From an uncultured Bacteroidales bacterium (GTDB lineage Bacteria > Bacteroidota > Bacteroidia > Bacteroidales > WCHB1-69), in contig CAJOFJ010000004.1 in assembly GCA_905233625.1 (NCBI GenBank), positions 76,427-140,426 of the forward strand: a DNA stretch of 64,000 nucleotides, written 5' to 3'. A program made the position numbers and the translations under genes. Of this stretch, positions 1-64,000 are shown one piece after another; position 1 is the stretch's first letter; every line of letters begins with the position of its first letter. The notes under the pieces are model-generated. The model was not told where the DNA came from. It ran no database searches and saw nothing but the letters and a program-made list of their open reading frames with translations.

Positions 1-799
1 GATATTCGGCTGGAAACACCTGACTGTCAAACAAGTGGAATTGAGTTTTCCCTCTCTTCCCGCTGCATTTGACGGATACAAAATCGTGCAGCTCTCCGAC
101 CTTCACATTGGCACCCATGGCCAACAGACCGCTTTCCTGGAAAAATTAGTCCAGCGTGTGAACGAACAGCAAGCCGACCTGATTGTTTTCACGGGAGACC
201 TTGTCAATACCTCAGCGGATGAACTCAAACCCTTTGAGACAATACTGTCGCAATTGCAGGCTTCTGACGGGGTTATATCGGTCCTCGGCAATCACGATTA
301 TTGCCTATACGGCATGAAAGAGCGTCCCGCTGACCCACGAGACGGAGCAAAGCAGTTGATTCAAGATGAACGTCGTATAGGCTGGAATCTGTTACTCAAC
401 GAGCATCGCCTCATTCAACGAAACGGAGCGCAAATTGCCATTGTCGGGGTAGAGAATACCGGCAAGCCTCCCTTCCCTGAAATCGGTGACCTCAAAGCCG
501 CCATGGCAGGGATACCGGACAGTATTTTCACGATTTTGCTTTCGCACGACCCCTCCCACTGGCGCATGGAAGTGCTGCCCAACACCCTTATTCCTCTCAC
601 ACTGTCGGGTCACACCCACGCCGCACAGGTCAAAATCGGCCAGTGGTCACCCTCGCAGTGGCTATACTCCGAATGGAGCGGACTATACACGGAAGGAAAT
701 CAGCATCTTTTCGTCAGCGAAGGCGCTGGCGGGACCATTCCGTTCCGCTTGGGCACTCGACCCGAGATAGTTGTCTTCACACTAAAAAATTCAAAATGA
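1..799 (+). CDS. Metallophosphoesterase (calcineurin-like), 5' end outside window
   Basis: The frame of ORF 35..799 stays open back to base 2. Metallophosphatase blocks SDLHIG, TGDLVN, GNHDY and SGHTH occur in canonical order. Confidence 0.85.
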   Translation, partial: IFGWKHLTVKQVELSFPSLPAAFDGYKIVQLSDLHIGTHGQQTAFLEKLVQRVNEQQADLIVFTGDLVNTSADELKPFETILSQLQASDGVISVLGNHDYCLYGMKERPADPRDGAKQLIQDERRIGWNLLLNEHRLIQRNGAQIAIVGVENTGKPPFPEIGDLKAAMAGIPDSIFTILLSHDPSHWRMEVLPNTLIPLTLSGHTHAAQVKIGQWSPSQWLYSEWSGLYTEGNQHLFVSEGAGGTIPFRLGTRPEIVVFTLKNSK

Positions 800-1401
800 T
801 GAAAAAAACAGTTCTGTTCTTCGCTACCCTGATGTGCCTGAGTCTTTTCTCCTGCCAAAGCCATTTTGACAAGCAGGCTATTGAAGCATCGGTAGAGGAG
901 CAGTATGCCGCATATCCCGAGATGCACCTGCAGGATTTCTACAAGAACTTCTTCCAAGACCGATTCGGACCGGGTCACCTCATCAGCAATCGGGAAGCCG
1001 CTTTGGCAGCCATCACAGCGGAGTTGGCCCATGCCGACACCATCGGATGCCAAACAACGGAACTCTGCGGATGGCGGCATAACTATGTGAGGGTGAGCCT
1101 TTCCGCCGTTCGTGACAGCCTGATCTCCGCAGCGCAATTGACCGATGCCCTGATGGCCAGCGCAAAACCCGTTAGTGATGAGGACATACGCCAATGGGGA
1201 AAAGAATGGGCGTTCATTCTTTCCATCATTGAACAAAAACATCCCGACCTGCCCGATTTTGACCAAGAGAAGCAAAATATCCAGCAGGCCTTAGCCTCCG
1301 GACAATATGTTTTTCATCACAGCGATGCCTTCAACAGGGCCTACCATCCCCATTACCGCTTAATCAGTGTGGAGCAGGGCGAAATATTAGGAATCAATTA
1401 A
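796..1401 (+). CDS. Predicted lipoprotein, function unknown
   Basis: ATG at 796 overlaps the upstream stop (ATGA). MMKKTVLFFATLMCLSLFSC is a signal peptide with a lipobox Cys. The 643 start in the ORF track is an extension across the upstream gene. Confidence 0.7.
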   Translation: MMKKTVLFFATLMCLSLFSCQSHFDKQAIEASVEEQYAAYPEMHLQDFYKNFFQDRFGPGHLISNREAALAAITAELAHADTIGCQTTELCGWRHNYVRVSLSAVRDSLISAAQLTDALMASAKPVSDEDIRQWGKEWAFILSIIEQKHPDLPDFDQEKQNIQQALASGQYVFHHSDAFNRAYHPHYRLISVEQGEILGIN

Positions 1402-1413
1402 AAACAAAATAAC

Positions 1414-3288
1414 ATGAGCACAATCAAAACCAAAATCAAGGACTTGATCCAAAATCTGAAACAGGTGTTTTTGCGCTTCCCGCTGGCCTGTGCCTTTGCC
1501 CTGGTTTTATCCATTCTTCTTTCCTATCTATTTGTACATGTTATAATTAACTCACATCATTTCAGCCAGGAGAAATTATTATACGCGATATGCTGTGGCT
1601 GTGGCATCACCATTTTGCTGGCTTTCGCCGCCGACCTATATTGTCATTTCCGAAATGCCAGTCTCAAGCAACGAATATGGTGCAATATTGCTGTAGTACT
1701 TGCGACAGCGGCCTGTACCTGGCTCTTATACACCCAATATAACAACGGCTTTATCGAATACTATTTCTACACAACATTGTTTGTTTCCCTCCTTCTGATG
1801 CTGGTATGGCCTACTTGGGGGCAACACAATATTGAGATGACATGGAATTACCACATGCGCCTTGTTTATGCCATTTTCATCACCTGTATTTTGGCCCAAA
1901 TTCTTATCTTCGGAATCGTGGCCATACTCCTGTCCATCCAATTTCTGTTCGACGTTGATACAATCAACATTATCGCCGTGGCGGTGGCTGTTATCCTCGC
2001 CTTATTCTGCCCTTGTTGTGCCATGGCCTTGATGCCCATCAACAAAGACCATTACGACAAACCATTGGAATATAGTAAATTGCTAAAAGTATTAGTACTA
2101 TATATCCTGCTCCCTTTGGTATGTATTGAAGCCATCGTTCTTTATCTATATGCCATAACTATTTTGGTTTCATGGCAGCTGCCAGATGGCGGTGTGGCTT
2201 ATTGGGTTTTCTCTTACGCTATCGCCGCCTCCATTATCTGGTATTTGCTAATGCCTGTTTTCCGTTCCGAACAGCCTTCCAAACTGAAATTCTTGGACCG
2301 TGGTTTCTTCATCTCACTGATTCCACTGTTAGTGCTCTTGTTCGTGGGTTTGTTCCGCCGCATCCACGACTATGGTTTCACCACCAACCGTTATATTGTG
2401 CTGGCTATCGCCATCTGGTTTTCAGTTATTTCCTTGATTATGATTTTCAGAAAATCGAGGAATGTTACTCCGCTGTTATGCTCTTTAGTTATAATTTCTC
2501 TACTGGCTTTATTCGGTCCATGGAGCATGTTCTCCTTCCCTAAAAGTATGCAAATAAAGCGTTTTGAGAAAATCGCCAATGAATATCATCTGTTGGAAAA
2601 CGGCAAAATTGTTTCTGCCGCAGAAGAACTGAACCGTGAACAGAATATAGTGCTCAGCGAATCGATAGACTTTTTCATGGATAGCAAAGAATATCGACAA
2701 GATTTCGCTGAGCGATACTTTGGCATTACCCCCGCAGAAGGCGACTCCATCATCCATGAAAACAGCTGTTACTTTTATAAAGAAATGCTGATGTACAATA
2801 TGAATGGGGAATACATTAACGAATATAATCGTAGGGAAACATCTGATGATGAGGAAACTTTCGACGATGAGGATGTCGGTCACGAACACTCATTTTATAA
2901 TGAAGACGACAATTTATACAATATTGCCCAATATGATTATGCCTTCTCCTGCACCGTTGAAAATAATGATTACCGTGATGATGGGTCCTATAAATCACAG
3001 TCTGACAATGTGAAACTTGACATCTGGATAGATTCTCACGAAAAGGATATTATACATTTTGATATAAACAATAACACATTTGATATCAATGCAATAGACT
3101 CCTTGAACTTAGAATCTCTTTATAAACACAAGTATGGCGCCGCATTGAAATCAAACGAGATTATCCATGAGGATAACCATGTCAAGTTATACCTTAATGT
3201 AAAACACTGCGGTGTAGAAAAAGATAAGACAGATACCTTTTCACTAAATAGAATTAGCTTTGACGGCTTCATTAAACTGAAAAATTAA
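1414..3288 (+). CDS. Polytopic membrane protein (DUF4153-like) with acidic soluble C-terminal region
   Basis: 624-aa ORF. About 10 hydrophobic helices lie in the first ~400 aa, followed by a D/E-rich soluble tail. The family name is from memory of similar Bacteroidota proteins. Confidence 0.6.
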   Translation: MSTIKTKIKDLIQNLKQVFLRFPLACAFALVLSILLSYLFVHVIINSHHFSQEKLLYAICCGCGITILLAFAADLYCHFRNASLKQRIWCNIAVVLATAACTWLLYTQYNNGFIEYYFYTTLFVSLLLMLVWPTWGQHNIEMTWNYHMRLVYAIFITCILAQILIFGIVAILLSIQFLFDVDTINIIAVAVAVILALFCPCCAMALMPINKDHYDKPLEYSKLLKVLVLYILLPLVCIEAIVLYLYAITILVSWQLPDGGVAYWVFSYAIAASIIWYLLMPVFRSEQPSKLKFLDRGFFISLIPLLVLLFVGLFRRIHDYGFTTNRYIVLAIAIWFSVISLIMIFRKSRNVTPLLCSLVIISLLALFGPWSMFSFPKSMQIKRFEKIANEYHLLENGKIVSAAEELNREQNIVLSESIDFFMDSKEYRQDFAERYFGITPAEGDSIIHENSCYFYKEMLMYNMNGEYINEYNRRETSDDEETFDDEDVGHEHSFYNEDDNLYNIAQYDYAFSCTVENNDYRDDGSYKSQSDNVKLDIWIDSHEKDIIHFDINNNTFDINAIDSLNLESLYKHKYGAALKSNEIIHEDNHVKLYLNVKHCGVEKDKTDTFSLNRISFDGFIKLKN

Positions 3289-3377
3289 ATTTCTGAAAAG
3301 TTCAGTCCGTTTTGTTGGGACACACGGTATTTGCAACAATATACACAAAAAAAGTGTAGAAAAATAATATCCTAAAA

Positions 3378-3399
3378 ATGTCAACAAAAATGTTGACAT
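3378..3399. promoter_or_regulatory. Perfect 9-bp inverted repeat ATGTCAACA-aaaa-TGTTGACAT, likely operator
   Basis: Read directly from the sequence. It sits over the -33 region, immediately upstream of the -7 box at 3408. Confidence 0.5.
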
Positions 3400-3407
3400 T
3401 TTTTTTG

Positions 3408-3415
3408 TATTTTTG
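3408..3415 (+). promoter_or_regulatory. Bacteroidota -7 promoter box (TATTTTTG)
   Basis: Matches the TAnnTTTG consensus. It lies 26 nt upstream of the TTG start at 3441. Confidence 0.55.
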
Positions 3416-3440
3416 CACAATCATTTATAGTAAAATTGTT

Positions 3441-3998
3441 TTGAAACAAAGCGTAGGACAATATATCGGGAAATTGATGGTTCGTGACCACTACAACCAG
3501 TCAACGTTGGCGAGGGAATTGGGCATCTCTCGCCAAATGCTTAGCTATATTATGCTTAATCAAAGAGAAATTTCTCTTCCCCTATCATTGAAAATCGAAT
3601 CTTTGTTTTCGCTTTCCGAAGGCAGCTTGCTAAAAATCCAAAACGACTATAAAATTCATCAATACAAGGAAAAACTCCGTAAAGAACTTTTCAGAAAATT
3701 GGAGCATGCACATGCTTTTTGGTCATACGACGATATTTCTGCGAATAATCTGCCAGATGAATTGCTCATTGAAAAGGTGTTTGTGCACCTTGACATGGAT
3801 GATATTACAAAATTATTCGAACTTTTCTCCAAAAAATATATTGAACGAATATGGCGTAAGAATATGGCCGTTCAAGGCGAGTATCTCTTTGACCTGAATG
3901 TGATGATTGCGCTATATTTCTTCCATATCAAACATCCCGAAACTTTTCTCCGTCGCCAAGAAATGTTACACCTGAAAAATTTGACTTGCCATGCGTAA
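3441..3998 (+). CDS. XRE-type HTH protein with unknown C-terminal domain, putative antitoxin partner of AbiEii
   Basis: HTH segment QSTLARELGISRQMLSYIMLNQREIS. The 3' end overlaps the toxin gene by 8 nt. I moved the start to TTG 3441 because the track start at 3378 lies inside the operator and upstream of the promoter. Confidence 0.6.
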   Translation: MKQSVGQYIGKLMVRDHYNQSTLARELGISRQMLSYIMLNQREISLPLSLKIESLFSLSEGSLLKIQNDYKIHQYKEKLRKELFRKLEHAHAFWSYDDISANNLPDELLIEKVFVHLDMDDITKLFELFSKKYIERIWRKNMAVQGEYLFDLNVMIALYFFHIKHPETFLRRQEMLHLKNLTCHA

Positions 3999-4635
3999 AG
4001 GATTAACCCCAAACATTGAAGCCATCATTGATAATGTGGCCCAACTGGAATGCATCAAACCTTATACCCTTTGCGGAGGCACAGCCCTTGCAATTCAACT
4101 CGGACACCGTATTAGTGAAGATTTGGATTTTATGACGTGGAGAATCTCCAAAACCGAGAAACCAGAGGTGGATTGGCCTTCTATCGAAAAAGAAATTCAG
4201 GGAAAGGTGGGCGAAATCGAACATCGTGACATCCTCGGATTTGACCAAGTTTCCTTTGTGGTCAAAGGGGTTAAACTATCCTTTTTCGTAAGCAACAACT
4301 ACACCCCCATTCATCAAAAAACTGAGTATCAAGGCAATATATTTATGGCGGATGTGCCTTCTATTTTGGCGATGAAAATGGAAGTGATGCTTCGACGACT
4401 TAAGTACAGAGACTATTACGATATATACTCCATTGTAAAAGCCGGCTACTCTCTACGTGAAGGAATAGAGGCAGCTGTGAAATACTCCGAACATAAACTC
4501 TCTACAAAATCCCTAATGATAATGCTCTCAACCAACCGGATTCCCATTGATGCCGGATTCCCTCAAATGTGCCCTATATACAATGTCTCACTAGAAATAA
4601 TGCGTGAGTTTTTGATTCAACATCTTAACGAGTAA
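3991..4635 (+). CDS. Nucleotidyltransferase AbiEii/AbiGii-family toxin
   Basis: N-terminal CGGTALAIQLGHRISEDLDF matches the GG[TS]AL...R.[ST].D[LI]D nucleotidyltransferase signature of AbiEii (DUF1814). It overlaps the upstream HTH gene. Confidence 0.7.
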   Translation: MRKGLTPNIEAIIDNVAQLECIKPYTLCGGTALAIQLGHRISEDLDFMTWRISKTEKPEVDWPSIEKEIQGKVGEIEHRDILGFDQVSFVVKGVKLSFFVSNNYTPIHQKTEYQGNIFMADVPSILAMKMEVMLRRLKYRDYYDIYSIVKAGYSLREGIEAAVKYSEHKLSTKSLMIMLSTNRIPIDAGFPQMCPIYNVSLEIMREFLIQHLNE

Positions 4636-4672
4636 AACAAAAAAAATCACACGCAACATAAAAACAGTCTTT

Positions 4673-5830
4673 ATGCGTAATTTCACCATTTTAATTCTCC
4701 TTTTGACTACTGTTTTGTGTGGCAAGGCACAGGATTTGTTGGTGCCATGCTCTCAATTATACTACGGAGGAAAAACATACCACGAATTGATATACAAATA
4801 TTTGATATATGACAATCCCAAGCAAGCGTATGCCGGTTATATCGGATTATGGGAGCCCTACTATCTGGTGATCACACAATATAACACCTATCCCGAACCC
4901 CCCGAATATGCTTTTGTGGTAAAAGACAGTTCCATAATTTTAAAACGAGCATCGGTAAATATATATGAGGCCTTATTTGCCAAAGATAGAATAAAAAGAC
5001 ATCTACTGAAAGATTATGACTCCTCACAACAGAAAGTCATGAAAAAAGAGGTGGCAGCATTGAAATCACTTTGTGCAGATAAGTGGGAAATGTCCGTCTC
5101 GCCTGATTTTTCAAGACGGCTTGCTGATTTGTTCGAATGTGTGAACCTGACTGCTACATATATCCAATGTCCAGATGAGGGCTCCAACCATGACAATTCC
5201 AATATATTCAATACTCCCATAGGAGCCCGCTATTTCAATCATATAAATTGTGTAGCGGAAAGTTGGCCTTCTTCTATTGATACCAGAGAGGGGCAACTGA
5301 ATCAAATGGCAGACAGTATCTGTTACGCTGTAGAACACCATGACGAAGCAGTTTTGAATCGTCAATATATTGTATGCAAGAAGCTTTCGGCAGATTTCAA
5401 AACTGAAATACCCGTATGCTATTTCGCACCTTGGTGCAAAGAATCGCCCGGATTACGTCAACCCTACCAAGTTCGACTATCCTGCAGAGGACGGGGAAAT
5501 TTCGAGTTAAACATTAATCTTGAGGAACCTGCAGATGACAACACTGTGGAAAAATACAGATTGATGTATGCCGACAGTGTAGCGGCGTGGACTCGCGAAG
5601 CTTATATCCAACATCCGTTCAGAAGACCACAAATCACGCTGGAGAAAACAGATTCTGTAATATGTCACATATACATTGAGCCGCATGATAGGGTTTACCG
5701 GGAGATTTGCGAAATACACATCCCTGCCAATTTATGCCGCCGCGACATCATTCTGAGTACACTGACGCTCCCTTTCGGCCACTATCATTTAGATAGCAAC
5801 CACCGATGGATGCCAATTGTACAGGATTAA
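4673..5830 (+). CDS. Secreted Cys-rich hypothetical protein
   Basis: 385-aa ORF with signal peptide MRNFTILILLLTTVLCGKAQ and about 14 Cys residues. I recognise no family motif. Confidence 0.6.
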   Translation: MRNFTILILLLTTVLCGKAQDLLVPCSQLYYGGKTYHELIYKYLIYDNPKQAYAGYIGLWEPYYLVITQYNTYPEPPEYAFVVKDSSIILKRASVNIYEALFAKDRIKRHLLKDYDSSQQKVMKKEVAALKSLCADKWEMSVSPDFSRRLADLFECVNLTATYIQCPDEGSNHDNSNIFNTPIGARYFNHINCVAESWPSSIDTREGQLNQMADSICYAVEHHDEAVLNRQYIVCKKLSADFKTEIPVCYFAPWCKESPGLRQPYQVRLSCRGRGNFELNINLEEPADDNTVEKYRLMYADSVAAWTREAYIQHPFRRPQITLEKTDSVICHIYIEPHDRVYREICEIHIPANLCRRDIILSTLTLPFGHYHLDSNHRWMPIVQD

Positions 5831-5876
5831 TTACTATATTTGCTTTAATAGAGGTGTTTCATGTTAGTTTTTTTTC

Positions 5877-5884
5877 TATCTTTG
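5877..5884 (+). promoter_or_regulatory. -7 promoter box (TATCTTTG) for hicAB
   Basis: TAnnTTTG match 20 nt upstream of the expected hicA start. Confidence 0.55.
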
Positions 5885-5903
5885 CAGCGTTAAAAAAGCA
5901 AGA

Positions 5904-6089
5904 ATAAAATACTCTGAACTGGAAAAGAAATTGAGAAAGGCTGGCTGTTATCTCGTTGGCAACAACGATCATCCAATATGGTTCAGCCCTATCACAGGCC
6001 TACGATTCCAAACAGGCCATCACAAGTCAGAGGAGATTAAAAAAGGCACTTTAGAGAAAATATTGAAGATGGCAGGAATTAAACATTAA
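5904..6089 (+). CDS. hicA: HicA-family toxin, ATA at the position of the expected start codon
   Basis: Translation is (I)KYSELEKKLRKAGCYLVGNNDHPIWFSPITGLRFQTGHHKSEEIKKGTLEKILKMAGIKH*, typical of HicA. There is an in-frame stop at 5865-5867 and no ATG/GTG/TTG between it and 5904. It is absent from the ORF track for that reason. Confidence 0.6.
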   Translation: MKYSELEKKLRKAGCYLVGNNDHPIWFSPITGLRFQTGHHKSEEIKKGTLEKILKMAGIKH

Positions 6090-6122
6090 TACTCATTAAC
6101 TGTCACAAAGCAAAATAAAATT

Positions 6123-6524
6123 ATGATAGTAAAAGCAATTATTGAGACCGGAAAAGATTTAGATTTCGACATCTACACCGATGACGGCACTCTTGGATTT
6201 ATGTTACTCGGCCAGGGTAATACCATTGAGGAGGCCAAAGCTGACTTGCAGAAAAGCAAGGAAGAAATGAAAGCAGCATACGCTGAAGCTGGTGAAAATT
6301 TTGATTTCGATAGTTTGGAATTTGAATATGTATTTGATACCGTATCATTTCTCAAATATTCACCATTTACCCTTACAGGTTTGTCAAAAGCCACAGGCAT
6401 CAACCGAAAACAATTGAGCCATTACGTGACTGGATATCGTAAACCCTCAGCAAAAACCATACAGCGTATTCAGACAGGTGTGACCAATTTTGCCAAGGCA
6501 TTACAGCATGCTGTATTAGTGTAA
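6123..6524 (+). CDS. hicB: HicB-family antitoxin with C-terminal HTH
   Basis: 133 aa, 33 nt downstream of hicA. It has a HicB-like N-terminal fold region (MIVKAIIETGKDLDFDIYTDD) and a C-terminal HTH (LSKATGINRKQLSHYVTG). Confidence 0.75.
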   Translation: MIVKAIIETGKDLDFDIYTDDGTLGFMLLGQGNTIEEAKADLQKSKEEMKAAYAEAGENFDFDSLEFEYVFDTVSFLKYSPFTLTGLSKATGINRKQLSHYVTGYRKPSAKTIQRIQTGVTNFAKALQHAVLV

Positions 6525-6533
6525 AAATTTCAC

Positions 6534-6541
6534 TATCTTTG
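6534..6541 (+). promoter_or_regulatory. -7 promoter box (TATCTTTG)
   Basis: TAnnTTTG match 24 nt upstream of ATG 6565. Confidence 0.5.
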
Positions 6542-6564
6542 TAGGTTTTATTGATTTGGACTAA

Positions 6565-7836
6565 ATGAAAAGAATTATTCGTATACTAACCCTACTGTTT
6601 CTGCTGCTTACCACCTGGTTATCAGCATATTCCACTTCCATCCTCATTCCGATGGACATGGATCAGAAGAATCATCTGAAAGCCTACGGCATCGCCTATT
6701 TCGCCATCAAGGAAGGCGTTGATGCCAGCTGGCTGCTCAACTACCGTGGAGGCAGCTTCATGTTCGCCTATTCCAGCAAGGTGGAAGACGAGTGCATTAT
6801 CCGTGGCGTAAGCTACCAGGTAATTGCCGATGTGCAGGCCAGCAGCATCCGTCAGGAGATTGCCGCCGTGGAGAACAACATGAACGAAATCAAACTGACC
6901 AAGGTGCCCAAAATCGCCGTGTACTCCCCGAAAAACAAACTGCCTTGGGACGATGCGGTGACACTGGTTCTGACCTACGCGGAAATACCCTATGATGTGA
7001 TTTATGATGAGGAAGTCATCAAGGGCGAGCTGCCCAAATACGACTGGCTACACCTACATCACGAGGACTTTACTGGCCAATACGGCAAATTCTGGGCCAG
7101 CTACCGCAACGCCGCCTGGTATATCCAGGATGTGAAAGAAAACGAGGAACGCGCACAGCGACTGGGCTATAGCAAGGTTTCTGACATGAAACTTGCCGTG
7201 GTGAAGCAAATCCGCAATTTCGTGGCCGGTGGCGGCTACCTCTTCGCCATGTGCTCCGGTCCCGACAGTTTTGACATCGCCTTGGCCGCTGAGGATGTTG
7301 ACATCTGCGACGTCATGTTCGACGGCGACCCGATGGACCCCAATGCCCAGGAAAAACTCAACTACGACAACACCTTCGCTTTCACCAATTTCAAAATTGA
7401 GAAAAACCCATACAAATACGAGGTTTCCGATATTGATGTGGACCCGACAGTGCATATCAGCAACCGTAAAAACGACTATTTCACCCTGTTTGAGTTTTCC
7501 GCCAAATGGGATCCTGTGCCCACCATGTTGTGCCAGAACCACCTGACCGTGATTCCCGGTTTCATGGGACAGACCACCGCTTTCCGCAAAGCCTTGATCA
7601 AACCCACGGTCACCATCATGGGCGAATCCAAGATTTTTGACGAGGCCCGCTACATTCATGGCGAGTACGGCAAAGGCACCTGGACTTTCTACGCCGGCCA
7701 CGACCCCGAGGACTACCAGCACTTGGTGAATGACCCTCCCACCGACCTCAACCTCTTCCCCAACTCGGCAGGTTACCGACTGATATTGAACAACGTGCTC
7801 TTCCCTGCCGCAAAAAAAGAAAAACAGAAAACCTAA
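6565..7836 (+). CDS. Conserved secreted protein with class-I glutamine-amidotransferase/DJ-1-like nucleophile elbow
   Basis: Signal peptide present. GGGYLFAMCSGPDSF resembles the GATase1/DJ-1 elbow. From memory, proteins of this type in Bacteroidota are often labelled asparagine synthetase B, which is probably a misnomer. Confidence 0.45.
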   Translation: MKRIIRILTLLFLLLTTWLSAYSTSILIPMDMDQKNHLKAYGIAYFAIKEGVDASWLLNYRGGSFMFAYSSKVEDECIIRGVSYQVIADVQASSIRQEIAAVENNMNEIKLTKVPKIAVYSPKNKLPWDDAVTLVLTYAEIPYDVIYDEEVIKGELPKYDWLHLHHEDFTGQYGKFWASYRNAAWYIQDVKENEERAQRLGYSKVSDMKLAVVKQIRNFVAGGGYLFAMCSGPDSFDIALAAEDVDICDVMFDGDPMDPNAQEKLNYDNTFAFTNFKIEKNPYKYEVSDIDVDPTVHISNRKNDYFTLFEFSAKWDPVPTMLCQNHLTVIPGFMGQTTAFRKALIKPTVTIMGESKIFDEARYIHGEYGKGTWTFYAGHDPEDYQHLVNDPPTDLNLFPNSAGYRLILNNVLFPAAKKEKQKT

Positions 7837-7860
7837 TATTTACCACTACAAAACTCATTC

Positions 7861-8712
7861 ATGGAACAGAAATTAGCCATCATCACCGGTGCCAACGGAG
7901 GCATGGGTGCCACTTTGGTTCGCGACGTAGCCAATGCCGGCTACCATGTCATCATGGCCTGCAAAGACCTGACCAAAGCCACCCCTGTATATGAGCAACT
8001 CCGGCAAAACAAGCCCGACCAGATAGAACTGATGCATTTGGACCTGGCCTCTTTCGAGTCCATCAAAAGCTTTGTCGACCAAGTGCAGCAGCAATACTCC
8101 CGTATGGACCTGCTTCTCAACAATGCGGGCACGCTGTGCCACAAGGCGGAAGAAACGGCCGAGCATTACGAAAAAACGGTGGGTGTGAACTATTTAGGAC
8201 ATTATGTGCTGTCTCATCTTTTGCTTCCGATGATGGGAAAAGGCACGAGAGTGGTCAATATGGTTTCGCTGACCGTTCGCTACGGACACCTGAAACCCAC
8301 GCTGTTCCAGCCAGTCAGCCAAAAGAAATTCAACCGTTTTATCACCTATTCCGACTCCAAAAAAGCCTTTTTCTACTTCACCATGGACGCGGCGGAAAAG
8401 TGGGCGGATCGAGGCATCACCGTCAACTGTGCCGACCCGGGCATTGTGAGCACCAACATCATCAGGATGGGCAACATTGTGGTGGACAAACTCTGCGACT
8501 GGTTTTTCCGCCCTATCATCAAGACTCCGACCCAAGGAGCCTCCACCATGCTGCGATTGGCTTTGGACCCGGATCTGGAGGGACAAACAGGAGGCTTTTA
8601 CGTCAACAAGAAACTGAAAAAAGTGAAAAGCGAGGTGCTGAACAGTCCCGAACGCACCATGCTGCGAGAATTAACCCAAGAAATCACCCGTCAACACGGA
8701 TTTAACTTTTAA
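7861..8712 (+). CDS. SDR-family oxidoreductase
   Basis: TGANGGMG Rossmann motif, NNAG, and the catalytic YSDSK motif. Confidence 0.85.
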   Translation: MEQKLAIITGANGGMGATLVRDVANAGYHVIMACKDLTKATPVYEQLRQNKPDQIELMHLDLASFESIKSFVDQVQQQYSRMDLLLNNAGTLCHKAEETAEHYEKTVGVNYLGHYVLSHLLLPMMGKGTRVVNMVSLTVRYGHLKPTLFQPVSQKKFNRFITYSDSKKAFFYFTMDAAEKWADRGITVNCADPGIVSTNIIRMGNIVVDKLCDWFFRPIIKTPTQGASTMLRLALDPDLEGQTGGFYVNKKLKKVKSEVLNSPERTMLRELTQEITRQHGFNF

Positions 8713-8715
8713 TCA

Positions 8716-9636
8716 ATGTCATCACAACCCACACAACTACCTCCCTTCTTGCAGGCAGGCGACACCATCGGCATTGTGGCTCCCGCCCGCAAAGTTTCCG
8801 AAGAGGAAATGCAACCCGCCATCCAATGGCTCACTAAAGAAGGCTTCCAAGTACTTCAGGGAGAACATCTTTATGCCGACAACAACCAGTTTGCCGGCTA
8901 TGACTCCGAACGCGCCAAGGACTTCCAGTCCATGCTCGACAACCCCGAGGTGAAAGCCATACTCTGTGCCCGTGGCGGTTACGGCTCGGTCCGCATCATC
9001 GACCGGCTCGATTTCAGTAAATTCATGCAACAACCCAAGTGGATTTGCGGTTTCAGCGATATCACAGTATTCCACTCCCATGTGCAGCGTCACTGCCACA
9101 TCGCCACCCTGCACTCCACACTGGCCATCAATATTCCCCAAAACACACCGGCTGCCAACAACAGCTTTTTATCCACTCTACGGGGCAAGCCCCTCACTTT
9201 CAGCGGCCCTTCACACCCGCTGGATCACCCTGGAGAAGCTACCGCTGAGATTATCGGGGGCAATCTTTCCATGCTGTATTCCTTGCTCGGCTCCAACTCC
9301 GACATCGACACCGAAGGAAAAATCCTCTTTATCGAAGACTTGGACGAGTATCTCTACCATATCGACCGCATGATGATGAACCTGAAACGCAATGGCAAAC
9401 TGGAAAATCTGGCCGGTTTGGTCATCGGCGCTATGTCCGACATGCATGACAACACCGTTCCTTTCGGAAAGACAGCTGAGGAAATTGTGGCAGAGCATTG
9501 TGCCAACTATAACTACCCTATCGGCTTCAGCTTCCCTGCCGGTCACATCAAAGACAACCGTGCCTTTATCCTGGGCGGGAAAGCCCGCCTTGAAGTGCAC
9601 GATACCAATAGCGTACTCACTTATAATATCCAATAA
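8716..9636 (+). CDS. ldcA: LD-carboxypeptidase (peptidase S66, muramoyltetrapeptide carboxypeptidase)
   Basis: ARGGYG and the nucleophile block GFSDIT, plus a C-terminal GH motif. Length is typical at 306 aa. Confidence 0.8.
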   Translation: MSSQPTQLPPFLQAGDTIGIVAPARKVSEEEMQPAIQWLTKEGFQVLQGEHLYADNNQFAGYDSERAKDFQSMLDNPEVKAILCARGGYGSVRIIDRLDFSKFMQQPKWICGFSDITVFHSHVQRHCHIATLHSTLAINIPQNTPAANNSFLSTLRGKPLTFSGPSHPLDHPGEATAEIIGGNLSMLYSLLGSNSDIDTEGKILFIEDLDEYLYHIDRMMMNLKRNGKLENLAGLVIGAMSDMHDNTVPFGKTAEEIVAEHCANYNYPIGFSFPAGHIKDNRAFILGGKARLEVHDTNSVLTYNIQ

Positions 9637-9647
9637 CGCTTGCCGCC

Positions 9648-10232
9648 ATGAAAAAATTCTGCCACATCATGCTGAAACTGATGGGTTATAAAATCGACAC
9701 CGTCAACATTGCCCCCGAAGCCAAGAAATGCGTGCTGGTCTTTGCCCCACACACCAGCCTCAGCGATTTCCTCATCGGCTGGATGGCCCTCAAGGACATG
9801 GGCGTGAAGACCGCTTTCGTGATGAAAAAAGAGGCTTTTTTCTTCCCCGTCAAATACATCTTCAAAGCTATGGGTGCTGTTCCCGTTGACCGGCAACATG
9901 GAGCGCACTTCCCCGAATTTGCCGCTGACCTCATCAAAAACACTGACGAGATCGCCTTCCTTATAGCTCCCGAAGGTACTCGCACACGAGTGGACAAGTG
10001 GAAGAAAGGCTTTTATAAAATTGCCCAATTGGCTGATGTTCCACTCCTTTTAGGTTATTTGGACTATCGCAGCAAACGTGGTGGTGTTGGACCAGTTGTA
10101 TATCCTTCAGGCGATTACGAAAAAGACATGGACATCATCCAGCCTTATTATTACGGCATGCACGGTCTCAAGAAAGGAAGGTTCAATCTGGAAGACAAGC
10201 CTTACGCCCATCCCGATTGGTTAGAAAAATAA
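9648..10232 (+). CDS. Lysophospholipid (1-acyl-sn-glycerol-3-phosphate-type) acyltransferase
   Basis: HxxxxD motif (HTSLSD) and an APEGTR block. Confidence 0.75.
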   Translation: MKKFCHIMLKLMGYKIDTVNIAPEAKKCVLVFAPHTSLSDFLIGWMALKDMGVKTAFVMKKEAFFFPVKYIFKAMGAVPVDRQHGAHFPEFAADLIKNTDEIAFLIAPEGTRTRVDKWKKGFYKIAQLADVPLLLGYLDYRSKRGGVGPVVYPSGDYEKDMDIIQPYYYGMHGLKKGRFNLEDKPYAHPDWLEK

Positions 10233-10236
10233 AAGT

Positions 10237-11694
10237 TTGAAAGTCATGTCAAAGTTCGAGCCCAACATACTGCTTCAGTTAGCCGAAAAATATTACCACA
10301 CGCCCTGCGCCAAAATCGAGAAAATACCGCAATCAGGTTCGGTGCGCATATACTGCCGCCTGCTTTTTGACGGAAAACCCAGCCTGATGGGCGTATATAA
10401 CGAGGATGTGGCCGAAAACCACGCCTTCTTTGCCTATACCCGCTTTTTTGGCGAGCACAGAGTGAATGTACCTCAACTGCTGAGCATACACGACAATGAA
10501 CAGTATTACCTTTTGAGCGATTTGGGCGACGAAACCTTGTACTCTTTTTTACTGCAACATCGTGATGGACAAACCCTTGCACCCGAAGTTATCGAATATT
10601 ACCAAAAAGTCATCCGTCAACTGCCATTGATTCAGATGACCGGCAAACAAGGTCTGGATTTCTCCGTGGCCTATCCCCGCCACGCTTTCGACCGGCAGTC
10701 GATGCAATGGGACCTCAACTATTTCAAATACTACTTCGTCAAACTGGCCCGCATCACCTTCGACGAGCAGAAATTGGAGAATGACTTCCAGACACTGATG
10801 GACGAGCTGCTACAATGCGACAGTGACTTCTTCCTGTACAGAGATTTCCAGTCGCGCAACATCATGATTCATGACGGAGAGGTTTATTTCATTGATTATC
10901 AAGGAGGGAGAAAAGGCTCTTACTTTTACGACATCGCCTCTTTGCTTTTTGATGGCAAAGCCGACCTGCCTTTTGAACTGAGAGAATCCTTGTTGGATTT
11001 ATATCTTTCTGAATTGCAGAAACACATCACGGTTGACACCAGCGATTTCAGAAAACACTTTTACAGTTTTGTCCTGATCCGCATTATGCAGGCCATGGGA
11101 GCTTACGGTTATCGTGGTTATTTCGAAAAGAAAAGCCACTTCCTGCAGAGTATTCCCTACGCCATGACCAACATCAATTACCTGTTGACAGGCGACAAAC
11201 TGCCCGACAGCATTCCTTATCTGAAAAGCATCCTGCAACAACTCACACGGGTGGACTGGACCTTCATGACCGGAGGCAAAGCCCCGGCCAAAGACGATCA
11301 CCGCCTTCATGTGCTGGTGCAAAGCTTTTCTTTCAAGAAAGGCGTGCCGCAAGACCCCAGCGAAAATGGAGGAGGCTTTGTCTTCGACTGCCGCTGTCTG
11401 CCCAACCCGGGTCGCGAGCCGCAATACCGCAGTTTTTCGGGCAAAGATGCCTGTGTGAAAGAATATCTGGAACGCTATGAGGAAGTGGACCGCTTCAAAC
11501 AGCAGGTTCACAGTATCATCGACATGGCGGTGGACAATTATATTGAGCGAGGTTTCAACCACCTGATGGTCAGTTTTGGTTGCACAGGAGGCCAACACCG
11601 CTCGGCTTACTTTGCCGAATGCGCCGCAGCCCATCTCCGTGCCAAATACCCTGACGTGCTGGTGACTCTGCGACATAGGGACTGCCCGTGTTAA
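10237..11694 (+). CDS. Fusion protein: AmgK/APH-like sugar kinase domain plus RapZ C-terminal domain
   Basis: The N-terminal ~330 aa has an APH fold (GSVRIYCRL, LSDLGDETL, RDFQSRNIMI, IDYQGG). The C-terminal ~130 aa aligns by eye to E. coli RapZ residues ~160-280: SFSFKKGVP/SFGFKHGIP, VFDCRCLPNP/VFDVRFLPNP, FGCTGGQHRS/IGCTGGKHRS. Confidence 0.75.
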   Translation: MKVMSKFEPNILLQLAEKYYHTPCAKIEKIPQSGSVRIYCRLLFDGKPSLMGVYNEDVAENHAFFAYTRFFGEHRVNVPQLLSIHDNEQYYLLSDLGDETLYSFLLQHRDGQTLAPEVIEYYQKVIRQLPLIQMTGKQGLDFSVAYPRHAFDRQSMQWDLNYFKYYFVKLARITFDEQKLENDFQTLMDELLQCDSDFFLYRDFQSRNIMIHDGEVYFIDYQGGRKGSYFYDIASLLFDGKADLPFELRESLLDLYLSELQKHITVDTSDFRKHFYSFVLIRIMQAMGAYGYRGYFEKKSHFLQSIPYAMTNINYLLTGDKLPDSIPYLKSILQQLTRVDWTFMTGGKAPAKDDHRLHVLVQSFSFKKGVPQDPSENGGGFVFDCRCLPNPGREPQYRSFSGKDACVKEYLERYEEVDRFKQQVHSIIDMAVDNYIERGFNHLMVSFGCTGGQHRSAYFAECAAAHLRAKYPDVLVTLRHRDCPC

Positions 11695-11826
11695 TATTTG
11701 CAAATGATATTAAAACCCTAATGGGATAAATGAATTTTGAAAATTCTAATTCTATTGATATTGAACCCTCTACGAGGGTATGGAAATCAATTTTTATGCA
11801 GTTGTGCGTATTTCAGGAAAAATGCG

Positions 11827-11834
11827 TATTTTTG
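11827..11834 (+). promoter_or_regulatory. -7 promoter box (TATTTTTG) for tRNA-Ala
   Basis: TAnnTTTG match 25 nt upstream of the tRNA 5' end. Confidence 0.5.
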
Positions 11835-11858
11835 CAGCCTCATTTTTGAGCCGAAAAC

Positions 11859-11931
11859 GGGGCATTAGCTCATCTGGTAGAGCGTTTCGTTCGCAACGAA
11901 AAGGTAGGCGGTTCGAGTCCGCTATGCTCCA
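11859..11931 (+). tRNA. tRNA-Ala (anticodon CGC)
   Basis: Hand-folded cloverleaf. The acceptor stem GGGGCAT/ATGCTCC has the G3:U70 alanine identity pair. The anticodon loop is TTCGCAA and the T-loop is GGTTCGAGTCC. Confidence 0.9.
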
Positions 11932-11963
11932 CAAAAAAGCGTGGTTAAAATTTTACACAAAGA

Positions 11964-13397
11964 TTAAATTTCCACACACTCCAAAATACCATTCCGGTTC
12001 ATCATCAACCGGAAACAATGGTATTCCATCATTTCCCCTACCACACATTGCAACACCACATGGATATTATATACCCGCGGTATCTCCATGGTGGTCAGTT
12101 CGCCATCTTTACCCAGCATGGACACATTAGCTTCCGGATCATCCATCTTGCCTGTAAAATATTGCAGATGAAGACGGGTGATATCGTTGATACCATCGTA
12201 GCGGTATTCATAGCTTTGGCGTAAAGCTTCCTCGTCAACCTTCACCTGTTTGCGATATAAGACAATCTGTTCCAGCGAAATACGGTTCTCTAAATCAGAG
12301 CGTCTGCGCACCCGCAAGACCTCGTCGGGGGTTTTCTTATCGTCGATAAAATCCACACCTTCCTTTATGTGTACCACCTCTTTACCCCGGAAGAAAATCT
12401 TGTTCTTCAGGTCGAAGAAGCGTGATTTCAGTCGATACGCAAAGCGGCGGCGGGCATATTCTTTGATACGATCCTTGAACATATAAGCCACCACCAAAAT
12501 GATGAAAATGAGCACCGGATATTGTCCCAGATATTTCTGGAATGGCAACGCGATCAGCATGGAAACCAGCATAGCGAGACCCGCGGCAAAACTCAAAGTG
12601 ATTTCCTGGGCGGCCATGCCATCGGGCTGCGAGTCGGTTTTCAGGTACAGCGCGCTTTCAATGTATTTTTTTAACATATTCTGATGCTGAAACATATCAC
12701 GACTCTCCGCCACATTGTTCGCTGCAAAATGAGCATATTCCTGATCGATCTTATACTGATGTTCTTCTGATATCAATTTCTTGATATCCAATACAATATC
12801 TTCAATTCCATCCACAGAAATCGTGATAGCGGAACGCAGCAGGCGAACGGCATATAATTCAGTTAGATGACTCAAATATTCATCGCCATACTGGAATATC
12901 GACGCGATATCCGAAGAATTCTCAGAATTGTTCCGCATGATCTCCCTATAATGCCTTACCACCCGCCGCATGGCAGCCAGATGCGCTTTCCAACGGTCGG
13001 GATTGAAGTCATTCTTTTGGAGCGTTTTGGTCTCATCACGCAGGGCGCTTTTGTATATCGCCACATACATTTTGATGTGAAATTCCAAATCTTGAAAACC
13101 TGCAGGAGACGGAACCGAAGTGTATTTCTGCACCGCTGCATTGAGATATCGCACCGTGGTTGCCTCCGCATCAGCCAACTGCTGCAAAGAGAACTGCGGG
13201 GTTTTCAGTCGCACATTCGACTTCACATCCCGGTAAAACTGCTCCTTAGAATAGGTGGAAGCATTGATATTAAGGCTATTAGGAACGAATACCCACGAAT
13301 TCATCTTGAACAACTGATGCTGTTGCTCCTTATCTGTGAAATTAATCTTGAACTCCACAGAAAAACGGTCGTGTATGGAGGTCTGTACCTGTATCAT
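11964..13397 (-). CDS. Hypothetical membrane protein (two adjacent TM helices in the C-terminal third)
   Basis: 477-aa ORF. The TM pair is LSFAAGLAMLVSMLIALPF / VLIFIILVVAYMF. No family is recognised. It is the last gene of the lptF-GT4-dxs co-directional string. Confidence 0.55.
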   Translation of the reverse strand: MIQVQTSIHDRFSVEFKINFTDKEQQHQLFKMNSWVFVPNSLNINASTYSKEQFYRDVKSNVRLKTPQFSLQQLADAEATTVRYLNAAVQKYTSVPSPAGFQDLEFHIKMYVAIYKSALRDETKTLQKNDFNPDRWKAHLAAMRRVVRHYREIMRNNSENSSDIASIFQYGDEYLSHLTELYAVRLLRSAITISVDGIEDIVLDIKKLISEEHQYKIDQEYAHFAANNVAESRDMFQHQNMLKKYIESALYLKTDSQPDGMAAQEITLSFAAGLAMLVSMLIALPFQKYLGQYPVLIFIILVVAYMFKDRIKEYARRRFAYRLKSRFFDLKNKIFFRGKEVVHIKEGVDFIDDKKTPDEVLRVRRRSDLENRISLEQIVLYRKQVKVDEEALRQSYEYRYDGINDITRLHLQYFTGKMDDPEANVSMLGKDGELTTMEIPRVYNIHVVLQCVVGEMMEYHCFRLMMNRNGILECVEI

Positions 13398-13420
13398 AGC
13401 CTAAAATTACTGTTGTGGAA

Positions 13421-15313
13421 CTATGCCAAACTGTCTTTTATCACTTTCGCAATATTCTCGGCATCGAAACCCAGCTCTTTGTACAACGAAGAGATGTCTC
13501 CGTGGGGAACAAAGCGGTCGTCAATGGCAATGTGATACAAACGGTTATCCAGTTGATGCTCACTTAAGTACTCTGAAACCGCTGAAAACAAACCACCCTT
13601 AGCCACGCCATCCTCAATGGTAATCAGCACTTGATGACGGGCGGCAATATCAGCCAACAACGCCTCGTCCATAGGTTTCAGAAAGCGCATATCCACATGG
13701 GTAGGATTGATATTTTCGGTCTTCAACAATTCGATGGCCGCAGTCACATGATTACCCAAAGGTCCCAAAGAAAGTACTGCCACCTCGCTTCCCTCGTGCA
13801 GGACACGACCCTTGCCTATTTCCAGGCGTTCAGGCATATTTTTCCAATCCACAAGCACACCCCTGCCCCTGGGGTATCGGACAGCGAAGGGCAGGCCTTT
13901 TTCGCGGGCATTCTGCCATGCCGTGAACATCATATTGCGCAGTTCGTGTTCATTGAGTGGTGAGGCGATAATCATATTCGGAATGGAACGCAAAAAAGCC
14001 AAATCGAATATGCCCTGATGAGTAGCGCCATCCTCGCCAACCACACCGCCACGGTCAATGCAGAAAATGACCGGCAACTTCTGCAAGGCCACATCATGTA
14101 CAATCTGATCGTAAGAACGTTGCAGAAACGTGGAATAGACATTACAGAATGGAATCATGCCGCCCACCGCTAATCCTGCTGAGAATGTCACAGCGTGTTG
14201 CTCGGCAATGCCCACGTCAAACACCCTGTCAGGATACACAGCATCCATGATAGTCAGAGAGCAGCCCGTAGCCATGGCAGGTGTAATACCCACCACCTTC
14301 TCATCCTGTCGGGCAAACTCCAATATAGTTTCCCCGAATACATCCTGGAATTTCGGAGGCTGGTTGTTGCTGTCACTTTTAATCAGCTGTCCTGTTTCAG
14401 GATCGAATTTGCCTGGTGCATGGTAGGTAGTCTGATGTTCCTCTGCCAATTTGAGACCCTTGCCTTTCACGGTAATCACATGCAACAACTTGGGTCCCGG
14501 AATAGACTTCAAGTCACGCAAAGTCTTCACCAAAGCTTTTACATCATGTCCATTAGTAGGACCAAAATAACGAAAACCGAGACTTTGGAAAAGATTGCTA
14601 CCGCTAAGTAAAAATCCCTTTATGCCGTTTCCTATATTACTGATCCACTGTGCTATACGGTTGGAAAATTTTCTCTTGGAAGTGAAAAAATTCCAAACCT
14701 TGGTTTTGAAATTATTATAACCTGGCGACGAAGTGATATGAAGCAAATACTTGCTCATGGCGCTACGGTTGTCGTCAATCGCCATCTTGTTATCGTTCAG
14801 GATCACCAGCATATTCACATTTCTGATGCCGGCTTCATTGATAGCCTCGAATGCCATACCGCCGCCAATAGAAGCATCTCCAATGACAGCAATATGACTG
14901 CGTTCCGTGTCACCCGCCAGCTGGGCAGCCTGCGCCATACCCAAAATCGCCGAAATGGATGTGGAAGCGTGTCCCGTGCCAAACGCATCGTATTCGCTTT
15001 CACTCATCATTGGGAAGCCGCTAATTCCATGATACTTACGATTGGTATGGAATTGCTCCCTTCTTCCTGTTACAATCTTATGGGCGTATGCCTGATGTCC
15101 CACATCCCACACCAGCTTATCGTTTGGAGTATCAAACACATAGTGAATCGCCACTGTCAATTCCACCACACCTAAGCTTGATCCAAGATGTCCAGGATTT
15201 GAAGCAGTTTCGGAAATAATATATTCCCGTAACTCCTCACATAAATGTGGGAGTTCCTCCACTTTCAGCTTCTTCAAATCCGCTGGCGAATTGATAGTGT
15301 TAAGATAATTCAT
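13421..15313 (-). CDS. dxs: 1-deoxy-D-xylulose-5-phosphate synthase
   Basis: 630 aa, with an N-terminal LLxxIxxPxDLK-type start, the GHxxTS block (GHASTSISA), and the TPP motif GDASIGGGMAFEA. Confidence 0.95.
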   Translation of the reverse strand: MNYLNTINSPADLKKLKVEELPHLCEELREYIISETASNPGHLGSSLGVVELTVAIHYVFDTPNDKLVWDVGHQAYAHKIVTGRREQFHTNRKYHGISGFPMMSESEYDAFGTGHASTSISAILGMAQAAQLAGDTERSHIAVIGDASIGGGMAFEAINEAGIRNVNMLVILNDNKMAIDDNRSAMSKYLLHITSSPGYNNFKTKVWNFFTSKRKFSNRIAQWISNIGNGIKGFLLSGSNLFQSLGFRYFGPTNGHDVKALVKTLRDLKSIPGPKLLHVITVKGKGLKLAEEHQTTYHAPGKFDPETGQLIKSDSNNQPPKFQDVFGETILEFARQDEKVVGITPAMATGCSLTIMDAVYPDRVFDVGIAEQHAVTFSAGLAVGGMIPFCNVYSTFLQRSYDQIVHDVALQKLPVIFCIDRGGVVGEDGATHQGIFDLAFLRSIPNMIIASPLNEHELRNMMFTAWQNAREKGLPFAVRYPRGRGVLVDWKNMPERLEIGKGRVLHEGSEVAVLSLGPLGNHVTAAIELLKTENINPTHVDMRFLKPMDEALLADIAARHQVLITIEDGVAKGGLFSAVSEYLSEHQLDNRLYHIAIDDRFVPHGDISSLYKELGFDAENIAKVIKDSLA

Positions 15314-16502
15314 GATAAAAATCTATCAATTCTTGGGTTACCACTTCGTTATTATGATTCAATGCCACATAATGGCGAGCGTTTTCACCGATTATAGTAC
15401 AAATATCAGGAGTTTTGATACACTTTTCTATCACTGCGACAAACTCTTCCGCCGTATCCGCAATGAAAATATTCTTCCCATTCTCCACATTCAAGCCTTC
15501 AGCTCCGATCGAAGTGGTAATAATTGTTTTCCCCAATGCCATGCCTTCAATAATTTTGATTCTGATCCCGCTTCCTGAAAGCAGAGGCACAATCATAATA
15601 TCTTTGGAAAGCATGAATTCATTGGCACTTTCCACTTCGCCTGCAATTATCACATGGTCGGAGGCAAAGCGCTGCAATGACTCGGGGATACTCCGCCCTG
15701 CCATCGTAAACGTGAGTGCCGGAAATTTTTCCAACATTGCAGGGAACACCTCTTCCAGAAACCACTCCAGTCCTTCCACATTAGGCATCCAGTTCATGCT
15801 GCCGATATGGAACAATTCCGGCTGGTCAGAAGGGATATATTCATCTTCTGTTTCATAATTGTCCATGTCCAGTGCAAAGGGAATCACTGTCCCCGGAGTG
15901 TCAGGAGATAAACTATGAAAGAAATTATAATCCACCTCTGAGATAGCCATATAGCCATCCACCTGACCCATCAGGGAACATTCGTAGCGTTTCAGCTGGC
16001 GGTTCATTTGCTTCAGCATAAATTTTTTGAACCATGAATAATGGTTCCGGGCTATACGTTCCCAAATAATATGCTCCACATTATGCAGCCTTAATACAAT
16101 TTTTGCCTTAGAATACTTACGGATCACAGGAATGTATGGTGCCACAAAAATAGATTCCAACTGAATAATGTCAAAGTGTCCATTTTGTAACACATTGATT
16201 AGCCTTTGCACCATTTCCTTTGAGTAGAAACGATAAACATGATATGATTTCCTGCTCAACAACGAAAGCAATGCGTCTATACTTTTCACATTCGTGTCCA
16301 CAAAAACCGTCTCAAACTGCGTCTTCTCCACATAATCGGCAGGTAGTGATTCTATACGGCAAGGGTGTTTATGTGTTGCCAGCGATAGCAACTTCACTTC
16401 GTGACCGCTATTCAGCAGACCTTGGGTGATGTTATTTATCGCGATGCAACCACCATCAACGGGAGGCATAGGCGGTTTATGGCACAATTGCAATACCCTC
16501 AT
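15300..16502 (-). CDS. Glycosyltransferase family 4 (GT-B fold)
   Basis: 400 aa with N-terminal PPVDGG and a C-terminal E-x7-E-like region (IIEGMALGK). It overlaps the dxs start by 14 nt. Confidence 0.75.
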   Translation of the reverse strand: MRVLQLCHKPPMPPVDGGCIAINNITQGLLNSGHEVKLLSLATHKHPCRIESLPADYVEKTQFETVFVDTNVKSIDALLSLLSRKSYHVYRFYSKEMVQRLINVLQNGHFDIIQLESIFVAPYIPVIRKYSKAKIVLRLHNVEHIIWERIARNHYSWFKKFMLKQMNRQLKRYECSLMGQVDGYMAISEVDYNFFHSLSPDTPGTVIPFALDMDNYETEDEYIPSDQPELFHIGSMNWMPNVEGLEWFLEEVFPAMLEKFPALTFTMAGRSIPESLQRFASDHVIIAGEVESANEFMLSKDIMIVPLLSGSGIRIKIIEGMALGKTIITTSIGAEGLNVENGKNIFIADTAEEFVAVIEKCIKTPDICTIIGENARHYVALNHNNEVVTQELIDFYHELS

Positions 16503-17938
16503 TATTTTTTAACTTTTATAATTGATTGTAGTTTAGTTATTATCTTTTTGAAGAATTTCTCGTATGTTTCAATAGACATCACACTGGAGTCCACCGTTGC
16601 CTTGTAGGTAAGAAAAATACATATCGGTATCAGTACCAAAGAAGACATCCATACGCCTGCGAAAGCCGACACCTGTCCTGTTGATGCCAAGTTTTTCCCG
16701 ATGGCAGTGAGCATAAAATAAAACGTAAAGAACGCCACAGTAATCACCAAAGGAATACCGATTCCTCCTTTTCTGATGATGGAACCTAACGGGGCACCAA
16801 TAAAGAAGAACAGCAGACATGCCAACGAAAAAGTGAATTTATTATGATACTCCACCTGATAAGAATGCAAGGAAAGGTTCTTGTAAAAAACATCTTGCTT
16901 GGCAAATTTTACAGTGTTAGCCACTGATTCCGCGTTCATACGAGTGTAATTGTAGATTTCTTCCCGTTTTATCGAACTCATTGGTGACAAAGGATCCTCC
17001 TGCATCATCGGTTTCAATTCCTCTTTGTCAACAACAAAATGAGAAAAATAGTAGAAGCTATTCAGAAATCCCTGATAGACCTCTTTTTCGGCATTATCCA
17101 CCATAATCTTCATTGTATCAATCTTTTCAGAAAGAACCGACAAAGGCATAGCCTGTTGAGAAGAAGCAAAAAATTCCTCGTCATTCTCTTTCAAAGCAAA
17201 AGAAGACAGGTCAAAGCGTTTATACTGTTCTTTGAAAGTTGCCCGATTCAACGGCATTGAAGCGCTACGGCTTTCCATATTCACGCTCTCGTCCCAGAAA
17301 AAACCGTCATTCAATACAAACAAAAGATACTTGCCATCGTCCGTCATTTTCATTGTCCCCGATTTGGCATAAGTCATGGTCACATTTCCCTGATGACGAG
17401 AATGGTCGTAAATCAGCACATCCTCGATAGTAGCGTTGTCTGATTTCTTATGACCTATACGGATGGTTATATCATCGAAGCCATTATAAAAAACGCCACT
17501 TTCGATGTTAAGGGCCGGTTTCTGCTCCTGCACGTTATAAATCAGCGTTCGCAATTTGAGATTTGCTTGGGGAATAACCTTATCGGCATACCAAAAAGCA
17601 AAGAGTGTAAGCAATATGGACATGATTGCCAAAGGGGCCATCATTTTACTGATGGAAATACCTGCTGATTTCATCGCCACCACTTCCAGACGTTCCCCCA
17701 TATTGCCAAAGGTCATCAAAGATGCCAATAGAATAGAAAGGGGAAGGGCCATATTCATCAAAGACCCTGCCGCATAGAACATGAATTTCAAAAGAATATG
17801 GATTTCCAAACCTTTTCCGACCAAATCATCCACATATTTCCACAAAAATTGCATCAAAAGGATAAAAATGGCCACGAAAAAAGTGAGGACTAAAGGTCCG
17901 ACAAAATTTTTGATAATATAGCGATAAGCAATCTTCAT
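16502..17938 (-). CDS. LptF/LptG-family permease (YjgP/YjgQ)
   Basis: 478 aa. Three N-terminal TM helices are followed by a large periplasmic insert and three C-terminal TM helices, as in LptF/G. Confidence 0.7.
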   Translation of the reverse strand: MKIAYRYIIKNFVGPLVLTFFVAIFILLMQFLWKYVDDLVGKGLEIHILLKFMFYAAGSLMNMALPLSILLASLMTFGNMGERLEVVAMKSAGISISKMMAPLAIMSILLTLFAFWYADKVIPQANLKLRTLIYNVQEQKPALNIESGVFYNGFDDITIRIGHKKSDNATIEDVLIYDHSRHQGNVTMTYAKSGTMKMTDDGKYLLFVLNDGFFWDESVNMESRSASMPLNRATFKEQYKRFDLSSFALKENDEEFFASSQQAMPLSVLSEKIDTMKIMVDNAEKEVYQGFLNSFYYFSHFVVDKEELKPMMQEDPLSPMSSIKREEIYNYTRMNAESVANTVKFAKQDVFYKNLSLHSYQVEYHNKFTFSLACLLFFFIGAPLGSIIRKGGIGIPLVITVAFFTFYFMLTAIGKNLASTGQVSAFAGVWMSSLVLIPICIFLTYKATVDSSVMSIETYEKFFKKIITKLQSIIKVKK

Positions 17939-17943
17939 GATTT

Positions 17944-18022
17944 AAACTAAGAATTAAGAATTAAGAGTTAAGAATTATCATGGTCTGATGGTTCTTAGTT
18001 TTTAGTTCTTAGTTTTTAATTT
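17944..18022. repeat. Heptad-repeat (GAATTAA-type) inverted array forming a ~36-bp hairpin
   Basis: Hand-folded: 17944-17979 pairs with 17987-18022, leaving a 7-nt loop. It fills the tkt-lptF spacer. Confidence 0.8.
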
Positions 18023-18023
18023 T

Positions 18024-18869
18024 TTAGAAGTCTCCCAAAGTTTCCGGCAATTGGGCCAAAGCAGCGGCAGCCTGCTCATCATTTGGAGGCGTGCCATGCC
18101 ACTTATGGGTACCCATCATAAAATCGACACCCATACCCATTTCGGTCTTCATCACCACCACCACAGGTTTTTGCTGGAACAGGGCATTTTTGGCCTTTTT
18201 CATCGTATCCACAACATCTTCCATCCTGTTTCCGTCCATTTGCATCACCTGCCAGTTAAACGCCTCAAATTTGGCAGTAATCTCTCTCAGTGAGCACACC
18301 TCATCAGTCGGGCCGTCTATCTGCTTGCCGTTGAAATCCACCACGGCAATCAGGTTGTCAACATGCTTGGCTCCGGCAAACATCACGGCCTCCCATATCT
18401 GTCCCTCTTGCAATTCGCCATCGCCGGTCAAGGCATAAACCACATGCTTGTCTTCATTCGCTTTTTTAGCCAAAGCGGCACCAATAGCCACAGAGAGACC
18501 TTGTCCGAGCGAACCCGAGGCGATACGGATACCCGGGATTTTCTCCACGGGAGTAGGATGTCCTTGCAAACGAGTACCAAGTTTTCGGAATGAAGCCAGT
18601 TCTGCCACGGGGAAAAAGCCACGCCGTGCCATCACGCTATATAACACCGGGGTAATATGTCCATTGGATAAAAAGAACATATCTTGGTTTTTTCCTTCCT
18701 TGGTAAAAGTTTCCGGAGACATGTCCATCAGTTCAAAGTGCAAGGCGGTCAGGAAGTCGGTACAACCCAGAGAGCCTCCGGGATGACCAGATTTTGCACC
18801 ATGTACCATTCTGATAATATCTCGACGCACTTGGGCGGCAATATTTTTTAATTCGTCAATTGTAGCCAT
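18024..18869 (-). CDS. Transketolase, N-terminal (TPP-binding) subunit only
   Basis: 281 aa from ATG 18869; the track start at 18890 is a TTG extension. Motifs include GHPGGSL and GDGELQEG. No C-terminal subunit gene is adjacent. Confidence 0.85.
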   Translation of the reverse strand: MATIDELKNIAAQVRRDIIRMVHGAKSGHPGGSLGCTDFLTALHFELMDMSPETFTKEGKNQDMFFLSNGHITPVLYSVMARRGFFPVAELASFRKLGTRLQGHPTPVEKIPGIRIASGSLGQGLSVAIGAALAKKANEDKHVVYALTGDGELQEGQIWEAVMFAGAKHVDNLIAVVDFNGKQIDGPTDEVCSLREITAKFEAFNWQVMQMDGNRMEDVVDTMKKAKNALFQQKPVVVVMKTEMGMGVDFMMGTHKWHGTPPNDEQAAAALAQLPETLGDF

Positions 18870-18888
18870 AACGATTATTTTTCCAACC

Positions 18889-18978
18889 AAGAATTAAGAG
18901 TTAAGAGTTAAAAGTTAAGAATTATAAGAAAAGCCCCATTCTTAATTCTTAGTTCTTAGTTCTTAGTTCTTAATTCTT
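18889..18978. repeat. Heptad-repeat inverted array forming a ~40-bp hairpin
   Basis: Hand-folded: 18889-18930 pairs with 18939-18978, with an 8-nt loop and a 2-nt bulge. The right arm includes the HIT gene stop codon (AAG AAT TAA). Confidence 0.8.
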
Positions 18979-19368
18979 AAACTCAGCGGCGATAGCGGCA
19001 GCTATACTTTTGAATTCCTCTTCGGTCAATTTCACACGTTCTTTTTTAAAATCCAAATCACCAACACTATTGATCGGCACAAGATGAATATGGGTATGCG
19101 GCACATCCAAGCCGATGACAGCCACTCCGATACGTTGGCATGGCATCGCTTTTTCCACAGCATGAGCCACTTTTTTGGCAAACACCATCATTTCGGCCAG
19201 GGTTTGGTCATCCAAATCAAAAATATAGTCATTCTGCACTTTCGGCACCACCAGTGTATGACCTTTTGCCAAGGGACTGATATCCAAAAAAGAGTAGAAT
19301 TTGTCGTTTTCCGCAATTTTATAGGAGGGAATCTCTCCTTTGATGATTTTTGTGAAAATTGTTTCCAT
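18970..19368 (-). CDS. HIT-family (histidine triad) nucleotide hydrolase
   Basis: HTHIHLVP histidine-triad motif; 132 aa. Confidence 0.9.
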   Translation of the reverse strand: METIFTKIIKGEIPSYKIAENDKFYSFLDISPLAKGHTLVVPKVQNDYIFDLDDQTLAEMMVFAKKVAHAVEKAMPCQRIGVAVIGLDVPHTHIHLVPINSVGDLDFKKERVKLTEEEFKSIAAAIAAEFKN

Positions 19369-19374
19369 AATCCT

Positions 19375-19848
19375 TTATCTTGTTACATCCATAATTTCAA
19401 GTTTGATGATGCCCACCGGAACTTTTACCTCCACAATTTCACCTTTCTGCTTACCAATCAATGCTTTAGCAATTGGAGAGGTAACCGAAATCTTACCTGA
19501 TTTCAGATCCGATTCTGATTCTGGCACCAAGGTATAGGCCATCACCATGTTATTCTGCAGGTTTTTCACCTGCACTTTCGAATAAATCAGAATTTTGGAC
19601 ACATCTATCTTTGATTCATCCAAAATACGGGCATTGGCCACCAAGTTTTTCAGTTTAGCAATTTTCAGTTCCAGCATACCCTGGGCCTCTTTAGCCGCGT
19701 CGTACTCTGCGTTTTCAGACAGGTCTCCCTTATCACGGGCTTCGGCGATAGCGGCAGAGATTTTGGGTCGTTCCACGCTTTCCAGCTGTTTCAGTTCCTC
19801 TTTAAGCTGTTCCAAGCTTTCTTTTGAATAATATTTAATCGTATCCAT
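19375..19848 (-). CDS. greA: Transcription elongation factor GreA
   Basis: Coiled-coil N-terminus (LKEELKQLE...RPKISAAIAEARDKGDLSENAEYDAAKE) and a C-terminal FKBP-like domain. The start is placed at the internal ATG 19848. Confidence 0.9.
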   Translation of the reverse strand: MDTIKYYSKESLEQLKEELKQLESVERPKISAAIAEARDKGDLSENAEYDAAKEAQGMLELKIAKLKNLVANARILDESKIDVSKILIYSKVQVKNLQNNMVMAYTLVPESESDLKSGKISVTSPIAKALIGKQKGEIVEVKVPVGIIKLEIMDVTR

Positions 19849-19872
19849 AATAAATTTATTGTATTCGTTATA

Positions 19873-19901
19873 CAAATAAAAGAGGCTTAACTAAAAGCCC
19901 C
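19873..19901 (-). terminator. Rho-independent terminator after the PorV-like gene
   Basis: On the minus strand, AGGGGCTT-TTAGT-AAGCCTCT is followed by TTTATTTG. Confidence 0.55.
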
Positions 19902-19934
19902 TTTTGTTATGCGTTAATATGTGTTGAGAAAGGA

Positions 19935-21146
19935 TTATAAAGCCAGCTTTAAGCTAACATAATGGTTTCCTTTCCATTTATTGGTAAATCTATATGCATA
20001 GTCAAGAATGAGTTTCTGGTTACCCTTTTCTTTTTTCACCAAAGGAATACCCACTGAGCAACCCAAAGAAGGACCAGCATAAATTGATTCGGGGTTCACG
20101 CTGGTGATAGCCGTGATCTTGTTCGGTTTGTCGGGATTGTTTCTCTCCACGCCAAAACTTTCCAGGCTATAGCCCACACGGACCATGAAATACTGTTTGA
20201 AAGCGTATTCCAGACCCAAGGTGAAGATGTCGCGTGAGTATGAGTTGGCGACAAAAGAACCTGCCAAAGTCAGACGATGGTCGGCATCGTTACGGGTAAG
20301 GCCCTCATCTTTTCTTTCTTCTTTGTCCATATCTTTATAAATACCACCGAAGAAAAGAAAATCATAAGAAATACCGAGTGCCAGCAAAGAAGGCATTTCA
20401 TATTCGGCGCTACGGGTCTCCAGAGAGATTTCGTGTTCCGTATCCGTAATGACTGCTCTTTGCAGAATACCGTCACCTTTATAGCTGATAGGAAGACCAA
20501 TATTCTTCAAAGTCACACCGATTTTGAAATTCTCGTATGGACCGGCCAAATATTGTACACCTGCATCGATAGCCACACCTGTAGCATTCAAGTCAGAAAC
20601 ACTCTCATTAACAATCTTCACGCTCACACCACCATGGATATACTGGTTGAAAGATTTAGCGTAATGAATGCCAATGTTCAAATATTTCGGAGAGAAATTA
20701 CCCATTTGGCCTTCCGGCTGATCAACCGTAGTAATAGGAATATCACCGAAGTTCATAATAAAGACGGAAACACCGAGCACACCATAATCTTTGATTTTTT
20801 TGCCGGTAGCTTTGTCTCTTTTGGCCAAAGACTGACCAATAGCGATAGAATTGATGTTGATGCCGCAATTGGAACCTGTCAGATACTGGGTTCTTGAGAA
20901 ACCCAGTTCTGTCTTGTTCACAAATGCTAAACCAGCGACATTGGAATATACAGATTCCATACCTCTGATTTCGGCAACACCTGCATTACCCCAACCGTTT
21001 GATCTTGCCCAAGGGTCGATTAACAAGCTGGATGCACCAGCCTGACCAGAACGGTCTCTGTTACCTGCGAATGATTGTCCCGCGTATGAAAGGAGACCAA
21101 CAACTGCGCAAATGATAAATGTTTTATATACTTTATTCATAGTCAT
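19935..21146 (-). CDS. PorV/PorQ-family outer-membrane beta-barrel (PorV paralogue-like)
   Basis: Signal peptide present. The N-terminal block GQAGASSLLIDPWARSNGWGNAGVAEIRGMESVYSNVAGLAF matches the family pattern G.AGA..L.I....R..G.G.A..A......NPAGLA. The sequence shows amphipathic beta-strand character throughout. Confidence 0.65.
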   Translation of the reverse strand: MTMNKVYKTFIICAVVGLLSYAGQSFAGNRDRSGQAGASSLLIDPWARSNGWGNAGVAEIRGMESVYSNVAGLAFVNKTELGFSRTQYLTGSNCGININSIAIGQSLAKRDKATGKKIKDYGVLGVSVFIMNFGDIPITTVDQPEGQMGNFSPKYLNIGIHYAKSFNQYIHGGVSVKIVNESVSDLNATGVAIDAGVQYLAGPYENFKIGVTLKNIGLPISYKGDGILQRAVITDTEHEISLETRSAEYEMPSLLALGISYDFLFFGGIYKDMDKEERKDEGLTRNDADHRLTLAGSFVANSYSRDIFTLGLEYAFKQYFMVRVGYSLESFGVERNNPDKPNKITAITSVNPESIYAGPSLGCSVGIPLVKKEKGNQKLILDYAYRFTNKWKGNHYVSLKLAL

Positions 21147-21174
21147 AATTTTTTATATTCTCAAGTAAACAGTT

Positions 21175-24100
21175 TTAGAATGCATTTAAGTCGGTTGGAC
21201 GCATAGCGCAGAAGAATCTCAGGGTTCTTTCACCCACATTAGGAGCTTTCACATGGATAATATATATACCACCTGCAACAGGAATTCCCGCATGGTTCTT
21301 CAAATCCCAATCAATATAAGTAGTTGCATCATCAGAAGCTTTTTTGCTCAATGTGCGGATCAGGACACCATTGGCGGTATAAATGGAGACTTCGCAAGGA
21401 GCCGGCAGATTCACAATCTTCACGTAAGTTTCGAGTGCGGTTGACTCATACTTGGAGAATCCGTAGTATGGGTTCGGCACAATATTGATATCTTGCAACA
21501 TCTCGTTATGGTATTCTTTGGTTTCGTTGATAACCGGAGCCAAGTCAACGGTTGAGAAAGTATACAAGGGGAAGCCTGCATTTTCCATCGGACCGTTATT
21601 GGTTTCATATTCTAATCTCTGGTCATCGCTATACCAACGGGATTTGTATCTCATGTAAGGACGGGACACACGGATTTTCACAGTTGCGTCATTACCGGGC
21701 TGCAACCAATAATTCTCATATTCTGGCATAGGCATAGGTATGCTGGCCCACATCACGTTATTGAACACCTGCATCTTCAGAGCTTTTCTCAAAGGACGGT
21801 CCAGAACTGTATCTGATGTGAAAGACGAGAACTTGGCTGCCAGCCATTCACCTTCATCGTATGGACCGCAATCAAAGAAATTATAGGTATGAGAGCCGTC
21901 CGGACTAAGAACCGGCATGTCACTGATGTCATCACGAATTGATCCACCATGGTTATATTGAACATAGCTTGCTCCATTCATACTACCAGCACCGGAAATA
22001 AACTGGTCATTGTTATTGTAGTTACGTTTTGCATTTTGATCCTCATATTGAATAGGAGCCGTTGAACCGGCGCTGCCACAAATATAGAGGTAATGTCTTC
22101 CGCCGAAAGAAGGCTCTGGCACTTCACAAATAGCGTGAACATCATCAACGCCACCATGATCGAGCCTATTGTATGTTTCGTACAATTCAATGTATTCACT
22201 CTCCGACAAATTAGTTACTTCACCAGTTTCAGGATTGGTAATATATGCATAAACATTGGTAGGATTAAAGATCATGTCATTTCCGTTATTTAGAGTATCC
22301 AGTGAATTTTCGGAGAACATGATATTCAATCTTTCACCCGTTTCAATATTGATAGCATAACCCGGGAACCAACCAAAACCTCTCGTATTGGTATTATCAC
22401 GGTTACCATCTTTATCCACTGACCATGCTTTTTTGGGTTCATGACGAATATTGTCACCATATTCAGTAGGGACTAAACCGCTTTCTGTTGAGCCGGCCTC
22501 CAAAACAAGACAACGTGTCCACAGGCTCTTATCCGAAGTAAAGACCACGTCAACAGAATAGAGATTTGTCATCGTCATATTATGGCCCATAGCCCATTTA
22601 TTATGGTTGGTCGAAGAATGCTGATCAGCGGATTCACCAGAGTCATAGTGCGGATAATAGCCATCAGTATAAACCAAAGGTTTAAGTAACTCGTTAAAAT
22701 CATAATAACGCGGTGTCGGATAACCTGCAGCAGCAGCATAGTAAACAGTATCCGGAACAATGAAACAAGCTTTCACACCACCAGAATAAGGCGAAGTAAT
22801 CACATAAGGAGACCACAAACCATATACTAATGTCTCAAACTGTGCCGTTGGATCCTTAAATGCTCTCATACACTGTGTGATAAACGGAGAACCATCACCA
22901 TTGGGTGGATAAATTTCGCAAGCATCTTCAGTTCTCCATTTCATATATTCATCTTCAGCACCATCCTGAGACGACCATTGCTCCCAGTTTCCTTGGGCCT
23001 GGGTACCTGAACGGATCCAGTTGCTTGGGTATTCACCAGCTCTGTCTCTCAAACCGTATAACCATGTGCTTGACTGATTTTGGTATGACATGGAAGACCC
23101 CAAATAAGTTACCTGACCTGCCATCAACATACCACCCGTAGATACGGTACCACCGCCAGCCTGTCGTAACCAACGCAACTGGCTCTCGTCTTGGATTTCA
23201 AATGGTTTGTTATTAATAGACACCGACAAGCCCAATTCCATGAACAGCTGGTCTGTAGCCACATCAATACTGAAATTAGAAGTATCGGTAGGTTTGGTAA
23301 TATTAAATTCATCTTTCAGGTAAGTATACATTTCTTCTTGTGAAGAGAAGTTTACTCCCTCAACACCTGTAATACTCAACGCCCATTTTGTCTTGCCGTT
23401 CACCTCTTCACCATTTTGGATGAATCTGATTTCGTATGTCAACGGTTTCACCTGCAAAGGATCGATTACTTTGATATCCAATGGACCATAATTACTCTTG
23501 TAAGTAACATTACCGGCAGTGTAATCACCGTTATTACCTCTCAAAATTCTTTCTTTGCTAGCATCATCAATTTCAAGAACAAAACCACCATTACCTTGAC
23601 CCTGAACTCTTGTAATCTTAGGTTGTGTTCCGAATGCACACAATTTGGTCACATCAACACCTGTCGCTTTCGGGCTATGTGGTACAGCCGAATAAACCTT
23701 AATATTTCTACGACCTGCCAGATACGGAGTTTTTTGACCTTTCAAACCATTAGTTATCTGTTCATCAATAGAGAACGGTGCATATTCGTTGTAAGCATAC
23801 GCGATTACCATAAAGTAATAGGTCTTATGGTTCACCAAGGTTGTATTGGTACCTGTAGCAAACTTATCTTCTGTAACTCTGAAAGTTCTCTGGATACCTG
23901 AGTTGGCGCCATTCACCTTCTCTACAGCCACATTGGTATTCAACGACTGGTCAAACTCCCAGTTAATCAACTGTCCAATAGGAGTACCATCTTCCCGGTA
24001 ATTTTTGATATCGCACTGAGCAATCAAACGAACCTTATCCATGTTTCCGATATCAGAAACACTCACATCCTTACCAGAAACCTGATAAATCTGATAACCC

Positions 24101-26220
24101 TCAAAATAATATTTGTTGCTACCTTCGGGATATGACAGAGTCATAGATGTATCTACAGTTGCAGTATGAGAATGTCCAAGTGAATCCACATAATCAAAGG
24201 TATACATTATTGAGTCAATGTCATAAGTAGTACTAATCTGAGGATCAACTTCAGCATAAGACTCATCCTTATTGTTAGAATCATCTCTATCATTAGTTAA
24301 ATAGATAATCAGCTCATTTTCATATTCTTTGATTGTTACATCAGGAGCATCAGGACCATCCAACACTTTGAAGCAGTTTTCGAACAAAGACTGGCATTTG
24401 TCATCAGCGACTTTCAACAATTCAACTGACTGCCATGCGCCACCTGAGAAAGAACGTGCCCAAGGAATACCCACGGTAATATAGTTCACTGCACCACGAC
24501 GGAGGGTGAAAGGACCAGCAGACTGCATGAAACGTCTGTCGCCCGGTTGGTTACCGGAAACAGTCTCTTCAATCCAACCACGACCAGTATTTCCATCATA
24601 AACAGGGTCAATATTACTGAATATAGCACGCTGTGCCGGGTCTTTGATACCCCAGTTACACAAGTCAGTGACTCCTGGGAACATGAAGTCGCACTGAGGT
24701 CCGACCACACCACCCAAGTCGGGGTGTGCTACAGAACCGTATGTCATCCACTGGCCATCATGCCAACGACCTTCCAACATTTTATAATATTCATCTGCTG
24801 TTCTCGGGTCACGACGAGGGCTGTTGTCATTGTTATGGAACACGAAACGTCTCATACCAAAACGTTCGTTATTGGCGATACTATCACCAAAGTTCACACC
24901 ATTGATAGCGAACTGGTCGTTGGGATAGTTGCTACTCAAAAATTGATCACAATACACCCTATTGGCTTGACCCGGCACACCTGCCTGAGTATTATCAAAA
25001 TGAGGATTATCACGTCCTACTTGCTCGCCTGTCGAGTCATCCACCATATAGTCGGCATCGATATACGGACCTTGGAAGAAGTCCACACCCACTGCAGGAG
25101 GATTGGAACCATAGTGCTGAACAAGACCCGTACCGTCGGTAGCGGAACCGTTATAGCAATAACCCAAACCACGGGCCACATCGCAACCCACATAGTCATC
25201 TTCAGCAAAACCCAAATCAGGGTCAACCCACTGGGAGAAGAACGTGCGGTTCAAGTTCGTGGTTGAACGGTTGATGATTTCGTATGAATAAAAAGTCATG
25301 TTGTTCAAATCATCGTTGGTCTGGAAAGCGAAAGCCTGGGCACGGATTTCCAAACCGATAGGAGCACCACCGGTTTCCGTATGTGCATTACCCTTATCGT
25401 TGAATATCCAGAACAATGTCTCGTCGCCTTTCAGCACGTGGTCGGCATAAACCATACCATCAATACCGATTGAATTGGCGTATGTAGGATATTCGGCCAC
25501 CAATTCCTGTTCGTAAGGAATAGGCAGCAAACCATGAGCAGCTCTTGATTTGTTGGCTTCGGTCCATGGACACAAGTCATTGTCGATATCATAGTACGGA
25601 TAGTCACCATTTTCGGGATCATATTCATAGTTGTTATTTACATCCTTAAACGGAGCCAGGTAAAACGACTGTTTTTTATTGTCATAATCACCATGTGCAG
25701 GCCAGTTTCTGATAGCCAGAGACGGGTTGGGGACAGTATGATTGTGCGTGTTCCAAGTACTGATATGTGCGTCCACTTCCGCACGGGTCATTTTAAACAT
25801 TTTATCCCAAGCTGCACATTCTTCCTGGGCAATTTCAGCCAGACCATCCACAGACAGAGGTCCGGTCCAGAAGTCATCACCAACCTGACGGAAACGGACA
25901 GCAGCCAGTTTCAGCTGGTTGTTATCGTCGTATCCACCAATCCACAATGCGGCGGCAAACATTGAGCTCTTACTGGAACCTTTGGGTACCTCATATTCCG
26001 CGATATCTTTATTCCACATGGTACCATTGGTCTCAATATAAGCACGTACATTATTGATAGTCAACTCATTGGAGTTTGTCGCCGACAAACACTTAGCAGA
26101 TCCTGCCTTTGCCTTGGCTTTCTTTTTCGGATCTCCAACCCATCTTTCCGCCTGGACAGTTCCAATCGCAGACAGAAGCACAAGGGCAATTAAAAATAAA
26201 CTTTTAACTATATTCTTCAT
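21175..26220 (-). CDS. Giant (1681 aa) secreted protein with T9SS C-terminal sorting domain, function unknown
   Basis: Signal peptide MKNIVKSLFLIALVLLSAIGTVQA. The last ~95 aa (IVPNPYYGFSKYE...VSIYTANGVLIRTL...WDLKNHAGIPVAGGIYIIHVKAP...) fit the Por-secretion-tail / FlgD-Ig-like CTD pattern. No catalytic motif is recognised. Confidence 0.7.
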   Translation of the reverse strand: MKNIVKSLFLIALVLLSAIGTVQAERWVGDPKKKAKAKAGSAKCLSATNSNELTINNVRAYIETNGTMWNKDIAEYEVPKGSSKSSMFAAALWIGGYDDNNQLKLAAVRFRQVGDDFWTGPLSVDGLAEIAQEECAAWDKMFKMTRAEVDAHISTWNTHNHTVPNPSLAIRNWPAHGDYDNKKQSFYLAPFKDVNNNYEYDPENGDYPYYDIDNDLCPWTEANKSRAAHGLLPIPYEQELVAEYPTYANSIGIDGMVYADHVLKGDETLFWIFNDKGNAHTETGGAPIGLEIRAQAFAFQTNDDLNNMTFYSYEIINRSTTNLNRTFFSQWVDPDLGFAEDDYVGCDVARGLGYCYNGSATDGTGLVQHYGSNPPAVGVDFFQGPYIDADYMVDDSTGEQVGRDNPHFDNTQAGVPGQANRVYCDQFLSSNYPNDQFAINGVNFGDSIANNERFGMRRFVFHNNDNSPRRDPRTADEYYKMLEGRWHDGQWMTYGSVAHPDLGGVVGPQCDFMFPGVTDLCNWGIKDPAQRAIFSNIDPVYDGNTGRGWIEETVSGNQPGDRRFMQSAGPFTLRRGAVNYITVGIPWARSFSGGAWQSVELLKVADDKCQSLFENCFKVLDGPDAPDVTIKEYENELIIYLTNDRDDSNNKDESYAEVDPQISTTYDIDSIMYTFDYVDSLGHSHTATVDTSMTLSYPEGSNKYYFEGYQIYQVSGKDVSVSDIGNMDKVRLIAQCDIKNYREDGTPIGQLINWEFDQSLNTNVAVEKVNGANSGIQRTFRVTEDKFATGTNTTLVNHKTYYFMVIAYAYNEYAPFSIDEQITNGLKGQKTPYLAGRRNIKVYSAVPHSPKATGVDVTKLCAFGTQPKITRVQGQGNGGFVLEIDDASKERILRGNNGDYTAGNVTYKSNYGPLDIKVIDPLQVKPLTYEIRFIQNGEEVNGKTKWALSITGVEGVNFSSQEEMYTYLKDEFNITKPTDTSNFSIDVATDQLFMELGLSVSINNKPFEIQDESQLRWLRQAGGGTVSTGGMLMAGQVTYLGSSMSYQNQSSTWLYGLRDRAGEYPSNWIRSGTQAQGNWEQWSSQDGAEDEYMKWRTEDACEIYPPNGDGSPFITQCMRAFKDPTAQFETLVYGLWSPYVITSPYSGGVKACFIVPDTVYYAAAAGYPTPRYYDFNELLKPLVYTDGYYPHYDSGESADQHSSTNHNKWAMGHNMTMTNLYSVDVVFTSDKSLWTRCLVLEAGSTESGLVPTEYGDNIRHEPKKAWSVDKDGNRDNTNTRGFGWFPGYAINIETGERLNIMFSENSLDTLNNGNDMIFNPTNVYAYITNPETGEVTNLSESEYIELYETYNRLDHGGVDDVHAICEVPEPSFGGRHYLYICGSAGSTAPIQYEDQNAKRNYNNNDQFISGAGSMNGASYVQYNHGGSIRDDISDMPVLSPDGSHTYNFFDCGPYDEGEWLAAKFSSFTSDTVLDRPLRKALKMQVFNNVMWASIPMPMPEYENYWLQPGNDATVKIRVSRPYMRYKSRWYSDDQRLEYETNNGPMENAGFPLYTFSTVDLAPVINETKEYHNEMLQDINIVPNPYYGFSKYESTALETYVKIVNLPAPCEVSIYTANGVLIRTLSKKASDDATTYIDWDLKNHAGIPVAGGIYIIHVKAPNVGERTLRFFCAMRPTDLNAF

Positions 26221-26261
26221 GATTATCTGTTTTTATTATTATCAAACTGTTAGAATAAAGC

Positions 26262-29200
26262 TTAGAATCCAAATTGAATACCCAGACTTACACGTGTAGG
26301 ACGGCTGTAATTATATGGACTGCGTATCATCATATTATAGTAGTTAATGAATGAACTACGGTCAGTTTGAGACTCAACAATTGACTGATAAGCTGCTGCT
26401 GACAAGAAACCATCATCATCGGCGTTTCCGGTATAGTCATAAACTGCGATAATATTCTTGAAGTTGAACAAGTTCTGAACATCCAGGTAAACAGTCAGAT
26501 AACCAGGTTTCACACCTTTGGGATTACCATCTTTATCCTTGGCATTCTTGCCATAGAGATTCAAGATAAAAGTCTTGTCGACACGAAGGTCGCACTGGAA
26601 AATCCAAGGTCTATGAGAGCCTTGGAGCGTACCTGCCAAACGTCTGCTTCCTGCCACTCCGAGAGCGGAGTAAGGAACACTTGAACGGCTATAAGGCATA
26701 CCTGAAGCGGCTGAGAAGAGCAGGGTGATACCAGCATTTTCGAACCACTTGATTTCCTTGACTGTGTTGGTGCCTTTCTTAACTTTTCTAGTAACAGGAC
26801 CATTATAATCCACACCACTGTCAAAACGATAATCGATGGTGACACCAATTCTATGGCGCTGGTCGAATTCCAAATTCACCAAGGTTCTCAGGTTCGGCTG
26901 ACCAGACTGGATGATAGCCTTGTTGGATGTTTCATCTGAACCAGTACCTTTAGCGAACTGCAAGGTATAGTTGGCATGGAAAGAAATGTTTTTGAATCTT
27001 CTCAATTCATAACTCAGTGTGAAGCCCTGAACGGTACCAAAGTCCATGTTCTTGTAAGAAGAATAGGAAGAGGGATATGCACCCACGTAACGATAATACT
27101 GGATCATGTCACGTTTTTCCGAATAGTAGGCTGCAAGACTGATAGCCGATTTCTCACCAATTTTCTGACGGAAACCGATTTCATAATCCACACTTCGCTG
27201 AGGTTTCAATGCGGGATTAGACACAGCACTGTAACCCATATCCTCAATAAACATATAACTGATAGGGTTCACATTCAGAGCAGTAGGACGAGTAGTCACA
27301 ATATTATAGTGTGCATAGAACAAAGAGTTGTCGGATACCGGGAAGGAGAAGGAGATACGGGGCATTACTGACCAGTGAGGTGCGTAGCTGCCGAATGCAT
27401 CTGCTTCTACCTTGGTGATATCTTTTTCATCCAATTTATTCTTCAAGATAGGACCTGAGGTATTCAGTGAAAGTTCTGTTTCAGGGTCAGTCACCAAGTC
27501 ACCCTGGGCATTATACCAATTGTCGCCATCACGATAACCGATCACCGCAACGTCAAAGTTCTCAGGGTTCAGGTTTTCGTTGTAATAATGTTTCTGGCTG
27601 ACATATACGTACCAATTGTCATTAGCGCCTTCGAGCAGGGTTTCCTTGCCAAAGTTCAACGCTTTCAATTCCTTAACGGTATAAGCATCACGGAACAAAT
27701 AGGGATCTTTCAGCACATCCTGATTGGCATCGAAATAGTCCACACGAACACCCACACTGAAAAGCAAGCTGTTGATAGAGAATTTATCCTGCAAGTAGAA
27801 AGCCATATAGGTAGGACGGTATGCTCCGATTTCGTATGATCTTTTACCATCTTTCTTGGTAAAGAAATCTTTGATGGAAGCACTACCTCTGTATTTATTT
27901 CCCAATGCATCGTAACCCATGTAACCGACAGGACCTCCCTGGCCAGTACCCACTACTAATTCTTCCGTGGAGAACAGTGACAAACCGCCCATTTCCATAT
28001 ACTGTGAAGGAGTGATATCATCCACATCCACCCACTCTCTCAAGCCAAGGCCCAACTGTTTACGGATATTCTCGGCAAAACTTCCAGTTTCCACATCACC
28101 CAATGCACGGTCGAACCACACATAAATATCTCCATTATAACCGTGGAAATCAATACCGTGTTCATTGATAAAATTCTGTCTTTGTTCCGCATTATACCAT
28201 GAAGGCATCTGTGCGTCTAAGTATACCGGATGGGTCAAGTCGAGCTCACTGTTGTGCAAATTCGCCTTATCTCTCATCAAAGACCAAAGTCCGAAAGGAT
28301 TAACGGAATAGCTGCGATATATCATCTGTTCAAACTCAAAACCAAATTTCAACTCATGATTGGTCAAGTTCATAGAGACACTGGCTTTCATGCCCACCAC
28401 ATCTCTCTGCGTTTTCTCATAACCCGTCACAGGAATACTGGGAGCATTATAGAAACCATAGGGGCCTGATCCTCTTTGACCATTCAGAAGTGCACCGAAA
28501 CGCGCATACATAGTTTTATCATACGGCAACGTTTCATCCATCACAGAGTTAAAAAAGCTGGGAGTGAACTGATCGTAGAAGTTCTGGGTATAAAACACCA
28601 GACCAGGGTTGAGATTACCCGCCTCAAAGGTAAGGAGGGTATCCAGACGGTTAATCATCTTATATATATTACCATTACTATTGGTAACATAATAGGTGAT
28701 ACCAGTTTCCGGATCTGTATAATATTCTTCCGGAACGAGATCATACGTTTCAGCAAAATGAGACTTGAAACGACCGATATAACCATAATTGAACAAATTG
28801 CCCTTATGAATAGCATCCTGGGAAAGGCTATTACTGCGGGTATAGTTGATATTGATATCATACATCACGTTTTTCAGGATACCATTACCCGTTGTATCGG
28901 TATAAACCCTGTGGTTCAAACGGGCACTCACACGGGCGGTATTGGAAATTCCCTCACCATTATTCTGGGCATTGAACAACGAATTGCCAATAGACCAACT
29001 TCTACCCTTGTAATATTCGTATGAACCGTTGAAAGAAAGACGGATATTATTGGTTTTGCCCATGAGGAACTCGATTTTACCCTGAGCCAGATAATTCCAA
29101 TAACCGGCATTGTCACGTACTCTTTGTTTCACAAAAGCGTCAGAGCCCAAGTATTCGGCTTCGGTTTTATATACGCCGAGAGTACCTTGGGGATAGCGGA

Positions 29201-30128
29201 TAGGAGCCTCTGAAATGCCAAGGATTGTTTCGGGGGTAGCACGCCAGGTACCTGCTTTATTTGAACTACCTTTACCGGCGGGAGCTCCATCCTTAACATA
29301 TTCAACCTCGCCACTGATCAAAAAACCGATACGGGCGGGGTCATCTCTTTTCTTTCCTTTCAAAATAGGACCTGTCAAGGAGACAGCACCCAAGAAATTG
29401 TTATATCCTTCGAGAGATCCGCGCAACTCGGCAGAACCATGGAAGTCCTTGGAAGCCGGTTTCGTGGTAATCACGGTAAAGCTCGTACCATCACCCAATT
29501 CAGCGGGGATACCACCCTGAATCAGCTGGGCTTCTTCCACACTACTCATGGCCACACTCGCATTATTACCTCTCATTCTCACACCATCCACAATCACCTG
29601 CTGACCATCGGAACGGTTACCACGAACAGCGGTCATACTACCATCAACACTGGATACACCTTCCAAGTTGGACAGAGCTGCGGTAATTGAACGGCCAGGG
29701 GTTTTACGGACTGCATCACCGCTCAAACGGGTGGTTGATGAAGTGTTATCTGCATCGAACACAGGTGGTTCCCAAACAACTTCCACAACATCCAAGTCAG
29801 TGGCGCAGTTAATTTTGAAATCCACGAACTGAACTTGGTCGGTTTTAACCACAAGACCTGTCTTTTTCATGGTTTTCTTACACGTCATTTCAGCGTTCGC
29901 CTCAATGTCGTAGGTGCCTGGCTGGATACCAAACAACTGATACTCTCCTTTTGCGTCAGACATCGCATAGTTAACCACCTTGTCCTCTATTTTCAAATAG
30001 ACGTTGGTGTACGCTAATGGCTCTCCGGTCTGGTCCGTAATTATTCCCTTAATGGTACCATTTTGGGAATAAGCGAAGCCGGAAAAAAGGATGATCACTC
30101 CGAGTGTAAAGAGTAATTTTTTCATCAT
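26262..30128 (-). CDS. Oversized (1288 aa) TonB-dependent-receptor-like outer-membrane protein with carboxypeptidase-regulatory-like N-domain
   Basis: Signal peptide, then a CarboxypepD_reg-like beta-sandwich (GTIKGIITDQTGEPLAYTNVYL...GEYQLFGIQPGTYDI). The plug block is VRKTPGRSITAALSNLEGVSS...VRGNRSDGQQVIVDGVRM. The C-terminus ends in an aromatic residue (GIQFGF). Confidence 0.75.
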   Translation of the reverse strand: MMKKLLFTLGVIILFSGFAYSQNGTIKGIITDQTGEPLAYTNVYLKIEDKVVNYAMSDAKGEYQLFGIQPGTYDIEANAEMTCKKTMKKTGLVVKTDQVQFVDFKINCATDLDVVEVVWEPPVFDADNTSSTTRLSGDAVRKTPGRSITAALSNLEGVSSVDGSMTAVRGNRSDGQQVIVDGVRMRGNNASVAMSSVEEAQLIQGGIPAELGDGTSFTVITTKPASKDFHGSAELRGSLEGYNNFLGAVSLTGPILKGKKRDDPARIGFLISGEVEYVKDGAPAGKGSSNKAGTWRATPETILGISEAPIRYPQGTLGVYKTEAEYLGSDAFVKQRVRDNAGYWNYLAQGKIEFLMGKTNNIRLSFNGSYEYYKGRSWSIGNSLFNAQNNGEGISNTARVSARLNHRVYTDTTGNGILKNVMYDININYTRSNSLSQDAIHKGNLFNYGYIGRFKSHFAETYDLVPEEYYTDPETGITYYVTNSNGNIYKMINRLDTLLTFEAGNLNPGLVFYTQNFYDQFTPSFFNSVMDETLPYDKTMYARFGALLNGQRGSGPYGFYNAPSIPVTGYEKTQRDVVGMKASVSMNLTNHELKFGFEFEQMIYRSYSVNPFGLWSLMRDKANLHNSELDLTHPVYLDAQMPSWYNAEQRQNFINEHGIDFHGYNGDIYVWFDRALGDVETGSFAENIRKQLGLGLREWVDVDDITPSQYMEMGGLSLFSTEELVVGTGQGGPVGYMGYDALGNKYRGSASIKDFFTKKDGKRSYEIGAYRPTYMAFYLQDKFSINSLLFSVGVRVDYFDANQDVLKDPYLFRDAYTVKELKALNFGKETLLEGANDNWYVYVSQKHYYNENLNPENFDVAVIGYRDGDNWYNAQGDLVTDPETELSLNTSGPILKNKLDEKDITKVEADAFGSYAPHWSVMPRISFSFPVSDNSLFYAHYNIVTTRPTALNVNPISYMFIEDMGYSAVSNPALKPQRSVDYEIGFRQKIGEKSAISLAAYYSEKRDMIQYYRYVGAYPSSYSSYKNMDFGTVQGFTLSYELRRFKNISFHANYTLQFAKGTGSDETSNKAIIQSGQPNLRTLVNLEFDQRHRIGVTIDYRFDSGVDYNGPVTRKVKKGTNTVKEIKWFENAGITLLFSAASGMPYSRSSVPYSALGVAGSRRLAGTLQGSHRPWIFQCDLRVDKTFILNLYGKNAKDKDGNPKGVKPGYLTVYLDVQNLFNFKNIIAVYDYTGNADDDGFLSAAAYQSIVESQTDRSSFINYYNMMIRSPYNYSRPTRVSLGIQFGF

Positions 30129-30236
30129 AGCTATTAATTTATATTAAACATTAATTTCACACAATAATTTTAGGCGGTAAAGTTACAAAAAATTTCTTTA
30201 CCACCTGATAGTTATCAGTAAAAAAAATTTAAAATG

Positions 30237-30647
30237 CTAATTATAAGGATTTTTCAGAATTTCTCCATAGATGACCGCCTTTTTCAATTCTTCGGGATCA
30301 TGCAAATTCAGATTGTCCGTTTCTGTTTCATTTTCAACTTCTTGTATACGATTTTGGTCGGGTTTTTGGGAGGAGAAAGGAGCAGAAGTTTCTGTGGGTG
30401 TTTCGGGCTCTGAAACGGTCTCGTATGTGAAATAAGATTGGGATTTAGAAGAATTTGACTCAAATTTTTCATTTTTCCTCAATATTTCCTCCTCATAATT
30501 TTCCACCTCAGGCATGTCTTCGTCAGCCAAAAATTCGTGCTCGACAACCTGTCTTTTTTGAGACTCTGCAGCAAGTTTCTTTTTTATTTTCGAATACTCG
30601 ATCAGAACAAACGCAATGACAAGAATGATTGTTAAAATCATATCCAT
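30237..30647 (-). CDS. Small single-pass membrane protein with acidic tail
   Basis: The start is moved to MDMIL (30647) because the track start at 30731 overlaps the tRNA-Lys terminator. One TM helix is followed by an E/D/T/S-rich region. Confidence 0.45.
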   Translation of the reverse strand: MDMILTIILVIAFVLIEYSKIKKKLAAESQKRQVVEHEFLADEDMPEVENYEEEILRKNEKFESNSSKSQSYFTYETVSEPETPTETSAPFSSQKPDQNRIQEVENETETDNLNLHDPEELKKAVIYGEILKNPYN

Positions 30648-30710
30648 AACCGGAACTTTTATATGCTGCAAAAATACAAAAAAGTACAGAGAAAGTAGAG
30701 GAAAAAACAT

Positions 30711-30737
30711 AAAAAAAAGCCGGACTTTCATCCGGCT
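30711..30737 (-). terminator. Rho-independent terminator of tRNA-Lys
   Basis: On the minus strand, AGCCGGA-TGAAAG-TCCGGCT is followed by T8. Confidence 0.7.
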
Positions 30738-30742
30738 CTGTG

Positions 30743-30815
30743 TGTTCCAGCTGGGATTCGAACCCAGGACCCCATCCTTAAAAGGGATGTGCTCTACCTG
30801 CTGAGCTACTGAAAC
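30743..30815 (-). tRNA. tRNA-Lys (anticodon TTT)
   Basis: The reverse complement folds as a cloverleaf. The acceptor stem is GTTTCAG/CTGGAAC, the anticodon arm is CATCC-CTTTTAA-GGATG, and the T-arm is GGGTTCGAATCCC. Confidence 0.9.
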
Positions 30816-30832
30816 ATCCGTTTTTGGGATTG

Positions 30833-30840
30833 CAAAAATA
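30833..30840 (-). promoter_or_regulatory. -7 promoter box (TATTTTTG on minus strand) for tRNA-Lys
   Basis: TAnnTTTG match 17 nt upstream of the tRNA 5' end. Confidence 0.5.
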
Positions 30841-31137
30841 CAACTTTATTTCATTCCGTCAACCGCTTTTCGCATAATTTTGCTATTGTTTTTTTTATCT
30901 ATCTATAAATCAATACAATAATTTATTTTTCAGCAAAAAAACAATCTTTTGTCTTCCGTTTCAAAAAAATTGTATATTTGCAAGTATAACAATTTGATTA
31001 TTAACAATTTACATCAGTTAATTTAAAATTTTCAAGAATGGTATTTTTAATTCAAGTATGTCATGATTTAACATGATTTTGCATTCATTTCGAAATTTCA
31101 AAAAAGAATTTCCACAATTATAACCAAAAAATTTAAG

Positions 31138-31335
31138 ATGAAAAAACTGACATTAGTTCCGAAAACTGACACTATCACCATCTGTCTTCCACCCGATTGG
31201 GTGGAGCAAGTGATTGTATGTACTTTGCAAAACACGGCAGAAGAGCACGCCGAACAAAATGCCCTGGCGGCAGAAAAGAAAATACCTTATGCAGTTCCCA
31301 AAAAGAGGGGACGACCGAGAAAGAAATCAATGTAA
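31138..31335 (+). CDS. Small basic protein with AT-hook-like C-terminus (KKRGRPRKK)
   Basis: 65-aa ORF with a GRP core flanked by K/R. It is preceded by a 320-bp AT-rich spacer with a TATATTTG box near 30971. Coding status is uncertain. Confidence 0.35.
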
Positions 31336-31944
31336 ATTAGCGCCTATCAAGTGCATAAACTCCTGACGAGTATTGGAGTTTTTCAGGAATGCCCCTGTAA
31401 ACTCAGAAGTGGTGGTCACGGAATTCTGCTTCTGGATGCCGCGCATGGACATACAAAGGTGTTGAGCCTCTATCACCACAGCAACTCCCAGTGGATTAAG
31501 TACATCCTGCAGGCAGTCCTTGATTTGTGTGGTCAAACGTTCCTGCAGTTGCAAACGACGTGCAAAGGCCTCAACTACACGCGGAATCTTGCTCAAGCCC
31601 ACAATGGTACCGTTGGGTATATAGCCCACATGAGCTTTCCCGAAAAAGGGCAGCAGATGATGCTCACACATGGAATAGATTTCTATATCCTTAACAACCA
31701 CAATCTGTTTGTAATCCTCTTTGAACAAAGCACTTGTAAGTATCTCTCGTGGGTTCTGCTCATAGCCGTGGGTCAGGAACAGCATAGACTTTGCCGCGCG
31801 AACGGGAGTCTTAAGCAGACCCTCTCTGTCGGGATCCTCTCCCACTGCTGTCAACACTTGCTTGAAACTCTCGGCCAATCTGTCGATATTCGCCTCGTTA
31901 TAAATATCATGTCGCTCGTACCCTTCAGGAATATGTTTCTTCAT
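31327..31944 (-). CDS. folE: GTP cyclohydrolase I
   Basis: CEHHLLPF zinc/catalytic block and the LQERLT motif; 205 aa. Confidence 0.92.
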
Positions 31945-31946
31945 AA

Positions 31947-32645
31947 TCAGTTATTAATAAATGGGTTATTTTGTCTTTCGTAGCCTATAGTCGTTGTCAT
32001 TTCATGCCCGCAAAAAACGGTGGTTTCATCGGGAAGCGTCAGCAGTTTTTCCCGAATACTTTGCATAAGCACCGGAGACGAACCAGTGGGTAAATCGGTA
32101 CGCCCCACACTGCCGGCAAACAACACATCTCCCACAAACACCATCTTATGTTTTTCATCGTATAAACAGATGCTGCCGTCGGCATGACCAGGAGTATAAA
32201 ACACCTGCAAACTTTGCGTTCCAAATGTCAATATATCACCCTCTTGCAAAAATTTGGACGGTTCCGGACAGGGTTCTATCTCCATCCCTAACACCGCACA
32301 ATAACTATGCGTTTGATGATATAGTTCCAAAGCTTTCTCGTGAATATATATAGGCGTATCCAAGTGCTTGAGACACCATGAATTTCCTATCACATGATCG
32401 ATATGGGGATGTGTATTGACGACATACTGAACAGCAAGATTCTCCTTCACAATATAATTTTGCAACTGTTCATTTTCATCAGCATAATAGTTTCCCGGGT
32501 CAACAATGATTGCCTCACCGGTATCATCATGCAGCACATAAGTGTTGACCTGAAAAGGATTGAAATGGAATGTTTTGACTGTCATCTCTTCAATTGTATA
32601 ATGTTGAAAAGCAATAAGTTCCTTCAAGCTAACCTTTCGTTTCAT
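31947..32645 (-). CDS. MBL-fold metallo-hydrolase (glyoxalase II-like)
   Basis: HPHIDH (HxHxDH) motif, with later TPGH and GD..F blocks. The true start may be the internal MTVKTF. Confidence 0.8.
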
Positions 32646-32648
32646 ACC

Positions 32649-33971
32649 CTAAAACGGCTTATTGACCTTGGGATCCATCATGTCGGACACCACCTTCACC
32701 TTTCTACCCTTGTCGAACACCACTTTATACACCAGCTTACCGTTGGGGTCCCAGCTCATCCATGCACCCTGCTTCACACGATTTTTAAAACTGCCTGTGA
32801 AATGTTTTTGTCCATTAGGATAAAACTCCGTAAACTTACCCTCTGGGGCATCAGCGACAAAACTTTGCTCACGCACCTTGATTCCGCGCTCATTATAGAA
32901 CACCCAAGTACCTTCACGCTGATCGTTCTTATAATTACCACTTTCCAGAATAATACCATTGTCGGCGTACTCTTTCCACGCTCCATGTTTCATATTATTG
33001 CGATAATTACCATCAGATTTGATCTTGCCATTCTCGCTCCAATACTTGTACACCCCGTTTCTTTCATTCTGTTGATACAGAATATGATACTTTTGTATGC
33101 CGCTGTCATAAAAGCCTTCCCAAACACCGGTCATCAGCCCGTTCTGGAAAGCGCCCTTATCTTGGATTTTTCCATTGGAATAATATGATTCCCACAGTCC
33201 GTCTTCCTTGTCATCCACAAAATTCCCCTGGCGTTGTAACTGACCGTCTTCGTACCATGCCTTAGTCTGTCCCTGACGTTTATCCTCCTTATAATTCACT
33301 ATTTTCCATAGTTTTCCATTCTCAAAGTAATACTTCCATTCACCATCCTGCATACCTTTCACAAAATTGCCGGTGCTGCCCAGGGACCCGTCCTGATGAT
33401 AGAATTTCCATTCCCCTTCTTGCAAGTCATCGATGGTATTGCCTTCCATATCTTTTTGTCCTGACGCAGACCACCACTGGGTATAACCGTTCAGCTTGCC
33501 GTTTTCGTAAACACCCTCAAACTTTTTCTCCCCATTGTCATAAAACTCTGTCACCTTACCCTGGGCATTGCCCTCCACATAATTCACCTGTTTAAAGAGC
33601 ATGCCATTTGGGTATTTGAAAGTCCATTGTCCGGACCGTAATCCTTGCGCCATCTGGCCTTCCGACTCTATGGCACCAGATGAGTACCAGCTTTTGAAAG
33701 GACCGTTTTCCGCCTCATACTCGCTACTTTTCTTGCCGTTGTCGAACCATTCTTTCCAAACGCCCACTTTCCGACCATTTTCATAACGGCCTTCCATCCA
33801 TTTGGCTCCGTTTTTATGGTAAAACACCCACAGCCCCGTCTCCCTGCCATCTTTCTGCAGGCCAATCGACATCAGTTTCTTGTTGGGCCAATAAGATTTC
33901 AGTGTATCCTGAGCCGACACCATGGTCAAGCATAAAAAAGACAAGAAGAGGAGGATTATCTTTTTCATCAT
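32649..33971 (-). CDS. MORN-variant / YwqK-type repeat protein, secreted
   Basis: Signal peptide, then roughly 17 tandem ~23-aa repeats of the form G.W..YY.NGK....G.Y.NG...G.W. Confidence 0.75.
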   Translation of the reverse strand: MMKKIILLFLSFLCLTMVSAQDTLKSYWPNKKLMSIGLQKDGRETGLWVFYHKNGAKWMEGRYENGRKVGVWKEWFDNGKKSSEYEAENGPFKSWYSSGAIESEGQMAQGLRSGQWTFKYPNGMLFKQVNYVEGNAQGKVTEFYDNGEKKFEGVYENGKLNGYTQWWSASGQKDMEGNTIDDLQEGEWKFYHQDGSLGSTGNFVKGMQDGEWKYYFENGKLWKIVNYKEDKRQGQTKAWYEDGQLQRQGNFVDDKEDGLWESYYSNGKIQDKGAFQNGLMTGVWEGFYDSGIQKYHILYQQNERNGVYKYWSENGKIKSDGNYRNNMKHGAWKEYADNGIILESGNYKNDQREGTWVFYNERGIKVREQSFVADAPEGKFTEFYPNGQKHFTGSFKNRVKQGAWMSWDPNGKLVYKVVFDKGRKVKVVSDMMDPKVNKPF

Positions 33972-33988
33972 TATAATTTTAATCTGCT

Positions 33989-35116
33989 TTAATCTGCGAG
34001 CTGAATTTTATAATCTTTTAACTGCAAAAGATACATACCATGATTCTCATAGCCGCCATTTTCCGTCTTTTTGAAATTGAATTTCATGGCCAAGGGCGTG
34101 TACTGCACTTGTGCCGTATCAAAATCATGGAGCATCAACTCCACAAAATACTTGGTGATATCATAACCTTGGAACGAAAAACGTTTCAGATCTGGCGGAG
34201 TATTATATCTTTCAATAAAATTGCTGATAAAAACCAAAGTCTTGTCATTTTCCTCATTGACAAAATAATCGGAGAAAAAATGCACATTCAATTTGTTCAG
34301 GTAATCCACTTCCAGGGCATCAATTTCCATCCATTCCTCTGGGATGACAAAAACGGTGTTCGGGAAATCGTTCTCTATACCCAGATTTCGCATATTGGCA
34401 ATGACTGTTGTATGCAACTGGAAGAAGGGGAACACCACCTGGTGTTTATTCTCCGTCAAACGTCTTTTGATTGTACTTTTCTCATCATCCAGCACAAACT
34501 CGTATGGAATATCCAGCTGGTTGAAATAGCGTTCACAGCGCTGCAGGCCAAGGATATCCGCCCCGCGTTCCGTCCATAAGAATATATCGGAAGGAGTTGC
34601 CCCTGATCTCCACAACTCGTTCACCATCTCCGCCATTGTTTCCCCTGAGGACTGCACCTTAAAGACATATTCGTTATCCTCCAGAATATCCTGCTTGCTG
34701 GTGAACGGATTGACAATAGGAATCTGGTATCTTTTAGCATACTCGGCCGCTATTGAGAACTGAGAGGCGAAGAACGGTCCGATAATCAGATCCACACTGC
34801 CCATCAATTCCCCATTCTCCAAAATCTGGCGTAATTTCTCATTATCGTATGTAATATCTCTTACGATGACATTGACCCGATGGGAACTGCTTTCATACTC
34901 ATCCAGCGCCATTTGCGCGCCCTCCCAGAAACTCACCAAGCTGAAAGAAGGTTCATTGTCGACATCCACGGACGACTTCATCTTGAATTCGGAATAGCTA
35001 TCGAACTCCTCGCCGAAAAAAGGGAGCAGATACAAGACCGTCTTCACCTCCGCAGTCTGCGCGAGCAGAGCTGGCAAGCACAACAAAACGGACAAGAATA
35101 GCAGAAATCTCTTCAT
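33989..35116 (-). CDS. Periplasmic-binding-protein type 1-like (LivK-like) secreted protein
   Basis: Signal peptide. The alternating beta-alpha pattern and the LIIGPFF block are reminiscent of PBP1 proteins. No transporter genes are adjacent. Confidence 0.4.
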   Translation of the reverse strand: MKRFLLFLSVLLCLPALLAQTAEVKTVLYLLPFFGEEFDSYSEFKMKSSVDVDNEPSFSLVSFWEGAQMALDEYESSSHRVNVIVRDITYDNEKLRQILENGELMGSVDLIIGPFFASQFSIAAEYAKRYQIPIVNPFTSKQDILEDNEYVFKVQSSGETMAEMVNELWRSGATPSDIFLWTERGADILGLQRCERYFNQLDIPYEFVLDDEKSTIKRRLTENKHQVVFPFFQLHTTVIANMRNLGIENDFPNTVFVIPEEWMEIDALEVDYLNKLNVHFFSDYFVNEENDKTLVFISNFIERYNTPPDLKRFSFQGYDITKYFVELMLHDFDTAQVQYTPLAMKFNFKKTENGGYENHGMYLLQLKDYKIQLAD

Positions 35117-35241
35117 TGTAAAAGTATCTCAATAAAAGTGCAAAGTTACATAAATTTCCTGAAAAGATGCACAACATCTTTATTTTTTTGCAGAGACATT
35201 TCGTGAGAAGGCTCTATTGGTGCAGAAAAGGATATCATTTT

Positions 35242-35275
35242 AAAACAAAAAACGGCTCCTGAAAAAAGAGCCGTT
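35242..35275 (-). terminator. Rho-independent terminator of ferredoxin gene
   Basis: On the minus strand, AACGGCTC-9 nt-GAGCCGTT is followed by TTTTGTTTT. Confidence 0.7.
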
Positions 35276-35297
35276 TTCGTCTTTTGTTTTCGATCTG

Positions 35298-35468
35298 TTA
35301 TTCCGGGTGAATTGCTTCACAGGGGCAAACGTCTGCGCATGCACCGCAATCGATGCATAAATCGGGGTTGATTGAATAGGGAGTACCTTCAGAAATAGCT
35401 TCCTGGGGGCATTCGCCTGCACAAGTACCACAGCTTGCACAGAGATCGGGATCAATTTTATGAGCCAT
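35298..35468 (-). CDS. 2x[4Fe-4S] ferredoxin (56 aa)
   Basis: Hand translation: MAHKIDPDLCASCGTCAGECPQEAISEGTPYSINPDLCIDCGACADVCPCEAIHPE*. It has two CxxCxxCxxxCP motifs. It is below the 60-aa cut-off of the ORF track. Confidence 0.9.
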   Translation of the reverse strand: MAHKIDPDLCASCGTCAGECPQEAISEGTPYSINPDLCIDCGACADVCPCEAIHPE

Positions 35469-35502
35469 GATTTAATGTTTTTTGGTTAATAATTGTTGGC
35501 GG

Positions 35503-35510
35503 CAAAAGTA
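35503..35510 (-). promoter_or_regulatory. -7 promoter box (TACTTTTG on minus strand) for ferredoxin
   Basis: TAnnTTTG match 35 nt upstream of the ATG at 35468. Confidence 0.45.
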
Positions 35511-35657
35511 CGCATTTTTTTTCACATAGCAGCATTTTAAGAAAATTTAATTTTTCGGCACCCGTACAAGGGCGAGGTATGGTTAATTTGTAGAGACGGA
35601 CGTGCATCTTCTCCACAAGAAAATTTGTTTATTGGCGTATATGTCAAGAATTTTGTG

Positions 35658-35665
35658 TATCTTTG
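35658..35665 (+). promoter_or_regulatory. -7 promoter box (TATCTTTG) for lpd
   Basis: TAnnTTTG match 41 nt upstream of ATG 35706. Confidence 0.5.
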
Positions 35666-35705
35666 CAGATTAATGTTTAAATTTCAAATAAAGGAAAATA
35701 TAATT

Positions 35706-37100
35706 ATGAACTACGATTTGATTGTCATCGGGAGCGGTCCCGGAGGTTATGTGGCAGCCATCAGAGCCAGCCAGTTAAAGATGAAAGTCGCTATTGTTGA
35801 ACGCGCTGAAGTAGGCGGAATATGTCTCAACTGGGGATGTATTCCCACCAAAGCCCTGTTGAAATCGGCACAGGTTTTCAACTATGCCAAACACGCCGCC
35901 AACTACGGCATCAGCATCGAAGGAGAAGTGAAAGCTGACTTTGAAGCGGTGGTAAAACGTAGTCGCACCGTGGCCGAAATGATGAGCAAAGGTGTGCAAT
36001 TCCTGCTCAAGAAAAACAATGTGGACGTGATTAATGGTTTCGGCAAAATAGTGAAAGACAAGAAAGTGGAGGTGACCAAGGCCGACGGAACAACAGAAAC
36101 ATTTGAAACACAGCATATCATCTTAGCTACTGGCGCCCGTTCGCGCTCCCTGCCCAACGTGCAGCAAGATGGCAAAAAAATTATCGGCTACCGCGAAGCA
36201 TTAACCCTTCCCAAACTTCCCGCCAGCATGGTGGTGATGGGTTCGGGAGCCATCGGCAGCGAATTGGCCTTTTTCTATGCCTCCATGGGCACCAAAGTGA
36301 CAATTGTGGAATACTTGCCCAATCTGGTTCCTGTGGAAGACGAGGAAATTTCGAAACAGTTGGAGCGTTCTTTCCGCAAAGCCGGCATCAAAACCATGAC
36401 CTCCGCCGCTGTGGAGAGTGTGGATACCACCGGTGAACTGTGCAAGGTTTCCGTCAAAGACGCCAAAGGCAACATGACAGATCTGGAGTGCGAAATCGTA
36501 CTTTCTGCCGTCGGTGTCATCACCAATCTTGAAGGCATCGGTTTGGAAGAATACGGAGTGGCTTTCGAAAGAGGCAAAATCACGGTGGACGACTATTATC
36601 GCACCAACCAGGAAGGCATTTACGCCATTGGCGACATTGTACACGGTCCCGCTCTGGCGCATGTAGCTTCTCACGAAGCATTGGTATGTGTAGAGAAAAT
36701 CGCAGGTTTGGAACCGAAACCGGTAGATTATAGCAACATTCCCGGCTGTACTTACACCACTCCTGAGATTGCTTCAGTGGGCTTGACCGAGCGCAAGTGT
36801 GTGGAGCAAGGCCGTGAGATTTTGGTTGGCAAGTTCCCCTTCACCGCATCGGGCAAAGCCACCGCATCGGGCAGCCGCGACGGCATGGTGAAGCTGATTT
36901 TTGACAAGAACACGGGCGAATGGCTCGGCTGTCACCTCATCGGTGACAATGTTACCGAGATGATTTCCGGCGCTGTGCTGGCCCGCAGCATGAAAGTGAC
37001 CGGACCCGACATTATCCATGCCGTGCATCCGCATCCCACTTTGTCAGAGGCCATTATGGAAGCTGCCGCCGCCGCTTACGGTGAGTGTGTGCATTTGTAA
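35706..37100 (+). CDS. lpd: Dihydrolipoyl dehydrogenase
   Basis: The start is placed at MNYDLIVIGSGPGGY. The redox-active disulfide is GGICLNWGCIPTK, and the C-terminal motif HPHPTLSE is present. Confidence 0.92.
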   Translation: MNYDLIVIGSGPGGYVAAIRASQLKMKVAIVERAEVGGICLNWGCIPTKALLKSAQVFNYAKHAANYGISIEGEVKADFEAVVKRSRTVAEMMSKGVQFLLKKNNVDVINGFGKIVKDKKVEVTKADGTTETFETQHIILATGARSRSLPNVQQDGKKIIGYREALTLPKLPASMVVMGSGAIGSELAFFYASMGTKVTIVEYLPNLVPVEDEEISKQLERSFRKAGIKTMTSAAVESVDTTGELCKVSVKDAKGNMTDLECEIVLSAVGVITNLEGIGLEEYGVAFERGKITVDDYYRTNQEGIYAIGDIVHGPALAHVASHEALVCVEKIAGLEPKPVDYSNIPGCTYTTPEIASVGLTERKCVEQGREILVGKFPFTASGKATASGSRDGMVKLIFDKNTGEWLGCHLIGDNVTEMISGAVLARSMKVTGPDIIHAVHPHPTLSEAIMEAAAAAYGECVHL

Positions 37101-37189
37101 TTTGTATAAAATGAAGCATTAGGGCAACACTTTTGCTTCTTTTTCGTCCTATTGAAAACAACTCTATCGCAATAGCATAAAAACCGGAC

Positions 37190-38116
37190 ATGAAAAAATT
37201 TGTATTCTTCCTTTGTATTTTATTGTCAGGCAGTCTGTGCTCTTATGCGCAGAGTCGCGGCAATGCCAAATCGTCAGAGGATAAGCAAACTGAACAAAGC
37301 GACAAAATAAAGGAAAAGGGCTTTGAGATTATTTTCGCCGGAGGCTGCTATTTCGGTTCGAAGTACAATGCCCAGTATTATAATGGAGACTATGGCAATG
37401 AGAACAATCTTGCCTATCTTTTTGAAAATTATTACCGCCATAAAGAAATCAACGAGTTGATCATTGATCATTATCCTTACATCAGCGATTCTGTATCTTT
37501 TGGTGGTCCTTTGGGCAACATGAGTTACCGGCCCGGTGTTATGGTTTCATTGGGTGTCCGGTATAAATTCACCAAAAACTGGAGCATACAGCTTGTGTAT
37601 ACCTTCTCTCGTTTAAAGGCCAACGGACAATTCCGTTTGTTATATACCGCAGTACCAGGAAATTACCATACTGGTATGTTGGATAACAACTACATTTTAT
37701 GCAAGGAAAACCGTTCGCTGATAGATTTATCAGCATGTTATCACTTCACCACCCGTTCTATTGTCAAACCATATATCGAAGCCGGTGTTCAGTTTAACTT
37801 TGTTCGGGTAAAAAGCATGGATGCTGTATTTTACGATGACAACAAAAACAAAATCAAAAGTTTCAGTTTTATCAACAACTTGCAGAACTATGTACCTGGA
37901 GTGCAGTCCGACGGTTCGATAGTCAAATACGGCGGTCCCGGTTTTGGTTTTTCGGCTGCAGCTGGAATAAAAATAGCGTTCAACAAATATGTCTCTATAG
38001 ACCCCTGCTTTTACTTCAACGCTGGCAAATTCGGTTTGGAGGGATACAAGGATTTTTCCTACAACTTTGGCGTCTTGGTTCGCATTGTTATGAATGATAG
38101 CATGTTTTCGAAATAA
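37190..38116 (+). CDS. Outer-membrane beta-barrel protein, unknown family
   Basis: Signal peptide, alternating hydrophobic beta-strand pattern, and an aromatic-rich C-terminal region. The PorP/SprF N-terminal signature is not seen. Confidence 0.55.
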   Translation: MKKFVFFLCILLSGSLCSYAQSRGNAKSSEDKQTEQSDKIKEKGFEIIFAGGCYFGSKYNAQYYNGDYGNENNLAYLFENYYRHKEINELIIDHYPYISDSVSFGGPLGNMSYRPGVMVSLGVRYKFTKNWSIQLVYTFSRLKANGQFRLLYTAVPGNYHTGMLDNNYILCKENRSLIDLSACYHFTTRSIVKPYIEAGVQFNFVRVKSMDAVFYDDNKNKIKSFSFINNLQNYVPGVQSDGSIVKYGGPGFGFSAAAGIKIAFNKYVSIDPCFYFNAGKFGLEGYKDFSYNFGVLVRIVMNDSMFSK

Positions 38117-38136
38117 ATCACCAAACATAAATACAT

Positions 38137-40464
38137 ATGAAAAGAATATTCACCAGCATTTTTATTATATGTTGCATAGTAGAAATTTATGCCCAGCCCA
38201 TTACCACTATCGGGGTAAATGGCATGACGCCTGATGCCTTCATCAATACCACCTTTGCCGGAGAGGGAGTGGAGCTGCACAACTGCAAATTCAACTGGAG
38301 TTCAGGAACCATCAACGGCTCCCAGATAGGTAAATTCACCAATACCAATCCTAATTTCCCCTTTTCATCGGGCATACTGCTAACTACGGGAAATATCAGT
38401 GTGGCTGAAGGACCTAATAACGCTGACGGTGAAAGCGATGCCACAGGGGTCAATCATGCAAACATTGACAACGACTTACAAGCAACCATACCCAACTATA
38501 CTCTCAGCAATGCTTCTGTCATTGAATTCAATTTTTACAGTGGCAGAAATGAAAACAGTAATACAGTATCTTTCAACTACATCTTCGGTTCGGAAGAATA
38601 TCCTGAATATGTATGTTCAGACTACAATGACGTTTTCGCATTCTTTTTGACAGGACCGAACCCTTATACCTGCCAAGGGGCAAATGAAACCCGAAATATA
38701 GCAATTATTCCGGGCAGTGGAAATCTTCCCGTAGCCATTAATACTCTTAATTCCGGATCTCCCGGCAGTGGTTACAGTGCCTCTGACTGTACTTCACTCG
38801 GCTTTAGCCAGTATTATTATAACAACAATTCCAACGCCGTACAATATGATGCATACACCGCTTACTATAACACCACGGCCGGCAGATATGTCGGCCTGAC
38901 TGCCGAATCACAGTTATGTCCTTGCAGCGAATATAAAATGAAAATTTCAATTTCCAATGTCGGTGACAATGCCTTTGATTCTGGTGTATTTTTGGAACAA
39001 GGTAGTTTTAAAGTACCTAAACTACTTACCGTTGTTGAAAATGTCACCAATCAAATGGATTCCATAGTCAAAGGATGTAGTCAAGCTGATATACAAATAC
39101 ACTATGGTGAACCTATGGAGCCTTCCATGAGAATTCAGATAAACACCATTGGAGGCACCGCAAACCAAGAGGATTTCAATTTCATACATATCCATCCTGA
39201 CTCCACAACTGACACATTGCATAACGGCGATTTTGTTATATTTCCTGAAGGAGACACTGTGGTAAACTTCAAATTAGAGGTTTCTGAATCCGCTCATTTT
39301 CCAGGTCAGACAAAAACTGTCCAAATTGTTTTCAAAAGTATTATTTGCTCCGCATTCAAATACCTGAATGGCACTATAGAAGAAAGAGCCCAATACGATA
39401 CTGTCAAATATATACTGATTGATAACGACCGTTTCACTTTAACCGACGACAGCGTGTTTTACTGTAATCAATGTAACCATGTAGCCATTCAGATGGAGGG
39501 TGGTACGGAACCCCTCATATACAATTGGACTCCTGCAACAGGTTTGGCCACACCTCACGCAAGAGAGAGCAACTGCAATATTACCGAGAACACCACCTTC
39601 CAGGTAATAGTAAGCGACCGCTGGGGCTGTCTGGTGGACACTTGCTACCATACCGCTCTTGTCACCAGCACTCCCGTGTTAGAAGGACATTACCATATCT
39701 CACCTAACGTGATTTGTGTACCGGAAGATGTGCAATTCAAATCTACCGCCACACCCGCTTCCATCCACCGTTGGATTATTTACTCCAATGATATGAGAGA
39801 TACCATTTACGGCAATAACCAGACCTACTCTTTTACCGAACCTGGTCATTATTCCATTGAATATAAGGCATACGAAGCAGAGGAGTGTGCAGCGGAAGTG
39901 TCCCTGATTAATTACATTAACGCAGGCATACAGCCCACAGCGTCTTTTTTCTTTGACCCGGCCGAAGCGGAAGTGGGACAAATGGTGATGTTCACCAATG
40001 AATCTACTGGCATGAACGTCCACTATAACTGGAGTTTTGGTGACGGCACTAACAGTACGGAAGAAAATCCCACTCATGTATACAACTCGGAAAACAGTGA
40101 AAACTACAATGTCATCCTCACCGTAGCCGATGATGCAGGATGTCAGGACATGTTCTCCCTGCCAGTCCCCGTGGTGGATAATCACGTACTGTATGTCCCC
40201 AATACCTTTACCCCCAACAAGGATGGTATCAATGACATATTTCTGCCCGTGATAGCTTCAGTGGCAAAGTATTACATTGTTATTTATGACCGCAATGGCA
40301 GTATTGTCTTCCAGACCGACAACCCCGAAATAGGATGGACCGGCACATTCCCCAACGGTCAACTTTGTCCATCAGGGGTATATACCTACTATATAAATTA
40401 CGTCCGTTACAATAATCTGAAACAAGAACTCATCAAAACGGGAAATATCAACCTCTTCCGATAA
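38137..40464 (+). CDS. T9SS type-B cargo: choice-of-anchor-L domain + PKD domain + gliding-motility C-terminal domain
   Basis: The N-terminal domain has FNYIFGSEEYPEYVCSDYNDVFAFFL. The PKD block is WSFGDGTNSTEENPTHVY. The C-terminus is YVPNTFTPNKDGINDIF...IYDRNGSIVF...GWTG...GVYTYYI. Confidence 0.8.
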   Translation: MKRIFTSIFIICCIVEIYAQPITTIGVNGMTPDAFINTTFAGEGVELHNCKFNWSSGTINGSQIGKFTNTNPNFPFSSGILLTTGNISVAEGPNNADGESDATGVNHANIDNDLQATIPNYTLSNASVIEFNFYSGRNENSNTVSFNYIFGSEEYPEYVCSDYNDVFAFFLTGPNPYTCQGANETRNIAIIPGSGNLPVAINTLNSGSPGSGYSASDCTSLGFSQYYYNNNSNAVQYDAYTAYYNTTAGRYVGLTAESQLCPCSEYKMKISISNVGDNAFDSGVFLEQGSFKVPKLLTVVENVTNQMDSIVKGCSQADIQIHYGEPMEPSMRIQINTIGGTANQEDFNFIHIHPDSTTDTLHNGDFVIFPEGDTVVNFKLEVSESAHFPGQTKTVQIVFKSIICSAFKYLNGTIEERAQYDTVKYILIDNDRFTLTDDSVFYCNQCNHVAIQMEGGTEPLIYNWTPATGLATPHARESNCNITENTTFQVIVSDRWGCLVDTCYHTALVTSTPVLEGHYHISPNVICVPEDVQFKSTATPASIHRWIIYSNDMRDTIYGNNQTYSFTEPGHYSIEYKAYEAEECAAEVSLINYINAGIQPTASFFFDPAEAEVGQMVMFTNESTGMNVHYNWSFGDGTNSTEENPTHVYNSENSENYNVILTVADDAGCQDMFSLPVPVVDNHVLYVPNTFTPNKDGINDIFLPVIASVAKYYIVIYDRNGSIVFQTDNPEIGWTGTFPNGQLCPSGVYTYYINYVRYNNLKQELIKTGNINLFR

Positions 40465-41706
40465 ATGCCGCTTCAATTTCAAAGACATATCCTCTCCAAC
40501 GGCCTGCGTCTTATTGTCCACGAAGACCACAGCACGCCATTGGCTTCTTGTAACGTGGTTTATAAGGTTGGCTCACGGGACGAGAATCCCGACATGACCG
40601 GTATGGCGCATTTATTTGAACATTTCATGTTCACTGGCTCCAAAAATATTGCCGATTTCGACGCCCAATTACAGCGTGTCGGAGCAATCAACAACGCCTA
40701 TACCACACAAGACATCACGCATTATTATATCACCCTGCCTGCTGTTAACATTGAACATGCCCTATGGTTAGAGTCTGACCGCATGATGGAACTCGCTTTC
40801 CAGCAGGAAAAATTGGATATTCAGAAACATGTGGTTATCGAGGAATTCAAGGAGAATTTCCTGAACCGTCCTTACGGGGATATGTGGATGTTGTACAACC
40901 AGTTCTATTTTCAAAAACATCCCTATCAATGGTTGCCTATCGGCAAGGAAATCAGCCATATAGAAAAGGTGATGATGGACGATATGAAGGCATTTTTCTA
41001 TATCTATTACCGTCCCAATAATGCGGTGCTGACCATTTCGGGGAATGTGAGATTTGAAGAGATTGTGCCCTTGGTGGAAAAATGGTTTGGACCGATTCCC
41101 GCCGGTCCAGCATTGAAACGGCAATATCCGCAAGAAAACCGCCCAACCCAGCACCGAATGTATGAAGTGGAACGGAATGTGCCTGCCGACATGCTTTTCA
41201 AAGGCTGGCCCACCTGTGGCAGATTAGACGCGGATTTCTACGCCTACGATATGTTATCCGATTTGTTCGGCAGCGGACAATCCTCGTATTTGTATAAGAA
41301 ATTTGTGATGGAAGACGCCGTTTTCACAGACATAAGCGCCTATATCACAGGAACATTAGACCCCGGAGTCTTCATTATCGGTGGACGTCCCGCAGAGGGT
41401 GTCAGCATTGAAGAGGCCGACCGGAAACTGAACGATTTTATCTATCAGCTTCCCGAAAACAGCATCAGTTCGAACGATTTGCAGAAAGTGAAGAACCGAG
41501 TGGAATCCATCATCTTGCAAAATGACATCAAAATCGAAGACCGTTCTTCTTCGTTGGCGGTAGCAGAAAGTTTCAGCTGCGCCGAAGACTTCAACGACGA
41601 GACCAATCGCTATTTTGCTGTGACCGAAGAGCAGATTAATACACTGTGTCACAAGATGTTCCGTCAGGAGCAGGAAGCCACGATGTACTATAAATGTGCA
41701 AATTAG
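40465..41706 (+). CDS. M16-family (pitrilysin-like) zinc peptidase
   Basis: Inverted zinc motif HLFEH (HxxEH) near the N-terminus; 413 aa. The ATG directly abuts the upstream stop (TAAATG). Confidence 0.85.
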   Translation: MPLQFQRHILSNGLRLIVHEDHSTPLASCNVVYKVGSRDENPDMTGMAHLFEHFMFTGSKNIADFDAQLQRVGAINNAYTTQDITHYYITLPAVNIEHALWLESDRMMELAFQQEKLDIQKHVVIEEFKENFLNRPYGDMWMLYNQFYFQKHPYQWLPIGKEISHIEKVMMDDMKAFFYIYYRPNNAVLTISGNVRFEEIVPLVEKWFGPIPAGPALKRQYPQENRPTQHRMYEVERNVPADMLFKGWPTCGRLDADFYAYDMLSDLFGSGQSSYLYKKFVMEDAVFTDISAYITGTLDPGVFIIGGRPAEGVSIEEADRKLNDFIYQLPENSISSNDLQKVKNRVESIILQNDIKIEDRSSSLAVAESFSCAEDFNDETNRYFAVTEEQINTLCHKMFRQEQEATMYYKCAN

Positions 41707-41757
41707 TTAATGTGCTAATTATAATAATGAGCAATGAAAGAAGGATTATGAAATCAT

Positions 41758-41849
41758 TTAATTCAAAATTCAAAGTTCATAATATATTATCTGTAATGCT
41801 TAAATTCTGAATTTTGAATTCTGAACTTTGAATTCTTAATTCTTCATTC
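41758..41849. repeat. Heptad-repeat array (AATTCAA / TTCTGAA type) with alternative 13-bp perfect hairpins
   Basis: 41760-41772 pairs with 41808-41820, or 41767-41779 pairs with 41822-41834. It fills the convergent M16/murG spacer. Confidence 0.7.
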
Positions 41850-42950
41850 CTAAACAGAAAGTATCTCACTGATTATCAAGTCTATCGCATCGGGTTGGGC
41901 TAATTTTTTGATATTTTCGCCCATGGTGTGGCATCTGTTTTCATCCTGAATCAGATTGATAAGTTGATCCATCAATTGGGTTTCCGCCTGATTGTCGGGA
42001 ATCATAATGGCAGCATCCTTGTCCACCAAGGCTTGGGCATTCTTGGTCTGATGATCTTCAGCGGCGAAGGGGAATGGCACCAAAATGGTCGGAACACCTA
42101 CCACACACAGCTCGGCAATGGCCAACGCACCGGCACGCGATACAATAACATCTGCCATACTGTAGGCATCATTCATGTTTTTGATAAATGGCACAATCTT
42201 GATATTCTCATTCTGCCGTGCCAGCAATTCAGGAGAAATAGTCTTGTAATACGACTCGCCTGTCTGCCAAAGCAGCTGCACATTCAACTCTTTCAATCTG
42301 TCGAGACCCTTTTCCATGCACTGGTTGATGGTGCGAGCACCTAGACTGCCACCCACGACCAGAATAGTCTTCTTTTCCTTGGAGAAACCGAAGAATTCGT
42401 AAGCTTTGTCGTCCTTACGCACCATATTCAGAATTTCCGCACGGATAGGATTTCCGGTTTTCACAATCTTTTCTGCAGGAAAATATTTTTCCAAGCCGTC
42501 ATAAGCCACACAAATTTTTTTCGCCTTGGCAGAAAGAATTTTGTTGGTAACGCCTGGATATGAGTTTTGCTCCTGCAATAAGGTTGGAATACCCAGACTG
42601 CTGGCGGCTTTCAAGGCAGGACCACTGGCAAAGCCCCCTACCCCAATCGCCATATCGGGATTGAAATCCCTGATAATCTGCTTGGCGCGACGCATGGTCT
42701 TCATCAATAAAAACGGCAATTTCACATTGCTGACCAAAGCTTTCATGGAAAAGCTACGGTTGATACCATAAACATCCAATCCTTCAATCGGATAGCCCGC
42801 CTCGGGCACCCTTTTCATCTCCATTTTACCATTCGCCCCGATAAACAGGATTTCGGCATCGGGGATAGCCTTTTTCAAACCGTTGGCAATGGCGAGAGCC
42901 GGGAAAATGTGACCACCGGTGCCGCCGCCAGAAATGATAAACCGTTTCAT
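41850..42950 (-). CDS. murG: UDP-GlcNAc:lipid I N-acetylglucosaminyltransferase MurG
   Basis: Motifs GGGTGGHIFPALA, GGFASGP, EQN and VGGSLGA, plus a C-terminal SRAGA..AE block. It aligns by eye along the whole length to E. coli MurG. Confidence 0.85.
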   Translation of the reverse strand: MKRFIISGGGTGGHIFPALAIANGLKKAIPDAEILFIGANGKMEMKRVPEAGYPIEGLDVYGINRSFSMKALVSNVKLPFLLMKTMRRAKQIIRDFNPDMAIGVGGFASGPALKAASSLGIPTLLQEQNSYPGVTNKILSAKAKKICVAYDGLEKYFPAEKIVKTGNPIRAEILNMVRKDDKAYEFFGFSKEKKTILVVGGSLGARTINQCMEKGLDRLKELNVQLLWQTGESYYKTISPELLARQNENIKIVPFIKNMNDAYSMADVIVSRAGALAIAELCVVGVPTILVPFPFAAEDHQTKNAQALVDKDAAIMIPDNQAETQLMDQLINLIQDENRCHTMGENIKKLAQPDAIDLIISEILSV

Positions 42951-42970
42951 ATCAATGTCATTTTATGGCA

Positions 42971-42992
42971 GAGGCGTTGCATGCAACGCCTC
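42971..42992. promoter_or_regulatory. Perfect 22-bp palindrome GAGGCGTTGCATGCAACGCCTC
   Basis: Read directly. It lies 31 nt after the guaA stop and 20 nt before the murG start. No U-tract follows on the minus strand. Confidence 0.5.
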
Positions 42993-43023
42993 CAAATTAT
43001 TTCATCTATTTTATCGCATCAAA

Positions 43024-44628
43024 TTATTCCCACTCGATCGTTGCAGGTGGTTTGGAGCTGATGTCATAGCATACTCTGTTCACACCCTTCACCTTGTTGA
43101 TAATTTCGTTGGACACTTTCGCCATGAACTCGTAGGGTAAGTGTGCCCAATCGGCGGTCATGGCATCGGTGCTGGTCACGGCGCGAAGAGCCACAGCGCG
43201 CTCATAAGTACGTTCATCACCCATCACACCTACGCTCTTGATCGGCAACAGAATCACACCGGCCTGCCAAATCTGGTCGTACAAAGAGACCTCTATCTCG
43301 CCATTGCTCATATTGGCGGGAACTCCGGCAGCCAGCACCTTACGGGCTTCCTCGCCACTCAGTTTCACTTTCCAATTGCGCAGTCCCTGGATGAAAATAT
43401 CATCGGCATCCTGCAACACTCTTACTTTTTCGGGAGTGATATCGCCTAAAATACGCACAGCCAAACCCGGTCCCGGGAACGGATGGCGAGTAATCAGATG
43501 CTCAGGCATACCCAACTGGCGGCCTACACGGCGCACCTCATCCTTGAACAACCATTTCAGCGGCTCGCACAATTTCAGGTGCATCTTTTCGGGCAGTCCG
43601 CCCACATTATGATGGCTCTTAATCACCATACCCGTGATACTCAAACTTTCGATTCGGTCAGGATAAATGGTGCCTTGTGCCAACCATTTGGCATCTGTGA
43701 TTTTCTGGGCTTCCGCATTGAACACATCGATGAAGCCAGCACCGATGATTTTGCGCTTGCGTTCGGGATCGGACACACCCTCCAGCTCCTTGAAAAACTT
43801 AGCAGAGGCATCGACTCCTATCACATTCAAGCCCAGTCCTTCATAATCACGCATCACATCGTGGAACTCGTTTTTACGGAGCAGACCATGGTCCACAAAA
43901 ATACAAGTCAGGTTTTTGCCAATGGCACGGCTCAGCAACACCGCGCAAACGGAGGAATCCACGCCACCGCTCAGACCGAGAATCACACGGTCGTTGCCAA
44001 TCTGCGCTTTCAACTCCGCCACCGTGGTGTCCACAAAAGAAGCCGGACTCCAGGTCTGGTGACCGCCACAAATATCCACCACGAAATTTTTCAACAACTG
44101 GGTGCCTTGCACACTATGGAACACTTCGGGATGGAACTGCACACCCCAGACATTCTCATTGTCAAACTGGTAAGCGGCAAATTCCACCTTATCGGTAGAA
44201 GCGATTTTATGGCAATTTGCCGGCAGTTGAGTGATAGTGTCGCCATGGCTCATCCACACTTGGGAATTGGCGTGGAAACCTTTGAACAGTAGATTTTCCT
44301 GGTCGAAAGAAGCCAGATTAGCGCGGCCATATTCACGACTGCCGGCAGGTTCCACCTTCCCTCCATTGGTATGTGCCATATACTGGGCACCGTAACAGAT
44401 ACCCAAAATCGGATATTTCCCGCGAATTTCTGACAAATCGAGTTTGAACGCCTTCTCGTCGTACACGCTGAAAGGCGAACCGCTCAAGATGACTCCGATT
44501 ACGTCGGGATCGTCTTTGGGAAACTTATTATACGGCACAATCTCGCAGAACATGTCCAATTCGCGGACTCTTCTGCCAATCAATTGTGTGGTTTGTGAAC
44601 CAAAGTCGAGGATGATGATTTTTTCCAT
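43024..44628 (-). CDS. guaA: GMP synthase (glutamine-hydrolysing)
   Basis: GATase1 domain (GICYGAQ), ATP-PPase P-loop SGGVDSSV, and C-terminal KPPATIEWE. Confidence 0.95.
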
Positions 44629-44637
44629 AATAAAATT

Positions 44638-45540
44638 TTATTTCGCCAAAGCGGCCACTGCGATAGAGTAAAGCTTGGTCTTGGTGGAGTCGCCACGAGA
44701 AGAGAGCACACAAGGAACCTTGGCACCCATCACAAAAGCAGCGATCTCGGAGTGGTCAAATTTGGTGCAGCACTTATAAAATACGTTGGCACTCTCGATG
44801 TTCGGGAAGAGCAAGCAGTCAGCATCACCAGCCACCTCACCCGTCATCTTCTTGATCTGGGCAGCTTCCTTGTCGATAGCCAAATCCAATGACAACGGAC
44901 CATCGATGACAGCACCTGAAATCTGACCTCTTTCAGCCATCTTGGCGATTAATGCTGCGTCAACGCAAGCCTGCATTCCCACAGACATCTGCTCGGTAGC
45001 AGCCAGAATAGCCACTTTCGGTTTAGCAATTTCCAAAGATTTTGCCGTGCTGATCAATGAGGACAAAATTTTCTGTTTCTGTTTGAAGTCAGGAGCGGGA
45101 ATAATGGCGCAATCGCTCACGCACAGCAACTTATGATACTGCGGATTTTCAATGACAGCCATGTGCAGCAAGGTAGCATTGGCAGGGCAAAGGCCACGTT
45201 CTTTGTTGAGGATAGCGCGCATGTATTTATCGGTAGGCAGCAAACCCTTCATCAGGATGTCGCCTTCGCCAGCGTTGATCAAATCGCAACTCTTGGCAGC
45301 AGCCTTGGTATCCACACTTTCATGAACGATTTTGAACATGTTCACATCAATATTCAACTTAGCGCATACCTGCTTGATAGTGTCGATATCACCAACCAAA
45401 GTGGCATCCACAATGCCCAGTTCTACCGCATGATGAACAGCGTCAATTGTGTGTTCGTCATTGGCGTATGCTGCAACTAATCTTTTTTTTGGTTTCGATT
45501 TTACCAATTCGATGACTTGGTCTAATTTTGTAATGTTCAT
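44638..45540 (-). CDS. Phosphate butyryl/acetyl-transferase (Ptb-type)
   Basis: 300 aa from ATG 45540. The PTA_PTB-family pattern is present (D.H.I.A...A...G, GD.D.LL.P). No kinase gene is adjacent. Confidence 0.75.
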   Translation of the reverse strand: MNITKLDQVIELVKSKPKKRLVAAYANDEHTIDAVHHAVELGIVDATLVGDIDTIKQVCAKLNIDVNMFKIVHESVDTKAAAKSCDLINAGEGDILMKGLLPTDKYMRAILNKERGLCPANATLLHMAVIENPQYHKLLCVSDCAIIPAPDFKQKQKILSSLISTAKSLEIAKPKVAILAATEQMSVGMQACVDAALIAKMAERGQISGAVIDGPLSLDLAIDKEAAQIKKMTGEVAGDADCLLFPNIESANVFYKCCTKFDHSEIAAFVMGAKVPCVLSSRGDSTKTKLYSIAVAALAK

Positions 45541-45576
45541 AGTATCAATATTTTTAAGGTTTTCCTTTTGAATGCG

Positions 45577-45584
45577 CAAAGTTA
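45577..45584 (-). promoter_or_regulatory. -7 promoter box (TAACTTTG on minus strand) for ptb
   Basis: TAnnTTTG match 37 nt upstream of ATG 45540. Confidence 0.45.
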
Positions 45585-45596
45585 CAATTTTTTTTG

Positions 45597-45604
45597 TATT
45601 TTTG
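45597..45604 (+). promoter_or_regulatory. -7 promoter box (TATTTTTG) for tRNA-Thr
   Basis: TAnnTTTG match 15 nt upstream of the tRNA 5' end. Confidence 0.5.
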
Positions 45605-45618
45605 CAGCGCAAAAACAA

Positions 45619-45691
<73 letters not shown>

Positions 45692-45693
45692 CA

Positions 45694-45719
45694 AAGGCGG
45701 TTTTTTACCGCCTTTTTTC
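45694..45719 (+). terminator. Rho-independent terminator after tRNA-Thr
   Basis: AAGGCGG-TTTTTTA-CCGCCTT followed by TTTT. It overlaps the 3' end of the convergent permease gene. Confidence 0.7.
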
Positions 45720-47073
45720 ATTGATATCTCACCCACTTCCAAATTTCTTTCCAACTCACTTTTTTGCCATACATCAGAATGCCTGTTCTGTATATTTTCG
45801 CGGCGAACCATACCACAAACACAAAGAACAGCAACATCAGCACCATTGACAGCAGCAGCTCCCACAAAGGCACACCGGAAGGCAAACGCGTAAGCATAGC
45901 CACTGGCGAGGTCAATGGGATAATAGACAGCCAGAAAGCAAGCTGACCGTTGGGATTGTCCGCAATGGGCATCACCATCACAATGGTCAGTAACAGCGGC
46001 ATCGTAATCGGCATGGTCAGCTGATTAGAATCCGTTTCGTTGTCCGCTGCCGAGCCTACAGCAGCAAACAGGGCAGAATAAACCAAATAACCCGTCAGGA
46101 AGTAAAAGAGGAAACACAGAATCATCTCCGTAAAAGAAATCGGGAAATAACTGCTGATTTCAGCAAAAATATTGCCCGTGTCAAACGTGTCTCCTGCCGC
46201 CATCTTGCTGGTATTGACAGTCTCTATCAATTGACTGTCCTTGACCGATTCCATAATCTGTTCTGTATCCACTCCACTCATTTCCATAAATTTGTCAGGC
46301 ATAGCGAACTGCACAGCCGTCAAAATCACAAGGGTAAACACTATCCATATCAGGAACTGCGTCAAGCCCACCAAAGCGATACCGACAATCTTGCCCAAGA
46401 GCAGCTCAATAGGTTTGACCGAAGAAATCAGCACCTCCACAATACGGTTGTTTTTTTCCTCCAACACGCCTCGCAGCACCTGACCTGCAAAGAGGAAAAT
46501 GAAAAAATAAATGACAAAACCACAGATCATGCCGATGGTTTTATTCAATTCCGCCATACTTTCCTTCTCAACGCCATTTTCATCAATCTGAATCATCGTG
46601 ATTTGTGAACGCGACAAATCCTTGATTGTATTATATTTATCCAAATCAATGTTGAAAGAATCCTGTAATACATAATCAAAAAACAGGCTATTAATCTGAC
46701 TTTCCAGTTCAGACCTCAGGTACATGGAGGGCTCTTCCGTATAATACAAGTTGGCGTTGACCTTTTGTGAGCTTCTCGGGAAATAAAGCACCACATCGTA
46801 GTCACCCGCCAAGGCTTCCTTTTTGATCTGCTCAATGTCACCGGAACGATACGAGAACGATGTTTTCGCATCATCGGTAAAATTATTGATATAGATGTCA
46901 TTGTCGTCCACCACCATCACATTCACATGTTCACGGCCTTTGGTGGCCAGCAATACCGGCACCACCATCAGGGCAGCAAAAAGGATGGGCACTACCAAGG
47001 TGAGAATGATGAAGGACTTTTTCTTTACGCGGGTCAGATATTCGCGCGATATGATTAGCAGGGTGTTATTCAT
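45718..47073 (-). CDS. ABC-2-type transporter permease (NatB-like)
   Basis: 451 aa. An N-terminal TM helix and a large extracytoplasmic loop are followed by 5 C-terminal TM helices. It lies downstream of the ABC ATPase. Confidence 0.75.
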   Translation of the reverse strand: MNNTLLIISREYLTRVKKKSFIILTLVVPILFAALMVVPVLLATKGREHVNVMVVDDNDIYINNFTDDAKTSFSYRSGDIEQIKKEALAGDYDVVLYFPRSSQKVNANLYYTEEPSMYLRSELESQINSLFFDYVLQDSFNIDLDKYNTIKDLSRSQITMIQIDENGVEKESMAELNKTIGMICGFVIYFFIFLFAGQVLRGVLEEKNNRIVEVLISSVKPIELLLGKIVGIALVGLTQFLIWIVFTLVILTAVQFAMPDKFMEMSGVDTEQIMESVKDSQLIETVNTSKMAAGDTFDTGNIFAEISSYFPISFTEMILCFLFYFLTGYLVYSALFAAVGSAADNETDSNQLTMPITMPLLLTIVMVMPIADNPNGQLAFWLSIIPLTSPVAMLTRLPSGVPLWELLLSMVLMLLFFVFVVWFAAKIYRTGILMYGKKVSWKEIWKWVRYQ

Positions 47074-47220
47074 TTGTTGATTTGTTTAATCGTTAAGTCG
47101 CTCACTTTGTTCGCTCGTCAAGACGCTCATTTCATTCGCTCGGGAAGTCGCTCGCTCGATAAGACGAATGTTCTTACCGCCTTACCGAATGCACGAAGTG
47201 CATGTCTTCACGTCTTAACG
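47074..47220. repeat. Modular intergenic repeat element (CGTTAAG termini, ATGCAC-TTC-GTGCAT core), copy A
   Basis: It fills the whole ATPase-permease spacer. Both termini and a 23-nt core match 62584-62707. Confidence 0.75.
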
Positions 47221-48156
47221 AGATTTATTATCCATTTTTAATTCTGAATTATACTTTTCCACTTGTTGAATAAAAATATCATTCATAGATGGCAATATTT
47301 CATTGAATGACAATATATTACCATAATTCATGACATGTTGCAGCAGCTGATTGGCGCTACCGCCTTCCAACACCTTCACTACATAATGACGACGGTTTTC
47401 GGAAGAAGAAGTTTCCATTACGTTGTAAATCTCCGAAAGCATAGGGATTTCGCGCTCACTGTCCAAAGTAAGACTATAGATATTCTCTTTGAACTGCTGT
47501 TTGATTTCCACCAGATTTCCTTCCAGAATCTTATGTGCCTTGTTAATCAGGCAGATCTCGTCGCAAATTTCCTCCACCGAAGCCATATTATGGGTGGAAA
47601 TGATAATGGTAGTACCTTGACGTTTAAGCTCAAGCAGTTCCTGACGAATCAGATTGGTATTGATGGGATCAAGACCGCTGAACGGCTCATCCAAAATCAG
47701 GAAATCGGGGCGGTGCACCACAGTAGTGATGAACTGCAGTTTCTGCTGCATACCCTTGGACAGTTCCTCTACCTTTTTGTTCCACCAATTCTGGATTTCA
47801 AACTTGATAAACCAGTATTTCAAGCGCTCCAGAGCCTCATTCTTCGACAGGCCTTTCAAGCGGGCCAAATACATTGCTTCCTCGCCAACTTTCATCTTTT
47901 TATACAACCCACGTTCTTCTGGCAGGTAGCCAATTTTTTCTATATCCTTGCGGGACAACGGGTTACCATTGAAAAACACCATCCCACTGTCGGGAGCAGT
48001 GATTTGGTTCAAGATTCGGATCAGTGTGGTTTTTCCGGCACCATTGGGACCGAGCAAGCCATAGACTATGCCCTTCCGGATGGCCAAAGAAATATTATCC
48101 AATGCCAGATGATTAGAATATTTCTTCGTAACATTCTGAACTTCAATAATATTCAT
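47215..48156 (-). CDS. ABC transporter ATP-binding protein (NatA-like)
   Basis: Walker A GPNGAGKTT, signature LSKGMQQK, and Walker B FLILDEP. Confidence 0.92.
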   Translation of the reverse strand: MNIIEVQNVTKKYSNHLALDNISLAIRKGIVYGLLGPNGAGKTTLIRILNQITAPDSGMVFFNGNPLSRKDIEKIGYLPEERGLYKKMKVGEEAMYLARLKGLSKNEALERLKYWFIKFEIQNWWNKKVEELSKGMQQKLQFITTVVHRPDFLILDEPFSGLDPINTNLIRQELLELKRQGTTIIISTHNMASVEEICDEICLINKAHKILEGNLVEIKQQFKENIYSLTLDSEREIPMLSEIYNVMETSSSENRRHYVVKVLEGGSANQLLQHVMNYGNILSFNEILPSMNDIFIQQVEKYNSELKMDNKSR

Positions 48157-48834
48157 TTATTTATTATTAGCTTGATTTTCTTTTTGACTATCTTTTTTCT
48201 TTTTTTTCTTCTTGGATTTCTTTTTGGCATTCAACGGTTTGTTCTGATTTGCAGTGGAAGCATTTTTCAAAATATCCTTAGTGGAATCCAAGGCAAAATC
48301 TTCTGGCAGCGATATCTGACCATGAGACAATTCATTAAGCTGCTCCACAATCAGTTGATCATCCACGGTTTCACGATTATAAGTCAAATATAACTTCTTC
48401 AGATGGTTAGCCAGTGTCCTACCCATTTTCTCACGTTGATCTTCAGGATAGGAAGACACCGTTTTGATGATGTTTTCCATATTTCTGCCATAGGTGCGAT
48501 AATGGATCTGATGCTTGTTGTAATCGGGTTTTTCAAAAACGAAATCCTCTTTTTTAGGTTCCGGCTTCGGGAAAGGAGAGTCCACATCCAGCTTATAGTC
48601 GGACATGATGAACAGGTGATCCCACAATTTGTGCCAATAATCCAACGACTCTTTTTGATTCTTATTTTCCTTGTCATCGGGATTGATGAGTGCCATCATG
48701 CGCACAATCGCTTTCGCTTTCTCGCTTCTCTTTTCATAGTCAGGTTCCTTCAGCGTATCCTCAATCATCTTCTGGATATTTCTTCCGTACTCCCTGATTA
48801 TTAATTGATTACGATTTACATTATATTCAAACAT
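48157..48834 (-). CDS. DUF4290-like protein with poly-lysine tail
   Basis: The N-terminus YNVNRNQLIIREYGRNIQKMIE is as remembered for DUF4290. The C-terminus is KKKSKKKKKKKDSQ. Its stop abuts the ATPase start. Confidence 0.6.
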   Translation of the reverse strand: MFEYNVNRNQLIIREYGRNIQKMIEDTLKEPDYEKRSEKAKAIVRMMALINPDDKENKNQKESLDYWHKLWDHLFIMSDYKLDVDSPFPKPEPKKEDFVFEKPDYNKHQIHYRTYGRNMENIIKTVSSYPEDQREKMGRTLANHLKKLYLTYNRETVDDQLIVEQLNELSHGQISLPEDFALDSTKDILKNASTANQNKPLNAKKKSKKKKKKKDSQKENQANNK

Positions 48835-48905
48835 ACCTTTACAGATTTAAAAGTCAAAAGTACAAATTTTTTTGGAATGGAAATAGTGAAAATCATCATT
48901 TTTCT

Positions 48906-48913
48906 TATTTTTG
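48906..48913 (+). promoter_or_regulatory. -7 promoter box (TATTTTTG) for ion-channel gene
   Basis: TAnnTTTG match 22 nt upstream of ATG 48936. Confidence 0.5.
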
Positions 48914-48935
48914 CAAGTGGAAAAATATTGCGTTT

Positions 48936-49706
48936 ATGAAACTCGTCAAAAAACTTTTTCTCAACGAGAAATTTATTCTTGCTGTCATACTGCTGAATGC
49001 GGTGGTTATCTATTTGCAAGCCTGCGCTATCGACAATATATGGATTCAAATCATCGACCTGGTGTGCACCCTGATTTTTGTTATCGAGATGATCATCAAA
49101 CACAAAGAACTTGGTTTCAAGGCATATTGGTCATCAGGCTGGAACCGGCTGGATGGTATTCTGGTCCTCATATCCATTCCCTCTCTAATCGCGTTTTTTG
49201 TTCCCACAGGAAGTATGGACTTGTCGTTTTTATTGATACTGAGACTATTAAGATCCTTCCGTTTTCTACGTGTACTGCACTTCTTTCCAAACGTCACACA
49301 GGTATTCAAAGGTTTTAAATTGGCATTGCGGGAATCCTACGCCATTTTATTTTGCTTTTTCATTCTGATTATCGTGTTTGGCCTTATCAATTGCAGCTTG
49401 TTTAAAGATATTGCTCCCAAATATTTCAATACGCCTTTGACCTCCATTTATTCCGTTTTCCGCATTTGCACGGTAGAGGGCTGGTATGAGATTCCCGATG
49501 CCATTACCAAAGTCACTTCTCCCAACATAGGCTCAATGGTGCGCCTTTATTTCTGCATATTGTTGGTGATGGGGGGAGTCATTGGTATGTCATTGATCAA
49601 CTCCGTCTTTGTAGATGCCATGGTGAGTGACAATAACGATGATGTGAAGGCGAAATTGGAGGAAATCGAAAAAAAACTGGATCAATTATTGGAAGAGAAA
49701 AAATAA
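48936..49706 (+). CDS. Voltage-gated cation channel, single 6-TM domain (BacNaV/NaChBac-like)
   Basis: The S4 helix has Arg every third residue (LRLLRSFRFLRVLHFF). The pore motif is FRICTVEGWYEI, and there is a C-terminal coiled coil. Confidence 0.8.
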   Translation: MKLVKKLFLNEKFILAVILLNAVVIYLQACAIDNIWIQIIDLVCTLIFVIEMIIKHKELGFKAYWSSGWNRLDGILVLISIPSLIAFFVPTGSMDLSFLLILRLLRSFRFLRVLHFFPNVTQVFKGFKLALRESYAILFCFFILIIVFGLINCSLFKDIAPKYFNTPLTSIYSVFRICTVEGWYEIPDAITKVTSPNIGSMVRLYFCILLVMGGVIGMSLINSVFVDAMVSDNNDDVKAKLEEIEKKLDQLLEEKK

Positions 49707-49738
49707 TGAAAACATTTTTTGTTTCCAATTATAATTAT

Positions 49739-49746
49739 TAAGTTTG
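49739..49746 (+). promoter_or_regulatory. -7 promoter box (TAAGTTTG) for pckA
   Basis: TAnnTTTG match 67 nt upstream of ATG 49814. Confidence 0.45.
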
Positions 49747-49813
49747 CAAAAGGTAAAAAACGAGTTCTTTTTAATATAACTGAATATAAATCAATTAATT
49801 AAATACAATAGAT

Positions 49814-51412
49814 ATGGAAAAACTTTTGGAACAACTGTCAAAAATTGGTATTACCAATCCTCAAAAAATCTATCACAACTTGTCATACGATGAATTGTAC
49901 CAGCACGAAACCGACCCTTCACTGACCGGCTTCGACAAGGCTTATAAGACCAAAAGCGGCGCTTTGTCCGTGGATACCGGCGTGTTCACCGGCCGTTCGC
50001 CCAAAGACAAATACATTGTGATGGACGATGAGACCCGCAACAACGGTTCCGACAACCACCCCATCAACCACGAGATTTGGGAACATCTTAAAAAACTGAG
50101 CCAAAAGCAGTTGAGCGGCAAGGATATTTATGTAACCGATGGTTACTGCGGTGCTAACGAGAACTCCCGTCTGAAAATCAGATTTGTGACGGAAGTGGCT
50201 TGGCAGGCCCATTTTGTCAAAAACATGTTCATCCGTCCTTCAGAAGAAGATTTGGTAGGTTTTGAACCCGATTTTGTGGTGCTGAACAGCTGTAAGACCA
50301 CCAATCCCAATTGGAAAGAACAGGGCTTGCACAGCGAGAATTATGTAGCTTTCAACCTGACCGAACGTATGGCTTTGATTGGCGGTACCTGGTACGGTGG
50401 CGAGATGAAGAAAGGTATTTTCTCCGTGATGAACTACTTCCTGCCGCTGCGTGGCATGGCCGCTATGCACTGCTCTGCCAACGAGGGCAAGAAGGGCGAC
50501 ACCGCCATCTTCTTCGGCCTCTCCGGCACTGGCAAAACCACCCTGTCCACCGACCCGAACCGCGCCTTGATTGGTGATGACGAACACGGCTGGGACGAAA
50601 ACGGTGTGTTCAACTTCGAAGGTGGCTGCTATGCAAAATGTATTGACCTGAGCGAAGAGAAGGAACCCGATATTTTCCACGCCATTAAACGCGACGCTTT
50701 GCTGGAGAACTTAGTGGTGGATGCCGAAGGCAACATCGATTTCACCTCAGCAGCCAAGACCGAAAACACCCGTGTTTCTTATCCGATTTACCACATTGAT
50801 AATATTGTAAAACCCATTTCACGCGGTACTCACCCCAAGAAAGTCATCTTCCTGTCTGCCGACGCTTTTGGCGTGCTGCCTCCGGTATCTGTACTGAATC
50901 GCGAGCAGACCATGTACTATTTCCTGAGTGGTTACACTGCTAAATTGGCCGGTACTGAAGTGGGCGTGGTGACCCCGCAGCCTACCTTCTCTTCCTGCTT
51001 CGGAGCTGCTTTCTTGTTGCTGCACCCGACGAAATATGCTGAAGAGTTAGCCAAGAAACTGACCGAGCACAATGCTACCGCATATCTGGTGAATACCGGT
51101 TGGACTGGCGGCGGTTATGGTGTAGGCAGCAGAATCTCCTTGAAGGCCACCCGTGCCATCATCTCAGCCATCCTCAACGACGAACTGATTGGCTGCGAGA
51201 CCGAGATTGTGAAGCCCTTCAACCTCTCCATTCCGAAACATGTGAACGGTGTGGATGACAGCATTTTGAATCCGCAGAACAGCTGGACCGACAAAGCCGC
51301 TTACGCTGCCAGCGCCAAGCAGTTGGCCGAGTCCTTCATCAAGAACTTCAACAACTTCACCGAAACCGAAGAAGGCAAGAAGTTGGTGCCCTTCGGCCCG
51401 GTTGTGGAGTAA
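49814..51412 (+). CDS. pckA: Phosphoenolpyruvate carboxykinase (ATP)
   Basis: Kinase-1a motif [11 protein letters not shown], then IGDDEHGW, and typical length of 532 aa. Confidence 0.95.
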
Positions 51413-51443
51413 TATTTGAGATTTTTTGAATTTATTATTATGT

Positions 51444-51471
51444 AGAGACGGGGCGCGCCCCGTCTCTTTTT
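51444..51471 (+). terminator. Rho-independent terminator of pckA
   Basis: A 24-nt perfect palindrome AGAGACGGGGCGCGCCCCGTCTCT is followed by TTTT. Confidence 0.8.
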
Positions 51472-51543
51472 AATGCAAATAATCAATCTCATGGCATAGT
51501 TAAAGAAATTTTTCAAAATAGAGGTCTGTATTATTTTTTTCTA

Positions 51544-51551
51544 TATCTTTG
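51544..51551 (+). promoter_or_regulatory. -7 promoter box (TATCTTTG) with no obvious gene behind it
   Basis: Exact TAnnTTTG match. The next element is a terminator-like hairpin about 45 nt downstream. Confidence 0.45.
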
Positions 51552-51557
51552 CATCGA

Positions 51558-51619
51558 ATCACCCTGAGTAGGCATACTACCGAAAAGGCCCAGCCTGCGC
51601 TTGCGTAGGCTTATTTTTT
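51558..51619 (+). ncRNA. Candidate short transcript / orphan leader ending in a terminator hairpin
   Basis: AGCCTGCG-CTTG-CGTAGGCT followed by TATTTTTT (51592-51619). An upstream GTAGGC (51568-51573) could pair alternatively with GCCTGC. Confidence 0.3.
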
Positions 51620-52151
51620 AATTGAGCGTTACTAATCACGATTTCGACAGTGCATTATGCCAGATTCTGTACATTTAGCCACATCCAACTACGACCTAAC
51701 TATTCCAACCAAATGGAAAGCATATCAAGGGAAATAATGTTAAACCAACATTATAAAAGGATGATGCATCCTCGCAGTCGCAATAAGCATGCTAAACGAT
51801 TACGAACACGACAGAATTGTCATTGCACAAATAGAGATGGAGATTTTGCATCATTTTAACAACATATTAAAACGATGCAAAAACACACAAAATATTTATT
51901 ATCGGACATAAACCGCATGGTCATCAAGAGCAGCAAGGCGGCATTCCACAAAGGCTATCTTGAACGCAGAACGTCAGGCTGATTTTATGGTCCATTGGAG
52001 TGCAACGAGGAAGTCCTCGGCGACCATGTAACCAACTACTATGGCGACAAAGTATTGGTCGAGTTCAAGCATTTGATCATCAACAAGGGGCGCATCAATG
52101 GGTGATATAAAAAAAAGTAAACCGAAAGGTTGACTATATCAAAAAAAAGTG

Positions 52152-52159
52152 TATTTTTG
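52152..52159 (+). promoter_or_regulatory. -7 promoter box (TATTTTTG) for the three-gene TA-chaperone module
   Basis: TAnnTTTG match. It overlaps the track ORF start at 52149, so the real start is probably GTG 52176. Confidence 0.5.
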
Positions 52160-52175
52160 CCGAAAATTTCATGCA

Positions 52176-52718
52176 GTGAAAGTTGACAGTAATCCTATAG
52201 TGGAAAACAGACTGTATGCCTTCTGGTTTGATGGCGACAGCGGCAATATATATGCCGTCACTATGGAACAGTTGTATGACAGGGAATGGCTTTGGGATTT
52301 CTTCAACAAGCACAAACAAGACCTCGGTTATTTTCATGTATCAGACATCTATGATGCCATCGAACGCACCATCGATGATTTAGAAATGATTGATGATTTA
52401 TTGTTGGATGAAACGACAGATTTGGACACCTATTTCCAGGATCTATCGCAAAATCATAAAGACCCATTTCTTCAACGAAACAAAGGGAAACTGACGTGTT
52501 TGTCAAATATGCATTATAACAGTTGGGTACGCTTCTATGCCATCAGAATAGAAGATGGTATTTATGTGCTTACAGGGGGTACTATAAAATTGACAGAGAA
52601 AATGCAGGACAGAGAGCACACCAATCAGGAACTGAATCGACTGGAACAATGCAGGGATTATTTGCTTGAACAAGGAATTTGCGATTTTTGCGGTTTTTAT
52701 GAATTTTTGAACGAATAA
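52176..52718 (+). CDS. Putative HigB/Gp49-like (RelE superfamily) toxin with N-terminal extension
   Basis: The C-terminal block VRFYAIRIEDGIYVLTGGTIKLTEKMQD..ELNRLEQCRDYL fits the Gp49/HigB pattern R.fY....g.i.ll.G..K......(E)i..a......yl. An XRE gene follows 12 nt later. Confidence 0.45.
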   Translation: MKVDSNPIVENRLYAFWFDGDSGNIYAVTMEQLYDREWLWDFFNKHKQDLGYFHVSDIYDAIERTIDDLEMIDDLLLDETTDLDTYFQDLSQNHKDPFLQRNKGKLTCLSNMHYNSWVRFYAIRIEDGIYVLTGGTIKLTEKMQDREHTNQELNRLEQCRDYLLEQGICDFCGFYEFLNE

Positions 52719-52730
52719 AAATATACGATT

Positions 52731-53150
52731 ATGACCACATTGGAAAAACTGAAACAAATCAGCGAGCCTGCCCCTTCCAATTGGAGAGAACAGGCACAGT
52801 GGAGAAAAGACAACCGCGATTGGTTACGTAAGTCTGGTCGAATTGCCGTTGCTGTGTTGGCGGCTATCGACGCAGATCCAGACATGAACCAAACGCTGTT
52901 GGCAGAGAAGATGGGCGTAACGAAGCAGTACATCAGTAAAATTGTGAAAGGGCAGGAAAATCTTTCTTTGCAGACCATCTGCAAGTTGGAGTCTGCATTG
53001 GGGATCACGCTGGTTGAAGTACAAGCTCCACAGACATTTCAAATGGCCACGCAGGTTGAGTACTGCCAGCATCAGTGGCTTATCTCAAAGCCGATACTCC
53101 TGGAGATGACATCTGCTGTTACTTATTCAGAATCATATCAAGTTGCATAG
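52731..53150 (+). CDS. XRE-family HTH antitoxin (HigA-like) with ~45-aa C-terminal extension
   Basis: The HTH is MNQTLLAEKMGVTKQYISKIVKGQENLSLQTICKLESALG. A hydrophobic/aromatic tail follows the HTH. Confidence 0.65.
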   Translation: MTTLEKLKQISEPAPSNWREQAQWRKDNRDWLRKSGRIAVAVLAAIDADPDMNQTLLAEKMGVTKQYISKIVKGQENLSLQTICKLESALGITLVEVQAPQTFQMATQVEYCQHQWLISKPILLEMTSAVTYSESYQVA

Positions 53151-53152
53151 CG

Positions 53153-53575
53153 ATGAAACATATAGGTTTTCTTATGAGACAAATACGGGTCAACCAGTTC
53201 GCCATACTGGCTGACGATGCGCCTTCCGGGGAAATTCCCGTCGAGTTTGGCGTACAATTTAAAACCGATACAGTTGGGAAATGGATTGCTGTAGCCTTCA
53301 TAACCCGGTATTTGAATGGTTCTGCTCCCCTATTGCTGCTGGAGATGCAATGCGACTTTCAGGTGAAGCCGGAAGACTGGGACTCTCTTATTTCCGACGG
53401 AAAATTAGTTTTTCCCGTCGAATTTCTGCGTCACATAGCACTTCACACGGTCGGAACAATGCGAGGTGTCCTCTTTTGCAAAACCGAAGGAACTGCATTC
53501 AGTAGATTCATTCTGCCAACTGTAAATCTTGAGGCAATGATCAACCAAGAGTTGATAATCCCATTAACGGAGTAA
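53153..53575 (+). CDS. SecB-like chaperone candidate
   Basis: 140 aa from ATG 53153, 2 nt after the antitoxin stop. By-eye alignment to E. coli SecB: IRVNQFAILADDAP ~ IQRIYTKDISFEAPNAP; LLLLEMQCDFQV ~ AFLCEVQQGGIFSI; FSRFILPTVNLEAMI ~ FPQLNLAPVNFDALF. Confidence 0.45.
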   Translation: MKHIGFLMRQIRVNQFAILADDAPSGEIPVEFGVQFKTDTVGKWIAVAFITRYLNGSAPLLLLEMQCDFQVKPEDWDSLISDGKLVFPVEFLRHIALHTVGTMRGVLFCKTEGTAFSRFILPTVNLEAMINQELIIPLTE

Positions 53576-53763
53576 GCCTGTTTTGTATCGTAATGTCTTG
53601 TGTGTCCCCCGCATTAAAATTTTTGAATTTTTTGCCGTCGTATACTAAAAAGAATTATTGTTGTCCGAAAAGACAAAAGCAGATATAAACTCGTCAAAAC
53701 AATGGGGAGCAGTTCTGATTAGGTAGTTTATGGCAAAATTCAACATTACAAGTCTGTCAGAAA

Positions 53764-53921
53764 TTGCAAAATTTGGTATTCCCAGATGGCATTTTATGGG
53801 ACAAGAAAATCGGCAATTATCGAACCCTGAAAATCAACGAAGCGATAGCTGTAATCACAAGAATATCAGATATTTATAAAACAACAAACGAGGGCTCATC
53901 ATCCTCGCTTGTCGCCTTTTG
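53764..53921 (+). pseudogene. Possible 3' remnant of a recombinase gene abutting tRNA-Leu
   Basis: The peptide LVFPDGILWDKKIGNYRTLKINEAIAVITRISDIY resembles, from memory only, the C-terminal region of Bacteroidota serine-recombinase-family proteins. No upstream reading frame remains. Confidence 0.2.
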
Positions 53922-54003
53922 TGCGGATAGGGGGACTCGAACCCCCACGGCTTTCACCACTAGATCCTAAGTCTAGCGCGGCTACCAATTACGCCATATC
54001 CGC
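53922..54003 (-). tRNA. tRNA-Leu (anticodon TAG)
   Basis: The reverse complement folds with acceptor stem GCGGATA/TATCCGC, anticodon arm CTAGA-CTTAGGA-TCTAG, a long variable arm, and T-arm GGGGTTCGAGTCCCC. Confidence 0.9.
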
Positions 54004-54008
54004 TTTCA

Positions 54009-56060
54009 CTATTTCACTGTGCTGCCCGGTTTCACCGGCTTGGCAGGCTGCACCAGCGACAACTCGCCGTCGGCATTCTCAGCCATCAGCACCATACCGT
54101 GAGAGGCAACTCCTTTAATTTCTTTTGGTGCCAGGTTGATGAGCATCAGCACCTGCTTGCCCACCAAATTCTCTGGTTCGTAATATTCTGCAATACCTGA
54201 AACAATCTCACGCTGGTCCACCCCCGTATCCACCTTAAGTTTCAGCAGTTTCTTGGTCTTTGCCACTTTCTCTGCTGCCAATACAGTGCAGACTCTCAGG
54301 TCCATCTTCTGGAACTCATCGTAAGTCACATCCAGCTTGGCTTCCTGGGCAGGAGCGGTGCTCAAGAGATTGGCTTTCTTGGTGTCTTCCAGTTTCTTCA
54401 CTTGGGCTGCCACCACCTCATCTTCTATTTTCACAAACAGATACTCTGCAGGATTGATGCTATCGCCAGCCTTAAGCAAGTCGCAACGACCGCCTTCATA
54501 CCATTCATGAACATCCATGTTCAGCATCTTCTGCAATTTCTGTGAGGTAAAGGGCAGGAAAGGCTCGCACAATACTGCCAAATCAGCGCACAGCTGCAGC
54601 GACAGGTGCATTACGGTCTTCACCCTTTCAGGATCCTCTTTCTGCTTCTTCCAGGGCTCCATGTCGGTTAAATACTTGTTGCCCAAACGTGCCAGGTTCA
54701 TCAGCTCGGCCTGTGCCTCGCGGAAGCGGTATTTCTCGATGGAACTGCCAATCAGAGCCGGAAATTCCTTCATTTTCTCAATCACTTCCTTCTCATAATC
54801 GGTCAGCTCACCCATTTCGGGAATAACACCACCATAATATTTGTGCGTCAGCACAATGGTTCTGTTGACCAAGTTGCCGAAAATAGCCAGCAACTCGTTA
54901 TTATTTTTGGCCTGGAAATCAGCCCAGGTAAAATCAGCGTCCTTAGTTTCGGGAGCGATGGAGGTCAGCGTATAGCGCAGCACATCCTGCTTGCCCGGAA
55001 ATTCTTCCAGATATTCGTGCAACCACACGGCCCAGTTTCGGGAAGTGGAAATCTTGTCCCCTTCCAGATTCAGGAACTCGTTGGCCGGCACATTCACGGG
55101 CAGAATATAGCTGCCTTCAGCCTTCAACATGCAGGGGAAGATGATGCAGTGGAACACAATATTGTCCTTGCCAATAAAATGCACCAGCTGGGTGTCTTTG
55201 TCCTTCCACCATTTCTCCCAATCCTGGTTATGAGCAGCGGCCCATTCCTTGGTAAAGGAAATGTAACCGATAGGGGCGTCAAACCATACATACAACACCT
55301 TGCCAGCAGCTTCTTCCAAGGGCACTTTCACACCCCAGTCAAGGTCGCGGGTGACGGCACGCGGCTGCAAACCCGCCTCAATCCACGATTTGCACTGTCC
55401 ATACACATTGCTCTTCCAATCTTCCTTATGACCCTTCAAAATCCATTCTTTCAGCCAGGGTTCGTATTCATTCAAAGGCAGATACCAGTGCTTGGTTTCC
55501 TTCATCACAGGAGCGTTGCCGCTCAGCACAGACTTAGGATTAATGAGGTCGGTGGCACTGAGGCTGGTACCGCAAGCTTCACACTGGTCGCCGTATGCGC
55601 GCTCATTGTTGCAATGAGGACAAGTACCCGTGATATAGCGGTCAGCCAAAAACTGATGAGCCTCCTCGTCGTAATACTGCATGCTGGTCTGCTCAATCAG
55701 CTTGCCTTCGTTGTACAGCTTAGTAAAGTATTCTGAAGCAGTCTTGTGGTGTTCTGCACCAGAGGTTCTGGAATAAATATCGAAAGAGATACCTAATTTC
55801 TCAAAAGAATCCTTAATGATATTGTGGTAGCGGTCCACAATAGCTTGCGGAGTAGTATGCTCTTTTTTTGCTTTCAAGGTAATGGGCACACCATGTTCGT
55901 CGGAGCCTCCGATAAACAGCACCTCATTGCCTGTAGCTCGGAGATAACGGGCATAAATATCCGCAGGAACATACACACCGGCCAAATGCCCGATATGCAC
56001 GGGACCGTTGGCATACGGCAATGCCGATGTGATTGTATATCTTTTTTTATCTGTATTCAT
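54009..56060 (-). CDS. metG: Methionyl-tRNA synthetase (with C-terminal tRNA-binding domain)
   Basis: HIGH motif ([11 protein letters not shown]), zinc knuckle CPHC...CEAC, KMSKS variant KISTS, and a C-terminal EMAP/Trbp111-like domain. Confidence 0.95.
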
Positions 56061-56097
56061 CGTGGATTTTTTGAGGGTGCAAAGATACGAAAAATAA

Positions 56098-57120
56098 TTA
56101 TTTCTTCACCAGTTGTCCGCAGGCGGCGGCAATGTCTTTGCCACGGCTGCGGCGGAGGTTCACCACCATGTTGCGGCTTTCGAGGAACTGGATGAATTTT
56201 CGCACATTTTCCGGCTCACTCTTTTGGAAAGGCGAGTCGGTGGCATTGAACTCTATCAAGTTGATTTTTACAGGGAAAGGTCTGCAATAGGCTGCCAAAA
56301 CCTCAGCATCGCGTTGAGAATCATTGATATCCTTCAATAACAGATATTCAAAGGTGACACGTTCGCCTGTTTTCTGATGATAGTATTTCAGTGCTTCCTG
56401 TAGTTTATCCAGGGGGTTGCTCTTTGTGACCGGCATGATACGGAGTCGTGTCAATGGGTCGGCACTATGCAGCGACACCGCTAAGCCCGGTTTGAAGCCC
56501 AAATCCGCCAATTTACGAATACCTTCAATAATGCCAGCGGTAGATAAGGTGATACGCTGCGGCGACAGCCCCTGCCCTTCTGAAGAAGTAAGTAAGTCAA
56601 TGGATTTCAGAACATTCGGAATATTCAGCAGCGGTTCACCCATACCCATATAGACAATGTTGGAGATGGGATTTCCGTAGTATTCCTGTGCTTTCTGATT
56701 CATCAGTATAAACTGATCAAAAATTTCAGAATAATGTAGATTTCTGATGAAGCCCATTTGTCCTGTGGCACAGAAAGCGCAATGCATCGCACAACCCACC
56801 TGAGTGGATACACAAGCGGTAACCCGCTGTCCCGCAGGAATCAACACGCCCTCAATCATCTTGTCGTCGTGCAGGCGAAACCCAAACTTCACCGTTTGGT
56901 CGCTACTCTTGGCTTCCACCTCAATGCTGGCCCGATGAAAGCTAAAGCTCTCTTTCAGTTTTTCCTGCAAGCCCTTGCCAATATTGTTCATTTCAGCGAA
57001 CGAACCTGCCCCTTTTTTCCAGAGCCATTCATTGACTTGTTTGGCCCGGAAGGCTTTTTCTCCGGCCTGCACCACAAAATCTTTTAGCTCATCTGCTGTA
57101 ATGTCGCGAATGTCTTTCAT
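56098..57120 (-). CDS. rlmN: 23S rRNA/tRNA adenine-C2 methyltransferase RlmN (radical SAM)
   Basis: Radical-SAM cluster motif [17 protein letters not shown], and the conserved C-terminal Cys (AACGQL). Confidence 0.93.
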
Positions 57121-57121
57121 T

Positions 57122-57174
57122 AAATTAAGAATTAAGAGTTAAGAACTAAGAATTCAAAATTCAAAATTCATAAC
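57122..57174. repeat. Tandem heptad array (AATTAAG x4 then AATTCAA x3), no inverted partner
   Basis: Read directly. It ends 1 nt from the rlmN start codon. Confidence 0.75.
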
Positions 57175-57239
57175 TTTCTATCATCTAACTGCACCTATGC
57201 CTTACAATCTTCCCTCTATAAAATTGAGGTTACTTTTTG

Positions 57240-58064
57240 TTAATAGATAAACGGGAACACTCTCTTCAGTTTTCTGCCTTTCATCTCATCGGCAAATTCT
57301 TCCTGGTAACGCTTGTAAATGGTACGCGTTCTGGGCACCAGATTGGCGAAAGTCCAGATGAAGAACACCAAACCCGACACCGACCAAGTGAGGATGGCAA
57401 AGCCCAGCCATTCCATCAATTCTCCGAAATAATTGGCGGAAGTCACGTAGTTGAACAAGCCACCTTTCGGCAGATAATGCTTGGTATCGTTGTCGTCTTT
57501 CCGTAGATGTCGGATGATGTAATCGGAATGCAGGTTGATGACAAATCCGGCAATAAAGATGATCGTACCGATAATAAACTGTGGAGACCACAGCCATTCG
57601 ATATCCGTGTATCCTATTCCAAACACCTGATAATTAACATTGTATGATTCGAAGAAAATCCAATACCCTTGCATTACGGCATTCAGGATATTGAAGCAAA
57701 TGCCCATAATCATAATACCGATAGGCATTTTGCTTTTACCTTTGATAATCCACGGAAAAATCAGTGCCCTTTGGAAATAATGCGTTTCAAAAATGAGCAG
57801 AAACACACAAGGCACAATGTCAAAACGGTGAGGAGAACATGCCCAGATGATAATCATCACCAGAAAAACGGGCAGTTCCATAAAGAACCACGCCACTTTG
57901 TTATTGATGGCAGGACCCAATTTCAGCGTGTTGCTGCCTTTTTGGGTATATAGCAAGCCATATCCGGCATTAAAAAACTGCAATGCGATGAAAACCACCA
58001 CCGCAAGGCACACCATCACCCACAAATAAATGTGGAAGGCATTGGTTAAAAAAGTGGTATCCAT
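57240..58064 (-). CDS. 3-oxo-5-alpha-steroid 4-dehydrogenase (steroid 5-alpha-reductase, SRD5A) family membrane protein
   Basis: HSDYIIRHLRKDDNDTKHYLPKGGLFNYVTSANYFGELMEWLGFAI aligns almost residue-for-residue with the remembered human SRD5A1 C-terminal block [45 protein letters not shown]. Confidence 0.8.
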   Translation of the reverse strand: MDTTFLTNAFHIYLWVMVCLAVVVFIALQFFNAGYGLLYTQKGSNTLKLGPAINNKVAWFFMELPVFLVMIIIWACSPHRFDIVPCVFLLIFETHYFQRALIFPWIIKGKSKMPIGIMIMGICFNILNAVMQGYWIFFESYNVNYQVFGIGYTDIEWLWSPQFIIGTIIFIAGFVINLHSDYIIRHLRKDDNDTKHYLPKGGLFNYVTSANYFGELMEWLGFAILTWSVSGLVFFIWTFANLVPRTRTIYKRYQEEFADEMKGRKLKRVFPFIY

Positions 58065-59887
58065 TATTCAAATTGTATTTGCAGTGGCATCAGAGCCTGT
58101 ACTCCTTCTGCTCTTTTCAATTGTTTTAATCCTTGATAAATGTAATACTGGTCACCCAACTCATGCTTGATGACAGCCTGTATATTGTTGTCCTCGCTTG
58201 ATTTCTCCATCAGCTTGGTCCAGAAATCTTTCTTTTTCGGGAAATAGCTCAGCTTGTAGTTATCCAAATTAGCCAGTTCAGCGGCTTTAGCCACAGCATC
58301 GTCAATATTGCCGAGGGCATCCACCAGACCGATTTTCAGCGCGTCGGCACCAGCCCATACACGACCCTGGCCAATTTCGTCAACAGCGGACTGCTCCATG
58401 CCACGGCCATCGGCTACACGCTGGGTGAATACTCCGTAGAAGTCATCTATAAATTCTTGGTAAACAGCTATTTCCTCTGCATTCAATGGACGAATGACAC
58501 CTGCAGCGTCAGAATGTTTATTGGTGGTCACCGCATCAACGGTCACGCCCAATTTGTTTTTCAGAGCCCTTTGGAAAGAGGGGATTAAGCCGAACACACC
58601 GATAGAACCGGTCAAGGTGTTGGGTTGTGCAATGATATAATCGGAATTGCATGAAATATAATAACCACCGGAAGCCGCATAGTCACCCATGGAGGTCACC
58701 ACAATTTTGCCTGCTTTCTTGGCCTGTTCAATTTCATGCCAGATGATGTCGGAAGCGGTACCGTCGCCACCAGGAGAATTGACACGCAGCACAATAGCCT
58801 TCACATTTTCAGAGGAATACGCTTCTTTGATCAGTTTCACCATGGATTCGGAGCCCATGGAATCATCACCAGATTGTCCACCGGTAATTTGTCCCACCGC
58901 ATAAATCACAGCAATCTCGTCCTTGGCAGTATTTATTTCGGCTTTGATGGACTTTCTGTATTCAGATAAGGTAGCCAAATGCAAATCCTTGTCTTCCGTA
59001 ACACCCACCAGTTGTTTCAAATCCTGGGCCACATCGCTCTTGTAGCAGGTTTTGTCAACTAACTTGTTTTCAACAGCTTTGACAGCAGAACCGATAAACA
59101 AGCCATCTGCCAGTGTATTCAATTGTTCTTTGTCAATATTTCTTGATTCAGAGATATCTTCCAACATCGTGTTCCACAAAGTATTGGCTAACAGGGTCAT
59201 CTGCTCGCGGTTGGCTTCGCTCATTTTATCTGTCAAATACGGCTCCACCGCACTTTTGAACTTACCATGACGAATGACCTGCATATCAACATCCAATTTA
59301 TCCAAAAGACCCTTGTAAAACATCACCTGCATGGCCATTCCCTTGAAAGAAATCACGCCAGTACTGCTCATAGTAATCTGGTCGGCTACAGACGACAGAT
59401 AGTATGCTCCTTGAGTATAACTATCGGCGTATGCATAAATGAATTTGCCGGATTCTTTGAATTCCACCAATGCGTCATGAACTTCCTTCAATGTGGCAGG
59501 GGAAGCATTCACAGAACCTGTATTAATGTATATACCTTTGATTTTGGGATCTTTGGCCGCCGATTTGAGACAAGTCAAAATATCATCCAGGCCTATGGTG
59601 GACTGGTAATATTGGCTAAACTCATCGCCGAACATCTCGAATGGATTGTCCTCTGCCTGTTCTTGAATAGGCTTTTGCAAATCCAGTTTAAGGATGGAAT
59701 TATCCTTGACTGTCACAGTACTAGTACTGCCTACAGAGGCAATCATCGCCGCAAAAAAGAACATGGACAAAATGGAAACAATAAGGCAGGAAAAGAAAAA
59801 TCCTACCATAGTACCGAACACGATACGCCAGAATTTTCTTGCTCCAGTTTCTTTTTTCTTAGGTTTGAAATAAGCTTCTTGGTTCAT
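58064..59887 (-). CDS. sppA: Signal peptide peptidase SppA, 67K type
   Basis: Two tandem S49 domains, an N-terminal TM anchor, and a GDYAASGGYY nucleophile region. Confidence 0.9.
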   Translation of the reverse strand: MNQEAYFKPKKKETGARKFWRIVFGTMVGFFFSCLIVSILSMFFFAAMIASVGSTSTVTVKDNSILKLDLQKPIQEQAEDNPFEMFGDEFSQYYQSTIGLDDILTCLKSAAKDPKIKGIYINTGSVNASPATLKEVHDALVEFKESGKFIYAYADSYTQGAYYLSSVADQITMSSTGVISFKGMAMQVMFYKGLLDKLDVDMQVIRHGKFKSAVEPYLTDKMSEANREQMTLLANTLWNTMLEDISESRNIDKEQLNTLADGLFIGSAVKAVENKLVDKTCYKSDVAQDLKQLVGVTEDKDLHLATLSEYRKSIKAEINTAKDEIAVIYAVGQITGGQSGDDSMGSESMVKLIKEAYSSENVKAIVLRVNSPGGDGTASDIIWHEIEQAKKAGKIVVTSMGDYAASGGYYISCNSDYIIAQPNTLTGSIGVFGLIPSFQRALKNKLGVTVDAVTTNKHSDAAGVIRPLNAEEIAVYQEFIDDFYGVFTQRVADGRGMEQSAVDEIGQGRVWAGADALKIGLVDALGNIDDAVAKAAELANLDNYKLSYFPKKKDFWTKLMEKSSEDNNIQAVIKHELGDQYYIYQGLKQLKRAEGVQALMPLQIQFE

Positions 59888-60113
59888 GATGATATATTTT
59901 TTGATTAAATTTCTGAAATCAATATGTTTAAAAATGCAATATTACGAAAATTTTTCCATATTGTATCATCTTTTACAGAAATTATGTGGATTAACTCTGT
60001 CGAGACGTTTTATGAAAGGTCTTTATCATGATAAATCACCTCTTTCTATAGTAGCTCAAAGCATTGCGTCTCTATAGAAAAAACATTTATCTCTTCGATA
60101 AAGGATTTTTTTT

Positions 60114-60121
60114 TACCTTTG
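60114..60121 (+). promoter_or_regulatory. -7 promoter box (TACCTTTG)
   Basis: TAnnTTTG match 24 nt upstream of ATG 60146. Confidence 0.5.
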
Positions 60122-60145
60122 CAAAATCATTTCAATAGATTACAA

Positions 60146-60565
60146 ATGAAGAAACTGATTTATATTCTCATAACTGTCCTATTATGTGTTTCATGCAATG
60201 GACGATATGAGCATGAAACCATCCCTAATGTGGATTTGCGTTTCACCATTTATCCGAATAGCACCAACTATCTCAATTTGAATTATTACGGTGGCTATGA
60301 ATACTTTACAGGCGGGGTAGCGGGTGTTATCGTGTACCGGCTTGACGAGTCCACTTTTTTCGCTTACGACCGTGCCTGTCCATACGATTGGCAGGATCCA
60401 GACTCATGGTTATGGGTGGATGACAGCGGCCTTTTGATTGTGGACAGCTGCTGCGGAGCAAAATTCAGCATTTTAGATGGCACCCCGATAGCAGGGCCCA
60501 CCTCTCTTTCACTGAAGCATTATAAATGTAGATATGATGGGGTCGCGTTAACAGTTTACAACTGA
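60146..60565 (+). CDS. Small lipoprotein with Rieske-like fold lacking the His ligands
   Basis: MKKLIYILITVLLCVSC is a lipobox. DRACPYDW ... DSCCGAKFSILDGTPIAGP parallels the Rieske blocks CPH.G ... CPCHGS.F....G....GP, with His replaced. Confidence 0.55.
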   Translation: MKKLIYILITVLLCVSCNGRYEHETIPNVDLRFTIYPNSTNYLNLNYYGGYEYFTGGVAGVIVYRLDESTFFAYDRACPYDWQDPDSWLWVDDSGLLIVDSCCGAKFSILDGTPIAGPTSLSLKHYKCRYDGVALTVYN

Positions 60566-61368
60566 GGCATCATTTCGTATACAATTTTTATCAGTCGCGG
60601 ACCTGCTGCATTGGCCTCTTTCAATACTTCCTCGTGAGAAGCTTTTTCCACTACGCCTACTACCCCTAAATCGGTGATGACCGAAAAAGCCACCACTTCC
60701 ATGCCTCCATGTCTTGCCACGATAGTTTCTGGCACTGTGGACATGCCCACGGCGTCACCGCCAATGATGTGGAACATGCGGTATTCCGACGGAGTTTCGA
60801 AGCATGGACCTGTAACCCCCACATACACGCCTTCTTGCAAATGGATGTCATGTTCTTTGGCTGTGGTCCGGGCGATTTTGCGAAGACGTTTGGAATAAGC
60901 CTCGCTCATGTCCAGGAAGCGGGGACCCAGCTCATCGTAATTCGGTCCCATCAGGGGATTGTTGCCAAACAGATTGATATGATCTCTGAACAGCATAATA
61001 TCGCCTACCTTGAAAGCAGGGTTCATACCGCCTGCCGCATTGGACAATATCAGCACCTCAATACCCAGTTCCTTATATACGCGCACCGGAAAAGTCAGTG
61101 TTTTCATGTCATAACCTTCATAATAATGAAAGCGGCCACTTTGCACCACTACTTCCACATTGTTCAGCGTTCCGAAGATAAGGGATCCCTTGTGCCCTTT
61201 CACCGTGGAAACAGGAAAATTGGGAATCTGTGCGTATGGAATTTCTTTCTCTATTTTCAAACTTTCTACCAGTCCCCCGAGACCAGAGCCCAATACGATG
61301 GCGACACGGGGATGCAAGGTGGTTTGTCCTTTCAAAAAAGCAGCGGTTTCCTTTATTTTAGCGATCAT
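60556..61368 (-). CDS. Purine nucleoside phosphorylase (trimeric PNP-I type)
   Basis: 270 aa from ATG 61368. Motifs include GSGLG, STVKGHKG, GRFHYYEG, NAAGG, and VGMSTVPE. Confidence 0.88.
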   Translation of the reverse strand: MIAKIKETAAFLKGQTTLHPRVAIVLGSGLGGLVESLKIEKEIPYAQIPNFPVSTVKGHKGSLIFGTLNNVEVVVQSGRFHYYEGYDMKTLTFPVRVYKELGIEVLILSNAAGGMNPAFKVGDIMLFRDHINLFGNNPLMGPNYDELGPRFLDMSEAYSKRLRKIARTTAKEHDIHLQEGVYVGVTGPCFETPSEYRMFHIIGGDAVGMSTVPETIVARHGGMEVVAFSVITDLGVVGVVEKASHEEVLKEANAAGPRLIKIVYEMMPQL

Positions 61369-61389
61369 AATTTTCTGAATTTGGAAATG

Positions 61390-61397
61390 CAAAATTA
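61390..61397 (-). promoter_or_regulatory. -7 promoter box (TAATTTTG on minus strand) for PNP
   Basis: TAnnTTTG match 22 nt upstream of ATG 61368. This supports the shorter start. Confidence 0.5.
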
Positions 61398-61545
61398 CAT
61401 AAAATCCTTGAAATAAATTTAAGTAGTTGAATTTTTGTCCTTCAATGTTCCGTATATAGTGCCCTGATGATGCGTGCGAGGGCAATGCCGACGGTTGGGG
61501 GGAGCGGGCTTGTGCGGTTGCACTTCCGTCGGCTTGATCTTTTGG

Positions 61546-62583
61546 TTACTTTTCCATCATAGGGAAAAGTGACGGAAAATCTTTTTCTTGAAACAGAAAA
61601 TATGGTTCTATAGGCTGGGAAAATAGGGGAATTGTGTCAAATTGATTGATAAAACTACTGTGTATCAACCGCATACTGTCTTTTTCAGTGGTAACCAGTA
61701 TTCGGTTCTGATTTTTTTCTGAAAAAAATGTTTTTTGGATTTCCGCTATCTCTTCGACTGAAAAATAATGATGGTCTGCAAAACGGTAATGATGAATAAT
61801 CTTGAACTTTTCAGACAGATACTTAACCATTGGCTCAGGATGGGCAATAGCGGTGAGCAATACCACTTCGGTTTGTGGGGTCAGCTGATGCTGTTTCCCG
61901 CATTCATTCAAAGCGACCAGTTCTCCGTAATGCATGGTGGTGAAAAACAGCTGCTGATAAAACTGAGCCATCTCAGAGCATTGTGCTTCGGTCATGTCCG
62001 CTGGGCATTTGCTCACTATCACGATATCAGCATAGCGGGCGGCAGAGCGAAACTCCCGCAAACGGCCTGCCGGCAGAGGATAATCTTTTGCGTATGGATT
62101 TTGGTATTCTGTAATCAGAATACTCAGATTTGGTTTTACTTGCAAATGCTGGTAACAGTCATCCAGAATAATGCATTGCAAGTCGGGAAAACGTTGCAGC
62201 AGCTGCTGAATACCGTCTTTTCTCTTTTCGTCCACCGCCACCTTGATGTGCGGAAATTTAGTGTAAAACTGCAGGGGTTCATCGCCGATCATTTCCGCCG
62301 AAAGTTGCTGAGGGTCAATGTCGTTGGCCAGCACAAAGCCTTTTGTTTTGCGCTTGTATCCGCGACTCAAGGTGGCGATTTTGTAATGCTCTGACAATAA
62401 ACGAACCAGACACTCCACATGCGGGCTTTTCCCCGTGCCACCTACCGACAGGTTACCCACACCGATGGTCAGAATGGGAGCTCGGTAAGCTTTCCTCAAT
62501 CCACAACGGTACAGCCAGCGGCGCACAGCGGCCACTGTTCCGTAAATCAACGCGAAAGGGTATAAAATCTTCTGAGGACGCAC
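61546..62583 (-). CDS. lpxK: Tetraacyldisaccharide 4'-kinase
   Basis: P-loop GNLSVGGTGKSP, 345 aa, GTG start. Confidence 0.9.
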   Translation of the reverse strand: MRPQKILYPFALIYGTVAAVRRWLYRCGLRKAYRAPILTIGVGNLSVGGTGKSPHVECLVRLLSEHYKIATLSRGYKRKTKGFVLANDIDPQQLSAEMIGDEPLQFYTKFPHIKVAVDEKRKDGIQQLLQRFPDLQCIILDDCYQHLQVKPNLSILITEYQNPYAKDYPLPAGRLREFRSAARYADIVIVSKCPADMTEAQCSEMAQFYQQLFFTTMHYGELVALNECGKQHQLTPQTEVVLLTAIAHPEPMVKYLSEKFKIIHHYRFADHHYFSVEEIAEIQKTFFSEKNQNRILVTTEKDSMRLIHSSFINQFDTIPLFSQPIEPYFLFQEKDFPSLFPMMEK

Positions 62584-62707
62584 TTTTTTGTTGAACTGTT
62601 GATTTGTTATTTGTTTCGTTTATACGTTAAGGCGTTAAGACATGCACTTCGTGCATTCGTCAAGACGACAATCATCTCCACGCCTCCACGTCTCCACGTC
62701 TTAACGA
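62584..62707. repeat. Modular intergenic repeat element, copy B (with 3 tandem CGTGGAG-type octamers)
   Basis: It shares the CGTTAAGACGTG.AGAC start, the CTTAACG..TAAAC...AAATCAAC end, and the GAATGCACGAAGTGCATGTCTT core with 47074-47220. Confidence 0.75.
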
Positions 62708-63700
62708 CTACTCTCTACTTTCTTGTCTCTCCTGTCTCTCCTGCTGTTTCGCCTCCTCCCATTGCTCAAAGCGCTGGATGATTTTGGTTACCAGCTGGTG
62801 GCGTACCACATCGCCGTTGTCCATGTAGATAAAATCAATGCCTTTAATGTCTTTCAGTACTTTGCCGATATGAATCAGACCTGATTTTTGGTGTTTCGGA
62901 AGGTCAATCTGCGTAATATCGCCGGTGATGAAGAACTTGGCGTTGCGGCCCATACGGGTCAGGAACATTTTTATTTGACTCTCGGTGGCGTTTTGGGCTT
63001 CGTCCAGAATCACATAAGCGTTGTCGAGTGTACGTCCACGCATAAACGCCAGCGGAGCGATTTCAATGGTTTTGTCGTCCAGATAGGAAATCAGCTTTTG
63101 CATCGGCATCATGTCCCACAGGGCGTCGTACAAGGGCTGAAGGTATGGGTCGAGCTTATCGCGCAAATCACCAGGCAAAAAGCCGAGATTCTCCCCGGCC
63201 TCTACCGCGGGGCGGGTCAGGATAACCCTGCGCACTTGCTTATTTTTGAGAGCTCGCACTGCCAAAGCTACCGCTGTGTAAGTCTTGCCTGTACCGGCTG
63301 GACCGATGGCGAACACCATATCATTGGTAGCGGCGCTGGCCACCATCTTCCGCTGATTGGGGGTAATGGCCTTGATAATTCGTCCTTCTCTACCGTGCAG
63401 AATAATATTATCAACGATGCCGCTGCTGTCCATGCGATAAAAACTATCGTCTTCCGAAGCGGTGATATTCAAAATGTCATTCTCGTTGATTTTGCCAAAC
63501 TGCTCATAATGCTTCAGCAACAGCTCAAAACGGGAGAGAAACAATTCCACTTCACTATCCTCTCCCATTACCTTCACCTCATTGCCCCGAGCGATGATTT
63601 TCACCTTGGGATAAATGTTGCGAAGCAGGTCGATATTGGCGTTATTATGCCCATAGATGCCCATCACATTGGCAGGGTCAAGCGTAATATTTCTTTCCAT
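62708..63700 (-). CDS. phoH: PhoH-family ATPase
   Basis: Walker A GPAGTGKTY, DEAQN, and typical PhoH-like length. It has a charged EEAKQQERQERQESRE tail. Confidence 0.9.
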   Translation of the reverse strand: MERNITLDPANVMGIYGHNNANIDLLRNIYPKVKIIARGNEVKVMGEDSEVELFLSRFELLLKHYEQFGKINENDILNITASEDDSFYRMDSSGIVDNIILHGREGRIIKAITPNQRKMVASAATNDMVFAIGPAGTGKTYTAVALAVRALKNKQVRRVILTRPAVEAGENLGFLPGDLRDKLDPYLQPLYDALWDMMPMQKLISYLDDKTIEIAPLAFMRGRTLDNAYVILDEAQNATESQIKMFLTRMGRNAKFFITGDITQIDLPKHQKSGLIHIGKVLKDIKGIDFIYMDNGDVVRHQLVTKIIQRFEQWEEAKQQERQERQESRE

Positions 63701-63711
63701 TGATGTGGAGT

Positions 63712-64000
63712 TTATTTGATGACGATATAATCTAAAGGATTGACAGGAAAGCCGTTATACCACAACTCAAAGTGCAGATGCGCCGACTGTATACGATTCT
63801 GTCCGCTGCTGCCCATTTTGGCAATTGGCTCTCCCATATTCACTCTGGCACCTACCGATTTCAGCAGTACTTCATTGTGTTTATATATTGAAATGATATT
63901 GCCTGGATGCTGTATAACTATGGTATTTCCGTTCAAAGGATCAAAGCCGGTGTAGATGACAATACCTTCGGCCACGCTAGTGATAAGAGTATTTTTCTTG
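63712..64000 (-). CDS. M23-family peptidase, C-terminal part (5' end outside window)
   Basis: The frame is open to the window edge. The zinc-ligand block is SAHLHFELWYNGFPVNP, with an upstream I.H.G...S.Y.H pattern. Confidence 0.8.
   Translation of the reverse strand, partial: KKNTLITSVAEGIVIYTGFDPLNGNTIVIQHPGNIISIYKHNEVLLKSVGARVNMGEPIAKMGSSGQNRIQSAHLHFELWYNGFPVNPLDYIVIK

Follow-up and report, generated by a model that had tools for sequence, protein, structure and literature searches.

A possible cap-and-transporter module of the Bacteroidota outer membrane: a giant T9SS-type protein encoded between a TonB-dependent transporter and a PorV/PorQ-like barrel

What might a Bacteroidales bacterium do with a giant secreted protein whose gene lies between those of a TonB-dependent transporter and a PorV-like barrel? 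We analysed this gene group in a stretch of 64,000 nucleotides from an uncultured Bacteroidales bacterium, referred to below as the window. Our preferred reading, to which we give nearly an even chance, is a four-gene outer-membrane module of Bacteroidota in which a T9SS-delivered giant protein docks on the PorV-like barrel and caps the transporter. A previous reading of the same DNA, made from the sequence only, had proposed a self-contained surface machine of three of these proteins; as an interpretation of the whole module it is partly supported.

On the preferred reading, the giant would be delivered to the surface by the T9SS. Its C-terminal domain (CTD) would stay uncleaved on the barrel encoded immediately downstream, in the manner of PorZ on PorQ and PorU on PorV, and this docking would hold a compact protein of ~180 kDa at the cell surface. 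The upstream gene would supply a TonB-dependent transporter of SusC-like layout (NTE, TonB box, plug and barrel), for which the giant would be the ligand-capture or ligand-processing cap, standing in for the SusD and other surface lipoproteins of SusCD systems; the module would import its substrate. The fourth component, possibly regulatory, would be a small inner-membrane protein with a C-terminal FDLRKAVIYSEILNRPY motif. The analysis shows the domain identities, the conserved gene order, the correlated divergence and the PorZ/PorU-like CTD; that this CTD is retained and docks on the PorV-like barrel, that the giant touches the transporter, which way transport runs and any substrate are inferred.

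A conserved gene group beside greA

The three larger genes are co-directional ORFs on the minus strand, separated by 41 and 28 nt, as the sequence-only reading had described them (Table 1). ORFs of these lengths do not arise by chance, and homologues of each number in the thousands. Upstream of the trio lie the small ORF, tRNA-Lys and GTP cyclohydrolase I; downstream follow GreA, HIT, a transketolase subunit and LptF/G. A consensus-matched hairpin, with an 11-pair stem and then a T-rich tail, probably closes the module's transcription unit at its 3' end. Among the neighbours of the trio read in the window there is no SusD, no sigma/anti-sigma pair and no directly adjoining enzyme gene, which agrees with what had been claimed. 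That no regulator is nearby is likewise true for the window but not for 20 related loci, about a quarter, in which genes for a Reg_prop/Y_Y_Y sensor kinase (propeller) and a LytTR regulator immediately precede the module. This arrangement suggests ligand-induced expression. No riboswitch or other RNA clue to a substrate was found in the window and six related loci.

Table 1. Features of the module; positions are counted from the first nucleotide of the window.
Feature	Position	Strand	Basis
Small single-pass membrane protein, 136 aa	30237..30647	-	Translation, homologous ORFs in related loci
TonB-dependent transporter-like outer-membrane protein, 1288 aa	26262..30128	-	Pfam, profile matches
Transporter NTE / CarboxypepD_reg, residues 25-103	29820..30056	-	PF13620
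Transporter TonB-box-like motif LDVVEVVWEPPVF, residues 112-124	29757..29795	-	Conserved block, position
Transporter plug, residues 127-215	29484..29750	-	PF07715, CirA profile match
Transporter barrel part, residues 719-1123	26760..27974	-	PF00593
Giant secreted protein, 1681 aa	21175..26220	-	Domain scans, AlphaFold2, Foldseek
Giant-protein CTD, about residues 1575-1681	21178..21498	-	NCBIfam, Foldseek
PorV/PorQ-family outer-membrane barrel, 403 aa	19935..21146	-	NF033709
Terminator-like hairpin between PorV-like gene and greA	19878..19905	-	Consensus match

The proposed co-occurrence of the three families holds in related genomes: the order transporter-giant-PorV-like-GreA is kept on one strand in 74 of 79 related loci, down to ~35% identity of the giant. 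It also appears in cultured Chitinophagaceae and in one MAG labelled KSB1, so that the occurrence across the FCB group that had been suggested is shown only for Bacteroidota and this single MAG. From Bacteroidales to Chitinophagaceae the module is kept beside greA and HIT, and LptF/G is nearby in the Bacteroidales loci. Most often there is one copy of the module; additional giant genes that lack a transporter or barrel of their own do exist, and solitary ones occur in loci L061, L075, L079 and L087.

Does such linkage mean a common function? Conserved order alone proves little, because GreA and HIT are also syntenic with no obvious functional link. The three outer-membrane genes could be functionally separate, with an adjacency that reflects inherited synteny or shared transcription, in which case the giant would be an ordinary T9SS cargo, its CTD cut by PorU and its body released or A-LPS-anchored, and the barrel and transporter would work independently. 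The solitary giant genes fit this explanation. Against it stand the gaps, short in the window and similar in the loci read, and the retention of order and strand over deep divergence. Pairwise distances show correlations of r 0.90-0.93 among the three proteins and of 0.76-0.77 with GreA; the partial correlations given GreA, a short protein used as phylogeny proxy, are 0.75-0.82. The transporter, giant and PorV-like barrel thus diverge in step, although shared phylogeny could account for part of the correlation. The PorV-like barrel is the protein whose distances track those of the giant's CTD most closely (r 0.84), and the lengths of giant and transporter co-vary (Spearman 0.56, raw, no phylogenetic correction). 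Moreover, no part of the giant has diverged less than the CTD (mean divergence 0.42, against 0.50 for the body), which is unexpected for a discarded signal. We judge functional independence quite unlikely.

The membership of the small acidic membrane protein had been left open. A homologous small ORF, ~110 nt upstream of the transporter gene and with the C-terminal FDLRKAVIYSEILNRPY motif (consensus F-D-L-R-K-A-V-I-Y-S-E-I-L-N-R-P-Y), occurs in 48 of 72 loci; BLASTP of the 136-residue protein against its counterpart in locus L003 gave an E of 1e-7. Judged by these homologues, the protein belongs to the module as a conserved fourth member in most lineages. It has a TM helix with an acidic tip at its extreme N-terminus, then a Lys-rich stretch, an acidic linker and the C-terminal ...EELKKAVIYGEILKNPYN, and it has no Pfam match. 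The positive-inside rule points to an N-out/C-in topology. Met at 30647 is the likely start, because the alternative ATG at 30731, which would make the ORF longer, overlaps the tRNA-Lys terminator.

The transporter

From N- to C-terminus the transporter consists of a signal peptide, NTE, TonB-box-like motif, plug, beta-barrel and final Phe. All three domains that had been named from sequence exceed their Pfam cut-offs: CarboxypepD_reg (PF13620, 44.1 bits, cut-off 32.3), Plug (PF07715, 26.0 bits, cut-off 23.9) and TonB_dep_Rec_b-barrel (PF00593, 40.7 bits, cut-off 27). Searched singly against PDB sequences, none of the three proteins gave a useful match. A profile of four transporter orthologues run against the PDB matched the plug of CirA (E 3e-13) and the NTE of a SusC homologue (9hfj_A, E 1.6e-5), and the NCBIfam scan yielded no match to SusC/RagA or any other equivalog. 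Orthologues have a median length of 1243 aa and end in Phe in 68 of 70 cases. Between NTE and plug, a block with the consensus L-x-x-V-E-V-V-D-Y-K-V-P-L-I is kept in the 30 orthologues displayed, on which it was judged, from an alignment of ~70. The corresponding LDVVEVVWEPPVF is TonB-box-like and a candidate TonB box, assigned by its position and by what we take to be a resemblance to SusC-type boxes. The barrel that had been called very large amounts only to a stretch of ~1070 residues beyond the Pfam plug match. The description of this protein as oversized stands in a modest form, since by presumed SusC sizes it is only some 15-20% longer than typical SusC-like transporters.

Could this barrel work outward, exporting or releasing, for example, the giant's product or a surface polymer? 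The Myxococcus Oar transporter reportedly does so, and an N-terminal CarboxypepD_reg followed by a TonB-dependent barrel with no SusD partner, as found here, is what we take to be an Oar-like architecture. An NTE is also standard in importing SusC-like transporters, as the 9hfj match attests, and the giant already has an export route in the T9SS; outward transport is, in our estimate, very unlikely. An LptD-like role for the barrel had come to mind from the nearby lptF/G and, in Chitinophagaceae, rsmA/pdxA; the presence of a plug and a TonB-receptor barrel led us to drop it.

The giant protein, its C-terminal domain and the PorV/PorQ-like barrel

The giant begins with a Sec signal-peptide-like MKNIVKSLFLIALVLLSAIGTVQA, as read from the sequence. 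The CTD had been called its sole recognisable part, and domain scans bear this out. Outside the CTD there is no Pfam, NCBIfam or PDB sequence match; the sole Pfam match of the full-length protein is a weak one to FlgD_ig (residues 1610-1659); and 14 diverse family members, scanned against Pfam at E up to 1, matched CTD models alone. The family is large, with 6763 clusters at 50% identity, and identities of 35-50% are kept over 1300-1700 aa across orders. Conservation is highest in residues 281-360, 561-640 and 1281-1320, and the family alignment contains conserved Arg-rich blocks (MRRF and DRRF).

AlphaFold2 models of residues 1-1000 (pLDDT 73.5, pTM 0.68) and 860-1681 (pLDDT 76, pTM 0.77) predict a compact, multi-domain, beta-rich body, and their pTM values argue for a globular cap over a fibre. 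Foldseek found no significant match for this body and no detectable ligand-binding or catalytic fold in it. For residues 1-1000 it returned weak beta-sandwich matches to glycoside hydrolases and phosphorylases, the best being 9ju0 (E 3e-3, TM 0.12-0.15), which we do not take as functional evidence; the viral library gave a generic Fn3-rich phage protein alone. A Cys-His protease dyad, C346/H1376, was considered and dropped, there being no caspase-like fold or motif.

The C-terminal model matched known structures through the CTD alone. This domain has the beta-sandwich fold of T9SS type A cargo, and its best Foldseek match was PorZ (5m11, E 8e-6, 131 columns, 24% identity), followed by PorU (6za2, weak, E 0.029), FlgD and the translocon-bound CTD of NucA (8glk_D, with a TM of 0.69 normalised to the target). 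The Ig-like domain of Kgp also matched. Sequence gives a similar picture: the last 105 residues match the CTDs of PorZ (E 5.7e-7) and PorU (E 1.3e-4) in NCBIfam, and these matches are confined to positions 686-743 of the PorZ model NF052228 (28 bits, cut-off 260) and to positions 1018-1077, the CTD, of the PorU model NF033707. The sorting domain that had been claimed is thus of PorZ/PorU type by sequence and fold; against the general sorting model TIGR04183 it scores 19.7 bits, under the cut-off of 23. PF18962 was matched weakly by 3 of the 14 diverse homologues, and NCBI names several homologues 'T9SS type A sorting domain-containing'. The tail RPxDLxxF is conserved, with a conservation of 0.96 at the last residue. 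By sequence and model, then, the giant's CTD appears to be a T9SS beta-sandwich whose nearest counterparts are the CTDs that PorZ and PorU retain.

The third gene encodes a barrel that had been assigned to the general PorV/PorQ family and set apart from the housekeeping PorV, and the scores agree. It reaches 117.2 bits with the family model NF033709 (cut-off 90) and falls below the equivalog cut-offs for PorV (NF033710, 59 bits, cut-off 250), PorQ (NF033711, 62 bits, cut-off 220) and PorV2 (NF052325, 32 bits, cut-off 325). A profile of four orthologues matched F. johnsoniae PorV in the PDB (6h3i_F, E 3.8e-9) and, weakly, FadL-type TbuX/TodX. By these measures the barrel is a separate subfamily that is none of PorV, PorQ and PorV2.

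Is this the ordinary porU-porV locus? A large CTD protein followed by a PorV-family barrel would look like this, and the giant's CTD does align to the C-terminus of the PorU model. Yet the giant is not PorU: Pfam and NCBIfam scans found no C25 peptidase domain (PF01364) and no PorU match outside the CTD, the structural match to PorU is weak, and the barrel lies far under the PorV cut-off. This identity is essentially refuted.

A likeness to attachment complexes is nevertheless apparent. In the P. gingivalis attachment complex the CTDs of PorU and PorZ are retained and bind PorV and PorQ (PMC10202324). The giant's CTD is nearest to theirs, and, as with porU and porV, the neighbouring gene encodes a barrel of the PorV/PorQ family. 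The body, in contrast, shares nothing detectable with the beta-propellers of PorZ or the C25 peptidase of PorU, the barrel fails all three equivalog cut-offs, and the module contains in addition a TonB-dependent transporter and a small membrane protein. Because the giant's CTD resembles these retained CTDs and is its least diverged part, the barrel is a plausible dedicated anchor for it.

Two further systems use related logic. Type B cargo is anchored, non-covalently, by a beta-barrel dedicated to it, often the product of a neighbouring gene, as in PG1035-PorP-PorE and SprB-SprF (PMC9143113); the proposed cargo-on-barrel arrangement is alike, whereas the giant's CTD is type-A-like (TIGR04183/PorZ type) and the barrel belongs to the PorV/PorQ and not the PorP family. 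BamG is a 14-strand FadL/PorV-like barrel whose extracellular loops hold the surface partner BamH (PMC12578637). The barrel of the module would likewise hold a surface-exposed partner, but the partner proposed here is a T9SS cargo and not a lipoprotein. A BamG-like role was considered for the barrel; the PDB profile search with its orthologues gave no BamG match.

Nutrient import or envelope function?

Why would a nutrient importer be kept single-copy in housekeeping surroundings? With this, and with its greA/HIT synteny across orders, the module resembles a core envelope function more than it does a nutrient locus. It could accordingly serve as a T9SS accessory or attachment-type module, or as a device for surface or outer-membrane biogenesis or maintenance, with the giant a permanently docked surface factor like PorZ on PorQ and the TonB barrel providing energy or a conduit. 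The resemblance of CTD and barrel to PorZ-PorQ and PorU-PorV pairs, the giant's identity across orders and the nearby LptF/G in Bacteroidales all fit such a role, and the Arg-rich blocks could, speculatively, bind an anionic polymer. We nevertheless regard it as unlikely. Outside its CTD the giant has no similarity to any T9SS component, and the T9SS model organisms are absent among the matches listed. Plug and TonB-box architecture is typical of importers, and inducible uptake is a better match for the sensor kinase of ligand type that a quarter of loci have upstream.

The cap reading draws on SusCD systems, with which the module shares a transporter of NTE, plug and barrel, here with a candidate TonB box, and an adjoining large surface protein that could cap it; the Reg_prop/Y_Y_Y sensor upstream in some loci recalls polysaccharide utilisation loci. 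Unlike SusCD, the module has no SusD lipoprotein, no SusC/RagA signature match and no enzymes; what would cap its transporter is a 150-190 kDa T9SS cargo and not a lipoprotein, and the module usually sits as a single copy in a housekeeping context. In judging this reading we weighed against it the TIGR04183 score under cut-off, the missing substrate clue, the solitary giant copies and a giant body with no ligand-binding or catalytic fold detectable by Foldseek or Pfam.

If the four proteins form one complex, the T9SS would build the surface-exposed part of a TonB-dependent transporter, and anchoring by a retained CTD on a PorV-like barrel would extend beyond the T9SS attachment complex. The full version of this proposal joins T9SS and TonB in one conserved, possibly core, device: a TonB-energised transporter capped by a T9SS-delivered 150-190 kDa protein of new fold, its CTD docked permanently on a PorQ/PorV-like barrel of its own, and a small partner in the inner membrane. 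We put it forward as possible, with the balance leaning against it. No description of the module was found in the literature on PorV-like paralogues, T9SS and TonB-dependent transporters, PorQ/PorZ neighbourhoods and LytTR, and the giant family, large as it is, is not covered by Pfam, lacks a structural relative and is the subject of no publication in the literature searched.

The family occurs in Bacteroidota of gut, rumen, freshwater, sediment and soil. Since its cultured carriers include Chitinophagaceae, namely Polluticoccus soli and Taibaiella soli, the question is experimentally tractable. The window also encodes a type B T9SS cargo (38137..40464; TIGR04131, 50 bits, cut-off 35), a hint of T9SS use in this organism that we weighed in favour of the cap reading.

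Layout of the locus and its upstream protein

The three open reading frames lie at the positions assigned to them in the sequence-only reading, all on the minus strand, and encode a TonB-dependent transporter (gene 1), a giant secreted protein (gene 2) and a barrel of the PorV/PorQ family (gene 3). Only 41 nt separate genes 1 and 2, and 28 nt genes 2 and 3. A terminator-like hairpin stands between gene 3 and greA, and a tRNA-Lys gene with its own strong terminator lies upstream of a small ORF; the small ORF and genes 1, 2 and 3 therefore likely form a single transcription unit. We favor the start at 30647 for the small ORF, since its longest reading (ATG at 30731) overlaps at the 5' end with the tRNA-Lys terminator.

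Coordinates of features in the window (nucleotides), of domains in the gene 1 protein (residues) and of regulator pairs in related loci (L-numbers) fetched for comparison
Feature	Position	Strand	Remarks
Gene 1, transporter	26262..30128	-	ORF, 1288 aa
CarboxypepD_reg, N-terminal extension (NTE)	gene 1 residues 25-103		Pfam, above cut-off
Plug	gene 1 residues 127-215		Pfam, above cut-off
TonB_dep_Rec_b-barrel	gene 1 residues 719-1123		Pfam, above cut-off
Gene 2, giant protein	21175..26220	-	ORF, 1681 aa
Gene 3, PorV-like barrel	19935..21146	-	ORF, 403 aa
Terminator-like hairpin	19905-19878	-	3' of gene 3
greA	19375..19875		directly downstream of module
HIT-family gene	18970..19368		next after greA
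Small ORF	30237..30647	-	136 aa, upstream of gene 1
tRNA-Lys (UUU)	30742..30815	-	with its hairpin, 30716..30815
ARAGORN 'tRNA-???'	32063..32150	-	two-base anticodon
Metallo-beta-lactamase-fold ORF	31947..32645		contains 'tRNA-???'
MORN-repeat protein	32649..33971	-	440 aa, two genes upstream of tRNA
Type B cargo	38137..40464	+	775 aa
AmgK-like/RapZ-like ORF	10237..11694	+	485 aa
Sensor kinase and LytTR pair	about 1-4000 each		L014, L017, L021-L023, L025, L027, L028, L030, L037, L038, L046, L051, L055, L056, L060, L064, L073, L081, L084, L088

The module includes the small protein encoded upstream. Of 72 loci, 66 have a short ORF upstream of the transporter gene, at most 350 nt away, and 48 of these ORFs combine an N-terminal transmembrane helix, an acidic linker and a C-terminal motif (consensus F-D-L-R-K-A-V-I-Y-S-E-I-L-N-R-P-Y). 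The helix sits at the extreme N-terminus, preceded by an acidic tip and followed by a Lys-rich stretch, so that by the positive-inside rule the bulk of the protein would be cytoplasmic; the linker is of low complexity. BLASTP matched the window copy to the corresponding neighbor protein in locus L003 (E 1e-7); the window copy ends in ...EELKKAVIYGEILKNPYN. The protein is absent from the two Chitinophagaceae loci. In 20 loci two regulators are encoded directly upstream on the same strand: a sensor kinase built of 11 Reg_prop repeats, Y_Y_Y and a His_kinase of LytS type, and a response regulator of LytTR type. One solitary giant paralogue likewise adjoins such regulators, and the pair is absent from the 64-kb window.

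Composition of the three proteins

Gene 1 was called oversized in that it extends about 1070 residues beyond the Pfam plug match; its orthologues have a median length of 1243 aa. A profile of four orthologues matched, at E 3e-13, the plug of CirA and, at E 1.6e-5, the NTE domain of the SusC homologue 9hfj, and no SusC/RagA or other equivalog matched in an NCBIfam scan. In SusC-type transporters the TonB box lies between NTE and plug. An alignment of about 70 orthologues, 30 of them displayed, has the block L-x-x-V-E-V-V-D-Y-K-V-P-L-I at this junction, and the C-terminal residue is Phe in 68 of 70.

What kind of protein is the giant? Its N-terminus reads as a signal peptide. Sequence searches of Pfam, NCBIfam and the PDB matched gene 2 nowhere outside the C-terminus, and 14 diverse family members likewise lacked domain matches outside it at E values up to 1. 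AlphaFold2 models built from a 40-sequence alignment (residues 1-1000, pLDDT 73.5 and pTM 0.68; residues 860-1681, pLDDT 76 and pTM 0.77) indicate, by these values, a predicted compact, beta-rich, multi-domain protein, not a fibre. A Foldseek search of the PDB with the N-terminal model returned nothing at E below 1e-3, only low-TM matches to beta-sandwiches of glycoside hydrolases and phosphorylases; from a viral library it brought up only a generic phage protein rich in Fn3. For practical purposes, the body is unannotated.

The C-terminal domain (CTD) is more familiar. Scanned alone, the last 105 residues best matched the models of PorZ (5.7e-7) and PorU (1.3e-4), in each case over the CTD portion, scoring 19.7 bits against TIGR04183, below its cut-off of 23. 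Foldseek aligned the C-terminal model with PorZ 5m11 (E 8e-6, 131 columns) and more weakly with PorU 6za2, FlgD and the translocon-bound NucA CTD 8glk_D. Mean pairwise divergence is lower for the CTD (0.42) than for the body (0.50), the barrel (0.50) or the transporter (0.54); block-wise conservation is 0.60-0.69, and the domain ends in a conserved RPxDLxxF tail with an almost invariant final Phe. CTD distances correlate best with those of the PorV-like barrel (r 0.84), and giant-protein paralogues keep the same CTD, which looks like a permanent part of the protein. The CTDs of PorU and PorZ stay on these proteins, which remain bound to PorV and PorQ (PMC10202324), and neighboring PorP-like barrels tether type B cargo (PMC9143113). 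By analogy with these pairs, we infer that the giant protein remains docked through its CTD on the adjacently encoded barrel.

Gene 3 scores 117 bits with the PorV/PorQ family model, above its cut-off of 90, and falls far below the PorV (59 bits, cut-off 250), PorQ (62, cut-off 220) and PorV2 (32, cut-off 325) equivalogs. A profile built from four sequences matched F. johnsoniae PorV 6h3i_F at E 3.8e-9; its matches to the FadL-type TbuX and TodX were weak. By these scores, gene 3 represents a distinct subfamily of PorV-like barrels. Could the locus be the ordinary porU-porV pair? A C25 domain is absent throughout the giant protein, so this candidate was rejected, in agreement with the sequence-only reading.

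The same window encodes, elsewhere, a protein that has a choice-of-anchor L domain and also carries a T9SS (type IX secretion system) sorting domain of type B (TIGR04131, 50 bits); this predicted type B cargo suggests that the organism uses a T9SS.

Conservation of the module

A search with the full-length giant protein gave more than 6600 homologues. When its first 1200 residues were searched exhaustively, the matches formed 6763 clusters at 50% identity, and 1829 of these had E below 1e-30. Database names are 'hypothetical' or 'T9SS type A sorting domain-containing'. Matches come from Bacteroidales, Lentimicrobiaceae, Chitinophagaceae, metagenome-assembled genomes (MAGs) labelled Sphingobacteriales or Flavobacteriales and one KSB1-labelled MAG; Polluticoccus soli and Taibaiella soli are among the cultured carriers.

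The original proposal depended on the three families occurring together in other genomes, and they do: by tblastn, transporter, giant, PorV-like gene and GreA follow one another on one strand in 74 of 79 fetched loci (the exceptions being a 4.4-kb contig, a single locus that lacks nothing but the transporter, and three paralogues that stand alone), and Chitinophagaceae and the KSB1-labelled MAG have the identical order, then HIT. The three proteins' pairwise distances correlate with one another at r 0.90-0.93, versus 0.76-0.77 with GreA; partial correlations controlled for GreA are 0.75-0.82, and the length of the giant protein varies with that of the transporter (Spearman 0.56). These correlations are suggestive only, phylogeny being corrected just by the short GreA proxy.

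greA and HIT directly follow the module in the window, L003, L085, L086 and L088, and thus in Bacteroidales, Chitinophagaceae and the KSB1-labelled MAG; for genes that share no obvious function, this synteny is unusually deep. Additional giant-gene copies, with neither a transporter nor a PorV-like gene of their own, occur in L025 (14081..18286), L013, L061, L075, L079 and L087 (8001..12038), and every inspected copy retains the conserved CTD. The second copy in L025 is 72% identical and comes after greA; the MAG with the solitary L061 copy has the full module in L048. Two module contigs, L012 and L057, were deposited under 'Oscillospiraceae bacterium' (Firmicutes) names, apparently through an error in binning or labelling; L012 all but matches L003, a Bacteroidales-type locus, in gene content and identity values. 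In the Chitinophagaceae loci L085 and L086, rsmA, a 2-hydroxyacid dehydrogenase gene and pdxA adjoin the module upstream. Proteobacteria have an lptD-surA-pdxA-rsmA neighborhood, and we treat the likeness as coincidence.

Candidate function and neighboring features

The best-supported reading is that the four genes form one outer-membrane module, in which a T9SS-delivered, CTD-docked surface protein would work together with a TonB-dependent transporter. Most economically, a ligand would be captured or processed at the surface and then imported by TonB-driven transport, a logic similar to that of SusCD, whose lipoprotein lid would here be replaced by T9SS cargo. A serious rival reading is a core role in the envelope or an accessory one in the T9SS, since the module is usually single-copy, is located among housekeeping genes, maintains its synteny across orders, encodes no enzymes and yielded no substrate clue. 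Capture and import, for which we infer the contacts between module proteins, the transport direction and the substrate, fits the ligand-type sensor found upstream in a quarter of the loci. Full-text searches of the literature turned up no description of the module or the giant family; each part is of a known kind, and the combination and the giant-protein body are undescribed.

Three further features of the window were recorded. The 'tRNA-???' call is probably a false positive, being unconfirmed by Rfam. The MORN-repeat protein weakly matches the LIC20035 adhesin family. The 485-aa ORF is an unusual fusion of an N-terminal AmgK-like kinase and a C-terminal RapZ-like part, both matches being under the NCBIfam cut-offs.

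Follow-up and report, generated by a model that had tools for sequence, protein, structure and literature searches.

Tripartite toxin-antitoxin-chaperone (TAC) systems have been described in Actinobacteria and Proteobacteria, and recent work showed that they sense capsid or tail proteins of phages. In the Mycobacterium tuberculosis system HigB1-HigA1-SecB^TA (Rv1955-Rv1956-Rv1957), the toxin gene is followed by the genes for an XRE-HTH antitoxin and a chaperone. The antitoxin HigA1 has a C-terminal extension of ~40 amino acids, and its terminal Val-Ala is a ClpX degron within the chaperone-addiction (ChAD) tail (PMC8165232). The HigBAC, MqsRAC, and CmdTAC systems of Escherichia coli are likewise three-gene cassettes with a SecB-like chaperone on mobile elements. 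In the E. coli TACs, the tail of the antitoxin loses its place on the chaperone to a structural protein of the phage; the antitoxin is then degraded by ClpP, and infection is aborted by the toxin (PMC11618068; 10.1101/2024.02.24.581848). Two further descriptions are close to the locus studied here. The Gp49/HI1419 toxins and Gp48/HI1420 antitoxins (PF05973, TIGR02683/TIGR02684) are encoded with the toxin upstream of the XRE-HTH antitoxin, and PDC-M64 is a "guilt-by-embedding" defense prediction from cassettes within BREX, DISARM, and type I RM loci.

We analyzed a three-gene module in a 64,000-nucleotide stretch of DNA from an uncultured Bacteroidales bacterium, referred to here as the window. 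An earlier note on this DNA had read the module as a TAC system, and we consider it probable that it is indeed a Bacteroidota version of one. The module shares with the M. tuberculosis TAC the order of toxin, XRE-HTH antitoxin, and chaperone, and its antitoxin likewise has an extension of about 40 amino acids that ends in Val-Ala. It differs in that the antitoxin tail lacks the W-x-R...Y motif of the M. tuberculosis ChAD peptide and in that the putative toxin, at 180 amino acids, carries additional N-terminal sequence and matches nothing in Pfam. Moreover, Rv1957-type chaperones were found by PSI-BLAST and PF02556 (PMC3581621), whereas the third protein here is not detectable as a SecB by sequence. 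The host is also different, as it belongs to the Bacteroidota, a word absent from the main texts of the TAC papers compared. The antiphage TACs of E. coli have toxins of another family and a sequence-distinct chaperone; the module described here is prophage-borne, and its role in defense is a PADLOC candidate only. The Gp49/HI1419 toxins have the same position relative to the antitoxin gene, but their models do not match the putative toxin in the window, which is ~70 to 80 amino acids longer at the N terminus and whose RelE/ParE fold is putative.

Layout of the module and its promoter

The module and the features around it are as follows.

51917 to 52084, + strand: remnant of a gene (its 3' third, with an internal stop), at the left edge of the relic (tblastn with a protein from the related locus L001)
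52117 to 52134, + strand: inverted repeat GTAAACC-N4-GGTTGAC with conserved arms, a candidate operator that overlaps the -33 region
52152 to 52159, + strand: Bacteroidetes-type -7 box TATTTTTG, matching TAnnTTTG, read from the sequence
52176 to 52718, + strand: gene 1, putative toxin of 180 aa (ORF); with a GTG start, 52149 to 52718 and 189 aa
52731 to 53150, + strand: gene 2, XRE-family HTH antitoxin of 139 aa (ORF, Pfam HTH_3)
53025 to 53147, + strand: antitoxin tail, candidate ChAD with a ClpX-type C-terminal degron (tail length, Val-Ala end)
53153 to 53575, + strand: gene 3, SecB-like protein of 140 aa, putative antitoxin chaperone (ORF, AF2 and Foldseek)

The earlier note had described three tightly packed genes behind one -7 box, and both parts of that description were borne out. 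An ORF check recovered the three co-directional frames at the same coordinates, with gaps of 12 nt between genes 1 and 2 and 2 nt between genes 2 and 3. All three genes are real rather than chance ORFs, because each has a conserved protein family and the three-gene order recurs. The sequence TAnnTTTG is the Bacteroides promoter -7 consensus, and the box at 52152 to 52159 that matches it is unchanged across six homologous promoters that are elsewhere ~78% identical. Since this box falls within the 189-aa frame of gene 1, and since several gene 1 homologues begin with MKVDS, the 180-aa start at 52176 is the more likely one. The start of gene 3 at 53153 is backed by a conserved F6 in the family alignment. 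Both arms of the inverted repeat are also invariant in the six homologous promoters, while the 4-nt spacer between them varies, and we regard this repeat as a candidate operator for the HTH antitoxin.

Gene 3 and the antitoxin tail

The AF2 model of the gene 3 product (monomer) was confident, with a pLDDT of 93.6, and consists of four β-strands followed by a long helix. When this model was compared to the PDB with Foldseek, matches 1 to 15 were all SecB-like (5mtw, 1qyn, 1fx3, 5jtl, 2o2a, and 2hng). The best of them was 5mtw (E = 1e-4), the M. tuberculosis chaperone Rv1957 (SecB-TA) with its ChAD peptide. TM scores to solved SecB structures were moderate, at 0.5 to 0.61, with the maximum for E. 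coli SecB (1qyn). In BFVD, the two best matches were phage proteins named "SecB" (TM 0.59 to 0.69). Thus, gene 3 has a predicted SecB-like fold, as the earlier note had proposed for the third protein.

Sequence comparison presented a different picture. Gene 3 had no match in Pfam, NCBIfam, PHROGs, or the PDB sequences, which were also searched with family profiles, and PF02556 matched neither gene 3 nor 67 other family members at E ≤ 1. The earlier note had aligned this protein to SecB by eye. The best local match in hhalign between the gene 3 family and E. coli SecB, or a narrow SecB profile, fell on the same C-terminal motif, but with P = 0.2 over 19 columns it was not significant and lends the alignment no statistical support. 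The E. coli SecB query was confirmed as SecB by matches at 98 to 100% identity, all with PF02556; the SecB profile was too narrow because only relatives above 83% identity were retrieved. The gene 3 family itself comprises 1359 clusters at 50% identity. The PADLOC PDC-M64C model PDLC04763 matched gene 3 weakly and in part (E = 1.8e-6).

Of the three Pfam domains suggested for the module, PF01381 (HTH_3) was found in gene 2, whereas PF02556 and PF05973 were not found in genes 3 and 1, respectively. The HTH_3 match covers residues 52 to 96 (52884 to 53018) and scored 45.9 bits against a gathering cutoff of 23 (E = 5.9e-12). The PDC-M64 model PDLC04760 also matched gene 2 (E = 2.3e-11), and models of HigA, HipB, and the HI1420 antidote did so weakly (TIGR02684 at E = 0.017). 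The HTH domain is followed by a tail of 41 residues that ends in Val-Ala, which agrees with the reading of gene 2 as an XRE-HTH antitoxin with a C-terminal extension. The tail had been described as hydrophobic and aromatic, and this did not hold for the family, whose tails are rich in Ser, Thr, Gln, Lys, and Glu and look disordered; the tail in the window has five aromatic residues.

The properties of the tail vary with the presence of gene 3. Gene 1 belongs to a long, "L-type" family of putative toxins, and antitoxins paired with L-type toxins have tails of 41 to 81 aa where gene 3 is present (median, 52 aa; n = 15) versus a median of 11 aa where it is not (n = 53; Mann-Whitney p = 2.7e-8, a value that overstates independence because the sequences are related). 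This split is not absolute, since some antitoxins without a chaperone have tails of 38 to 48 aa. In the same set, a C-terminal [VAI]A was found in 8/15 antitoxins with gene 3 and in 0/53 without it. All antitoxins adjoining gene-3 relatives, again a sample of related sequences, were compared to background ORFs as well: 26/38 end in [VAI]A versus 1/124, and 31/38 end in Ala versus 4/124. A longer tail and a [VAI]-Ala end in the presence of gene 3 are therefore as chaperone addiction predicts, and they make the tail of gene 2 a candidate ChAD tail that may bind the chaperone and depend on ClpXP for its turnover.

These observations also bear on a reading in which genes 1 and 2 are an ordinary two-gene toxin-antitoxin (TA) system, and gene 3 is a SecB-fold sensor or accessory that serves defense or triggering and not antitoxin stability. 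L-type toxin-HTH pairs do stand without gene 3 in 55/57 loci, and gene-3 relatives adjoin non-HTH partners in two loci, L033 and L057. Third components needed only for defense have been described by Vassallo et al. (PMC9519451), with PD-lambda-2C as the precedent for one that is not needed for neutralization. Nevertheless, tail lengthening and the [VAI]-Ala end are specific to the presence of gene 3, and in L033, where the partner is not an HTH protein, its C terminus still reads ...KAA. Furthermore, the antitoxin and chaperone genes are tightly coupled, with stop and start codons 2 nt apart or overlapping. We consider this reading unlikely.

The putative toxin

The L-type family of gene 1 is large and carries no annotation. 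Gene 1 had no match in Pfam, NCBIfam, PHROGs, or the PDB by phmmer and profile searches, and neither PF05973 nor TIGR02683 matched it or 58 of its L-type relatives. The short "S-type" toxins of sister modules occupy the equivalent position upstream of an HTH gene. These short toxins gave sub-threshold matches to Gp49 in 11/20 cases and to TIGR02683 in 17/20. Comparison of L-type and S-type toxins by hhalign gave probabilities of 89 to 93%, over only 20 to 22 columns, and cross-scores between their HMMs reached 22.6 bits over ~100 residues. The PADLOC PDC-M64B model PDLC04756 is common to both types; its match to gene 1 is weak and partial (E = 3.7e-5, residues 121 to 168). The part of gene 1 that aligns with the short toxins covers its C-terminal ~100 residues, and the N-terminal ~75 residues form the extra region. 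In gene 1, K103, R119, Y121, K138, and H148 (numbered as in the 180-aa protein) are invariant. Collectively, these data suggest a weak, remote link between gene 1 and the Gp49/HI1419-type RelE/ParE toxins. The earlier note had assigned the C-terminal third of gene 1 to the Gp49/HigB pattern; what stands of this is the remote RelE/ParE link through the S-type toxins, but PF05973 itself does not match, and the region that aligns is larger than the last third.

The AF2 model of gene 1 was poor (pLDDT 55.9; input alignment of 15 close sequences), and a Foldseek search with this model yielded nothing significant, the best match being a HigBA toxin chain (6af4_A, E = 0.96). From its position and remote similarity, gene 1 may be toxic and may act as an RNase. 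An ImmA/IrrE-like protease was considered for gene 1 and rejected, as no HExxH motif was seen by eye and no such Pfam match was obtained.

With no recognized toxin domain in gene 1, the module could instead be a regulatory or moron cassette of a prophage and no TA system at all. In such a cassette, an XRE repressor would lie between two accessory proteins of other function, and gene 1 would be nontoxic. The module does travel in prophage contexts, and XRE regulators are common in phage switches. However, the S-type toxins, which are remotely related to gene 1, match RelE/ParE and Gp49 models in the numbers given above, and a bicistron of a small upstream protein and an HTH protein is the classic layout of HigBA and Gp49-Gp48 (PMC3581621). 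In addition, three loci (L011, L014, and L030) contain only fragments of the toxin but still have both the antitoxin and the chaperone, and these loci match known AC derivatives of TAC (PMC3581621). We therefore think it very unlikely that the module is such a cassette.

Distribution and mobile context

Relatives of gene 3 were collected from 40 loci in genomes and from 14 viral contigs (IMG/VR), and upstream sequence was available for 37 of the genome loci. An ORF ends within a few nucleotides of the gene-3 relative in 37/37 of these loci, and an HTH protein is present in 36/37; the hosts are almost all Bacteroidota. The full triplet is found on 12/14 of the IMG/VR contigs. Thus, the TAC-like order of toxin, antitoxin, and chaperone that was noted in the window is conserved in genome and viral loci. 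An L-type toxin gene followed by an HTH gene gave at least 577 metagenome matches. By tblastn, gene 3 had no match in GenBank phages and a single match in plasmids, on a Persicobacter megaplasmid where it was previously without annotation and where the full L-type triplet is present.

Models of PDC-M64 matched all three proteins of the window in order (a PADLOC model search without the system-calling rules of PADLOC), and relatives matched these models near full length. The cassettes behind PDC-M64, one of two genes and one of three, share the first family, which mirrors the split of the L-type modules into two-gene and three-gene forms. The main text of the PDC-M64 preprint contains no SecB or TAC reading ("SecB" has 0 occurrences).

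A 174-aa protein from L001 matched the remnant upstream of the module by tblastn, with 54% identity over 56 aa and an internal stop (E = 7e-15), and DNA homology between the window and L001 begins at 51918. In L001 and L002, the gene of which this is a remnant directly precedes the same module, in surroundings that resemble a prophage, and close relatives of the module adjoin a phage amidase, a PHROG family, and an integrase. In the window, the module lies within a mobile relic of 1.7 kb, with pckA on one side and tRNA-Leu/metG on the other. The best explanation is that prophages or integrative elements in Bacteroidales of the gut and rumen carry the cassette as cargo, and that the window holds an intact relic of it. 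No convincing att-like direct repeats or repeats derived from a tRNA were found on either side of the module. The G+C content of the module (~39 to 47%) lies between that of the intergenic regions and that of the housekeeping neighbors (~50%), with no sharp island signal, and a possible gene fragment at 53742 to 53895 had no match in plasmids, phages, or the retrieved related loci.

It is extremely unlikely that gene 3 is a general chaperone for export or holdase activity that takes the place of SecB in Bacteroidota and adjoins a TA pair only incidentally: its predicted fold, the rarity of canonical SecB in Bacteroidetes (9/3813 SecB sequences; PMC4361572), and the replacement of E. coli SecB by Rv1957 (PMC3581621) would all fit this role, but an antitoxin-like gene precedes every relative with visible upstream sequence, the distribution is sporadic and tied to prophages and viral contigs, and the window copy lies in a mobile relic and in no housekeeping operon.

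In the TAC reading that we prefer, gene 1 would encode a growth-inhibiting toxin, most likely a very divergent, translation-dependent RNase of the RelE/ParE superfamily (Gp49/HI1419/HigB-like). The gene 2 protein would bind this toxin and probably repress the operon through the inverted repeat at the promoter, while its disordered 41-residue tail with the Val-Ala ClpX-type degron would make it unstable. The gene 3 chaperone would bind this tail and shield the antitoxin from aggregation and proteolysis, so that the toxin stays neutralized; if the chaperone were titrated away, the antitoxin would be degraded and the toxin freed. If the module works like HigBAC and CmdTAC of E. coli, newly synthesized structural proteins of a phage would do the titrating, and the module may thereby sense phage. 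A broader proposal, which we put forward tentatively and regard as somewhat doubtful, is that gene 3 represents a large SecB-like family (~1,360 clusters at 50% identity) that is missed by Pfam and occurs almost exclusively in Bacteroidota and their phages. At least three kinds of TA pair (L-type, S-type Gp49-like, and non-HTH) would have recruited this family to sense phage structural proteins and trigger abortive infection, and the L-type toxin would be either a new fold or a novel branch of RelE/ParE with several domains.

The module would bring the logic of TAC systems into Bacteroidota, a phylum nearly devoid of canonical SecB, with a chaperone family that sequence-based annotation has overlooked and a toxin family that has no annotation. 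It would also give the PADLOC candidate PDC-M64 a concrete functional reading. The L-type modules offer a natural experiment on chaperone addiction, in which members of one toxin family have the chaperone in some loci and lack it in others, the Val-Ala-type end is found only with it, and long tails are found mostly with it. If the module is a true defense system, it would matter for how phages and Bacteroidales interact in the gut and rumen and for phage therapy or engineering there.

Layout and promoter of the module

Our ORF reading bore out the three tightly packed genes described in the earlier note: a putative toxin (gene 1), an XRE-HTH antitoxin (gene 2) and a SecB-like protein (gene 3) lie on the + strand between 52149 and 53575, separated by gaps of 12 nt (genes 1 and 2) and 2 nt (genes 2 and 3).

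Features of the module and its flanks (window positions)
49814-51412: PEP carboxykinase gene pckA (PF01293), housekeeping flank
51917-52084, + strand: decayed gene remnant with an internal stop, C-terminal third of a 174-aa gene
52117-52134: inverted repeat GTAAACC-N4-GGTTGAC, upstream of the -7 box, overlapping the -33 region
52149-52718, + strand: gene 1, 189 aa with this GTG as start; 180 aa if translation begins at the in-frame GTG 52176
52152-52159: Bacteroidetes-type -7 box, TATTTTTG, within the 189-aa frame of gene 1
52731-53150, + strand: gene 2, 139 aa
53153-53575, + strand: gene 3, 140 aa
53921-54003, opposite strand to the module: tRNA-Leu, housekeeping flank
tRNA-Leu side, opposite strand to the module: methionyl-tRNA synthetase gene, housekeeping flank

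The -7 box expected ahead of the three genes was found and, like the ~25 nt that follow it and the inverted repeat, shows no variation across six homologous promoters whose other positions are ~78% identical; the arms of the repeat are fixed and its spacer is variable. An extra GTTGAC lies at 52181-52187, just inside gene 1, and together with the inverted repeat it may provide candidate operator half-sites for the HTH antitoxin. Because the -7 box falls inside the 189-aa frame, the promoter is conserved and several gene-1 homologues begin with MKVDS, we take 52176 as the gene-1 start. For gene 3, a family-wide conserved Phe6 supports the start at 53153 over Met8.

The predicted SecB-like fold of gene 3

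Gene 3 and its family profiles found no sequence match in Pfam, NCBIfam, PHROGs, or the PDB, and the suggested check against PF02556 (SecB) thus came back empty. The family is large, comprising 1,359 clusters at 50% identity in an exhaustive HMMER scan at E <= 1e-3 and 722 at E <= 1e-10. In the AlphaFold2 model (pLDDT 93.6, pTM 0.86), four long beta-strands lead into a long helix, and the first 15 ranks of a Foldseek search of the PDB with this model were exclusively SecB-type structures. PDB matches included the M. tuberculosis toxin-antitoxin chaperone Rv1957 with the HigA1 chaperone-addiction (ChAD) peptide (5mtw, E 1e-4), E. coli SecB (1qyn, TM up to 0.59/0.61), H. influenzae SecB (1fx3), and the SecB-like proteins 2o2a and 2hng; in BFVD, the best two were phage proteins named SecB (TM 0.66/0.69 and 0.59/0.59). 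Profile-profile comparison with E. coli SecB (a sequence confirmed as SecB by 98-100% identity matches, all with PF02556) aligned the C-terminal motif F..[IL]LP.[IV]N alone and was not significant (P = 0.2). The by-eye likeness to SecB that had been proposed therefore holds for the fold and places the same C-terminal motif in register; it does not extend to significant sequence similarity. Since the structure matches SecB and the sequence and profile searches do not, gene 3 has a predicted SecB-like fold without Pfam SecB membership; as modeled, this fold is very probable.

The putative toxin and the antitoxin tail

Gene 1 had no match in Pfam, NCBIfam, or the PDB. Its AlphaFold2 model was poor (pLDDT 55.9), and the best Foldseek match, 6af4_A, annotated simply as an S. 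pneumoniae toxin-antitoxin module, was not significant (E 0.96). It belongs to a family of 180-200 aa (L-type) with the conserved core SWLRxYAIRIxxxxYxITGGxIKLTxxMxEREHT; sister modules have a 120-140-aa first-gene protein (S-type) in place of the L-type. Below-threshold matches linked S-type proteins to Pfam Gp49 (11/20, best E 9e-4) and to NCBIfam TIGR02683, a "RelE/ParE family toxin" model for genes upstream of HI1419 (17/20, best E 6.8e-5). PADLOC model PDLC04756 is common to both types; hhalign joined them at 89-93% probability over 20-22 columns only, and HMM cross-scores reached 22.6 bits across ~100 residues (S-profile 23-124 against residues 80-180 of the protein at locus L034). The earlier Gp49/HigB assignment of gene 1 thus keeps a remote link through the S-type over ~100 residues and gains no database match of its own. 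From these comparisons, we infer a divergent Gp49/HigB-like RelE/ParE toxin with ~75 extra N-terminal residues; that it is a RelE/ParE-type RNase toxin we regard as evenly balanced.

Gene 2 carries the predicted XRE-HTH (HTH_3, residues 52-96, 45.9 bits, E 5.9e-12), with weak matches to HigA, HipB, and HI1420 antidote models, and the predicted C-terminal extension (residues 99-139, QAPQTFQMATQVEYCQHQWLISKPILLEMTSAVTYSESYQVA).

Bicistrons of L-type toxin and HTH protein without a chaperone (L062-L139) abound in metagenomes of gut and rumen. The L-type profile gave at least 577 metagenome matches. Of the 57 L-type metagenome loci that extend 1 kb or more downstream, 55 lacked a gene-3 relative, the majority of these being plain toxin-HTH pairs, and just 2, the closest relatives of the window, had gene 3. 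The L-type is a large unannotated putative toxin-antitoxin family in its own right, with no Pfam, NCBIfam, or PDB relative.

With p-values that are upper bounds on significance because the antitoxins are related, tails counted from the end of the HTH core measured 41-81 aa with gene 3 (median 52, n = 15) versus a median of 11 aa without it (n = 53; Mann-Whitney p = 2.7e-8), and, across all modules, antitoxins ended in Ala in 31/38 versus 4/124 background ORFs of >= 200 aa (Fisher p 3e-22) and in [VAI]-Ala in 26/38 versus 1/124 (p 8e-20). A [Val/Ala/Ile]-Ala end occurred in 8/15 antitoxins with gene 3 and 0/53 without. Apart from the end residues, the tails are unconserved. Chaperone addiction is recognized by a tail that is present only with the chaperone and carries a terminal protease tag (PMC5105189, PMC6377645). 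The window antitoxin ends in Val-Ala, as does M. tuberculosis HigA1, where this end is a ClpX recognition signal within the ChAD region bound by SecB^TA (PMC8165232). We consider it probable that the window module uses chaperone addiction of the toxin-antitoxin-chaperone (TAC) type.

Distribution, mobility, and relation to TAC systems

When one genome per species was scanned, gene-3 relatives turned up at 40 loci; 37 of these lie in Bacteroidota, with Bacteroidales, Flavobacteriales, Chitinophaga, and Lentimicrobiaceae among them. The order toxin-antitoxin-chaperone was upheld: in 37/37 loci with upstream sequence, an ORF ends no more than a few nt from the gene-3 relative (an HTH protein in 36), and most loci have an L-type or S-type toxin. 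In three (L011, 3347-3505; L014, 2958-3131; L030, 1291-1443), the toxin is a 50-57-aa fragment beside an intact antitoxin and SecB-like gene, resembling the toxin-less "AC" derivatives reported for classical TACs (PMC3581621). Two others (L033, 3184-4426; L057, 4986-5408) have no preceding HTH antitoxin or recognizable L- or S-type toxin; at L033, the toxin and antitoxin positions are occupied by unannotated proteins of 131 and 143 aa, the latter ending ...RKAA. This suggests that other toxin-antitoxin pairs have recruited gene-3-type chaperones. Relatives also occur on 14 IMG/VR viral contigs, 12 with the full triplet. The Persicobacter psychrovividus megaplasmid pPP1 (L045, NZ_AP025293.1, ~441.8-443.2 kb) carries a complete L-type toxin-HTH-SecB-like triplet where the PLSDB table has no annotated genes; its antitoxin ends ...QQAL, not [VAI]A.

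DNA homology between the window and its closest loci runs from 51918-52111 to the exact gene-3 stop. The 174-aa gene is found in L001 (2457-2981) and L002 (352-855), immediately upstream of the module in phage-like surroundings (a phage amidase/endolysin or PHROG family nearby; an integrase at L003). Because its remnant persists at 51917-52084, the window module is read as a relic of a mobile element; this copy is an intact cassette left behind in the stretch from pckA to tRNA-Leu. Several metagenomes contain identical copies. Past gene 3, on the way to tRNA-Leu, a pair of overlapping frames (53742-53895, + strand) looks like a single protein tail broken by a frameshift, ...NITSLSEIAKFG / LVFPDGILWDKKIGNYRTLKINEAIAVITRISDIYKTTNEG, which we take to resemble the C-terminal end of Bacteroidetes serine recombinases; apart from the same genome's own copies, tblastn gave no match in plasmids, phages, or module loci.

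The module likely works like a TAC system: it has the testable defining features of one, namely the same order of genes, a third protein with a predicted SecB fold, and an extension of the antitoxin that goes along with the chaperone. Unlike known TACs, its chaperone family is undetected by the SecB Pfam model, its toxins are unannotated or sub-threshold, and its host phylum is Bacteroidota, where canonical SecB is rare, as the earlier note had held (9/3813 sequences; PMC4361572). The word "Bacteroid" is absent from the main texts of a set of TAC papers. Genes 1, 2, and 3 each match PADLOC candidate PDC-M64, one of 145 untested "guilt-by-embedding" candidates, drawn from one two-gene and one three-gene cassette with a common first family. 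The E. coli TACs HigBAC, MqsRAC, and CmdTAC are antiphage systems in which capsid or tail proteins set off the defense by displacing the antitoxin from its chaperone (PMC11618068, PMC9519451, PMC11980606); by analogy, a similar antiphage role for the window module would be plausible, if tentative.
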